Assembly: GCA_043228905.1 (NCBI GenBank)
Contig: JBHGNT010000015.1
Coordinates: 14,322,001 to 14,386,000 of the forward strand
Reading direction: 5' to 3'
Origin: Azolla caroliniana
Taxonomy: Eukaryota; Plantae; Polypodiophyta
Length of the DNA: 64,000 nucleotides
A program made the translations under genes and the position numbers. The first letter of the stretch is position 1, and each line of letters begins with the position of its first letter. Below the pieces are notes generated by a model. The model searched no databases and had not been told where the DNA came from. It was given only the letters and a program-made list of their open reading frames with translations. Shown piece by piece: positions 1 to 64,000 of this stretch.

Positions 1-186
1 TATAGTGACCTTGTAACCTTTTTGTAAGGTTGGATGTTGTATTCTTGCTTTATGAATAAAGAGTCTTTTGTGTCTCTCTCTCTCTCTCTCTCTCTGTGCA
101 ACGACCTACAAACTGTCCTACGCAGGTACTCAAAAGCAATCGAATGCTTCTTGATCTTCCGCACTGACGGCCTCTTGTCTCCAACA
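1..186 (+). repeat. copia-1 5' LTR (partial)
   Basis: Matches 5112-5299 and ends in CA two nt before the PBS. Confidence 0.95.
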
Positions 187-188
187 TC

Positions 189-200
189 TGGTATCAGAGC
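189..200 (+). other. Primer-binding site, tRNA-iMet
   Basis: TGGTATCAGAGC directly after the LTR. Confidence 0.95.
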
Positions 201-788
201 AGAGGTTCGGCCGTCATCACCGCCTGCACAGCATTCGGTTCTTCACTTCATCACGGCCTGCACAGTATTCGCGTCATTCGAAGAAAGAGAGAAGAAGAAC
301 AAAAACGAGGATTGCACCTCATCGCGTTAGATCCCCTTGCTTGGAGTAAGCCAGCAGGTCGTACTCTGTCCCTTGTGATCGTAACCGCTCGAGGTGAAAT
401 CCCCTTGTGCAACTTTGACAACAACCCAAATTCGTGCTTCATCTGGCTGATCGACATTCGGGAGGATCAGTCGGATCCGTCTCTCTCATCGCTGCAGTCA
501 ACCGAAGCAGAATCGGTCCAGATAATCGGTTTCAATAATCGGTATTCGGCACATATATCCGAAGCGAACCGGGCTCACTCCGACTCGGCAACATTCGGGA
601 AGACCAGTCGGTTCTGTCCCTCAAGTTACCGGAGTCAATTCGAGCAAGTTCAACAATACATATATCCGAAGCCGAACCAACTCGGGTTCAAATCCGACTA
701 GAACGATATCGGGTGAGCCAACCGGCTGCACTCCAACAAGGTTCGTAGTCAACTTCGAACCGAGCTTCGTCAACCGAAACCGAATTTG

Positions 789-3700
789 ATGGCATCAACA
801 TCCGGCTCGTCAGAAATGAGTCTACGAAAGTTCGATGGATCGAACTTCAACTTCTGGAAGGAACAAATGCAGGACTATCTCATAGTCAAGGGGCAAATCG
901 ATCCCATCGAAAATGAAGAACCTCCAGAAGGATACAAACCAATTGAGTGGCAGAAGCTGGACAGAATCGTCCGCGCCACGATTCGGATGCACCTATCGGA
1001 ATCGGTATATTTTACGGTGCAATCGTGTACGACAGCATTCGAACTGTGGAAAACACTGTCGGACACTTACGAAAAGAAGGTCGCCGCAACGAAGATGTTT
1101 CTGATCCGGCGCCTCTACAACTTGCGGATGAAAGAATCCGACTCGGTTCAAGCACACCTCAATGAGTACGAAAGCATAAGCTCCCAAATCTCATCACAGG
1201 GGACGGCAATCGAGGATGAACTCAGAGCAATGATACTCATGAGTAGCCTTCCCCCATCATGGGAAACTTTCGTCACAACTGTGTGCAACGCGTCAACCAC
1301 GGCTGTTAAATACTCTGAAGTCACGAGCGCAATCCTGACCGAAGCAGCTCGGAGAAAGTCTTTCGCCAAAGACTCAACAGACGACGCTTATGTAGTACAA
1401 GGTTCGACAGACCGATCGAACATACGAGGAAGAGATTCCTCACGGCCGCCGAACAATCAGCGAAGACGGAGCCAGTCACGGGATAACCGAATCTGCAATT
1501 ACTGCAAAAAACCCGGTCACATCAAAGCCGACTGCCGCGCACTCAAGAACAAGAACGACAAGTCTCAGAGATCAGACAAGAAGAGTGGCCGGCATGAGGA
1601 GATCAATTACGTCAGCTTCTCAGCGGATGTACTACCGGACGACCCGAATATACTATCAATCGAAAATCCAGTCGGATCAGAAGTTCTACTCACGACTGAA
1701 GAATCGAGCACATGGCTCTTAGATTCGGGCGCGTCATTTCACGTGACTCCTCATCGATCCCAATTTCGGCAATATACGATCCGTCACTCCGACTCAGTTC
1801 GAGTCGGCAACTCACAACACTGTGACATCATCGGAATCGGCACAGTAGAGCTCAACCTTGCAGGTGGCTCTACACTTGTACTCCACAATGTCCGACATGT
1901 ACCCGAGCTCTCAAGGCCATTGATCTCAGTCGGACAACTAGATGAAGACGGCATTCGTGCCGGTTTTTCTTCGGGAGGGTGGACACTCCACAGGGGGAAC
2001 CTCCTGCTTGCTAGAGGACCCAAGATACACTCCCTGTATCCGTTACACGTTACGCTCAGAGAGGGTAACCTGTTTTTGGTGGATATTCCTGTGTCATCAC
2101 TATGGCACAGAAGATTAGGACACCTCAGCAAGGCCGGCATCACGCACCTATCTAGACCCGGATACATCCCCAAACTCTCCTTCTCCGACCATCAATTCTG
2201 CGAGCATTGCCAGTATGGCAAACAAGTAGCCGCATCACACCCGACATCAGCACCAAGAGAAACGAGACTTCTCGATTTAGTCCACTCGGACGTCTGTGGC
2301 CCAATGCCGCATCAGTCTCTTGGCGGTGCCTCTTACTTCGTCACTTTTATTGACGATTCGACTCGAAAGGTGTGGGCTTATCCGATTCGCACCAAAGATC
2401 GGGTCTTCTCGATCTTCTCAGATTGGCTCGCTATGGTAGAAAATCAAACCGACCGAAAGCTGAGATGCTTTCGGACAGACAATGGGGGAGAGTTCAAATC
2501 CGAAGAATTCGTCAAATTCTGCCGACAACGCGGCATCCGACGTGAATTTACGGCACCACACAGTCCGGAGCAAAACGGGATTGCCGAACGCATGAATCGG
2601 ACAATCCAAGAACGGATAGTTTCCATGCTCCAACACTCCGGACTGTCGGATGGCTTCTGGGCAGAGGCTCTACTCACGGCAGTACACATAATCAATATGT
2701 CGCCAAGTAGACCTCTAGGACTTCAAATTCCTCAGGAACTATGGATCGGCAGTAAGCCGAATTACGACAAGCTGAGGATCTTCGGATGCGAGGCGTACGC
2801 CCTTATTCCGAAAGATGATCGCTGAAAACTTGCACCTCGGTCCAGGAAATGCATTTTCCTTGGATATGGATCCGACGGCGAAATGGGATACCGACTCTGG
2901 GACCCCGAACGCAGACAAATCGTTCGAAGTTCGGACGTTGTGTTCAACGAGTCGGCTATGAATCCATCAGTCGAAAAACCGATCGAAGTCCGAAGGGTAA
3001 CATTTTCCGATGTGCCGACCCTTCAAGAAGGCCCCGCTCTCAACACACGGTCAGCTTCACGGGTAGCTGAACCTTACACTACCGACTCGGACAACTCTGA
3101 CTCGGCACAGCCGAATGATTCGGTTTCGGACCATCCGACCTCGATACCCGATGCGACCAGTCCAATCATACCTCGACGATCCGAGAGACTGTCGCAACCT
3201 CCGGAGAGGTATTCTCCTGGAATTTTCTTCACCGACGCCGGCGAACCGACGTCTTACGAAGAAGCATCGACATCTGTCGATTCCGCCACCTGGCATCTGG
3301 CGATGGAGTCGGAAATGCACTCCATTCGGGCAAACAAGACTTGGGATCTGGTCGAATTACCTAGGAACCGACGTGCTCTTCCTTGCAAGTGGGTTTATCG
3401 ACTAAAAGAGACGTCTGATTCGACCACCCCAAAGTACAAGGCCAGATTAGTTGCGAAGGGCTTCCGACAACAATATGGCGTCGACTTCGACGAGATTTTT
3501 TCACCAGTGGTGAAAATGACAACCCTTCGTTTTCTACTCGGCGTAGTGGCAGCCGACAACCTGGAGCTGATTCAGCTAGATGTCAAAACAGCCTTCCTCC
3601 ATGGTGATCTTGAGGAGGAAATTTATATGGAGCAGCCAAAAGGCTTCGTGGCACCTGGCCAAGAACATCTAGTCTGCCGACTCAGGAAGAGTCTATACGG

Positions 3701-4820
3701 CCTTAAACAGGCACCACGACAATGGTACAAGAAGTTCGACGACTTCATCCAATCGATCGGCTTCTCAAAAAGCGATGAGGACCATTGTCTCTTCACCAAC
3801 ACAGCTCAAGATGGATCACCCATCTTCCTCATCATTTACGTGGACGACATGCTAATTTCTGGACGCCACGCGGGCGAACTTGCCGATCTCGTTCGGCAAC
3901 TGCGGTTGAAGTTTGCCATGAAGGACCTCGGTCCGGCACGACACATCCTTGGCATGAAAATTAGTCGGCATCGCGATGAACGACATCTTTTTTTGTCTCA
4001 GACCGACTATATCGGACGTGTCTTGGAACGCTTCAACATGCAATCCGCCAAATCTGCTTCAACCCCGCTCCCAATAAATCTTCGGCTCTCTCAGCGAGAC
4101 TGCCCGACATCCGGCCCGGAGGGGGAAGATATGAAGTCGGTACCGTATGCACCGGCAGTCGGCTCCCTTATGTACCTGATGGTCGCGACACGGCCTGACA
4201 TTTCTCACGCCGTAGGAGTCGTTAGCAGATTTATGCACAATCCTGGCCGATCGCATTGGAACGCAGTCAAGCATGTGTTCAGATATCTGGCTGGCACAAA
4301 AGACCACGGCATTCTTTTCGGTCCGAACCGAACCTCAGGCGTAGTCGGTTACACCGACTCGGACTTCGCCGGCTATATAGACAGTCGGAAATCAACAACC
4401 GGATACTGCTTCAAATTCGGCAATGGAGCAATCTCGTGGAAGTCGAAACTTCAGGAGTGCACAGCGACCTCAACGACCGAAGCAGAATATGTAGCTGCGT
4501 CCGACGCAGCAAAAGAAGCTTTGTGGCTCGGTCGGCTGGCGCACACGTTTCGACAAGTCGACCATGACTCGGCTCCAGTTGTCTACAGCGACAGTCAAGG
4601 TGCTGTTGCCTTGTCGAAAAATCCGGTTCACCACAACGCCTCCAAACATATCGACGTTCGATATCACTTCGTTCGGGACTGCGTCATTTCAGGGAAAATC
4701 GGTCTAGAGAAAATATCCACAACCGACAATGTCGCAGATGGAATGACCAAGTATCTTTCGGCAGACCGTTTTCGGTCTCTTCGGCATCAGATGGGCGTAA
4801 CGACAAACCAGTCCGGTTAG
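789..4820 (+). pseudogene. copia gag-pol polyprotein with one in-frame TGA (2823-2825)
   Basis: Zn knuckle CNYCKKPGHIKADC, protease LLDSGAS, integrase HRRLGH..CEHC and DDE, RT QLDVKTAFLHG/YVDDML, RNase H. ORFs 786-2825 and 2883-4820 share a frame, and the linker reads *KLAPRSRKCIFLGY. Confidence 0.95.
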
Positions 4821-5013
4821 AGCCGGACACAGAGCAGGATGGTTCCCGACAACCGACATCAGTTCCTTAATGATCGGCTTCAACTGTTCCGACCCGACCA
4901 GTTCGGTCTTCTGCCTTCGGACCCTGCCGACTCGAACAAAGCTGATATGTCCGAGAACCTAAGTCTATACCTGTAATCTTAGATAACCCATGTATACGCC
5001 CATTACGGGGGAG

Positions 5014-5181
5014 TGTCGAATACATGTGTATAATGGACGTATTCACACTATCCCGTTTTGGCCATTTATGTAATTAGCATAAAGGGTAGTTGCCCTAAGT
5101 CGATCACTATATATAGTGACCTTGTAACCTTTTTGTAAGGTTGGATGTTGTATTCTTGCTTTATGAATAAAGAGTCTTTTG

Positions 5182-5212
<31 letters not shown>

Positions 5213-5299
5213 AACGACCTACAAACTGTCCTACGCAGGTACTCAAAAGCAATCGAATGCTTCTTGATCTTCCGCACTGACGGCCTCTTGTCTCCAACA
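5014..5299 (+). repeat. copia-1 3' LTR (286 bp)
   Basis: TGTCGAA...CCAACA following the PPT. Confidence 0.95.
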
Positions 5300-6308
5300 A
5301 AGATCTCACGAATCAAGTAGAAGGTCGAGCGCTTCAGAGGAAAACGTGTTCCGCGGTATGCCAATTTCTTTTGGAGGAAGTATTTTGCAGGTACGGGTGC
5401 GTAGGACAAGTGATTGCGGACCGGGGAGAACTCGACTCGGACAAAGCTAGGGGATTCTTCGCCAAACACGGAGTTCGGTTATCGTTGACAACGGCATACA
5501 ATCCGGAGGCCAACGGGAAAATCGAACGAGGACATAGCCCGATCATGAAAGCACTTGCAAAGGCATGCGATGGAAAGGTGAAGGACTGGCCGCAGATGCT
5601 TCCGTATGCACTATGGGTGGCTCGGACGACGCATAGCTCCATAACCGGTTACATGCCGGCAGAACTCATGACCGGACCAGCACCGGTAATGCCGACGGAA
5701 ACCGCGATCGCAACATGGACAGTGCTACCGTGGAAGGAAGAGATGAGCCAGTAAGAACTACTAGCGGTCCGGATACGACAACTAGAGGGGAGACCGGCAG
5801 ACATAGCGGAAGCAGTACGCCGACAACAAGAAGCACGATTAAGGAACAAAAGCCGGTTCGACACAAAGCACCGACTACGACCGAGGAGGATTGAAGAAGG
5901 AGACTGGGTGATCGTCTATGACAGTAGTTTGGACCATCAACATACAACGATGCGGAAATTCGCGAAAAGGTGGTTCGGGCCATACGAGGTTCGGAAAGTC
6001 TTCGACAACGGAACGTACCGACTGTCCGAGTTGGATGGAACAATACTACGAGTGCCTATAGCCGGGAAGCGGGTGAAGATTTTCAAGAAGCGGACCGACG
6101 ACAAACCCTATGTGATCCAAGCCAAGGCCGACAACGAGGAGCAATCGGACGAAGACCACGGTGATGCGGGAAGCGAAGAAAGTGAATTACAACTCATAGT
6201 CGACATAAGGGGAGAATCGGAGGAAGCTTTGGGTAAAGACGGATATGGGGAATCGAGAACTTCGGCACATACCGGAGGATGTGCGGGTTCGGAGGGGGCG
6301 AGTGTCGT
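5300..6308 (+). mobile_element. Ty3/gypsy integrase 3' remnant with PPT and the first bases of an LTR
   Basis: DLTNQVEGRAL..VIADRGE..YNPEANGKIERGH core, one in-frame stop (5752-5754), KRWFGPYEV (GPY/F) motif. PPT GGAGGGGGCGAG at 6291-6302, then TGTCGT, the same start as the other gypsy LTRs here. Confidence 0.88.
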
Positions 6309-6900
6309 AGTGTATTCCACACACTATGTGAAAACCATAAAATAATATATCCGATTTTAGATACATATAAATAGATAAATAATATATCAAAAGAATATAT
6401 CACGTGCATAGGGCAGGATTCGAACCATGCACCTCCACGTACATAAACCCCAACTTTACCATTGTAATAACTTATCTTTAGTGTTATAAATATAGATTTA
6501 ATACGTATAAGACCTTTATTTACACATACCTTTATTAAAGGGTAAAAATCATGTATTCTTTAGAGTGTGAATATTTTATTTACACGTGACATTAAAAGTG
6601 ACTCATGCACATCTAGCGTGCATGAGCCCTATATTTAGGAAATGACAAAGCATCACATGCACATTTAGTGTGCATGGACACTTTAGGTGAAAAAGCATGA
6701 AGCCATGCTTAGCCTCTTCCATCTTTATATAAGGAGGAGAGAAATATGTATAAGGTTGTTGATTAATATAGAAGAATTGATCAATCTAATATATTCGTGG
6801 GATTCACGAATTTTGCCATCTAAATTACTCTTATAATCTAAATATTGTTTTAAAATACACTAAACTCGTGGGATTCACGAGATTGCTATCTTACTTCTCT
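6308..6900. mobile_element. AT-rich insertion, possibly non-autonomous Helitron-like remnants
   Basis: Abrupt AT-rich block separating two gypsy pieces. Degenerate hairpin near 6318-6330, two copies of the hairpin (A/C)TCGTGGGATTCACGA(A/G) near 6794 and 6866, and a B-box-like GGATTCGAACC at 6416-6426. Confidence 0.3.
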
Positions 6901-6914
6901 TCCTATTATTCATA

Positions 6915-8189
6915 ACTAGCCTTAAGTTGTATTCCTCTTCCTCCTAGTCCAAAACCTCGGCGGTTCCCACCCGACTCACGCAACGATCCAGAGCCGAAAG
7001 GCACGACAACGTCTAGGGAGGCTTCTTCGTCCGCATCCTCCGATCGCCTCCAGCTCGACTCCATAACAAGCCCTTCTTCGGCTCCGATTTTCGCCTTCAC
7101 AAGCTCGCATGCCTCCCGTATTAGCACCTCTAGGTCGAGCTCCTCCGAACCGTTTTGCGTTGAGCTCTCTTCCGGCGGTAGTGCGTACTCACTCGCCGTT
7201 CTCTCTTCTCTGCCGCTCGCGGGCCGTGTTGTGGCCGACCGCCTCGCATCATGTTGCCGGCACACCCACCGATCGAACTCATGTCGACCTCTTCCTTCTG
7301 GTTCCGTGTACCCATATGCCTCCAATAGGGCTCCCTCAAAGGACACCCACGACTCATGAGCTTCTCGTAGCTCCTTGACCTCCTTGTGCACCGATACGGC
7401 CGCCACTCGAGGAAAATACTCTAGCCGCATCGCCTCGTCTACGCCCCCTTTCGCCATCTCGGCCTTGTAGGCTCCCAAAATTTTTAGGACCTCATTCCCA
7501 TTGAACCGGCCAACTAAACCGACCACCCTTTCGACGGTTATTGAGCCGCATCTCGCTTCGCCATCTTCCGTCCGGCTTCCATCACAATCTTTGCCATCAT
7601 CTCCTCGAAGTCGAAGTCTTCTTCCATCTCCATGCTCCCTTGCCGCCCTTCACGTCGGGTTCACCAAAGATGTCGCGTTGTTACGCGCGTGCGTGTAGAA
7701 GGGGCGGGACCACGGGGATCTTGGACTAGGGAGTGGAGGAGAAAGAATAAGACACAAAATGGAAGCTTAGCTCAAGAGGAGGTGAGAAAGAATAAGACAA
7801 TAACGTAGAATGGACGGGCAAGATGCTCAACAAGTTAGCTTAAGGGAAAACAAACACTTTACAATGGTGGCCGCCATGACCGCACCAAACGACTATATCA
7901 AAAACCCTAAGGGAAAACCCAAGAAGAAAACCCTAATCAAAACCCTAAAACCGAATAGGAAACCCTCGACCTAAGTGGTATGCCTCTCTCCCTCAAAATA
8001 GGCAACCCCCTCATAAGTGACCCCTCCCTTCCTTTTATAGCCCAAGGAGGGAGGGACCTTACAATGTGGGATAAAATTTCCCCTCTTCTTTCTACACACC
8101 ACTTCCTAGTATACACGTGCACATGTTGCACACCACCGATTTTCCTATTCCACCTCGGTTTTCGCCTATGGACGAAAATCTTCACGACA
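6915..8189 (-). mobile_element. Ty3/gypsy 5' portion: LTR (7671-8189), tRNA-Trp PBS, decayed gag
   Basis: LTR TGTCGTG..CGCGACA on the minus strand. PBS TGGTGAACCCGACGTGAA at 7649-7666. ORF 6906-7526 (VGRFNGNEV..YKAEM) is homologous to the gag at 60173. Confidence 0.85.
7649..7666 (-). other. Primer-binding site complementary to tRNA-Trp
   Basis: 18 nt matching the 3' end of plant tRNA-Trp(CCA) (..TTCACGTCGGGTTCACCA, recalled), 4 nt from the LTR end. Confidence 0.85.
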
Positions 8190-8193
8190 CCGT

Positions 8194-8745
8194 ACTTTAT
8201 CATGCTTTTGTTCCATGTGTATAGATGAAGCTTGGGATAAATGCATCAACCTATCAATCGTCGAGCCCTGGAAGCTGTAGAAGCTTTAGCCTAAACGACA
8301 AGATGATATTGAAGAGGATGCGCATTCAAACAATATTGTATACTACAACTAACATCAAGACTTGGCAATTTTATTGGAAGTTGGAGATCATTTTGCAGTA
8401 CTCAAATCTCCTCAGAATGAAGATTTAGAAGACTACTACATTGTGGTGTGCAAGCAAGGCAAGACATTATTGAAAGAAGTGGTGAGGGATGGCTGGGGCA
8501 ACAATTTCAACCTTGGTGAGTCTGTCGTGTATGGAAACTATTATGCAAAGTTGCCACAGTTCAAGAACACATATGCATTACTAAAAGAAGCACCGATCAC
8601 AATAATCTACGTTGATACCATTCTTGCAATCAAATTCAATATGACTCAAGCAAAGCACAAGGTTAAGGGATACAACATTGTCTACAAGGTTCCCCAAGAG
8701 GTTCATGAGCACATATTAGGGGAGGTCTCTCTATTTAATGATTGA
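8194..8745 (+). pseudogene. C-terminal remnant of a putative DNA-transposon transposase
   Basis: One frame reads TLSCFCSMCIDEAWDKCIN..VEPWKL*KL*P..*HQDLAILLEVGDHFAV..GWGNNF..YYAK.., with a CxCxxC-x6-C motif. It is cut by the gypsy LTR at 8189 and the catalytic core is not in the window. The family assignment comes from recalled similarity only. Confidence 0.5.
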
Positions 8746-9169
8746 AAGTCACCCTATCAATACATTGTACCAGAAAACTGAAAAACATCCACTTGTAGTT
8801 CACTACGGGGAGTCATTGATATATTAATTTTGATGATTGACAAATGAATTGATATAATTCCTTTCTTCTATTATGTATTATGAATCGATATATTTGATGT
8901 ATTGAGACTATTTACTGAGCTTGTATTGTAAGTGTTTATGGTAATTATAGAGTTGCTTGTTTCCATGGTTTAAGGTTTGAAGTCTTCAATACTTCTGTAT
9001 TGTCAATGTTTATAGTAATTATAGAGTTGCTTGTTTCTATGGTTTAAGGTGTGAAGTCTTGAATACTTAGTAGCCTAAATATGGCTCAAACTTATTCAAC
9101 TATCAAGTCTCTATTGTGTGCATTGAAGTCGTTATTCAACTCTAACCATGTGCACTCAAGGAGACCATA

Positions 9170-9452
9170 CTTCGAAGTATCAATATACATATTAGTACTA
9201 ACGCAAGTATCAATATACATATTAGTTTAGTACTAATGTCAATTGCAGGTATGTCAATTGCAAGTATTAAGTAATACATAGCAATCTCCCAATGTCAATT
9301 GCAAGTATTAAGTAATACATAGTGGTCTATCAATATACATATTAGTTTAGTATTAATGTCAATTGCAAGTATGTCAATTGCAAGTATTAAGTAATACATA
9401 GCAATCTCCCAATGTCAATTGCAAGTATTAAGTAATACATAGTGGTCTCCCA
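9170..9452. repeat. AT-rich tandem duplication (~120-bp units built from ATGTCAATTGCAAGTATTAAGTAATACATAG)
   Basis: Direct repeats visible between the two convergent genes. Confidence 0.8.
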
Positions 9453-9923
9453 AAGTATCTCAGTTAGACGGATACATACCTCTGATGTAAAGTTCGGTTG
9501 CATGACAGTATATACCAGTCTTCTAAATCTTCATCTAGTATAACAAACTGTATATAACATCTCAGTTAACAATATAGAATTTTATTTGTAATCAACACAA
9601 TCATGGCTGCATGGGAGTGTACCTGGGAGTGTGATAAATTCGTACCTCCCTCACCAAAGATCATTTCAGAATTAGCAATTGAATACATTTTCATTCTCTG
9701 CAATTAGCAATATAGAATTTCACACTGGTATAACTACTGGATTTTGGTATACCAAATAGTTCAATTTCAGACATCACTAACAGTTCAACTCAAGTTCAAG
9801 TACAATCGAAAGACACTGGTATAACTATTTCAGATAAATGAGACTGTATTTTGGTATACCAAATAGTTCAATTTCTCACATCACTAATAGTTCAACTAAA
9901 GTTCAAGTACAATCGAAAGACAA

Positions 9924-12900
9924 TCAGGCACTAGAGGGCAATTTGGCTGATCTTGTAATGCACTTGTTGTTGGTGCCAGTTTTTTCTGATTTTACATTCT
10001 TCTTTATCTTAAAGCCTTTAGGTATCAACTGACTAAGTGGCACTTCATCATCAGAGGCATCAGAGACAGGCGTGGATGCACGGGCACCTTGTACTAGTGG
10101 CAAACTTGAGAGAGCAACTGTGTTTTCTGCAACTGCAATGCTTGTACACACATCCACAAAGGTACTGTCGATAAAAAAATTATCACTCATCTCCTAAATG
10201 TGGGCTATTTTAGTACTCATGTTGTTGCTAGTATGCTCAATCTCAGTACAATTAGGCTCATGTATGTGGGCTACAGCAATACTCTTGGCGAACTCTTGGC
10301 TGGTCATAGTCACCTCATTCTTAAGACCACTGTGCTCTCCTTCTTGGGTCAACTCCTCTTGTACGATGGCTATCACCTCATTCTTAAGAGAACCGTGCTC
10401 CCCTTCTTGGGTGGTCTTTATTGCCTGGTCCTCATGGGTGATGCTAGTAGGCTCCCCTTCATTAGTAACGATGTTCTTTCCACAATCCTCATGGGATTCT
10501 TTAGACACTACTAGCACATTCTCAGTACAATCAGGCTCCTCTTCAGTACTAGCGATGTTCTTTCCCCAATCCTCATGGGATTCTTTAGACACTACAAATA
10601 CATTCTCAGTACAATCAATCTTCTCTTCAATACTTGCCATATTCTTTCCACACTCCTCATGGGCTTCTTTAGACAAATTATTGTTTGTACATGCCAGCTG
10701 CTCTTCAAATATAAATGCTTCGTTTTTCTCACAGTCCTCATGTGTGGAAGATGTGCTTCCAAAGTCTGCCTCCGTGCAAAGGTTAATCCCAGAATCTGAC
10801 TCTGCACTTGTGCTCCATATAGTTCCCGATTCACTTGATTGCAATTGGGAATCAGACTGCTCTTGTAAACCTAAATAATTGGATTCCAAAGAATATTAGT
10901 ATCAACTCACATACTCAAAATTTTGCAAACATACCAACAACAATGAACGTAGGGTTAAGAGCCACTTTTTTACCTATTGTTACATCGTCCTACTGTACAG
11001 CCGTAGATACCCCATTGCAAGTGGTAGGCTCGGTCATCTTCTCCACAACATCGAAGTGCTCAACAGGGTTGTGTTGATCTATTGAATGCACCAAAAGCAA
11101 CACTATCATAGGGTTGTTATGATCTAAATCATTGTTTTCAAAAACCGGCTTTTGACGTGTACCTGGGAGTGTGATAAATTTGTCTTCACGATTAGGTTCT
11201 AGACTCGTATCTCCTTCACCAAAGATCATTTCGTCATCAGCTAGTAACACAAGTACATGGTATTAGACAATGCATTAGGTTGACAACTCTCCGGACAGGT
11301 GAGAACATATATGACTCACCATTGCATTCAACTTTGCCTTTCTTGTCCTTTCCATACAACATTCTTGCAGCATTCCTCTTCTTAGTTGGCTCTATTTCTA
11401 AAGAAATTAGGCATTCAACACTTTCTCAAATGAGAATTAAGATATGTTGGCAAAATTTGTGTTACCTGGATTGTTTTGATGTTAACCGGAGCTTGGGGAA
11501 TTTGTTTGTAGAAGCATATGTTCCACTGCTCCAATGGCCCTTCTCATACATTCATCTTCATCATAAAACTCATAGGTTATTGGTAATGATGGTCCCTGAA
11601 CCTTGGAATGTTCAGCAGATACCGAGGGTTTAGGCACAAGGGGCGGTTGTTCCATTACCTTCCCTGGCGTGGAGTTGCTTGACACTACAACATTCATTGC
11701 AAGAAACCAGAAAACCTTCAAGGTTAGTACCGTGATATAAAATATTACACAACTAGTACTAATCGTGAACAATGTACTACTCACTTAGTTCCCAATTTAC
11801 ACAAGTAGTACTAATCATGAACAATGTACTATTAGTACCGTGATATAAAATATTACACAACTAGTACTAATCGTGAACAATGTACTACTCACTTAGTTCC
11901 TAATTTACACAAGTAGTACTAATCATGAACAATGTACTACTAACTTAATCAAATTACACAAGGAGTACTAATCATGAACAATGTACCACTCACTTAGTTG
12001 CCAAATTACACAAATAGTACTAATCATGAACAATGTACTAATCCTGAACAATATACTATTCACTTAGTTCCTAAATTATTGAACTAGTACTAATAAGGAA
12101 CAGAAGTAGTACTAATAATGAACAATGTACTGCTCACTTAGTTCCCAATTTACACAAGTAGTACTAATCATGCACAATGCACTACTCACTTAGTTCCCAA
12201 ATTACACAAGGAGTACTAATCCTGAACAATGTACTACTCACTTAGTTCCCAAATTACAAAACTAGTACTAATCACGAGCAATGTACTACTCACTTAGTTC
12301 CCAATTTACAAAACTAGTACTAATCATGAACAATGTACTACTCGCTAAGTATTAATCGTCAACAATGTACAAGTATAGTGTGTACTAACACTAGTACTAG
12401 GCATGTTGTAATATAGATTGGACTAACATCTAATCCAACAAATGTAGATTGGATTTTAGTACTAACGTGGTATTTTGCACACAAGTAATACTAAACGTGA
12501 TATATGTGTTCTACACACCTAATTACATAACTTGTACTAATTACATCAATAGTATTAATCTTGAACAGTATTAGTACTAAACGTGATATGTGTTTGACAC
12601 ACCTCATTTCCAAATTACACAAACTGTACTAATATTCAGCAATTTACTATACCCCTTGTTCCCAAATTACATAACTAGTACTAATTCCCAAGTTACACAA
12701 ACAATACTAACAGTCAACAGTGTACTACAAGTATAGTGTCTACTAAACTAGTACTAGGCAAGTTGCAATATAGATTGGACGATGTTGTACCTGGTTCCCT
12801 TTTAGTACTAATTCTGGAAAATATCCCTTCAACTACACATACCAATTATATATTAAGAGTACTGCCAATACTAACCCACATAATTAGGGTTCCACATATT

Positions 12901-14367
12901 AGTTGTTAGAGATACACTAATACTAATCCATTGTTCTCCTAAATTTGAAGTATGAATTGTGGCGTACACTAGTTCTAATCCAAATGTAAATTGACATCAT
13001 ATAATACAAACAATAGAATAGTAGAGCCACATACCGTACGGGTGTACTTTTAAACCCCAAGCATAGTACCACTCAGCCGCAATTGTAGTTTTACAGTCCA
13101 TACATGTATTCTCTTTCTCAAAATGATACTTAACACATAGCACATGATATGTGTGCAAGCACGGTGTAATCACAACATCCATAGCCTCCAGCTTGAATCC
13201 GAGGCCACAAAATATACACCTGGCAGATTGCAAACACAAGTTATAATATATTAGCTAATATGATATTTATACCACAGAAGTAGAAATAAATAACTTTTAA
13301 AGCCAATACCGTGATATAGCTATACTAGTAATGGTACTTTCCATACCACTTGGGTGCTCAATTACATATGGATACAAAGTTTCAAAACCTTTTTGTTTTA
13401 AATCCTGCATCAAGCACGCAAGGTTCTCGGAATGCAACTTTAAAGCTGACAACTTATTATCTATTTCGGAATGTGCATTCCTACAAGTATCAAGGTCTCT
13501 CATCTGTGAACCTAATTGAGTGCCCATATTGTTTAGCTCTTTCTTCAACTCCTCTTTCAACACCTCACTTTCTGAATTTTGGATTGTCGATGCAATCCAT
13601 TCATATGTAGTCTTTAATGAAGAGAATTTCTTTTCTGCATGTATCTCAGCTGATTTAATTGCTTCCGAATCAGCAAGTAGTGCTTGTATTCTTGAGCTCA
13701 TAGATGCTATGCAACTGGCCATCATCTGTTCATTCTTTTCAGTCATTGTGGCCCATACCTTTGCAGATTGAACTTGGTGGACAGGTGTTGTAGCCGGAAT
13801 ATCCACATGAGAGGTTCCCGATGACTTCAAGCCAGTGTTGGTACTAGAGGACCCTTTATAATGTTCTGATCGGTGCCAATTAAAATCTTCCCAATCTACG
13901 TCGATGCCACCCTGAACTTCACATGCAAATGCACGTGCAAAAACAGTACCCACCTCATTGTTATAGATTTGATTTGTATCATAAACATGTTCATATCTCG
14001 TCTTCAATAAGTTGACATATTCCCTCTTCAATCCACTTATGTGGAATCCTCTCCTTGTATCGGGATGTGCTGACCCCCAGGTTTTTATCAACCACTCTCT
14101 CAACTCAGGATAAACTTCAGGTCGTGCTCGAAGGAAATAACTCCATCCGAGAGGTGTGTCTCGAATGATGGAGTGGTACATCTTCTTTCTCTGTGTTGAT
14201 GAATTCATCACCCTTTCTCTTGTGGGTGTCTTCTTGCTTTCTTTGAGAGGTGTCCTTTTTCCTTCCTTCACTGGTGTCTTCACTTTCTCTTTCATCAATG
14301 TCTTCTTTATGGGTGTCCTTCTCGTCATTGTCCTAGTCATCACTATTCTCGTTGAATGAATATGCAT
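9924..14367 (-). pseudogene. 8-exon RING-H2 finger gene (~903 codons, 3 premature stops), probably transposon-borne
   Basis: Exons 14367-13310, 13219-13035, 12832-12791, 11684-11466, 11397-11320, 11240-11163, 11078-10974, 10870-9924, all GT-AG and in phase (2712 nt). RING-H2 CIFC..CLHTYHVLC..CMDC. Stops at 11482, 10990 and 10194. Confidence 0.75.
11740..12365. repeat. Intronic minisatellite, ~52-bp unit (TAGTACTAATCATGAACAATGTACTACTCACTTAGTTCCCAAATTACACAA)
   Basis: About 11-12 degenerate head-to-tail copies, with further decayed copies to ~12760. Confidence 0.9.
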
Positions 14368-14733
14368 GTACTAGAATAAAACTCATCAAATTACCATCAA
14401 CACATAGCAAGTAATCACATTGCATGTACAAGCCATGTCAAACACACAAAAACCCTAAATAGTCGGAAGAAAACTCATCCATGTCTAACACATACAAATT
14501 AAAAACAGACCGACAGGAAACACAGAGAAAACGAAAACATACCAACAAAACGAAAACATAGCAACTCATCATAGTCAACTCCATCTAAGTTGCATGTACA
14601 AACCATGTCAAACACACAACCACCCTAAACAGTCGGAAGAAAACTCATCCATGTCAAACACATACAAATTAAAAACATACAAATAGGAAACACAGAGAAA
14701 ATGAAAACATACCAGTTGGGCATGCAACACATA

Positions 14734-15341
14734 TGTTGAGCAATCGACGCTCCGATTAACCTTCACCGCTCGGCCACAACCGAGTAAGCACGAATCAATG
14801 CAGCAGAAAATAGGAACCACAGAGAAAGAACACGAATACACAGGGATTAACGTGGAAAACCCTAGACGGGAAAAACCACGGGAGTACAAGACTCCGAACC
14901 AAAACTATGCACAGAGAAGTATACAATGGCGAGCTGCAAGGCGACGACCTTGAGCTCGCTGTCCTCGCCACAGGCGGCGGAAATACACAGAGGCGTCGAC
15001 CTCTTCCTCTCTCACGCTCTATCTCTCTCTCTCACGGCTACTCTCTCTTCACTCCTCTTGAGTGGAAAAACAGAAAAAAATAAGAAGCAACAACAAAACT
15101 GTTTGCCCTAAGTCATATTTATACACATATGACTTTAGGGCTATTTACAACTATAGCCTCAAGGGCCCTTAGCAAACATATTCACGGATATGTCCCCGCA
15201 TCCGGATCTCTCTTCGGGTGCATTCGTCATCCGGCTCCGAAGCCGGGGTCTTCATCATCCGGTTCCGAAACCGAAACCGGGCTCGTCGGCATTCATCTCC
15301 AACATCCGACCATCCCATCCGAAGGGACCGTAATCCCAACA
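14734..15341 (-). repeat. copia-2 3' LTR
   Basis: TG..CA termini, adjacent to the PPT, near-identical to 19456-20063. Confidence 0.97.
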
Positions 15342-15351
15342 AACTCCCCCT

Positions 15352-18300
15352 TCACTTCGGCATGGGATGTCTCTCCAATCCGATCCTCTTCCGGCATGCT
15401 TCCAGCTTGTCGGGTGTGAGCACCTTGGTCAGCATATCCGACCCATTCTCGTCCGTGTGGACCTTCGTCAGCACGAACTCCTTGTCTTCTATCCTTTCCC
15501 GGATCCAGTGATATCTTCGCTGGATGTGCTTCGTCCGGGAGTGATAGGCCGCGTTCTTCGCAAGGTGGATTGCACTCTGACTGTCGCAGTAGAGTCGGTA
15601 CTCCTCCTGCCGGATACCGAGCTCTCTAATGAAGTCCTTCATCCATATTATTTCCTTGCTGGCTTCAACAGCCGCCATGTACTCCGCCTCCGTGGTTGAC
15701 AGCGCAACCGTCTTCTGCAGCCTCGACTGCCATGAAACAGCTCCCCCTGCATACGTCATCACATACCCTAATGTGGACCGGCTGGTATCTGCATCAGCCG
15801 ACATATCCGAATCGGTGAAGCCGTCGAGTTCGGGCTTACCGGAGCCGAATCGGAGGCACACGTTTGTCGTGCCCTTCAGGTATCGGAGTATCCACTTGAC
15901 CGCGTTCCAGTGCTCTTTGCCGGGATTGCTCATGTACCGGCTCACCACCCCAACTGCATATCCGATGTCCGGTCGGGTACACACCATTGCGTACATCAAG
16001 CTCCCGACGGCAGAGGCATATGGTACTTTCATCATGTCCTCCTTCTCAGCCTTTGTCTTGGGGCTCTGCTTGCTGGACAGCTTGCAGTTTGCCGGGAGTG
16101 TTGACCCGACCGGTCTTGCTTCCGACATGTTGAACCGGTGAAGCACCTTTGTCACGTACTTCTCCTGTGACAGCCACAACTGCTTCTTCTTCCGGTCCCG
16201 GATGATGTGCATCCCTAGTATTTGCCTCGCCGGACCCAGGTCCTTCATTGAGAAGGTTCGGTGAAGAGCCTTCTTCAGCATCCGAATCTTGACCTGGTCC
16301 CGTCCGACGATCAACATGTCGTCCACGTACAGGAGGAGTATTAGAAAGTCTCCTCCTTCGAACTTCTTCACAAACACGCAGTGGTCGGACTGCGTTTTGA
16401 GGTACCCTTCGTCGGTCATGAAAGAGTCGAACTTCCGGTACCATTGCCGGGGAGCCTGCTTCAATCCGTAAAGGCTCTTCTTCAACCGGCATACCAGGTG
16501 CTCCTTCCCTTTCTTCTCGAATCCTTCCGGTTGCTGCATGTAGATCTCTTCCTCGAGGTCACCGTGAAGGAATGTCGTCTTCACGTCCATCTGTTCTACC
16601 TCGAGGTCCATGCTTGCCGCTATGCTCAGCACCGTCCGGATGGAGGTCATCTTCACTACCGGGGCAAATATCTCGTCGAAGTCGACGCCCTTCTTCTGCT
16701 GAAACCCCTTCACCACGATCCTGGCTTTGTATCTCGGGGGGTTTCCGGCATCTCCCGGTTTCAGCTTGAACACCCACTTGTTACGGAGTGCCCGTTTTCC
16801 TTTCGGCAACTCCACAAGTTCATATGTGTGGTTCTCATGCAGGGAATCCATCTCCTCTTGCATGGCACTTAACCACCTGCGGCTCTGGGTGTCATGCTTT
16901 GCTTCTTCAAAGCTCTCCGGCTCCCCCTCGTCGGTTAGCAACACGTGCTCTGGTTCCGGAAATCTCCGGGGGGCCCTTCTCTCTCTTAGAGGATATCTCC
17001 GTTCCGGAGCTTCGGTAACCGGTTCTTCCGATTCTTCTTCATCCGAATCCATTTCGGGATCGGGGCCGGTTCCGGTATCATTTTCATCTTCCTCGGCCGG
17101 TTCTGTTTCTTCACCGTCTTCGGCCGGATCCTCGAGTGCTAACCGGTCCCTTGCCGGTCGGGACTGCTCCTCGTAGAGTTGATCCTCACCGGTCGACTTG
17201 GAGCTCTTCATCTTCTTCTCCGACTCCCAGTCGGCGAGTGTCTTGTCCTCCATGAAGATGATATCTCGACTCCTGAATATCTTCTTGTCGACCGGGTCCC
17301 ATACTCGGTAGCCGAACTCGTCATCGCCGTAACCGAGGAATATGCATGGCCGGGTCTTTGGATCTAGCTTTCCTCTCCGGTCCTTTGCCACATGCTCGTA
17401 TGCGAGACACCCGAACACCTTCAGATGCCGGTAGGATACTTCCCTACCGGTCCACACTCTCTGCGGCGTGTCTCCGTCCAAAGGTACTGAGGGTGATCTG
17501 TTTATCACGTATGTCGCCGTCGACATTGCCTCAGCCCAAAACCCCTTGGGTAATTTCGCATGCGCCAGCATACTCCGGACCCTCTCCATTATGGTCTGGT
17601 TCATCCTCTCGGCCAGCCCGTTCAGTTCCGGCGTCTTCGGCACAGTAAACTCGAGCCGGATTCCCTTCGAGCGACAGTACTCCGCGAACTGCCCCCGGTA
17701 TTCCCCTCCGTTATCCGCTCGTATCGCTTTCAGCTTCTTGCCGGATTCCCTTTCCACTCTCGCGTGGAGTTCTTTGAAGACGCACAACACTTGGTCCTTT
17801 GTCTTCAACGATGCCGTCCACAGCTTCCGACTGTGATCATCAATGAATGTTACGAAGTACTGGGCTCCGCCATGTGACTTCGTTTCTACCTGACACACAT
17901 CAGTGTGCACCAACTCCAATGGTGCGCTACGTCTCGTCGGTGGCCTTGAATGGAAGGAGGTTCGGTTCTGCTTACCGGCCAGGCAATCGGTGCACTTCTC
18001 TAGGTGCACATGCTTCACTGGAATAAGGTTGTCTTCTGCAAGCCTCTTCATCCCCTTCTCACTCATGTGGCACAGTCTCTTGTGCCACAGCTCACCGGCA
18101 GTGTCGGCTGCCACGTTCAACTCTTCCGGACACAGCCAGGCATTCATAAGGTACAGTGTGTTGACTTTCCGGGCCCGAGCCACTATCAGGCTCCCCTTGC
18201 TGAACTTCATTACACCGTTCCGGATGCTACCTGTGTAGCCTTCATCGTCTAGCCTCCCGGCCGAAATCAGGTTCAATCGAACCTCCGGAACGTGTCGGAC

Positions 18301-19425
18301 ATCCTTCAACAGCATTTTGCATCCGGTCGGGGTTGTCAACCACACGTCTCCTATGCCGGCAATCCGGCACGTACCTTCATTTCCCATCCGAACACAGCCA
18401 AGCTCACCGGCTGTGTAGGATGAGAAGTATCTTCTCTCCGGGGTCAGGTGGAACGATGCTCCGGAATCGACCACCCAGGTCGTCTCATCGCCGGCAATGT
18501 TTAGTTCACCTTCTTCAGTGATGAGCATGATCTCCTCTTCACTTGCCGCGAGTGCCGTCGTTCCTTTCCGGTCCTGCCCTCGCCGATCCGAACCATTCCG
18601 GTCCGTGGCTCCCCGGTAAGTCCCGTTCCGTTCCGAAGACTTCTTCGAATCGGTGTCGTTGGCTCCGTTGTCTTTTCGGTAATGCCGACAATTCTTTCGG
18701 AAGTGCCCCGGCTTCCCACAGTGGAAGCATGTGGGCCTTCCTCTTGACTGCGACCGGGTCCCCGACTTCTCCCGTCTTTGCGGACTCCGGTTCCATTGTC
18801 TTCCCCGTTCCGATTCGGTAAGCAGCGCCTTCGAGTCGGAGGCCGGTTCTTTATCTCTCCGACGCGCTTCTTCGTTCAAAATACTTGTCTTCACCGTTTG
18901 TAGGGACAAGTTATCTTCGGTGCAGGAGGTGCTGAGAGTCACCACCAAGTTCTCCCAGCTTTCTGGCAATGTACACATCAGAATGATGGCTTGCATTGCA
19001 TCCTCCAGCGGGAACTTGATCGCCGCAAGTTGGTTCACGAATCCCATGAACGTGCTTACGTGTTCCACCATACTCTCGCCGTCCCGGTACTTGAGGTTCA
19101 CTATCTTCCTCATCAGGGAGGTCCGGTTCAAGGCATTTTTCCTCTCGTAGAGGCCCGACAGCTTCCGCCACATCTCATATGCGTTGGTGTCGTTCGCCAC
19201 ATGTTGTAGAACGCTCACGTCTACGTATTGCCGAATGGTTGCAACGGCTTTCCGGTTCAGAAGCCTCCATTCCGACTCAAGTACCCCCTTCGGTATTTCC
19301 GACCTGTCAATCGGTTCGTACAGGTCCCGAACAATCAGAAGATCCTCCATCTTGATCTTCCAGTCGGCGTAATTCTGTGCATTCAGCACCATCATCCCCG
19401 GCTGCCCGCTGCCGCCGCCTTCCAT
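15352..19425 (-). CDS. copia gag-pol polyprotein (1357 aa)
   Basis: ATG 16 nt after the PBS. CFHCGKPGHFRKNC, VVDSGAS, HKRLCH..CTDC, DDE integrase, YVDDML, RNase H. No stops or frameshifts. Confidence 0.95.
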   Translation of the reverse strand: MEGGGSGQPGMMVLNAQNYADWKIKMEDLLIVRDLYEPIDRSEIPKGVLESEWRLLNRKAVATIRQYVDVSVLQHVANDTNAYEMWRKLSGLYERKNALNRTSLMRKIVNLKYRDGESMVEHVSTFMGFVNQLAAIKFPLEDAMQAIILMCTLPESWENLVVTLSTSCTEDNLSLQTVKTSILNEEARRRDKEPASDSKALLTESERGRQWNRSPQRREKSGTRSQSRGRPTCFHCGKPGHFRKNCRHYRKDNGANDTDSKKSSERNGTYRGATDRNGSDRRGQDRKGTTALAASEEEIMLITEEGELNIAGDETTWVVDSGASFHLTPERRYFSSYTAGELGCVRMGNEGTCRIAGIGDVWLTTPTGCKMLLKDVRHVPEVRLNLISAGRLDDEGYTGSIRNGVMKFSKGSLIVARARKVNTLYLMNAWLCPEELNVAADTAGELWHKRLCHMSEKGMKRLAEDNLIPVKHVHLEKCTDCLAGKQNRTSFHSRPPTRRSAPLELVHTDVCQVETKSHGGAQYFVTFIDDHSRKLWTASLKTKDQVLCVFKELHARVERESGKKLKAIRADNGGEYRGQFAEYCRSKGIRLEFTVPKTPELNGLAERMNQTIMERVRSMLAHAKLPKGFWAEAMSTATYVINRSPSVPLDGDTPQRVWTGREVSYRHLKVFGCLAYEHVAKDRRGKLDPKTRPCIFLGYGDDEFGYRVWDPVDKKIFRSRDIIFMEDKTLADWESEKKMKSSKSTGEDQLYEEQSRPARDRLALEDPAEDGEETEPAEEDENDTGTGPDPEMDSDEEESEEPVTEAPERRYPLRERRAPRRFPEPEHVLLTDEGEPESFEEAKHDTQSRRWLSAMQEEMDSLHENHTYELVELPKGKRALRNKWVFKLKPGDAGNPPRYKARIVVKGFQQKKGVDFDEIFAPVVKMTSIRTVLSIAASMDLEVEQMDVKTTFLHGDLEEEIYMQQPEGFEKKGKEHLVCRLKKSLYGLKQAPRQWYRKFDSFMTDEGYLKTQSDHCVFVKKFEGGDFLILLLYVDDMLIVGRDQVKIRMLKKALHRTFSMKDLGPARQILGMHIIRDRKKKQLWLSQEKYVTKVLHRFNMSEARPVGSTLPANCKLSSKQSPKTKAEKEDMMKVPYASAVGSLMYAMVCTRPDIGYAVGVVSRYMSNPGKEHWNAVKWILRYLKGTTNVCLRFGSGKPELDGFTDSDMSADADTSRSTLGYVMTYAGGAVSWQSRLQKTVALSTTEAEYMAAVEASKEIIWMKDFIRELGIRQEEYRLYCDSQSAIHLAKNAAYHSRTKHIQRRYHWIRERIEDKEFVLTKVHTDENGSDMLTKVLTPDKLEACRKRIGLERHPMPK

Positions 19426-19455
19426 TTTCTGCAGCAGCCCGCTCTGATACCAGTT

Positions 19456-20063
19456 TGTTGAGCAATCGACGCTCCGATTAACCTTCACCGCTCGGCCACA
19501 ACCGAGTAAGCACGAATCAATGCAGCAGAAAATAGGAACCACAGAGAAAGAACACGAATACATAGGGATTAACGTGGAAAACCCTAGACGGGAAAAACCA
19601 CGGGAGTACAAGACTCCGAACCAAAACTATGCACAGAGAAGTATACAATGGCGAGCTGCAAGGCAACGACCTTGAGCTCGCTGTCCTCGCCACAGGCGGC
19701 GGAAATACACAGAGGCGTCGACCTCTTCCTCTCTCACGCTCTATCTCTCTCTCTCACGGCTGCTCTCTCTTCACTCCTCTTGAGTGGAAAAACAGAAAAA
19801 AATAAGAAGCAACAACAAAACTGTTTGCCCTAAGTCATATTTATACACATATGACTTTAGGGCTATTTACAACTATAGCCTCAAGGGCCCTTAGCAAACA
19901 TATTCACGGATATGTCCCCGCATCCGGATCTCTCTTCGGGTGCATTCGTCATCCGGCTCCGAAGCCGGGGTCTTCATCATCCGGTTCCGAAACCGAAACC
20001 GGGCTCGTCGGCATTCATCTCCAACATCCGACCATCCCATCCGAAGGGACCGTAATCCCAACA
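19456..20063 (-). repeat. copia-2 5' LTR
   Basis: Adjacent to the PBS TGGTATCAGAGC. Confidence 0.97.
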
Positions 20064-20924
20064 ACATAGACTATGAATAATCAAAACCTAAAAAAGCCCA
20101 TACACATACAAATTAAAAACAGACGGACAGGAAACAAAGAGAAAACGATAACATACCAATTGGAGGCAGATGGAGCCAAGGTCGAAGGCAGAGGTACCAC
20201 ACCTTCGGAGCACACCAAGCCTTCAAAATCACCTATATGCAAGAGATTGCTGACGAGGTTGCTACAGAGGAGACAAACAAGCATTAACAGAGGAGACAAA
20301 CGAGCATACACAAGGAAAGCAAATCAACAACAAGAACATCAATCAGGGGAAACAGAAATCTCTGCATATACAGAGACAGAGATCGAACCTGGCACAGAGG
20401 GAACACAACAACAACTACGCGGGGAAACAGAGAATCGAAGGTGGAGTGAGAGAGAGAAACAGAAAGAAAGAAAGAAACAGAGATTCAAAGGTGGAGTGAG
20501 AGAGAGAGAGAGATAGGTAATAGATATGTGTCGTCTTTCTAACTTTCTGCATCTGTCTGTCTGACAGCTTCGAGACAGAAGAGAGAAAGAGAGAGATTGA
20601 GAGAGACACAAAGAGAGAGAGAGAGACTGAGAGAGAGACTGACCAACTATCACATTCCAAACCTTCTCCAGGTGTGCTTTCATACAACTCTACCTAGGAG
20701 AATGAAATTACAATTAATGTATTAAATACGGCCTTGGGACATTTCGAGTGTGACGATATTATCTTTGTACATTTGAGTGTGACGTAATGAATTTGTTATT
20801 TGAAATTGAACACCATTCAATAGATGATAATTTTTTTATTTTCAATTTTTAATGTTTATTTTCTTCCTCGATTTAGTACTAAATTTTTGGCCAAAAGTTG
20901 GTACATCGTAGCATGCTTCGACCC

Positions 20925-23078
20925 AAGACAAAAAATATGATGATAAAAAGGGAAAACAGAATATGCCAGAATATGAAATGCTTGATGATGGGTCTAGAAA
21001 CATGGAAGATGTAGATTCAGATACATATATGGCTATGCATTATGCATACATCTCTAAAGTGGTACAAATCCCTGATACAAATAGTTTCGATGAAGCAAAA
21101 TCTGATAAGAAATGGGTTAATGCAATGCAAGAAGAAATAGATGCATTGGCTGAAAACAGAACATGGGATTTGGTAAAGTTACCGAAAGAAAAAAATGTTG
21201 TAGGTTGCAAATGGGTCTATAAAACAAAGCATGATTCAAATGGAAATGTTAGTAGACATTAATCAAGACTTGTTGCAAAGGTATATACCCAGATGCAAGG
21301 AATTGATTATGATGAAACATTTGCACCGGTTGCAAAGATGGCAACATTGAGAACACTACTTGCTGTGAGTGCAGCCAAAAGATGGGTTTTCCACCATATG
21401 GATGTAAAAAATGCTTTTTTACATGGTAAGTTGGAAGAAGAAGTGTATATGTGTCAACCACCAGGTTTTGAAGATAAGAAGCATCCAGAATATGTATGTA
21501 GGCTGAAAAAGGCTCTCTAAGGACTAAAACAAGCACCGAGTACATGACATAAAGAACTTTCAAAATCTCTGAAACAATTTGCCTTCAAAATGTCAAAAGC
21601 TAATCCATCATTGTATGTAAAGAAGATGAATGATTGCATTGTTGTTATCTTGATTTATGTTGATGATTTAATCATTGGAGGTGATTCTATGGATGAAATA
21701 CGCAAGCTGAAAAAAAATCTTGAAATGCAATTTCATATGAAGGATTTGGGAGAGCTGAGATACTTTCTTGGCATTGAGATGATCAGATCTGAAAGTGGTA
21801 TACATATGTTGCAAAAACAGTATGCAACAACTATGTTGAAGAAGTATGGTATGCTTGGATGCAAACCTATTGGTATACCACTAGATAAGAACTGCAAATT
21901 GAGGGTTGATTTGGGAGCCAAAGTAGAAGATATAAACATGTACAGGTCTATGGTGGGTAGCCTCATATATTTGACCATAACAAGACCTAATTTGAGTTAT
22001 GTTGTTGGATTAGTTAGCCAGTTTATGCAACAGCCAACAAAGCCACATTTGGACTACATTAGAAGAATTTTGAGGTATGTAAAAGCTACTCAAAATTATG
22101 GACTGTTTTATAGGGCTGATCTGGACATAAAGCTGGAAGGATATACAAATGTTGATTGGGCTGGAAGCCAAACTGGCAGAACATCCACAAGTGGATATAT
22201 GTTTACATTGGGAAGTGCAGTTATTTCATGGATTAGCAAGAAACAAGCTACTGTTGCACTATCAAGTGTTGAAGCTGAGTATAGAGGAGCTGCAATAGCT
22301 ACCTATGAAGAGGTATGGATCAGAAGATTCCTTGCTGATTTGGGACAATATATAGATGGTGCAGTCACAATTTGGTGTGACAATATGAGTAGCATTCAGC
22401 TCGCAAAAAATCTAGTGTTCCATGCAAGAACAAACCACATTGAAGTGCATTATCACTTTGTTAGAGAAAAAGTGATTGATGGAGAAGTGGACCTATTGTA
22501 TGTAAGTACAAATCAGCAAGTTGCTGATATTCTTACGAAGGGATTGAGCATGGAAAAACATACACAGTTTAGAGACATGTTGGGAGTTATAAACATCGGC
22601 ATGGTAGCTGAAAAGCATGAAGAAAAGAAGATTGAAGATGATTCCAAGAAAGGATAAGTTGAGCTTGAGGGGGAATGTTGAGAAGCAAGCTCAACAAAGG
22701 TATGTGATGCTTATTGAGAAATAAGCTATAGTAGCTATTAGCTAATTAGCTACTAGTGGACATAAAGGTGAAACAGTTATTTAGCTACTAACAGCTATTT
22801 CGCTACATATGTAAGTGACTTATGTACTTAGGTAAAAAAGTAAGTGTAGTAAGTAGAAAAGGTTGTAAGAGTGAGAGTAGAGAAAAAAAGAAGAAAAAAC
22901 AGAGAACAGAAAACAGACGAGAGCGAGTTGAGCTCTGCGTGTAATGAAATAGAAGAAGCTTTTTGGTTTGCTACATAGAGGTAAGTCTCCTTCCCCTTCC
23001 TTTCTATCTTGAGCACTAAACGATCCAGCACATCACGATCCGATGTGCACACGGAAGAACCGTAGTGCCTTCGTAACA
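20925..23078 (+). mobile_element. Decayed AT-rich copia 3' half (copia-3): RT-RNase H plus 3' LTR 22676-23078
   Basis: [18 protein letters not shown] and RNase H motifs with stops and frameshifts. PPT TTGAGGGGGAA, then TGTTG..TAACA. Abuts the RT of copia-4. Confidence 0.9.
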
Positions 23079-24575
23079 GAAATCACCTTCATCGTACCTT
23101 TTGACGAACACACAGTGATGAGCCTGTGTTTTCTGGAACCCATGTTCCACCATGAAGGACTCGAATTTCTTGTACCATTGGCGTGGAGCTTGTTTTAGGC
23201 CATACAAGCTTTTCTTCAGTCGACATACCAGATTCTCTTTACCTTTCTCCACAAAACCTTCGGGTTGCTGCATGTAGATCTCTTCATCCAATTCCCCATG
23301 CAAGAATGTCGTCTTGACATCCAAGTGTTCGATCTCTAGATCCATGCTGGCAGATATGCTCAGAACAGTTCTAATGGATGTCATATTCACGACTGGAGCG
23401 AATGTTTCGTCAAAGTCGATGCCCTTTTTTATTGGAAACCCTTCACCAAAATGTGGGCTTTATACCTAGGCGCACTGTCGACTTCTCCAGTCTTCACCTT
23501 GTAGACCCATTTGTTCCTAAGTGCTCTCTTACCTTTCGGTAATTCTACTAGGACGTAAGTGTAGTTTTCGTGCAAGGAGTCCATCTCATCTTGCATCGCG
23601 CTCAGCCATTTCTCTTTGTGCTCGTCGGCAATGGCTTCATCATAGCACTCTGGCTCACTTCATTAGTCAAGAGGATGTATTGACTGGCATATGTTGTCGG
23701 TGCTCTCCTTTCTCTGAGTGGGTATCTCCTTCCATTTATTGTCGACTCTCATTTAGGTGTCTCTCCCGACTCTCCTCTTTGTTAGGGTTCATATATATCG
23801 ATCGTCTTCTCAAGGTTGGACGACTCCAACTTGTATTCCTCGATCAACCTTAACAACTCAACCAACTCAAACTCATAGTCGGTCGGTCTCTCCGAGTCGA
23901 CCGACTTGGAATCGGCTATGTCGGCTGGTTGTCTCCGAACAGCCGACTGTGTCAGTTCACTTGGCCTCAAATCGACAGTAGTAGAGGTTGACAGGGTAGT
24001 CAATTCCGACATCTGTTGCTTTCAGTCCTCTATCATCTTGTCTTCCAAGAAGATACATCTCGATTCCTCACTATTTTCTTGTTGACTAGGTCCCATAGCC
24101 TATAGCCGAACTCATCTTCTGAGTTTCCCATGAATATGCATGGCGTCAACTTACTGTAGAGCTTCGATCTCTAATCCTTAGGAACATGCATATACACTAG
24201 GCATCCGAACAGCCTCAGGTGTCGGTAGGAGACATCCTTTCCTATTCACACCCTCTATGGAACATCACCCTTCAATGGTACTGAGGGAGACCTATTGATC
24301 AGATAAACAGTTGTATACATTGCCTCAACCCAATATGATTTCGGCAGTTTAGCATGAGAGCGCATACTTCTTACTCTCTCCATGATTGTTCTATTCATCC
24401 TCTCTACAAGCCCGTTCAACTCAGGGGTCTTCGGTACTGTGTATTCGATTAGAATACCTTGGGCCTTGCAGTATTCCTCAAACTGCCCTTTATATTCACC
24501 ACCATTGTCGGTTTGAACAACCTTCAACTTCAGACCTGACTCTCATTCAATTCTTGCCTCGAACTCCTTGAAAAA

Positions 24576-25300
<725 letters not shown>

Positions 25301-26007
25301 AAAAATGAGAGTACTTGATCTTTTGACTTTAGTACAAAAGCCCACAACTTTCGACTATAGTCGTCGATGAAGGTCACAAAGTATTGTCCGCCTCGATGCG
25401 ACGGAGCATCTACATAACACACATCTGTGTACCAATTCCAGTGCAACATCTCTTCTTCTTGGTGGCCGTGTGTGGAATGTTGCTCTATTCCGCTTTCCGA
25501 CTAAGCAGTCAACGCACTTCTCTAGGTGCACTCCCTTTACCTCTGGTAGAAGCTTCTAGTCGGCCAACATATGCAGTCCCTTCTCACTCATGTGACCTAG
25601 CCTCTTATGCCATATCTGTCCTGCCAAGTCGACTACCACATTCACTTCCGACTTGCACAGTCAGGCTTGCATCATATACAATGTGCCTTCTTTCTGTGCT
25701 CGAGCCACTATAAGATTTCCTTGGCAGAACTTCCATTTCCCAAAGCTACCATTGTAGCCTTCGTCGTCCAATCTTCCAGTCGATATCAGATTCAATCTGA
25801 TGTCGGGGACATGTCGAACATCCTTCAGAGTCAGCCGACACCGTGTCGACGTCGTCAAACAAACACTTTTGACTCCGGCTATCTTGCACTCCCCATTGTC
25901 ACCCATCTTTACATCACCATGATCCCCAGCTATGTAAGCCGAGAAATACTCTCTCAACGGAGTTATATGGAAAGATGCACTGGAGTCGATCACCCAAGTG
26001 CATTCCT

Positions 26008-29000
26008 TGTTGGCATACAAGGTTGACTCCTTCCAAATTGTATCCGTCCTAGTGTGAACTCATTAATAAGTTAGGGCTTAGTATATAAGTGAATACCTAA
26101 CATTGTGATGAGTGATGATGAGCAGAGTATTGTATCTCTGAGAAAGAACGAAGTAATAAGAAGCTTTCCATTAAAGCTCCATCCGTGTAAGTCTCCACGC
26201 CTATTCTATTTTCTGTATGTGTTGTTTCTGTATGTGTTGTTTGTTGTCCAGTACCGACTACAAATCCATACACGTTTCCGCACATAGCACTTGTAACCAC
26301 AACTGGTATCAGAGCCGAATCTTTGTTGTTCGGCGGCAACTGACAACAGAAGAAGTTGAAAGAAAAGACCAGGTCAGAAATCTAAAGTTCATAAACAAAA
26401 TATGGCATCAACATCCAAAATAGGAGTTGAAATCAGAAAATTCGACGGCAAAAACTTTGCCTTGTGGAAGGAGATGATGCAGGATGTGTTGATCATTCGA
26501 AGACAGGTCGAAGGCATTCGGCACAGTGAAAAACCTGCTTCAATGACAGCCAAGGAGTGGAGATCAACGGACGAAATTGCACGCTCCACCATATGAATGC
26601 ATCTGGCCGAAAACGTCTATTTCAACATGGTGAAAGAGACAACAGCATTCTCATTGTGGGAGAAGCTAGAGGCTATCTATGAGAAGAAGTCCTCATCTTC
26701 GAAACTAATCTTGATCAAACAATTGTTTAACATGAAGATGAAAGAGACTGATCCGGAAACCTCCCACATCAACACCATCAATAGGCTATTGTCAGAGCTC
26801 TCGTCACAAGGGATCAACTTCGAAGAAGAAGTGAAAGCCCTCGCCCTCCTATCGAGCTTGCTGGCGAGTTGGGAGGTATTCTGTACGACTTACGCCAATA
26901 GCCGACCGATCCTAAATCTAGACGAAACAACCGGCCAAGTCCTCACAGAGAACATCAGGCAAAAATCGATGGGACTAACCATCGATGAGTCGGCAGAAGC
27001 CCATCACTCAACCGAGTCGTTTGACCGACAGAGTCGAACGAAAGAACAAGCTGAAAGAACTCGTCCTCGCTACAGCCGATCGAAAACAAGGGGTGATTGA
27101 CAGCGGTCGAAGTCGAGAATGGGCCGAACAAGTGAGTATTGCACACACTGCAAGAAAGTTGGCCACAATGTTTCCGACTGTTGGTCAATAAAAAGAAAAG
27201 AGAGTGGTCGGCGATCCGAACGGAATCCAGGACGTTCCGACATGGACCACTCTCCAGTCGGCAACCAAATCAATGTTGCCGACACCCGAACCGGAGAAAT
27301 CCTCTCCCTAGAGGATTCGATGATCGGAGAAGTCCTCTATAGTGCACAAGTTGCACACACGTGGCTACTAGACTCTGGTGCCACATTTCACGTGACCCCC
27401 AACGTTGAATGGTTCTTGAACTATTCAGCTGACGCCAGCGGCACATTCCAATTGGGAAACGGGCAGGAGTGCAAGATAGCCGGAACCGGGGAGGTTCCCA
27501 TCAGATTTCCAAATGGCAACACAATAACCCTGCACCGAGTTCGGCACGTACCCGATCAAAAGAGGAGTCTGGTCTCCATCGGCATGTTAGCCGAAGACGG
27601 GTATCGAACGACTCTACACGAGTTGACATGGGTGATCAGCCGAGGAAACCTCAAAATCGGTAGTGAGCATAAGTATAATAATGGAGATCAACCCTGAAGG
27701 GTCCGTGAACGTAGCCGAGAAAACCGACCCGAACTTATGGCATGGCCGACTTGGCCACATGTCTCAAGCTGGACTTGATCGGTTGATGTCGGTCGGCTAC
27801 ATCCTGAAACTCCAGGCAAAGATGGACTTCTACGAGCATTGTCGATATGGGAAACAGACCCGAAGTCCGCACTCTCTCCACTACGAGACAATACGACAAC
27901 CCCTAGAGCTCGTGCACACAGACATATGTGGGCCTATGCTAGAGTGATCACTAGGAGGCTCTCGGTACTTCATTACATTTGTAGATGACTGTACACGGAA
28001 AGTTTGGGCATACTCCATCAACTCCAAAGATGAAGCGCTCAAGGTCTTCACTCAATGGATATCTGAAGTGGAGAACCAGTCGGAACATAGAGTGAAGACA
28101 CTCTGATCCGACAACGGAGGTGAGTACACCTCCAGAGCCTTCAAATAGTACTTGTCTGAAAAAGGGATCCAGCATCAAAAGATCGTTCCTTACACACCCA
28201 TGCAGAATGGGGTGGCTGAACGGATCAACCGAACAATCCAGGAGAGGGTGATGACAATGCTCCAGCAAGCCGGACTAAAGTTGGAATTCTGGGCCGAGGC
28301 ATTGCATACGACAGTGTACTTGATAAATCGGGCACCGTCAAGAGCAATCAGACTCGAAGTGCCACATGCACTATGGTCAGGCAAACAGTAGACCTACAAT
28401 AGGCTCCATATATTTGGATGCGAAGCCTACGCGTTCATCCCCAAGGACAAAAGGACGAAGTTGGCACCCCATGCAACAAAGTGCATATTTCTCGGTTATG
28501 GAACTGATGGGGACTTCGGCTATCGAAAATTGATCCGGAGCAACGACGTAGTCTTCAATGAAGACTCTATCTTCTCTCAACGGAACCAACAGAAAATAGT
28601 TGGTAAGAAGGTATCCTTCAAAGATGACAGCATTGTCGTAGAGGGACCGACCCAACGGGCTGAATCGGAGACTCAACAAACAATCAAACTCCAACAAATT
28701 GCCAACTTCCCTGCCGACACCGAATCGGCAACAAGTCCTAACTTCGAACTCAAAGACCAAGCAATCAAAGACACAGCCGAATCGACAAGAGTCAACAAAG
28801 GCAAAGTCGCTAAGAGGCCAGTCAGAATCGAGTCGACAACAACCACAGGGGAGAACAACCAAACACCGCCGAAATCCCAAACCGAGGGCGAGACACCTCA
28901 CAAGACTCCTGACACAACTGGTTCAACAAATACCGATCGTCAATCCGAACCGATCGAAGAATCCGAACCACATATATTACGGCACCTAGGAGATCTAGAT

Positions 29001-31113
29001 GAGCTCGAAGGCAAATAGAGTTTTATCAACCGGGCCTCGACTATGTCCACTACACGAATGCAGGAGAACCACGCACGTATGACGAAGCTATGGCCGCACA
29101 AGACGTCGAAACATGGTTGTAGGCCATGAAATCCGAAATGGACTCGATTCATTAGAATCTGACCTGGGAGTTGGTTGAACTACCAGCAAGAAGAAAGTCG
29201 CTACCTTGCAAATGGGTGTTCCAATACAAGTATGTATCCGACTTAGAAAAGCCCAAGTACAAAGCTCGGCTTGTCGCGAAAGGATTTAAACAGGAATACG
29301 GGGTCGACTACGACGAGATATTCTCACTAGTAGTCAAGATGACCACCCTCCGACTCCTACTAGGAGTCATGGCGACAAAAGATCTAGAGCTCGAGTAGAT
29401 GGACGTAAAGACGGCATTCCTACACGGAGATCTTGAAGAAGACATATACATGTCTCAACCGGCAGGCTTCACAGCGACGGGGGAGGACAATCACCTCGTA
29501 TGTCGACTAAAGAAAAGTCTATATGGCCTAAAACAAGTGCCGAGAATGTGGTACCAGAAGTTTGACTCCTACATACAGCAGCTTGGATACAATAGATCAG
29601 ACTCCGACCCATGCATGTATGTTCGGCAATTGGCCGATGAGTCAAGGATCTATCTGATCTTATACATCGACGACATGTTAATTGCATGGAGCAATCAAGC
29701 AAAGATCAATAAGCTGAAGCGAAGCCTTCACACAAAGTTCGCGATGATGGAACTCGGACAAGCATGACACATATTAGGCATGAGGATAGAGCAAAATCAG
29801 ACGACCAAAACTCTCCGACTCTCCCAATCCGAATACGTCTGCAAGGTGTTGAAGCGCTTCAACATGGAGAACGCGAAGCCAGCACCGACACCGCTTCCGA
29901 CGTTGATCAGACTATTGGATAGAGACTCTCTAGCAACGGACAAGGAGAGGGAGCTTAATGGAAAGATACCCTACGCATCGGCAATAGGAAGTATCATGTA
30001 CGCAATGGTGACGACCCGACCCGACCTAGCCTATGCCGTAGGGGTGGTCAGCCGGTACATGTCAAACCCAAGAAAGAAGCACTAGGAAGCCGTCAAGCAC
30101 ATCCTTAGGTATCTAAAAGGAACCACGGATGCACATCTGACTTTCGGAATGACAATCTTAGTCGAAATAGAAGGCTACACCGACTTCGACTATGCCGGGA
30201 ACACGGACAATCGGAAATCGACATCAAGCTACATCTTCACCTATGGTGGCGGTGCGATATCATGGAGGTCGAAACTTCAAGAGTGCACGGCTCTGTCTAC
30301 CACAAAAGTCGAGTATATAGCAGCATCAGAAGCAATGAAGGAAGTGATCTGGCTGCACCGACTTACTACCGACTTCGGAACTGCAAACCGAATAGACCAA
30401 CCAATGCCGACTATCTATTGCGACTCACAGGGCGCAATACACCTCATCAACAATCCCGTCTACCATGCGAAGAAGAAGCACGTTGAGGTGTGGTATCATC
30501 ATATCCGAGAGCTCATGACCGAGAAGAAACTCGAAGTCCAGAAGATCGACACCAAGGTGAACATCGTTGATTGCCTAACGAAGCCACTCCCAGATCAACG
30601 CTTCGGAACACTAACGATGAGGATGGGGCTACGACAAGCGACCGAGCAGAAGAAAGCCGAACGAGGAGCAAAAGGTAAGAGTTGACCGACACTCATACTA
30701 TACCTCTATCGACTCGACTACTTGCCGACAGACTTGTAACATAAGATCTAGTTAAATTTGTATCTAGGTTTATGGGGGAGATAACCCCAAGCACTTGTAC
30801 ATGCAAGAAAGAGTAGTCCTTTTACGGGGGAGTTTGTTGGCATAAAAGGCTGACTCCTTCCAAATTGTATCCGTCCTAGTGTGAACTCGTTAATAAGTTA
30901 GGGCTTAGTATATAAGCGAATACCTAACATTGTAATGAGTGATGATGAACAGAGTATTGTGTCTCTGAGAAAGAACGAAGTAATAAGAAGTTTTCCATTA
31001 AAGCTCCATCCATGTAAGTCTCCACGCCTATTCTATTTTCTGTATGTGTTGTTTGCTTTCCAGTACCGACTACAGATCCATACACGTTTCCGCACATAGC
31101 ACTCGTAACCACA
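26008..31113 (+). mobile_element. Full-length but inactivated copia (copia-5) nested in copia-4
   Basis: LTRs 26008-26301 and 30835-31113 (15-bp indel plus several SNPs), TSD TTCCT, PBS 26304-26316, PPT GGGGGAG at ~30826-30832. gag-pol 26402-30685 has many stops and frameshifts. Confidence 0.95.
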
Positions 31114-32373
31114 TTCCTCACTCACTAGGTTTGCACTTGCCTGTTCACAGATGAACAGAAGTTCTTCATTGCTCATAGGAATGGCTGAAGTGCCCTTTTC
31201 ATCAGGAATCTTCCTAGGTTCGACACCATTACCGACACTTCTGTCCTTTCTCATGTGTTGGTAGTCCTTCTGGAAGTGTCCAGGTTTTCCACAATAAAAG
31301 CACAGGAGCTTTCCTCTGGCTTGAGGCTTTTCTTGCCTTGGTGGACTCCTTTGCCGGTTTCTTCCTCTACCGGTATGTTGAGTCAAATTTGAATCCAACT
31401 AGACTAGGACACCCTTGTCCTTCCTTCTCGCTTCCTCATTTAGGATGCTAGTCTTCACCGCTTGTAAAGACAAGTTCTCTTCTTGACAAGAGGTGCTGAG
31501 AGTAACCACCAGGTTCTCCCAGATATCCAGCAGTGTGCACATTAGTAGGATGGCCTGCCTAGCATCATCAAGGGGAAACTTGGTTGCAACAAGTTGATTT
31601 ACATACCCCATGAATGTGTTGATGTGTTCGACGATGCTCTCACCGTCTCTGTATTTCAATCGAGCATTCTTCCTCTCATATAGACCTGACAGCTTCTGCC
31701 ATATCTCGTGGGCATTTGTGTCATTCGCCACATGCTAAAGGACACTTACATCAATGCACTATCGGATGGTGGCCACCGCCTTTCTGTTAAGAAGTTTCCA
31801 TTCCGACTCTAATACCCCCATGGGTATTTCTGCTCTGTCGATCAGCTTGTACAGGTCTTTGACTATGAGAAGGTCAAGACCCCATCTTTATCTTCCAGTC
31901 TGCATAGTTCTAAGAGTTTAGAACTATCATTCCTAGGAAGCCACTCACACCTCCTTCCATGCTTGCACCTCAAGCTCTAATACCAGTTTGTAGAAAAATG
32001 AATCGTCTGTCCACAAAAAAAAGAAAGGAATATGCTGAAATACACAACTCTTATATACAAAAGATGGTGCACATAGATTTAACGTGGAAACCCTAAAGCA
32101 GGAGAAAACCACGGAGAACGGAGCTTCACTATACAGTGGATATACAACAACAAGATTAGAGTACAACACTCTCTACACCGAGTGTATTAGCCGTGCAGGG
32201 CTCTTGGCGTATGCTGTTACAGAACACAACTATGGCACTGCTACCTCTCTCTCCTCCTTTCTCAGTCTCTATCTCCCACACTCTTATTTAACCTACTTAT
32301 CCCTGTATGGGCTATTTACAAATGTAACCCCTACTACACATCACTATTAGTATTATCTATAATAATAAGTAGC

Positions 32374-33357
32374 CATGGGAATGCACATTGTCCGGGAAAA
32401 GGCAAAGAAGTTGCTCCAAAGATTCAACCTGCAAGACACGAAGCCAGTCGGTTTGACACTGCCGACAAATTGCAAGCTGAACAGAGGCCAATGTCCAAAA
32501 ATGACAGCGGAGAAAGTTGAGATGAACAAGATCCTATAGGCCTCAATAGTCAGAAGCTTGATGTATGCAATGGTTTGCACCAGGCCAGACATTGCATATG
32601 TTGTTGGAGTAGTCAGTCTATTTATGAGTAATTCCAGAAAGGAGCATTGGGCCATAGTAAAATGGATATTTTGGTACCTAAGAGGCACCTCGAGTGTGTG
32701 CCTTCGATTCCACTCAGGTAACCCTATGTTGGAAGGCTTCACAAATTCCAACATGTCGGCTAATGCAAATACGAGCCGATCAATGTTTGGATATGTGATG
32801 ATGTTTGCAAGGGGAGCCATCTCGTGGCAATCGAGGCTACAGAAGTTCATGGCGTTGTCGACCACGGAAGCCGAATACATGGCCACCGTTGAGGCCGGCA
32901 AGGAAGTCATATGGATGAAGGAGTTTATTGGTGAGCTGGGAATTCGGCAAGAAGAATTCCGACTCTATTGCGACAACCAAAGTGGCATCCACCTTGCGAA
33001 GAATGCAGCCTACTACTCGGGGACCAAACACATTTAGAGGAGATACCACTGGCTCCAAGAAAGGGTAGAAGACAAGGACTTTGCTCTAATGAAGATCCAC
33101 ACCACGGAGAATAGATCGGACATGCTGACGAAGGCCTTGTCAGCAGAAAATTTGAACAGCGTGTCGACAGACGAAGACGAGCTCGAGATCGTTGCCTGCG
33201 AGTCTCCTTGTACTTTCTCTCTTATAGTGCAATAGTTCGGAGTTTGGGGACTCCCAGGGTTTTCCACTTAAAACATGTTGTGTGTTTTGTGTATTCATTT
33301 TCCGTTCTTTCATTTTATTTGTGAGTGATAATCGGTTTTGGCCGATTCCATTAACAA
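32374..33357 (+). mobile_element. Tork-like copia RT/RNase H fragment with a partial LTR
   Basis: MYAMVCTRPDIAY..ALSTTEAEY..LYCDNQS..HLAKN, followed by LTR-like sequence ending TTAACA. Confidence 0.8.
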
Positions 33358-33359
33358 CA

Positions 33360-33550
33360 GTCTATCTTGGTATTTTGCCCTGATGTCAGCATAAGTTGGA
33401 CACTTGCATGTAAAGTGATACCCATTCTATATCACTACGTGACATAATCTACATATCCTTTCCTCTTTGGGAACTCCATTAGTACAACCATTCTCAATCT
33501 CAAGTTGGTGAGATGATATTCTAAGTTGTCCAATGGCAACTCTTAGTGCA
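33360..33550 (-). mobile_element. LINE ORF2 C-terminal (zinc-knuckle) fragment
   Basis: LRISSHQLEIENG..EERICRLC..HFTCKCPTYADIR matches the SSHxLxIExGR..CxxC..HF..C tail of non-LTR retrotransposons. Confidence 0.7.
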
Positions 33551-34554
33551 TTTGGAGAAAAGAAAGGAGAGAAAATGGGGAGATAGATGAGGGAAAAGAG
33601 TTTTATTATGATCAATGCCTTGGGCTTTATGATGGGTGGTGGTGGCATTATAGAAGACCACCACCAAGGTGAATGAGAAGGAAACCATCTTTATAAAAAA
33701 TAACTATTATTATTATTTCGTTTATTTATTTATTATTTTCCACATTGGAAGCAAGGATTTTGGAGCATTGGCATAAATACAATGTTATGAGGCCTGTGAA
33801 GGAATTTTTAAAACTCGATTCCAAGCTCCAATCGAGAAGTGAAGGGAAAAATGAATTTTGGACGAAGGGAATCGAACTCGTCACAACGACGAAGGTTGGC
33901 ATCCTACAATGTCCATAATTGTGATATCAGTTCTTGTTGTTACTACCGTAACTAACATCTCGTTGCTGATGCACCTGTAGCTGGAACTTGTACCTAATGC
34001 TACCATCGACATCTACATGTTGACATTTGTAGGTGATGTCAGCAAACAACAACTGGACATGTCACTTGCTACATCACTTGCGTTGAAGACCTTTACATGT
34101 TTTAAAACTAACGTCTTATAAAAATCTAATTACATACATCTTGACTTTTCTATTTTCCTAGATACCCCTCCTTCCTGCCAACACATAAACATACATATAC
34201 ACATATACATTCACCTTCAAACCAACACTAATGCAAAAAAACACACATACACGATAACATACATTAGCACTCATTACATATATTGCATATATACTTCTAT
34301 ACAAGTGCATCCACACAAGCATGAATACACACATCATTCATACATTTCTAACTTGCATACTATCGTACAAATAAAAAACATACGAAAACAAATACATGAC
34401 ATATACAAGACAATGACATTGATACTCTTAACGTATTCGGTTGTTGTCACAAAAATATGTTGTGCATGTGAAACGTGAGTGGGACATCGAGGTATTGAAC
34501 TAGTGAGGATGGCTTAACCCAAGTTGTCAATGTTAAAGTGCTTGAAGTTGTAGA

Positions 34555-35059
34555 TAACAATCGGCAACGATTTGGTTTGAATCGAACCAAATCGCGAAAC
34601 CACGGCTTAACAGTTGAAACGATTCAATTCCTATTCAAGTTTTTTTTAATGGTTTGGTTTCGGTTTCGGTTGAGTTTTAATGGTTTGAAACCGTAGCTAA
34701 AATGGTTTGATGGTTTTTTAAATTCTTTAAAAAAAAAAATTTAAAAATTAATTTTTTTTCCAATAACCTTTTCATTTTTAAGCCTAATTCTCACATTTTA
34801 GGAAAAATCTTTAAATTTTTGAAATTTTGAAATTTGAAATAATTCAAATTTCAAAATTTCAAAATTTTGAATTTTGGCCAAGTTGAAAACCGAAACCGAA
34901 CCACAAAACCGCGATGATAACGATTTAATGGTTTGGATTTCTACATAACGGTTCGAGTTAAACAGTTCTGATTTTATGGTTGTATGGTTCAGTTCAAGTT
35001 TCAAAAAATTTAAATGGTTCGGTTTTGACACTCTCGAACTGAACCATTACCGATTGCTA
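34555..35059. mobile_element. hAT-type MITE (family A)
   Basis: TIR TAACAATCGGCAACG / ..TACCGATTGCTA, degenerate 8-bp TSD GTTGTAGA/GTTGGATA, subterminal AACCG/CGGTT repeats, homologous to 57570-58030. Confidence 0.8.
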
Positions 35060-36179
35060 GTTGGATATTATATATCTTTTGGGGAATTAAGTTAATCTTT
35101 CTCTGGGACTTTTCATGTATTTGAGTGCATGAATGCACATATATGTGCTTATATATCGATTTGTTAATGTGTTTACATGTAATGGTAGATCAATGTTTGC
35201 AAAGTTTTATCTACCCATCAACACCCTAATGAAATAGACAGAGTTTGTCTCTGCCAACAGCAGCATTACACACAACATCAAACATCATAACCCCTATGTG
35301 AAGCCACCTCACACATCACCTCCTTATCATGGCTTTGAGAAATCAAGGGCTTTTGCTTTGTTTCAGAATGTATAACCCGAAGGTACACCTTGTTGGTCAA
35401 CATAGGACAATAATGGATCGATTTTAAATTGGATATGTTAAGCCAACATACGGAACACATGTGAACAAACCAGCATAAGCCAAATCAAAGATCACAAAGA
35501 AGAGAATTCGACAAGAACCATGAGGGGGAAGCCCCATACGGAGGATTCAGACTACAAGTCGGTCATGACATTGTGCACGTATTAGAATTTGATGAAAACA
35601 AATTATCGAGAAGCATTAAAAGTTATTATTTAGGGTTATAAAAGCATCATTTCTTTATGATGATTGTTTTGTTTGCAAGATCCTTTATAATAAAACCCTG
35701 TTGTTTGATTACATATATGTTGATTCTCATACACCCTCATAAATGTGTCATGTAACCAATCGTCCATCCCTGTATTCCCTTTATATGAGACCATTTGCAA
35801 TGGTATTCTTTCCATTAAGCCAAGGCATTCCACCCGACATACAGCTTTGCACAAAACCAGTTTTTTAACCATGCTGTAGGTAAGTTTAACGAATTAATGG
35901 AAAGGCCTTATCATCAAACATGTGAATATACATTAGTAGAAAGTGACAATTAAGGTAACTTACCAGGTATACACATCACAAAATGTGTCGACTCCATTTA
36001 GTTAAAACCTAGATAAAGTAGTAGTCAAGGTAGCTTAGAAACGAATAATGATGTCCATTTACAACCATTACACATTATCCATGTACAAAAAAAAAATGTC
36101 ATTAGTAGAAGATTAGACTCTGTTGTAATGAAGATTTTACCAATTGATCCATGTCCATTTATCAGCATCTATACAAAAA

Positions 36180-38848
36180 TCATGCCGGAGATTGCGTCAC
36201 TGAACAAGTATCATTACGGATAACTTGTGGAGGACGACATGGTCGTGAGGCTAAAAACTCGAGGGCTGTAACAACATCAGCTATCATGGGTCTCGATGCC
36301 GCTTGCTCATGTAGACACATGGCTGAAACCGCTAGGGCTTGGAACAAGCCCTTGACGGGAAAATTGCCTTCGAGCTTTGGGTCAGCCATCTGAGCAAACT
36401 TCCTTCTGTCCTTGAAAAGGGGTCGTGCCTGCAAAACATCTCACACACCATTTCATTTATGAAAGTTATAAACAGATTGCAATACAAGAAAAAAAGCATG
36501 CAATATAATTTCCTTCAGGGTAGACAAAATCGCATCAACTTTTGAACACTAAATAAATGATAGGATATATTCTAGTTAAGAGTAGGATATTTGCATGTGA
36601 ATCATATATCTTACGTTTGGGATGGGCAACCCATGGTCATGAATAAGGGTGAAACTTCTGTTAATAGAGATGTGGCCTCTACGAAACTTCTGTTAATAGA
36701 GATGGGGCCTCTATGAGCTTCTGTTAAAAGAGTTATATTACATTATGAAATGTACTTTTCCTGATACATAGTGCCATAAAATCAGTTTGTTTATTGGAAA
36801 GTTTTAACTTCAGAAAAAAAAATTGTGTCACAGGTGAAATTCATTCTTTTCTGGTTTATGATCATATTAATAGTTTTCCTTGTATGAAATACTAAATGAA
36901 CTATGCATCAAAATATTTTCTTTCTAGGATACATTGATATTGAAAGAAATAGCTTAATTCAAGCGAGAACAAAACAATTCTAGATCATGACCAAGACAAT
37001 AAAAACCTTCCAATACGATATAAATTGTGATAACGCTAGAGAAACCAATCAATGGTTAATAATGACTAATAAGACAATAGATTGTACCCATGCAACTAGA
37101 TTGTGGTCAGCTGACGATCCTGATGGATCGATTGCTCTTCTTCCTGTTATCAATTCCAGCAACACAACGCCAAAACTGTAGATATCAGACTTCACAGTCA
37201 ACTGCCCTGTCATCGCATATTCCGGTGCGCAGTACCCATAGGTCCCCATCACCCGTGTAGAGACATGAGTCTTGTCTCCAACTGGTCCAAGTTTGGCCAA
37301 GCCAAAGTCTGATAATTTTGGATGGTAATTTTTACCAAGTAGAATATTTGAAGACTTGAGATCCCGATAAATAACTGGTGGATTAGCTGTATTGTGGAGA
37401 TAATCCAAACCCTTTGCAGCACCTGCGGCTATTTTCATACGCGTGGACCAATCCAGCGGTTCTTTACTGGCCGGAAGGTCTGAAATTGGAGAGGAATGGA
37501 GCTAAATTAGATATGGGAAAACAATCAGAGAAGAACAGATAATAAAGAGAAGGGATAAGCATTAAGTAATCAGACATATTTGGAGAGTGCCAGAACATAA
37601 ATGTATACCTACGCACTCTGGAAAACCTATTCTGAGGAACAATCACAAAACACAATCTACATACCTAAGCCTGGAGCTGATACAAATGTCGAGATATGAT
37701 CCAGACAAGAATCAAACAGGGTTATTGTTCTATGATATATTGCGATTATGGACAAAATTGAAAAGGATTATTATCTTACCGTATAAATGGTTCTCCAAAG
37801 ACCCCAATGGCATGAACTCATATACAAGTAGGCGCTGATCTCCTTCTGCACAAGATCCTATAAGGTTCACAAGATTCTCGTGGTGCAAAAGACTAAGCAT
37901 CAATGCCTCCACCAGGAACTCTCTGTTCCCTTGAAATCCATTCCGGTTAAGCTTCTTTATTGCAACCACCTGGCAGTAAAACAAAAAAAAAATTATACTT
38001 ACACAAAAAAAAAAAAACATCGATTGAAATGGCAACCAGAAATTTAGAGCAGTTTTGTTTCACCTGGCCATTTTCTAGTTGGCCCTTAAACACGCATCCA
38101 AATCCACCTTCACCAAGCAAGTAGTCTTCTCTGAAGTTTCTGGTAGCTGTCATGAGCTCACGGAACGTAAATGTGTGTGCAGACGTATCGGTATCCCGAG
38201 ATGTATTCGCAGTAGGAAAGCTCAGTGGCCCAGCCTTATGATGGGATTCATCTTCTAATGCTTCCAACGGGACTACTGTTTTCGAATTACCTGAAACATA
38301 TATATGTATGTGCATATGTTATCCATGTACAGTTACACATGCATGCATGCATGCATTCTTATGGGAATCATCATCATCATACTCCCTCCATAGGAATTAC
38401 GGTTTTCTACATCTATTCGCGTGTGTCTGTCTGTCTGCATGTATCCTTATTTGCTATCTGCACACATGCTTCTTCTTTTTTGTACATTTCCCTGGAAAAT
38501 GTTTTTTTTGTGTGTAGGCTATGGCGTGTGTCTAATGTAGGTACAATGTCTCGCACAGATGTCTTCCACAATCGTCTATATAAGATTTTCCCTATACGTT
38601 CATTTCAGGTAGAACACAGACAGTGTATGTATCGTTTCTTCACCTGGTTGAGCCCTGGGATGAGGTCGAGAAGGAGTCTGCTCAGGATGACCTAACGCAC
38701 GATTTCTTGCCCCTACATCTTCATCTGCTTCTTCTTCTGCTTCTTCTTCTTCTTCTTCTTCTTCTTCTTCGTCTAAGTCTTTGTCTTCTTCGTCTTCCTT
38801 GCTGTTATTGCGAGCAGCACCATAACAGAAGCTAAACAACCACCACAT
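36180..38848 (-). CDS. Receptor-like cytoplasmic kinase subfamily VII (PBS1/PBL27-like), 5 exons, ~420 aa
   Basis: Exons 38848-38644, 38290-38064, 37969-37780, 37479-37088, 36428-36180 (GT-AG, 1263 nt). Motifs [51 protein letters not shown]. Exon 1 is the least certain. Confidence 0.93.
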
Positions 38849-39139
38849 GAGTAGCGAAGATCAAAGGCTGTGCAGAGATGGAGACGAAGGAAGCTCTGAG
38901 GAAGGAACATGAAGAAGCAACAAAAGAGAGACGAGCAGATCAAAGGCTGCCGATGGCGAGAAAACAGAAGAAGAAGAAGAAGAAAGAAAGAAAGAAAAAT
39001 GCAAGAGTTTATTAATTGAGTGCGCAAAATTCTCTCACTCTTCTCTTTCTTTCTCTTTATTTTTGTTTTTGTTTTTCTTTCTTCTTCTTCTTTTGTTTGG
39101 AGAAGAACAATAAATAACAACATGATGTCATGTCCATCT

Positions 39140-39232
39140 ATGTACGTACGTACGTACGTATGTACGTATGTATGTCATGTATGTACGTATGTATGTATGT
39201 ATGTATGTATGTATGTATGTATGTACATACGA
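39140..39232. repeat. (TATG/TACG)n microsatellite upstream of the kinase gene
   Basis: Directly visible. Confidence 0.9.
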
Positions 39233-40362
39233 TGTGTCTAACTACTACCAAATCTTATTAAAGAGGGCAAGTGAGGGAATTGCGGGCACGGACGGACGGT
39301 ATCTGCACCGCCCGATGCAGATAAAAATAACCGCACGCTCAAAATTGCACTTTATTGGAGGGGGGCAGCCCCGAGGAGCCCGGCTCGCCTAATGCAGGAC
39401 CCTTGCCATTTGTCTTTTGGAGATTATAAAACCCCTGATGCCTGTCGTTTTAACTTATTTTTCAAACAGGAAGCCGGGGCTTTTGGACGGAAGAATGACC
39501 CAAGGAGCACCACCTGTTGTTAGTGATCACCTACCAACCACCTGTTGTCGGCGAGCCCCTGCCAACCACCCACATCCACATGATATATCGTATCTGTAGA
39601 GCTTGTCACAAGAGGTATGTATTTTAATGTTTTCTTTTTCTTTCTTGGGGGCTACAGAAATAGTCACAATGAAACTTTTTGGGGTTTAGGGTATATGTTA
39701 AAATGACCCTGATGACCCCCAAAATAATTAAAATATGTATATGGAATGATTGAGTCAAATATCTTTAGCAACATGCTAGACACATGATGGTGAAAGATAC
39801 TGATAAACACTAATTTATGTTCATGAAATGAACCTTTCTTAATCAACCCATGTTTTTAGTAACACAGTATGGAGCAATGAATTAGATGCCATGTCATACA
39901 TAATTACACATGTATTGTGAATGGGACCTCATGTGCATTTAAGCCTTATATTGAAAAATGATTTTCAAAATGGTAGATGTTCATGTATATCATGCGTTAG
40001 AGTTATAGCTTCATAGTACATTGTGTCTTTTTTTCCAACCATAACCATGACGAAGAAAAGCCATCCAAGTGTTTAAATTTGCATGAACCACAACTTAAGT
40101 CCAAACTTTTGATATCAAAATCCTTAATCATTTAAAAATCCTTTTGGCAAGTTCTCCTTCATAGTGTAAGTCTTTGAATATATCATGCCAATGTAGTGGT
40201 ACTTTAAAGGTATAGTATACAAATAATCTTTCCCCCTACGGTTGCATCTGAATCTTATGTAATTATGGGAGTGGCAAATGTGTGAACCTTATGTAAGATT
40301 GAATCGTGTGTGTGAATCTTATGTAAAACTAAATATTATGTATGAACTTCAGCGTATGAATC

Positions 40363-41274
40363 ATGGGATTCCCATTTTGGAAGATGATGGCAATTGCATC
40401 ACCCCATGGTGTGGTTAACCAACCCTCTCTTGCAACAACCCCAAAACCAAGGAGGCCGAAAATCCAATTCCAAAAGAAAGAGGTGTACATGTCTAGCTAT
40501 CATGAGATTACATCGTCCTTGGCAGATGAGGGTTCAAATGTTGGGACTGTCTTCGTGGGATTTGGGAAGGCCACAAAAACATGGGATAGAACAACAAGAA
40601 ATAAGTTTGCACGGTATGCCAATATGTTTTGGATATGAGATAATGAGTTAACTTCGTGTTTTTGTGATACATGTTGATATGGCCTAAGAAATAGGTTCCA
40701 AGTGGCATACCGAAGACTAGACCTAGCGGTCTTCATGACTGAGGCGGAATTGCGTTCGTTGTGCGCCGTGCGGGAGATGGCATCCACGTGGACAATGACC
40801 CTCTTCCGCATGTGGATGGAATACTCACTGCCCCTCAAGATCACCGAGTGGTTTCAAATTGTCTATCCATTATGGGGTACAACTGGCAGGGCAAATTGCC
40901 AAGGTGGAAGACATCCTCAGTCGCACCCCTGAGCGGGAATATGTCTTCATTCCAACATTGCACTCAGGGCATTGGGTGCTTTGGATGAAGATGCGGCAAT
41001 GTCCTACATGCATGAATAGGTTGAAAGTGAGCAACCGAATAGTCTTTTCTAATCCATTGAATAATCCTCCAACTAGCATTTTGAAGACATTGGGTGATTT
41101 GGCTATGTGACATATCTCCAGTGTTGCACACAACCATTGCATCATCAACGAAGAGCGTCATCATGTATTGCACATTCCAACCCAACCCAATGAGACGGAT
41201 TGTGAGTATTACGTGATGCAGACTATTTGGATATTGATCGAGGAGTTCATTCATGGATTCCATTTGGATGATTT
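40363..41274 (+). pseudogene. Ulp1-like (C48) SUMO-protease remnant, probably transposon-borne
   Basis: YVFIPTLHSGHWVLW (catalytic His), IVFSNPL (Asp position degenerate), then in frame after one TGA IPTQPNETDCEYYVM (Q-x-N-x-x-D-C). Frameshift near 40865. Confidence 0.7.
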
Positions 41275-42458
41275 TGTAAGTATGGCTCTGGATTGAGTAT
41301 CAACAAATTTTGTTTTTGGTAGGGCTTTAGTGATTGTGTAATCTTGGTGTGTAGGGTAATGAGCAATGGTTCGGTTTTGAAGACATGGATGTTGAGAGAG
41401 CAAGCTCAACTAGATCTGGATCGGCTGGATAAGCCTAAGCCGAATGATATCCGGAACCAGGAGCCAAATCAGAGAGCTGGATTGGAGAGCCGGATTCAAA
41501 TGTGAACCAGAAGGCTAGTAGTAGCCTATACTCCTAGACTACTATGTAGTCAGAGTCCTCGTAGCTAGTGTCAGCCGCTCGTATGAGCATTGAAGTAGAT
41601 AGTACTTCTATCAGTCCTTTTGAGGACTTGTATAAATAGTGTTGTTTAGCACGTTGTATGTACAGAGTTATAGAGTGTTATTTTTTAATTAAGTTTATGT
41701 TATGCTCTCTCTTTGTCTCTCCCATGTATGCTAAATATTCTCAAGCTTCCATTGAACCTGTGTTTTCTATTCTCTGTTGCTATCGGGCTAAACCGGTTTT
41801 GTCAAGCTTCCGCACGCTAACTTTTATAGTGGAGCTCCTTCGAAAATGCTTGGCCAAATGGGCACACCGGATTGTGGGCTTTCCCATATATTAAATGTTT
41901 GTGACAGCCATCCAAATTGCTAGCATGGTTTGTATGTATTCAACGTTCATAGTGTGCTCTCGGGGTACTATCAAATGTAGAAAATTATTTTTATATAGTG
42001 GAACCAAGGCTGTATATGTTTTTTGTATATTGGAACCAAGGCGGCCAACCTTTTTTGTATATTCTTGGCCATTTGTATGTGGTTAATTTTGTAATTACAA
42101 ATCAATGGTCAACACTTATTCCCATTTGTATATGAAATTTGTATCTCTTGTATATGAAATTTGAATAGGTTGAATATATATTTTGTATGCGCGTTGTGAA
42201 TCTTATTCCCATTTGTATATGAAATTTGAATAGGTTGAATATATATTTTGTATGCACGCTGTGAATCCTTTGAATGCAATCACCAAAAATAATCACAAGT
42301 GTCCAACCTAAATACAATTTCTGTTGGATTCATTCACACTGAAATCAATAATCAATCTTCACTTCCCTCATTGTAGTAATTGATCACACTAAATTCATTC
42401 ACTACAATTAATTTAACACAAAAAGCAATGGATTGCACAATTGCACAATTAATTTCCC

Positions 42459-43260
42459 ATGTCGGAAGATGAATTGGAGGATACGTCATGGTCGTCCACA
42501 ACATCATTTATAACTGAGGACAATTTGGAGATGCCAAATGAGTCGTCATGTTCTAATCATGAGGATGAGGCAATGGATCCCTTCATGTATCGTTCCCCGA
42601 GGTATTTTGCATTCTCAAGAGGCACGTATGATTTGATGGTTAAAGATTTATCGGGACAAGTTACAATAACATTAGAAGCATTAAGTGATGTCATAAGGGG
42701 TGCACCTCTCAATCTCCATGCATGGAAGCACATGAAGAGTTGACTCATGCTCGGGAATGAGCGTGCGATTTACCTTAAGGCATCACCTAATCTTCAAGTA
42801 ATATACGTAGAGAAATGGAGGGAGGTAGTATTAGCGTCACATGGTGGCGCATCCCATTGCACATTTTCAGAGACTCTTAAAGAATTGAAACAGGATTGGG
42901 TGACTCATGTACGCGATTATGGCATCACATCGGAGTACAAGAAAGCACTCATTTCCCATTGTGGTTGCCAACTAGTGTCAAAGGTCAATCCGAACAACAT
43001 GTTGGGAGCAAGCATTGCCAAATATAACAAGACTCTACCCATAGAGGTGATCAAGGTTGAGTCCCTTAAGTTAGACAATGCGCTCACAGATTTGCAAACC
43101 AAGTATCACACATGCTTAAGGAAAGGAGCCAAGAAGGGTGTGTGACTAGGCATAGTTGTCTTCATGTTGGGACATCTCGACACACACCTAATTCCACTTG
43201 ACGACGCAAGTGTACACCCCAACGTGGATGTACATTTCATGTGGACGTTAGAATGAATGA
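42459..43260 (+). pseudogene. Decayed ORF with an integrase-like H2C2 zinc motif, possible transposase N-terminus
   Basis: ORFs 42459-42743 and 42747-43145 are in frame across one TGA. Motif SHGGASH..TLKELKQ..GITSEY..ISHCGC. Confidence 0.4.
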
Positions 43261-43276
43261 TGGAATTGACAATGGG

Positions 43277-44040
43277 ACCTTGGTTCAAGCTTTCGGGATC
43301 GTCTTTCGATACGAGGTCATATGCCTTGCATCCGATAATCCTCAGCTTGTCGTAATTCGGCTTACTGCCGATCCATAATTCCTGAGGTATTTGAAGTCCT
43401 AGAGGCCTCCTCGGCGACATATTAATTATGTGTACTGCCATAAACATGACCTTTGCCTAGAAGCCATCCCACAATCCGGAGTGTTGGAGCATAGCAACGA
43501 TTTTTTCTTGAATTGTCTAATTCATTCATTCGGCAATTCCGTTCTGGTCCGAACTATATCGTGTTGTGTATTCAAGTCAAATGCCATGCAACCGGCAAAA
43601 TCTAATGAATTCCTCTTATTTGAACTCTCCTTCATTGTCGAACCGTAAGCATTTTAGCTTTTGTCTAGTATGGTTCTCCACCATGGCAAGTCATTCGGAA
43701 AATATCGAGAACATCCAATCTTTGGTTCTGACCAGGTATGCACACACCTTACGAGTCGAATCGTCAATGAAACTAATGAAGTAGGAGGCGCTGCCAAGAG
43801 ACTGATGTGCCATCGGGCCATAGATGTTCGAATGGACCAAATCGAGCAGACTCAATTCTCTTGGTGTTGTCGTCGGGTGTGAGGTTGTTGCTTATTTGCC
43901 ATATTGGCAATGCTCGCAGAATTGGTGGTTCGAGAAGGAGAGTTTGGGGATGTATTCGACTCTGGATAAATGCATGATGCAGGCCTTGCTGAGGTGTCTG
44001 AGTCAACTGTGCCATAATGATAACACGAGAATATCGACCA
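43277..44040 (-). mobile_element. Decayed integrase fragment of the copia-1 family
   Basis: AVHIINMSPRRPLGLQIPQELWIGSKPNYDKLRI is nearly identical to copia-1 at ~2680-2820. Confidence 0.9.
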
Positions 44041-44655
44041 GAAATAAAACATTCTAATATCACCCTTCTTATAAATGTAGGAAAATAATGCATTTGAGTA
44101 GAGATTCTTATAAGCACATATATTTTATTATTGTATTTGGTAGTGTTGTTTTTGTGGGTATAAAATACATGTTTGTAATCGATGACTTGTTTATAATGAA
44201 GGAACATTTGCAAAATATAAGATGACACGTGTATATTTATAATGTCATCTCATAAATCTTTGTTTGAGATATATGAAGACAATGATTTTGCGTTGCCTAT
44301 AATATATTGTTAGATAGCTTTTAACAATTCCAATATTGGAACACTTTGAGTAAACAAGAGTAAGTCATCATAAAAAATAGGATGTTGTAGTGGTTACGGT
44401 AATTTTATGTAAAATTAGGACATTGTAGCAATTAAGGTCGAAGGCTCTACCTAAGGAGATTGTTGGTTTGAACTTTGAATATTTAAAAAGGCTACGCATT
44501 TCGTATGTGTGTTCAAGATAGTTGGCAATGGGCATGACAAGTGAAGTTGTCCTTTTATGTCCTCTCTAGGTGGAACCAAGATAGCACTAACCAAGCCAAT
44601 ATCCCTCTAAGGCCATTGCCTCCTATTCATGGAAATGCAATGAAGCATTAGATCA

Positions 44656-44693
<38 letters not shown>

Positions 44694-45537
44694 CCACCAC
44701 CAACACCTTTGCTACCAATCACCAAGTTGCTCAATAACCACTTTTAGTCACCAAATCAATCAAGAAATGATGAGTTGATCCCAAACATATTCAAGCTCTC
44801 TTTGCCTACCCAGTACATTCAGAAAACCTATTGTCCCATGACTCACTCTACTGTGTGTTGGTCATCTAATGGGTGTATGTAACTAGTTTAAAGGAGGATA
44901 GGTGGAAAATAGGAAATAAAGATCTTTAAATAAGAAGGCTATCAATTTGGGATTGAAAATGATGGTTAATAGACCCATATAGCTTTAAAGCCAGCTAGTG
45001 GGATGGTAATCTCTCCAACAACTACACATATCACCCATAATAAAATAGAAGGGTGTGATGGTGGGGGGGATTTGCATAGTGATTCATTCCTCTTGATGAC
45101 TCAATACTAAGGAAACATCTATCTATTTTGTTTTGTTCTATGCTCGTCTATCTGATTAATTAAGCAAAGTCTTTTAGTGGTTAATATGTGTATTTTCTAA
45201 ACCATATGATGGGTTGTGTATACATATTTAGAATCGGTAATTGTCTTAGCTTGTTAGAGTAGAGCGCTCAGTGTACTAGTAGTTCATTCCGATGTTGCAA
45301 GGCCGCAGCCGCAATACGAAACTATTTAGTATTCTTTTATGTCCAACCTAGAACCTAAACAAAAGAAAAGCCTCTTAAACTTCTCATTAGCTTTTCCTCC
45401 TGTTTTGCTAATAGTTTCAACAAATTTACTGCATTCATACTGTTACAAATTCACTTGAACGGTGAAACCCACCCTTTTTACAGAAATAAATAAATGAATG
45501 AATCCACCCACCCAAACAGAAACCTTTCTTTGTTTTC

Positions 45538-48500
45538 TTACTCCCACCCAAATACATAATCTAGGATGGCAACAAGACCGAGAGAGAAAGGATATAAAAG
45601 CAATGCAATGCCCGCCACCCATGTGGGGAACACTTTCCTGAAAGATGCCAAGAGACCCATGATAATGGTGACCGCGCATACGATTAGCACCTCCGACGAG
45701 AAGTCCCAAACAAGCTCTCGGAAGTACACCAATGCCAAGAAAATACCTAATCCCATTGTACAATTCATTGTCACACCTCCATAGATCTGTAAATACATCA
45801 TGAATCAAGAACATTAGTCATCCTCTCCACGTCCCATTTTACACACAATCCGCAAGACAGATTTATCGTCAAGCCCTCCAAAATCTTAAATGGGTACACA
45901 CCTATCTCATGCACTCTAGGACCTCTTCACAGAGACAGGCAAATATGCACACAAATCTATGGAAGTGCATTATCTGCCAATCGTGCTTTCGGGATGTGGA
46001 ATCAGATCAAAACTGTTCGCTAATCTTGCCAAAAATCATGAGACATAGAAATTATTGTAGACAATACAATAAAACCACAAAATGTTTTTCGACGCCCCTC
46101 ATATTAATACCAGTCAATCAAGGGCTACACAAGCAGGTTCTCAAACACAACATTCAAAAGGGTTTACAATAGATCGGGAAACAGCAAATTGTTGTGCATT
46201 TAAATCACATCCATCTAGATCATGGGCACATCACTCTTGTCATTGACAAATAAACGTCATCATCGCCAAACACCGAATGTGCTCTCTTACTTCGGAGTCC
46301 TCTCCAACTTGGATTGGCCCTTCTTGGAGATCTTTCGAAGGCAGAAGTTTCAATTCATCTAAACTCAGAAAATCTTAAGCTCTTAGCTAATGAGATTATC
46401 TGGTATTTTAGGTGATTTTACTCATTTTGTGATAAATCGACATACATCCCTGTGACTCTAGTCTAATCGTTGAGTAGAGATCCCTATCCTAACTCATGTC
46501 AAAATACTAGAAATGAATTTGAAACAATTAAAAGTGTTTATTACCTGGGAGTATGTTAATGACATGTTCCTCTTTTTCTTGCGTGATGAGAAGAGGATAG
46601 ATGTTACTGCTTCATTTGAGTTTGCAGAAAGTGGAAGCAGCACAAAGGAGATGAAAAAAGAAGGAATATTACTTGATGCAGAGAATTCTGTTACAGCATC
46701 CACGAGTGGATCTGCAAACACAGCTGTAATGATAGTCCCCATGATTAGCAGCAACACTGCTTTTCTGATTATCTGCGATTTGGTTCGTAAGCCGTTTTCT
46801 GCTTCTTCTTCTTCTTCTGTTTCTTCGCTCTCAAATCTCTCAAGATCGTCCAGATAAGTCCGAGCCTGAATGCGTATAATTCAATATAAATAATTGCTAA
46901 AAACAATCTTCTGAGAAAGAAGACTTCCAACCATATTTATTTGAACAAACTTAATTGAAACAAAACGAAAAAAAAACTGAAAAAGCTCTTGAATGAGAAG
47001 CTCACTCGGTTCAGTTTTTCCTCATTCAAATCTGTACTCCATTTCCGTAAACCATTCAGAAATTCATCAAGTGTTATTTTCTCGTCATGGTTAACGTCAT
47101 ATTCCTCCATAATCTGGTTTGATAATATCTCTGCCAATTGATTGTCTTTTCCTTCAACAGAAGCAATTGCCAATACAAGCCTGAGTTCTTTTCTTTCCAG
47201 TAGGCCATCCCCATTATTGTCAATTGTGTCAAATAGCCTGAGGAAATATGATAATATACCAACTGAATTATTCAGCACATAATCAAATGAAAATGGAAAC
47301 TTGGACCGATAAATCAGCATTCTTTTGAATGTTAAGACAGGTGTTCAACAAACACATGAGTTCTCCCTCCATTATCACTGATTTCAACAAGGAGTACACA
47401 GTGAACGTCTTCACTTACTTTTTGGCAACATCGAGATCTAGGATCCCACGGTCATTGATCAAACGAGCATTCGGAACTTTATGACGAAAATGCTTCAGTA
47501 CACCATCCTTTAATAGAACTTTTTGTGCTATTTCTTTCCGTCGCATCTGTATCAGTGGAGTGAATACCTGCAATATAGTGCAATACAAACAGTTTCACAT
47601 ACAATGAGCTATCTTCAGGCATTAGCAAACATATATTCAACATAGTTCCATTTTTAAACATAATATTCAGTATATGATCACAGTATAGGAATAACTGGAC
47701 CTCTGTTGCACAGTGATGCATCTTATGAGGTTGTGCTGTTGGTTTAAGACAAGGATAGAGAACGATGATTTTTTGTAGATTTATTAAGAGCATATAAGCA
47801 AGCTAGATCAGGTATATAGTCATTGGAAGAATGTGTTGAAGAAAAAATTCATGATGTTTTGGAGGATGCAAGGGAAGATGTCCGAGAGGAATAAAGCAAT
47901 GTTTATATGCCAAATGATGCCTCAAAGAGTTAGCACACAAGATTCCGAGAGGTGGATATTTCTGAACACCACCAAGGGGATATTTGTGCTTCCAATTAGC
48001 ACAAATTCTTACACACAGCAAAATGTGTGAAAAGCTGAAGCAATGGATCATCCTCCATGAATGATCATATTCTGTTTTATGACGGTTCAGTTATTTGCAT
48101 TTCTGCATTCGATATGACAGCTCAGTTATTTGCCTTTCTCTAGCATCTTGGATAGAGTTCTCTCTAGTCCAGACTCCTCTGTCTATGGCTTCAAAGAACA
48201 GAGCTTTTTAAGGTTTCTTAGGGTGTCTTTCCATCATCTTAGGTCTTCAAAATTTTTACTTTTCTGAAATGGTCAATGGTGAACATGTGAGTTTTCTACT
48301 ATACATAATATAATACATTTTTAAGTGTGAAGTTAGTTTCTGTTATTGTTGCAAAATATGTTGGATGCTAAGGTGTCTAAGAATAAAGCTCCACAAAGAT
48401 TCAAGTATCATAACAATCAAAGAAGGAGCTTGAAGAGATAAAAGTTAGAGGCGTTTTCCAAAAGTGTCAAAAATTAAAAAAAAGCAGGGCGTGGATATGA

Positions 48501-51500
48501 AGATTTAGAAAGATAAAAAAGCTCACAGCTTCTTCATCCGATATCCAAATTTCGAAAGAAAATATGCATAAAAACGCTGACAACGAGAGATTTCCAAAAA
48601 TATATTGTATGATAAATTTGGGATTACAGAGGAGAAACAATGGCTCGAATATATTTGTTTTTTAAAAATACAAGAATAACGCAACCAAAATCCTATAAAT
48701 AGGAGGGTATTATTAGCCATAGGGAGAGGGATGAAAGAAGAATAGAAGGTCTACAAGAAGTGAGAAGGGGCTTGGTAGAAGAAGGAAGGAAGAAGGAAAG
48801 CTATTGTTATTTAGAGTTATACAAAGAAAAGGAGTTCTATGGAGTTGTGTTTGTATTTGGAGTCTAAGAAGTTTGTATTGTTCACATTCTTTTATCTTCC
48901 TCTTCTCTTCTCTGTCTTGTCTCTAGCTCTCTTCATCAGTAAGCTTCTCAAATGTTTAAGGTATTGAGTAGATAGTAAAAGGAAAAGCAGAGACAACGTC
49001 CATGGAGTGGATAGCTTACAGGTATGGAGGAACAAGATAGTAAGAAGAAAACAGCATCGAATCAAAGCTTTAATATAGATGATGCTTCAAGCATAAAGAA
49101 ATTTGGTAGTGATCAGCTTTCTCTTTAACATTGTCTTTTATAAGTGTAACTTAAGTGCTATTGTACATATCTCTGACCAAAAAGTGTTACTGCTTTCTAT
49201 AATGGATGTAAAATAGGCCCAAGTCCAACAACTGAAGACAATACCTTCAGGTTCTGAAGCATAAGATTTACCGTTCTATCATGTTTATATATTTAACTTT
49301 TCCTAAGACATTTGTTGCAATGTTTTCACACTGTGCTATAGCACGAAAAGTTCTGTGCATTTTGTTCCTTTGCCTGTGCTCCATTCCCTCATTCTCCATT
49401 CCTCTGCATTTCTGCTATGTTTCCTACAAAATATAATTGCTTCTCCATAGGAGCAATGTGAATATAAAACCATATTCATCAAAGCCAGTCCTTTAAACTC
49501 CAGAGACTGCAGCATTGAAATCTCCTCTGAAGATTATTTACCCCCCATGTTTCAACAATTTCTTGGAGGCTAATGGGCATTCTGCAAAAACACAGTCAAA
49601 TACTTTTCTATTGACCATTCATTAACTTCCTTCCCTGATAACCTGTTCATAAAGCAATAAAACAAGAGTATTCTCTCAACGACCATACTGGGAGCTGCCA
49701 GCCATTCATAGGGAACCCTTGACTGTGTTTTTCATAAGTATGGAGGGCAGGCAGCTAGTTAATACTGTATTGATAGGACCATTGATATGATCTATGGTGA
49801 CTTAATCAGTTTGACATCTCTTAACATGAAAATTCAAAGTGGAAGTAATTATAGCAGACATAGCTTTAAGAAACAAACATAACAAGGTAGCAAACCTGGT
49901 ACAGACAGTAGCTCAATAGTCCAGCCAAGGATAGCACCAAAGCTACTATGATAGGAATATTCCCAATGCCAGTGAAATTAAATATTCTTGAAAGTTGGGC
50001 TACAATGAAAGGAATAACAGATAAGACCATGATTCGAGCTGACAGCATGGTCAACTCATCATTTTCGACTCCCGTTCCTGCACCAACAATACAAGAAAAG
50101 TAAGGAAGACCATATAATGATATAAAAGTGTAAAGGTAACTTTTCCTACAAAACCCAATTTGAAGAATATTTTTAAAATTTTCCAGAAAGAAAAACAAAC
50201 TAATAGAAGATATTGTCGATACCTGTCAGATCAAAATGCCTTGTAAGTTTTTTGTCTTCTGCCGTAAGGTTGTGGCTATCATCAACCTTTAAGTCACATC
50301 GTCCAAGTAAAAGGCAGCTTCCCCACAGAACCGTTAAGAGCATCACAGTTGACCCTGCTAGCAACCCAATACCAACTAGTATCTGTTCCTGAGCTTCAGT
50401 TTGTGTGCCCCCTAAGCCGGACACTACAAAACAGCAAGAAACTCATTATACCAGTATTCTACTGCTGATGAGAATAACATGCTTGTATATTTCACCAAAA
50501 TATCTAGAAGGATGCTGAAACTTACTTAATAATCAGAAACAGAAAAATCTCCTAGCTTAATTTGCAGTTAATTTTTTTATGCATTCTATATGTTTCACCA
50601 AACATATACGGAAAGGGTATATATACTTAATATACTTCTATTTTTACAAGATTGAAAAGACTCAAATGATCTGATGCAAACCCTAATTTAGTCCAAATAT
50701 ACATTGTCTTTTAATATAGTGTACGATGATGAAAACAAGATCTATACATCTGACTAGAACATAACGCCAAATCATGTGCGCATAAAACTGTGTTGTGAAG
50801 CAAACATATGCAAGATTGGATTTCGTGTTCTCAAACCAGGTTGCATCGAGATAATCATTGCTGGTGTGCTGACTTTACAAGAATGGCTCCTATCACATGA
50901 CACAAATATAAATGCATTACCCTACTTGGACGTGACAAAGTAGAAAAGAACAGAGTGATATGAACTGATATCATTAAATTGGATAATGAAAGAATGCAGC
51001 TCAGCCCCACAACAGCTCTTCATAGGCATATGGCCCACCCAAAGGTCCCCTTTTTCCAGTCAGCACATGTATAAATCATCAGGCTCTCTTATATGGTTAC
51101 ACATCTCCGTAATGTGCTTCGTAGTGTGATAAGGCAGCTCAAGACCTTTTCACATCAATTGTAGAATCAGGATATGGAGTCAAAGGCACATTATATCTGC
51201 CATTGCACTATTTTTGCATGAAATAAGGGGGAGATACCATTGCCTCTTTAAACAAGGCTTTGATCCACTCCACAAGTTAATAGAATACAAAAAACGGGAA
51301 TCCTTGGGACAGTTCTTGCTAGAAATCAAGAGTAATAGAAGATGTTGAAGAACCACAAAAACTCATCAGCAAATCACTCATGCTACAATGGTCCACACAT
51401 AAATGCATTGGTCCATCTTTTTCCGTCACAGATAAGATTGGCATGAAGACAGGGTAATTTACTTGGCGAAATAAAACCTTCTGCCACGTAATTAGAAAGG

Positions 51501-52505
51501 TGTTGTGATGCTTCATTTTTTTCCAACAATACTCAATGTATTGAGGGATTTACTGATATAGTTTTCTTTGGGTATAAAGACTATAACATGTTTACGTGAG
51601 GAGGGGATCTTTAAAGGCCAGTTTTCTGGAAATTCACCATTAAACTTACTTCCTAAAATACCTATTTGAAAGCAAACTTCATTTGAAGATGAGTCAAGTA
51701 ATTCAGAAAATTCCTTATTTTCACAGAATTTAACTTCACTTTGATAGAGTGGAGAGGTGATGTGACATAAAACAATCCTAAATTTACCAGTATTCTGAAG
51801 GATTGGTTCCCAGATGTACATACAACATATGTATCCATGTATGGACGGATGGGCGCATGTATATATGTATGTATGTGTATGTATGTGTATGTATGTATGT
51901 ATGTATGTATGTATGTATGTATGTATGTATGTATGTACGTATGTATGTATGTATGTATGTACGTATGTATGTATGTATGTAAGTAAGTAAGTAAGTTTGT
52001 ATGTATGTATGTATGTAAAGGATGAGAAAGAGTTAGATGAGGCATTACCAAGTATAAGAATGGAATCAGGTAGGGCACCCAAGATCGGAAGGAGAAGGCC
52101 GCCGATGAGACCCACATCGAGTATGGTGAGGAGAAGCTCACTGCCTTTCGCCATAAGCTTTGCTGCAACATAGAGTAGGTAGACATAGACTGCCAGGAGG
52201 AAGAGATTTCCAAGGACTGAATCGGTGCAGGGGAGGAACCCATATGTGGGTTCGCAAGAAGATGATGATTTGATGGAAGATGCATTAGTATCTGATGAAA
52301 TGGACCCTGGAATATCTTCTATTATGGCTTCATCCGAGAATGTAGTGTAGCCGATGGAATGGAAGTGGTCATCTGAGAGCAGCAAGGGGCGTGGGCTAAA
52401 AGGGGTAGCTGAAGAGAGAAAGGAAGAAGAGAGTATGAATGATAAAATCATGAACAAAGAGAAGCAGAGTATTGAAAATGAAGAAGAAGAAGAAGAAGAA
52501 GCCAT
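45538..52505 (-). CDS. NCL: Na+/Ca2+ exchanger-like protein with two EF hands, 7 exons, ~596 aa
   Basis: Exons 52505-52049, 50423-50223, 50077-49896, 47567-47419, 47237-47006, 46865-46545, 45786-45538 (GT-AG, 1791 nt). Signal peptide, CEPTYGFLPC, GGLLLPILGALPD, GLLAGST, EF hands DNNGDGLLERKEL and DVNHDEKITLDEF, FADPLVDAV, IYGGVTMN. Confidence 0.95.
51160..51510 (-). mobile_element. Highly decayed gypsy RT remnant in NCL intron 1
   Basis: PVFMPILSVTEKDGPMHLCVD resembles the SPxxxPvlxVxKKDGxxRxCVD motif. Confidence 0.5.
51860..52016. repeat. (ATGT)n microsatellite in NCL intron 1
   Basis: Directly visible; it creates spurious YIHT-repeat ORFs. Confidence 0.95.
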
Positions 52506-53231
52506 GGATTCTTCTTTAATCTCTCCTAACTGATCGATCACATAGAGAGCGAGCTGTGTATGTACATATGTCAAATCATTAGTCAATCGCTAGTTTACTA
52601 CAAACAAATTATAGTCTCCGACTACTTTACTAAATTTAAAACAGCTACAGAAAATGGGTCTTTTAGATAGATCCTCGGGATATTCTTAATAACAAAAGTG
52701 GGAATTGGAAAGTATGTATGTATGTACATTATACATATGTATATGAATGCAATCCACTTAGAAATGTAGTGATCACATTTTGGGGGTCATTGTTGATATC
52801 ATAGATTAACAGCAATGTTAGGCTCATTCCAATTAAATAAATCTACAATAAAAGCATCAAGAACTTGGTTTGTACGAGTTTATCAGTGAGTTATACTCTC
52901 ATTCTGATGATGCCTTACCTATCCATATTGTGAGTGATAACGATGCTACGTTTACTAGTTATGTTTGGACGGAAGTTCTTAAGAAACTAGAAACTGCTTT
53001 TGGCATATGAGTTTCACACTCCATCATCAGCCTAATGGACAAATCGAACGAGTTAGTCAAATAATTAAGGATGTGCTTGGAGCGTATGCCACTAGCCTAG
53101 CAATGGGAACAATATCTTCCTATTCTGGAGCTTTCTTGTAATAGCTCCAAACATACATCGACTCGATATGGTCCTTTTATGTTAATGTATGGTTTTCAAC
53201 CACATGTTGTTTTGTCATGTCCATGTCACGT

Positions 53232-55142
53232 TGTCGTGATGTTTTCGACGCATAGTGCGAAACCCCACCCTGAAAAGAGAATAAAATAGTAGTCCAAATA
53301 AACTACTGTTGTTAAATCAACTATTGTAATAAATGAAAGGATAAAAAGTTAGAAGCAGTTTTCGAAAGTAGACAAAAATAGAGAAAAAGATGGGAAAAGA
53401 AAAGCTAGTCGTGGATAGGGATCGGCAACGGTTCGGTTTAGGCTTAGCCGGCTCGGCTTGATCCAAGCCAAACCGGCTAAGCCTAAACCGTTTACAGGAT
53501 CTCAAACCTAAGCCGAGCCGGTTCACAAACCGGTTAGGCTAAACCGGTTTATGCTAAACCGGTTTGTGAACCGGCTTGGTAAACGTCTTGTAAACCGGTT
53601 TCTAAACCGGCTTGGAAACCGGTTTAGAAACCTCCCTCTCTCTCTCTCTCCCTACCTCCCTCTCTCTCAAATGATCCACTATATACTATATACTATATAC
53701 TATACATTGTACAAGCTCTCCCTCCCACTCTCTCTCACGTCTGTGGTCTCGACTCTCTCTCCCTCTCCCTCTCTCTCCCCTCTATGTAGTTCCTCTCTCT
53801 CTCTCACGTCTATGGTCTTGACTCTCCCTCTATCTCTCTCTCTCTCCCCTCTATGTAGTTCCTCTCTCTCTCTCTCTCTCTCTCCCTCTCTGTAGTCTCT
53901 CTCTCTCTCCCCTCTATGTAGTTCCTCTCTCTCTCTCTCTCCCCTCTGTGTAGTCTCTCTATATCCCTCTCTCTCTCTCTCTCCCCTCTGTGTACTCTCT
54001 CTATATCCCTCTCTCTCTCTCTCTCCCCTCTGTGTACTCTCTCTATATCCCTCTCTCTCTCTCTCTCCCCTCTGTGTAGTCTCTCTCTCCTTATATGTTG
54101 TCTCCCTCCCTCTGTCTCTCTCTCCTCGTCTATGTAGTTCTCCCTCCCTCACTCTCTCTCTCTCTCTTTCCCCTTGTCTGTTGTCTCTCTCCCCCTCTCT
54201 AAAGTTTATAAATGGCTTAAACGGCTTAAACGGTTTATCCGGCTTAGCCGGCTTGAGCCGGTTTGGCGAGGCTCAAGCCAAGCCGAGCCGAGCTCAAACT
54301 GTTAAGGCAAGTTCAAGCCTAAACCAAGCCGAGCCGAGCCGCTAAGCCGCTAAGCCGTTTTCAAGCCGGCTAAGCCAAACGGTTTAGGCTTGAGCCGAGC
54401 CGTTGCCGATCCCTACTCGTGGATATGAGGAGCAAGGTCGAGTAAAAAGCTCGTAATTTACTTGTCCAATGTCCAAATTAGAAAAGGAAAGATGCATAAG
54501 AAAGCTAACTGAAATAGCTTTCTAAGAGTTGCTTGCATGTCAGATTTGACGTTGCGGAACAGAAATAGTGATTAAAAGAAAACTCGACTCATATAGAGAA
54601 GCTTTTGGGAAAAAGAAAGGAAGCAAGCAAGCAAGCAATCCTAAACTTATAAATAAGAGCTTATTTTAAGAAGAAGAAGAAGGGGGGAATTTGAAGAAGA
54701 AAAGATTTATGTTTCCTCTCTCATACTCTTATACCCTAAAAGGGGATAGAAAAAAAATCATGCAACAAAATAGATCCATTATAGTGATGATTTAGTAATA
54801 AAAAGCTTTCCATGTTTCCTCTCTCATGATCTCTTTCTTTAAACTTTTCTTATGTATAAGTAAAATTAAGTGTTATTCATGCTTGCTTACTCTAAGCCTT
54901 CTTACTCATAAGAATAAATAAGTATTATTTAATCTCGCATAATCTCCTACTCGAATATTTGCTTATGCATAAATGTAATTAACTATTATTCGATCTCTTA
55001 TACTACCAATTTACTCTTATTAGAGGGAAATCTCTCGTCTTTAAGCTTAAAGTGCATTAAGCGTAAAGCCCTAGATCCTTCCGGTCCAGAACCCCGGTGG
55101 TTCCGCCTCACGATCCGCACTTATTGGCGGATTTTCACGACA
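53232..55142 (+). mobile_element. Gypsy solo LTR (tRNA-Trp lineage) with a 4-bp ACGT TSD
   Basis: Termini TGTCGTGA..TCACGACA, ACGT at 53228-53231 and 55143-55146. The 3' motif CCCCGGTGGT..GCGGATTT is shared with the LTR ending at 60128. Confidence 0.8.
53416..54415. mobile_element. hAT-type MITE (family B) with a CT-rich internal minisatellite
   Basis: 16-bp TIR TAGGGATCGGCAACGG, TSD GTCGTGGA/CTCGTGGA, many AACCG/AGCCG subterminal motifs. Confidence 0.9.
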
Positions 55143-56166
55143 ACGTGTCTCGATCAATGTCAGCATTCCATTGTGATGAGTTACAACGCACACAAAACTT
55201 TCTAAGGTATATGCAAGACATGTTGCATATATCTTGAGATAATATAAAAACGGCTTAAGACAATGTCCACTTTTATGCAAGTGGTAAGTGTGTTAAATTT
55301 GCCCCACGCCTTTTTGAACCTTTGACAATCCTCAAGTGTATTGGTTCATTTGCTTATTGCCTCAACCTTCTAGCTTGCATCAAAGTTCATCCTATCTTTC
55401 ATATTAGTCATATGAAAGAGCCCTTGGGTTCTTATGATAATTTAGTTTCCATCAAAACTTTGGTTACACATGAGGATTTGTCATCCAAACCTTATAATCT
55501 AGAAAGAACTCTCAATTCAAAAACTAAAGGTTGACATTCTAATTATATTCGAGAGTTTAAAATTAAATGGATGGATAGTTCTATTGAAGATGCTTTTCAA
55601 ACAAACTTTCTGGACTTTCCAACTCAAAAGTGCAATCTTTTAGACATGGGAGTATATTATGAGCATAACCGTAACCGTAATTGTATGCTAATTTGTATGT
55701 ATGACAGGTAAGGATTTGAGTTATCTCGATCCTACAGTGGGATATAACTTTGAGAGTGTTTCATCACTTGGTTGTTTAAATATTAAAAAACAATCTAAAT
55801 ATGAAACACAAAAGGGCCTAGAGTTTAAGCCTATATAAGAAGGCTAGCTACCTTCATGAAAGGGGATCTCTTTTCTTTATTGTTTCGAGGTAGAGACTTT
55901 GACAATGTGGCAAAGCTCTAGTTTCGTACATGTGTGCCTCATTCTTCTTCAAACCCACGGTATAATCCACGTTTGTACAAGATGGTATGGGACGTTGGCA
56001 GGGGACTTAAATTCGTCTCTCACCTTCGCTAGGGGGTAGTCGAGTGGATTGGCACCCTTTCTTGCTTATTTTCCTTCTTTAATTTTGCTTACCATTAATT
56101 TAGATTCTAATAGTTATCGAAAACTTGTTATTAGATCTTAATCCATAGTTGATAATCAAGGTAACA

Positions 56167-57365
56167 AAAATATAAAAGGTTTAAGAAGTGATGGTGGTGG
56201 TGATTACAGTTCAAACGAATTTTGAGAAAAAAGAAATGGAATAATGAGATGTATAACACCAAAGCATGATCCCGAGATGAATGGGGTTGTTGAATGAAAA
56301 AATCAACACATCTTAGAGTGTCTTAGAGCCACGATGTTTGAAATGAATGTCAAAAAGGTGTTTTCAACATATGCATGACATCACCAACAGTAACATTAAT
56401 TAGTAGAATGCCAACAATAGTTCGTAAAAAAGAAAACTTCATATGAACTATTTTTTGGACAATAGCCAAGAGTTGATAGTCTAAGAGTGTTTGGATATGT
56501 TTGTTATATGGATGTTCCTAGTCATGTTTGAAATAAATCATGGATATTGATGTTATGATCCATAAAGCAAGAGATTTTATGTTTTTGGATATGTCAAATT
56601 TGATGAGAACACAAGTTTCCAATGTTTAGAGTGTAAGGTGCAGGTACATTAACCACAAGAAGAACTTGTGGAAAAGAAAGAAGAAAAAGGAAAGGAAGAT
56701 GACTCACAAGAAAAAAAAAAGAATAAAATTATGACTCTAATATCAATCATGGAGGTATGTTTGAGCATGACGATCGCAATGGATAAGAAAGCCTATAGAA
56801 ATATTAACTTATCATTCATTGTTGGCAAAATATTATTTGTTTATGTCACAAATTGAATATTGTGTGAAACCAAGTTTGTATGAAGAAGCATATAATAAAA
56901 ATGAATGGTTGGAACTTGGACGCCATGCAAGAAGAAATGAACACATTAAAGAAAAGTCGCACATGGGAATTGTTGTCGAGAATTGATGGTCAAAATCTAA
57001 TTGGATATAGGTGGATTTATAAAGCAAAATACAATTCTGATATTACAATTAATTGATATAAAGCTAGATTTGTTTTGAAAGGCTGCGCACAAACTTATGG
57101 TTTAGATTATGAAGAAATATTTTCACCTATCGCAAAATGTTTAGTGTAAGATCTGTAATATCACTTGCCATTAGTCCAAATTGGAAGCTTTCGCAAATGA
57201 TTGTCAATTAAAAAAAAAAAAAAGGTAATTGAAATGAAATTGTTTACATGGAATAACCACAAGGATACATAATATGTGGTAATAATTTCGCGTGCAAGCT
57301 AAAGAAAGCTTTAAATAGATTGAAACAAACATTAGGTTCTTGGCATGACAGGTTAACAAAGTAAT
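56167..57365 (+). mobile_element. Very decayed AT-rich copia integrase/RT remnant
   Basis: IKGLRSDGGGDYSSNEF, YKARFVLKG..QTYGLDYEEIFSP, many stops. Confidence 0.75.
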
Positions 57366-57569
57366 TTACAAAAGACATGTTTTAAACAAAGTATAGCAGA
57401 TGTGTCTCTCACAAGCACATACAACATAAAGACGAAGAGAAATGCACAAGACGTTTAAGCTAAAGAAACACAAACAAGGTAGTGGTCGTGTTCCACATTT
57501 CACATGTATGCACAAGATTCGATTACAACGGCTCAAGTTATTGCCATGTAAGCGACTTGGGGTCTTTGC

Positions 57570-58030
57570 TAACAATTGGCAACGGTTCGGTTTGACGGCT
57601 TAACGGTTTGAACGATTCAGTTTGGTTTGGTTTGGTTTGGTTCAGGTTTAGGTATTTAAAAACGGGTTCGATTCGGTTTTAATGGTTTAATGGTTTTTTA
57701 TTTTTTATTTTTTAAAATTTAAAAATTGTTTTAAAACTATCTTTTCATTTTTAGACCTTATTCTCACATTTTAGGAACATCTTAAAAATTTTAAAAGTTT
57801 AAATAATGAAATATTATAAATTTTAAAAAATTAAAAATTAAAAATTTGACTTATATTGAAAACTGAAACCAAACCACGAAACCGTGGTTTTTTACAGTTT
57901 AATGGCTTAACGGTTTGAAAATGGTTTACCGGTTCGGTTTAATGGTTTCATGGTTCGGTTCGGTTTGGTTCAGGTTTCAAAAAGTTTTAACGGTTTGGAC
58001 CCTCTCAAACCGAACCGTTGCCGATTGTTA
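57570..58030. mobile_element. hAT-type MITE (family A)
   Basis: TIR TAACAATTGGCAACGG / CCGTTGCCGATTGTTA, TSD GTCTTTGC/GTCTTCGC. Confidence 0.88.
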
Positions 58031-58044
58031 GTCTTCGCGTGGAA

Positions 58045-58311
58045 TGTGTGAGGGATCACTCTTGACCACAACCAAGATCCAGACTCAAATAGGAAGAAAC
58101 GGAACAGAAAATAGAGATTGATACACTTACACAAGAATGAGACACATCGTATGTTAATGTGGAAAACCTCGAGAGGCAAAACCATGGGAGTTTGAAGACT
58201 CCAAATAGGATCACTATAGGAGAGAGGAAGGGTACAATAGAAGACTCAAAGGCAACGATCTCAAGCTCTATATCTTCGCCAACCGGTAGTTACAGCAGAT
58301 ACAATTTCTTG

Positions 58312-58365
<54 letters not shown>

Positions 58366-59382
58366 CAATAACTAGCAACTAAACTCTAACCTCTTCTTAT
58401 TGCCCTAGTTATATTTATACTTCCAAACATATTTACTAATATGTCCCTACTTCTAGTTCACACCGGATTCGACCGGATACCTTCCGGATCCATCCGGTCT
58501 GATTTCTTCCTCTGGTTCATCCGGTTCCCGTTCGGAGGAACCGATTTCCCAACAAACTCCCCCTTCACTCTGGCATGGGATGTCTTGTCAATTAGATCCA
58601 TCTCCGACACACATCCAACTTCTCAGTTGACAATAGTGTGGTCAACATGTCCAACCTGTTCTCCTCCGTGTGGATCTTCGTCAAAGAAAAGTCTTTGTCT
58701 TCTACCTTCTCCCAAAGCCAATGATATCTCCTCTAGATGTGCTTGTTCCTAGAATGGTAGGCTGCGTTCTTCGCAAGGTGGATGACACTTTGATTGTTGC
58801 AGTAGAGCCGAAATTCCTCGTACTGGATTCCTAACTCTCCGATGAAATCCTTCATCCAGATTACTTCCTTGCTGACTTCTACAACCGCCATGTACTCCGC
58901 TTCTATTGTCAACAATGCCACAGACTTCTACAACCTTGACTGCCACGATACAACTCCCCCTACATAGGTCATGATGTATTCGGACGTGGATCGGTTGGTA
59001 TCTACATCAGCTGACATGTTCAAATCAATAAAACCTTCTAGTAGGGGTTTACTTGAGCCGAATCGGAGGCACATGCTCGTGGTGCCCTTCAGGTACCGGA
59101 ATATTCACTTGACCGTTGTCCAATGCTCTCTTCCCAGATCGCTCATGAACCAGCTGACCACTTTGATTCGGCTTCGGATTGCATATCCAATGTCCTATTG
59201 GGTACACACAATTACATACATTAGGCTTCCGACTACTGAGGCATAAGGTACCTTCATCATCTTGGCTTTCTCCGTCTTTGACTTCGGATTTTGTTTCCCA
59301 GACAACTTGCAATTTGTCAGAAGTGTCAACCCGACTGGCTTTGCATCCACCATGCTGAACCTTTGGAGCACCTTTATCACGT
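58045..59382 (-). mobile_element. Tork-like copia 3' end (RT/RNase H, PPT, 3' LTR ~58045-58554)
   Basis: KVPYASVVGSLMY, EAEYMAVVE..HLAKNAAYHSR, PPT AAGGGGGAG at ~58557-58565. Cut by the gypsy insertion at 59383. Confidence 0.85.
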
Positions 59383-62300
59383 TGTCCTGGGAAATTCCGG
59401 CTATTTGGAGAAACAAAACTAAACGCGCGTGAACGAGGGTGTGCATTGATGCACTCAGAATATGTCTATGTACAAACATGAGTAAATAGTATAGTGTTAG
59501 TTTAAGTGTCGAGGAGTACTAGGTAGGAGTGATTCGATAGGTACTTTAAGGCCACACGCATAGAGAATAATAATAATATATGATGGAGAGAATTGAGAAA
59601 AATCTCTGCCCGAAAGTGGTTGTCTTTATTGGTGATGTAACGGCCCCCCTTTGTTCTATAAAAGGGGAGGTTTGGGACTGTTTTAGGGATCCACCATTTT
59701 CGAGAACAAAGTGTTGCCGATTTGACATCCGCACTTTCTCGTTCCCTCCGTTGTTTGTTCTGAGCTGATTTCGAGAAGGTGTAGTCCTCTCTTCGCCTAG
59801 GTAGCCCATGTGCTCCCGACCAACAACTCATCTTTCTGAGTTTGATGCGTGCGTCGCGAGCTCGTAGCTCCTTTATCGGTTGCGTCTTGTTGCACTCTTT
59901 CTGTTCCTTTGTTAATCATTCGTTTTGCCGATTCCTCGTGTGTTTGGGTACCCCCTGTGCTTTATTTATGCTCTGATTCTGTTCGAGCGTGCGTTTTCGG
60001 GAGTGTTGTGAGTTCTTCATTCTACCTGACATCTAGTCCGGACGACCCTTCTTCTTTTGTTGGCTCCTTGGTCTGAGACCCCGGTGGTCTTGCCCCATTC
60101 CAACACGTACTCGCGGATTTCCGCGACATATTTGGTGAACTCGACGTGAAGGGGTGCCAGAGGAGTTTGAAAATGAGGGGAAATGAACTCGCTGAAGCGA
60201 TGGCAGTGGCTGCCAACCGCCTTGTTAATGCTCGTGAGAGCAACAATGGTCTCGATAGGGCCGTGGAAACAATAGTCGGCACGACAGGCCGATTCAACGG
60301 AAAGGACGTCACAAACTACCAGGAGGCGTTCAAGGCCAAGATGTTGATGAGAGATGTTCCGGACGATAGATGGTTGTCTGCGTTTCCACGGGTAGTTACG
60401 TCGAGCATCCACGCAGAGGTGCTCAAGATGCAGGTTGACTGCCAAAGTTGGCCGGCGTTCGAGGAGCGGCTCCTCAAAAGATACGGTTTCGATGACTCAC
60501 TCCGGTTATCGAAGAGGGAGTTGATAGAGTGGGTCAAGAGCCCCAGAAAGGGGAGGAACACATTAACGCTCCTCCAAGAGTTTGAAAGACGATTCGCGCG
60601 GCTCTCAGCGTTGGACCAGACCGTGCTCGACACGAGCAAGGTCCTATTGTTTATCAAGTCGGTTGATCCAGTCCTGAGTCAACCGAGAAAAGGTAGGTCT
60701 CTTGTTGGAGATGAATGAAGGGCTCATGACCGATTGGGACGTGGTAAAAAGGGTCTGTGGCCGTTTCGACAAACGACGAGAATGGAACGATGGGGGATCG
60801 TTGACGACTGGCCTTGGTGTCGGGAAGAAGCCGAAGGAACCGATTCTAGTACGGGTAGAAGAGACACGACGGTGGTTTGAGTCAGGCACGGTTTCGACCG
60901 ACGTGGTCAAGGGCCTATCCATGGGTGTAACTTTGGAGGAGCTGACGAAGATGTGCACGATCTCTAGATCGCGCAAGCTCGAAGAGATGGTGGGGGACAG
61001 TCATGTGACCGGAGGCCTCCAGTCGACCAAGGATGCATGGGGTGCGATGCTGTTGGCCACATCCGAAGAGAGTGCACCGATTTCGCCAAAACCCTCAAGA
61101 ACAATATTGCGTATCTCTAGAATGGGCGGGTACACATGTGTGACACGCGAAGGCCCCTCTAGGTGAATATCGGATGAGGCGGCATGAAGAGGATAATGAA
61201 AGAAGTCATTGTCCGGAATGCTGAGGCCATTCGCTACTCGATGTCGATAGGGATCTAGGTAGGCGGAGAGAAGGGCACTGGATTCGAAAGCAATACCTTA
61301 TTCTAGCCGCTCGTACTAGAAGGCATGTCGGGGGTGAGGCTACGAAAGGAAGAGGCGGACCGCGCGGAGAGGAAAGTCCAACAAGGCACCGGATGGAATG
61401 ATCCGGCTGAAGAGAAACCCGGCTTCGTAGAAGTCGTGTGCCAGAACTATGAGGTTCTGGTCGAGGACAAACAAGCCGGAGAGGCCGGAAGCGCCGATCC
61501 CTCGAACCGGTACAAGACCTGGAGTGGGCCAAAAAAGAATGACGGAGGCCCAACTAGCGCACAGGGGAAGGCGAAGATTCTGAGCTTCCGGCTGAGCTCG
61601 GAGATAGAGAGGATGACGGTTTTGCAGAAGGTCTTGGAAGACCGGATCCTCGATAGCAAGGTGGAGCTCTTGTTACGAGAGGTGTTGGGGATCACAAAGA
61701 AGGAATTCCATGATTCCATCGTGGACCTGGTGAAAAGGAAGTGGCACTCGTCGGAGCCAGAGCCGGAGAAGCCAGTGGAGGTAAAGGCGGCCCATATCGA
61801 AGAGGTGGCGATGGAACAGGAGACCTCGGATAGCCAGTTCTTGAAGCCACACTGGGCAAGGACGACAATGGAGACCCCAGTCCGGATCAAGGACGTGAAG
61901 GAGCCACTAGTAGCGTTGATCGACCATGGATCAGAAATCAACCTAATGTCAATGGACTTCTACAAGAAGGGAAAGTGGTCGATCAACACCAAGCATGAGT
62001 GGAAGATACGTGCGTCGATTGGGCCACAGAGTGAAGGTCTACGATGTCGAGATTGATCAACACTTATTCATGCAGGAGACGTCTTCCCATTTGGTAATTC
62101 TAGGCGAACCCTACATCATGGTGGCCTGGATGGAAACCAAGGTGCTGGACAACGGCTCGGCCTACGCGTATGTAAAAAGTCTGGACGGTCGGCACTCCGT
62201 CCAGTTCTTGACGGTCCGGCCAAACCACGAGCGGAATCGGGATTCTCTTGGCGACGAAGGCCGAGAGGATTTTTGAAGAGGGCTATCAAGGCGTGGGGCT

Positions 62301-63283
62301 GGGATAGTCCGGACAGCCAGAGGAAACCCCACACTTGTACCATAAGTACGAAATTTTGGCTCTCCGAACACAGAGATTGTACAATAGCCGGTATCGGTGG
62401 ACCCATACGTCTGAAGCAAGTTGAAAGACATTTGAAGGAATGTGGAGCCTTGGACCCGAACGATTCGATTAGCAGCGCCATGGAGGCAGTCTCATTCGTC
62501 GACACCCTGGGGGAAATCAAGAGGGTAGTCGAGGAGGATCTGAGCGAAGATCGGATCATACTGGTTAATTCGGTCGAGCTGTACGAAGTCATCGTCGACT
62601 TTGGGAGGATGGTCAGGTTGGATCGGATGGCCAGAGTAAATTAGAAATACAAGAATATGGATTAGAAAGTGAGGCTATCGCGGGTCCCTTGCCCGACGAT
62701 AGCTGGGAGCGGATGAAGGGGGTTGCGACAGACCTCAGTTTGTGAGATCTGGCTAACACAAGACATTGGTTTATCGACGAGAAGCTACGGGAGCTGAAGA
62801 TCGGTGGGGGTGGCTTCCTACTGCCGACGGAGGAGGACTAGTTTCAGAGTATGCTTGGGAGGCATGGGAAAGCCTTCGCATTCTCGTTGGGGGAGATCGG
62901 GTGCGTCGACCCGAAAATCGTGGAACCAATGGTGATCTTCACATTCCAGTACCGAGAGCTCACATCCCGAAGCTAATGGAGCTGCTCAAGCAGAAGGTCG
63001 AAATGGGTATCCTTGAACTGTCGAGTACCCCTTATTCGAATATGCTTTACGATGCCGAAGAAGAAGGACACACTGTGCTTCATTTAGGACCTGCAGTCGG
63101 TCAACAAAGTGGCCATTTGGAATGCCAAGATCGGTAGGGATCTGCCCAACGATTGATGAGTTCGCATAGGACTTCACTGGAAGGTCGATCCAATCGATCG
63201 GGGACCTATACTCAGGGTATGACCAATTCCAGTTGGTCGTGGAAAGTGGGGATATCACGATGATGTGAACCCCTCTTGGCGTA
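59383..63283 (+). mobile_element. Ty3/gypsy 5' portion: LTR 59383-60128, tRNA-Trp PBS 60133-60150, decayed gag-PR-RT
   Basis: TGTC..CGCGACA LTR preceded by ACGT. PBS TGGTGAACTCGACGTGAA, gag from ATG 60173 (GRFNGKDVT), knuckle CMGCDAVGHIRREC, protease ALIDHGSEIN, RT DLYSGYDQFQL..PLG. Confidence 0.88.
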
Positions 63284-64000
63284 GTTTGGAAACAGGTCCC
63301 TCCGGATGCGAAGGGAGAAGAACAGTGCTGATGAGCAAACACGGCTGAGGCCGAAATCAGATGAGAAGTAACCGGCTACGGAGAGCCGGATAGCGCAGAC
63401 CCGGTGAGAACCGGATGAGGAGTACCCGGCTACGGAGAGCCGGATGGCGCAAACCCGGTGAGAACCGGATGAGGAGTACTCGGCTACGGAGAGCCGGATG
63501 GCGCAGACCCGGTGAGAACCGGATGAGGAGTACTCGGCTACGGAGAACCGGATGGTGCAGACCTAGTGAGAACCGGATGACGAGTGCCCGGCAAGATCCG
63601 GATGATGCAGGCCCGGTGAGGAGCGCTCTCCGGATGAAGAGACATATTCGTAAATATGTTTCTGAGAGTCCATCGTGGCTATAATTGTAAATAGCCGAAA
63701 AGTCATATTAGTATAAATATGACTTAGGGCAAACTTTTGCTGGGGGCTGTTATCATTCTTGTTGGTGCAAGACTAGAGAGCCAGTAACAGTGTACAGAGA
63801 GAGAGAGAGAGAGAGAGAGGAAGAGGTCGTTGCCTCTATTGTAACCTCCACCTGTGGCGAAGATCGTGAGCACGAGGTTGTTGCCTCTGTGAACTCACTG
63901 TTGTAATCATTGTGATATAGTGATAGTTTGGAGTCGGTGGACTTCCATGGTTTTTCCCTCTCAGGGTTTTTCCACGTTAAACATCCTGTGCACTCTTCTC
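63284..64000 (+). mobile_element. Tork-like copia LTR (runs off the window) with 54-bp tandem repeats
   Basis: GTATAAATATGACTTAGGGCAAAC and CCATGGTTTTTCCC..GGGTTTTTTCCACGTTAA are shared with the copia-2 and solo LTRs. About 4.5 copies of a 54-bp unit at 63360-63600. The left boundary is approximate. Confidence 0.8.

What the first reader, a model, noticed from the sequence alone, without database searches (positions are those of the whole stretch)
9924..14367. Hidden 8-exon RING-H2 E3-ligase-like gene inside a probable DNA transposon
Seen in sequence: scattered short ORFs join through canonical GT-AG junctions into one 904-codon frame. It runs from a basic TPxK-repeat N-terminus through an unrecognised ~90-aa globular domain (GWSYFLRARP..YEHVY..FARAFACE..VDWEDF), a coiled coil and a RING-H2 finger to a long acidic, repeat-rich tail. 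About the first 495 codons, including the RING, are still open. It lies tail-to-tail with a transposase-like remnant and inside a sharp element boundary at 20924. Established: RING-H2 domains are ubiquitin E3 ligases, and some plant transposons encode accessory anti-silencing proteins (VANC of VANDAL MULEs). Inference: this may be an undescribed transposon accessory E3 ligase acting on chromatin or silencing factors.
Basis: partly seen in the sequence, partly recalled or inferred. Interest (0 to 1): 0.8.

Follow-up and report, generated by a model that had tools for sequence, protein, structure and literature searches.

The report
Fern transposon carrying conserved RING protein
This is a broken copy of a many-copy cut-and-paste jumping gene, likely from a fern, whose relatives keep a second gene, predicted to be spliced, that encodes an unknown domain, a coiled coil and a RING finger; its protein likely binds a palindrome repeated inside the element and would tag nearby proteins with ubiquitin to keep the element active.

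Summary
The gene is real and belongs to a transposon. Seven of the eight exons recur, with GT/AG at the same places, in a sister family about 60% identical in protein. The 42-nt third exon is unsupported. This copy is dead: three stops in the gene, three in the transposase remnant, and a retroelement inserted at each side. Modelled relatives stay open and are under purifying selection (dN/dS 0.39 overall; RING 0.17, the same as the transposase piece). The partner resembles Sola2 transposases by motif and lies tail-to-tail in the 3 of 20 loci that hold both genes. The end at 20924 recurs to the base in three loci with unrelated flanks; the other end, TIRs and TSD were not seen. New here: all 19 TAGTACTA palindromes of the window lie inside the element (intron, intergenic, subterminal), a VANC-like layout kept in both families. 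The N-terminal domain folds confidently and matched nothing searched. E3 activity, DNA binding, anti-silencing and splicing in RNA are untested, and the RING lacks two usual E2-contact residues. The scan noted a similar Sola2 + RING design elsewhere in this genome (e1-10618503).

The parts
8191..8745 (+). 3' part of the last exon of a Sola2-like transposase; three in-frame stops; cut on the left by a Gypsy-like LTR element
   Evidence: 95% identical to P0007 over the open 130 aa, 87% over residues 89-285; stops seen; other copies read otherwise at 8278, 8287, 8350
9193..9235 (.). two TAGTACTA palindromes in the intergenic repeats between the two 3' ends
   Evidence: L003 has four AGTACT in its intergenic region
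9924..10870 (-). last exon: acidic tail with 84-nt repeats, stop at 10196-10194, basic C-terminal end
   Evidence: acceptor AG at the same place in L003, L007, L010
   Evidence: counterpart of 171 nt in L003; acceptor reads AC in L007
11163..11240 (-). exon 6 (78 nt)
   Evidence: same length and GT/AG in L003; sites canonical in L007, L010
11320..11391 (-). exon 5 (72 nt), basic, nuclear-localisation-like (inference)
   Evidence: same length, 79% nt identity in L003
11466..11684 (-). exon 4 (219 nt), stop at 11484-11482
   Evidence: same length in L003; no stop there in L003, L007, L010
11685..13034 (-). long intron with a 52-bp tandem array and 16 TAGTACTA palindromes
   Evidence: arrays with the same core in L002, L003, L007, L009, L010
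   Evidence: no counterpart in L003, L007, L010; acceptor AA in L002, L012
13035..13219 (-). exon 2: RING-H2 finger
   Evidence: dN/dS 0.17
13310..14367 (-). exon 1: basic TPxK repeats, unknown domain (13846-14175), helical hairpin; conserved start likely at 14328
14734..20063 (-). intact copia LTR retrotransposon inserted upstream of the gene; not part of the element
   Evidence: 608-bp LTRs with 3 mismatches, 5-bp TSD; Pfam gag/rve/RVT_2; contigs show the empty site (table 7)
20069..20924 (-). 5' leader of the gene and end of the element
   Evidence: matches upstream regions of L001, L002, L013
20845..20924 (-). element terminus beginning GGG, with one subterminal TAGTACTA at 20874-20881; inserted in a copia RT region
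   Evidence: same first base in L005, L006, L007 with unrelated flanks; RVT_2 beyond 20924

Best explanation
This is a dead copy of a two-gene, likely Sola2-type DNA transposon whose second gene, predicted to be spliced from seven exons, encodes a conserved accessory protein that likely binds the AGTACT palindromes of its own element and would use its RING finger to ubiquitinate nearby chromatin or silencing proteins. Shown: element membership, multi-copy status, conserved exon structure, purifying selection, domain order, and palindromes confined to the element. Inferred: nuclear location and DNA contact by the basic S/TPxK repeats and the unknown domain; oligomerisation through the coil; E2 recruitment by the RING; and local loss of silencing, with the tandem arrays raising motif density as in VANDAL/VANC.
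For: Linkage: 3 of 20 loci hold both genes, all tail-to-tail. The other 17 are too short, end inside the gene, or are broken off in exon 1. Four contig lengths are shared between the 15 listed members of the sister-family gene cluster and the 15 of the sister transposase cluster, and none across families (indirect). Terminus shared to the base in 3 loci with unrelated flanks. Open models: L003 737 codons, L007 804, L010 524. dN/dS window vs L003 is 0.39 (CI 0.31-0.49); RING 0.17 (0.05-0.40); transposase piece 0.17 (0.08-0.32). Domain + coil + RING-H2 occur in one ORF in P0085 and P0088. TAGTACTA: 19 of 19 window matches lie inside the element, 0.66 expected. The intron arrays of the two families share only short cores at the motif (best window-vs-L003 hit 20 nt), and AGTACTAA is their only common frequent 8-mer. 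Intron, intergenic and terminal placement matches VANC21 targets (PMC5735166, passages). S/TPxK/R motifs occur in 5 of 6 homologues checked.
Against: The RING lacks the helix Trp and loop-2 Pro usual in E2-binding RINGs (recalled; sequences) and scores under Pfam's cut-off. The unknown domain is not basic overall (net -1). P0085 has no S/TPxK motif. Motif counts are inflated by tandem duplication, and a 20-nt shared core shows the arrays may descend from one unit. Extra conservation of motif positions is modest (p 0.001-0.09 over six comparisons), and neighbouring hexamers are as conserved. AGTACTAAC contains a branch-point-like TACTAAC (recalled). Two loci (L001, L016) show broken gene copies with no transposase behind them.
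Confidence: 0.42

Rival explanations
1. Transposition cofactor. The protein binds the palindromes and helps or regulates its own transposase, as TnpA does for CACTA TnpD. The RING is structural or controls transposase turnover, and silencing is not the target.
For: One palindrome sits about 45 bp inside the terminus in the window, L005, L006 and L007. AGTACT sites also lie upstream of the transposase last exon in L002. Gene and transposase pair by family. A TnpA-TnpD complex model is described in PMC13547354 (passages). A RING is fused to the transposase in RAG1 and Chapaev (PMC4411706, passages).
Against: 16 of 19 palindromes are deep inside an intron, far from the end. The Sola2 alignment read (PMC3627910 file 10) lists transposases only, and I recall no obligatory second gene in Sola2.
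Confidence: 0.25
2. Diffusible host-directed E3. The protein does not read DNA. The unknown domain is a substrate-binding module that sends a host silencing or defence factor for degradation, and the palindromes are bound by the transposase or are a by-product of tandem amplification.
For: The domain is net neutral. The RING is the most constrained part. Motif conservation is only modest. Transposon-borne ubiquitin-pathway enzymes exist, e.g. Helitron VTD deubiquitinases (PMC9741609, passages).
Against: The motif core is retained in otherwise poorly alignable arrays inside this very gene in both families. The N-terminus is basic with S/TPxK repeats.
Confidence: 0.22
3. A captured host gene that rides along without serving the element (Pack-type cargo).
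For: P0085 and P0088 are remote homologues of unknown context that could be host genes. L001 has an unrelated MYB-like gene upstream.
Against: dN/dS is well below 1 between element families at dS about 0.8, and also within a family. No annotated full-length host gene was found among 13 profile hits in 1.84 billion representatives.
Confidence: 0.08
4. Chance joining of short ORFs, or an ordinary single-copy host gene next to a transposon.
For: No expression data exist for it. The window copy has three stops.
Against: Conserved junctions and exon lengths, single-ORF homologues, shared terminus with different flanks, and 1,455-2,548 contigs laid per DNA run on the stretch.
Confidence: 0.03

Closest known systems
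Sola2 DNA transposons (Repbase group; alignment in PMC3627910 Additional file 10, read whole)
   Same: Relatives of the window's transposase carry the W-x-F...HGKG..DG catalytic region and the following GT...H motif (P0007). An Adiantum relative (P0012) has the upstream F..L.P...C.C..H motifs. The end begins GGG (5'-GRG for Sola2 is recalled).
   Different: A spliced RING accessory gene lies tail-to-tail with the transposase. The only Sola2 passengers in the passages read were Fanzor1 proteins. TIR pair and 4-bp TSD not seen.
VANDAL elements with VANC anti-silencing proteins (PMC5735166, passages)
   Same: An accessory gene with conserved domains and a variable repeat-rich region; a short motif arrayed by tandem repeats in introns, intergenic and terminal non-coding DNA.
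   Different: VANDAL is a MULE (recalled). VANC has DUF1985/DUF287, neither of which matched here; I recall no RING in VANC. VANC21's motif is non-palindromic and family-specific, whereas this one is palindromic and shared by both families. No binding or demethylation is shown here.
RAG1 and Chapaev transposases with a RING finger (PMC4411706, passages)
   Same: A RING finger encoded by a DNA transposon lineage; the RAG1 RING has ubiquitin ligase activity.
   Different: There the RING is fused to the transposase. Here it is in a separate gene with another domain and a coil. That 2015 paper states the RING finger is encoded in no other known transposable elements.
Sola1-1_Ec32 of Ectocarpus with a ParB-methyltransferase accessory gene (PMC12477816, passages)
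   Same: A Sola element with an accessory gene on the strand opposite the transposase, proposed to act on its own DNA.
   Different: Sola1, with a methyltransferase instead of a RING.
Helitron-encoded VTD deubiquitinases (PMC9741609, passages)
   Same: A ubiquitin-pathway module carried by a transposon.
   Different: A deubiquitinase inside RepHel of a rolling-circle element.

Membership tests
Sola2 DNA transposon | Sola2-type DDD transposase motifs | tested here: met
   By-eye match of P0007 and P0012 to the Sola2 alignment. The window remnant starts downstream of the HGKG motif and is tied in by 87-95% identity to P0007. No profile score was run. An Atlas neighbour cluster carried DUF7869 on 64% of members.
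Sola2 DNA transposon | Terminus 5'-GRG (recalled) | tested here: met
   GGG in the window, L005 and L007; AGG in L006. The criterion itself is recalled; one search found no paper stating it.
Sola2 DNA transposon | Terminal inverted repeats at both ends | not testable with these tools
   Only one end is in the window and in the 20 loci; no genome is held.
Sola2 DNA transposon | 4-bp target site duplication (PMC3627910) | not testable with these tools
   Needs both ends. The four flanks seen differ and share no fixed TTAA, TA or TWA site.
RING-H2 domain | C3H2C3 ligand spacing | tested here: met
   All eight ligands in the window, L003, L005 and L010; lost in the deleted copy L002; last pair spaced x3 in P0085 and P0088.
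RING-H2 domain | Pfam zf-RING_2 curated cut-off | tested here: not met
   23.5 bits against 27.3; P0085 reaches the zf-RING_11 cut-off, 27.3 against 27.
RING E3 ubiquitin ligase | E2-docking residues: loop-1 Ile/Val, helix Trp, loop-2 Pro, basic linchpin (recalled) | tested here: inconclusive
   Ile/Val/Leu and linchpin Lys are present; Trp and Pro are absent in the window family and the sister family.
RING E3 ubiquitin ligase | E2-dependent ubiquitin transfer | not testable with these tools
   Needs an in vitro assay.
VANC anti-silencing protein | DUF1985/DUF287 domains | tested here: not met
   No such Pfam hit for any piece or alignment member scanned.
VANC anti-silencing protein | Short motif arrayed in non-coding regions of its own element | tested here: met
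   19 of 19 TAGTACTA inside the element; intron, intergenic and subterminal.
VANC anti-silencing protein | Binds the motif and lowers DNA methylation of family copies | not testable with these tools
   Needs EMSA, ChIP and bisulfite data.
CACTA/EnSpm with TnpA | CACTA/CACTG termini (recalled) | tested here: not met
   The terminus begins GGG.
Any solved fold (N-terminal domain) | Structural match to the AF2 model | tested here: inconclusive
   Best VIA Z 3.0 (rmsd 3.5, 63 aligned) among 48,161 chains; no Foldseek E<=0.001 in PDB or BFVD.

The most novel reading that the evidence does not exclude
Sola2 transposons of seed-free plants encode a self-addressed ubiquitin ligase. A DNA-reading domain of undescribed fold docks on AGTACT palindrome arrays inside the element, and the RING ubiquitinates silencing chromatin there. 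This would be anti-silencing by ubiquitin, evolved independently of VANC.
Probability: 0.3. Interest if true: 0.85.

Novelty: new variant of a known kind. Interest (0 to 1): 0.6.

Why it matters
How transposon accessory proteins counter silencing is open even for VANC. This family supplies a predicted enzymatic module (RING), a candidate target motif, a small confidently folding domain with no match in the libraries searched, and open-frame relatives. That makes the idea directly testable by EMSA, ubiquitination assay and methylome. A stand-alone RING gene kept under transposase-level selection in a DNA transposon was not found in seven literature searches (open-licence library only, Repbase Reports and the original Sola paper not seen). 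If true, it could also give a sequence-targeted ubiquitination module.

Tried and rejected
RNA: no RNA holder listed. Of the four runs laid, three were guessed to be RNA and one was of unknown kind. Their contigs run through introns, and none of the 8 joints listed matches a predicted intron. This is no evidence either way, as they may be DNA. Homodimer prediction of residues 62-335: no verdict, score 0.00. Fold searches with the whole exon-1 model returned only generic coiled coils. With the domain alone, nothing above Z 3.0 or below E 0.8, which does not prove a new fold. No PDB sequence match for the domain profile; one chance-level row for the transposase profile. ESM Atlas gave no usable hit for the domain. 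The transposase was not found in viral or prokaryote collections. No genome is held, so copy number, the left end and the TSD could not be counted. The stop at codon 496 was not among the 40 variant rows shown (366 hidden), so its state in the window's own family is unknown. My first L003 model had a one-base error in exon 7, corrected; only exon-length and exon-1 figures are taken. Intron identities (0.60-0.71) come from a gapped global aligner on AT-rich DNA and were not used. Rejected: MULE/VANDAL, CACTA, Harbinger and Sola3 assignments (terminus, flanks, motifs), and the 42-nt exon. Searches of earlier findings by sequence or relatives found nothing.
Full report
Observation. Exon 2 encodes a C3H2C3 RING-H2 (Pfam zf-RING_2 E 6.8e-5, below cut-off). 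AlphaFold2 on exon 1 gives a disordered N-terminus, a compact domain and a long helical hairpin. The domain alone folds at pLDDT 87.5, pTM 0.82 from 8 sequences.

Is the splicing real? A metagenome scan gave 20 loci, 12 of which span at least one junction. In the sister family (60-63% identical in exon 1), L003 has GT/AG at all 12 homologous sites; I set that model by eye, and window probes alone located 7 of the 12. L007 has 11 of 12 canonical (one AC). L010 has 10 of 10 located. L004, L005, L006 and L009 have 3 of 3, L008 2 of 2, L011 and L015 1 of 1. L002 and L012, which are internally deleted copies, keep the donors but read AA at the exon-2 acceptor. Exons 2, 4, 5 and 6 have the same lengths in window and L003. 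The 42-nt third exon has no counterpart in the sister family and contains an array palindrome, so I drop it. The shared start is the ATG at 14328, which gives 7 exons and 875 codons. Independently, a profile search of 1.84 billion representatives returned 13 hits. Two of them, P0085 and P0088, carry domain, coil and RING-H2 in one ORF (hhalign probability 97.8, E 9.5e-13). All support for splicing is comparative.

This copy is dead; the family is not. In four DNA runs, 1,455-2,548 contigs lie on the stretch. At two of the three gene stops (10196, 10990) and at three transposase stops, all or nearly all depth shows a sense letter in 4 of 4 runs (40 of 406 rows shown). Modelled relatives are open for 737 (L003, up to a C-run that shifts the frame), 804 (L007) and 524 (L010) codons. 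Pairwise Nei-Gojobori dN/dS against L003 is 0.39 (CI 0.31-0.49, 708 codons): domain 0.41, coil 0.22, RING 0.17, tail 0.63, and 0.17 for the transposase piece. These values include the neutral decay of the window copy. A young copia element (14734-20063) sits upstream, and a Gypsy-like element cuts the transposase at 8190 (weak Pfam SH3_Tf2-1 hit).

It is a transposon. The remnant at 8191-8745 is 87-95% identical to P0007. The only named relatives of either gene are Adiantum nelumboides hypothetical proteins, so the host is likely a fern. P0007 and P0012 match the Sola2 alignment of PMC3627910 (Additional file 10 read whole) by eye at the HGKG..DG region and upstream motifs. Three of 20 loci (L002, L003, L012) hold both genes, all tail-to-tail. 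L007 and L010 end inside the last exon, L001 and L016 break off in exon 1, and the rest are too short. Four exact contig lengths are shared between the listed members of the sister gene cluster and the sister transposase cluster, and none across families, which is indirect support. The end at 20924 recurs at the same base in L005, L006 and L007 with unrelated flanks; in the window the flank is copia RT. The other end lies outside the window, so TIRs and TSD are untested.

All 19 TAGTACTA palindromes in the 64 kb lie in the element, against 0.66 expected: 16 in the long intron, 2 intergenic, 1 subterminal. L003, L007 and L010 have 14-18 AGTACT each against about 1-2 expected. The intron arrays of the two families share only short cores at the motif (best window-vs-L003 hit 20 nt), and AGTACTAA is the only 8-mer frequent in all three introns compared. 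Within families, motif positions are more conserved than other aligned positions (91-98% against 81-87%; p 0.0012-0.093 in six non-independent comparisons), but some neighbouring hexamers do as well, and tandem copies are not independent. VANC21 binds a short motif arrayed by tandem repeats in introns, intergenic and terminal regions of its element (PMC5735166, passages). The layout is alike, but the protein has no VANC domain.

Mechanism. I favour a self-addressed regulator (0.42): the basic S/TPxK repeats and the unknown domain bind the arrays, the coil oligomerises, and the RING recruits an E2 to modify local chromatin or silencing proteins. Every step after 'conserved accessory gene with a palindrome array' (about 0.9) is inferred. 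Against it, the domain is net neutral, the RING lacks the usual Trp and Pro (recalled features), and the subterminal palindrome could be read by the transposase. Rivals are a TnpA-like transposition cofactor (0.25), a diffusible host-directed E3 (0.22), neutral cargo (0.08) and artefact or host gene (0.03).

Literature. I read passages of PMC5735166, PMC4411706, PMC9741609, PMC12477816, PMC13547354, PMC5751038, PMC10294476, PMC4455052 and PMC3627910 (plus its file 10 whole and search hits in other supplements; files 13-14 not searched). The original Sola paper was not seen, and its 5'-GRG rule is recalled. PMC4411706 (2015) says RING fingers were known only in the RAG1/Chapaev lineage of transposons. 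Searches found no Sola2 RING accessory gene; subscription journals and Repbase Reports are not covered. The scan itself noted a complete 9.9-kb Sola2-like element with a RING cargo gene and palindrome arrays elsewhere in this genome (e1-10618503). It showed no sequence look-alike to this one, and I did not verify it. It pointed me to the Sola2 alignment, and my motif count came after reading it.

Verdict. A real, conserved accessory gene of a likely Sola2 family, broken in this copy; a new variant of a known kind, with an unmatched domain and a testable but unproven ubiquitin-based mechanism. Interest 0.6.

Noticed in passing
window 14734-20063: Intact 1,424-codon copia element with 608-bp LTRs differing at 3 sites and a 5-bp TSD; a recent insertion.
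   Followed up: yes
window 9617-9670: Shortened duplicate of exon 6 and its donor (11155-11235) in the intergenic region behind the gene.
   Followed up: partly
window 14414-14733 and 20034-20158: A repeated unit of 125-170 bp ending in a GTATGT donor-like site upstream of the ATG; possible 5' non-coding exons, also present in L001, L002, L013, L017.
   Followed up: partly
L002 3095-3145 and L012: A deletion derivative joins the intron array directly to the transposase last exon, at a palindrome; possible non-autonomous subfamily.
   Followed up: partly
L001 1-1540: An R2R3-MYB-like gene lies upstream in place of the element end (recognised by eye from the ORF).
   Followed up: no
P0085, P0088: Single-ORF remote homologues with domain, longer coil and RING but no acidic tail; genomic context unknown.
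   Followed up: partly
window 20874-20904: A second palindrome (TTTTGGCCAAAA) lies beside the subterminal TAGTACTA and is invariant in the four termini aligned.
   Followed up: no
window 1-8190 and 20925-64000: Nested LTR retroelements fill much of the window; two AGTACT at 63475 and 63529 lie in a 54-bp tandem repeat.
   Followed up: no
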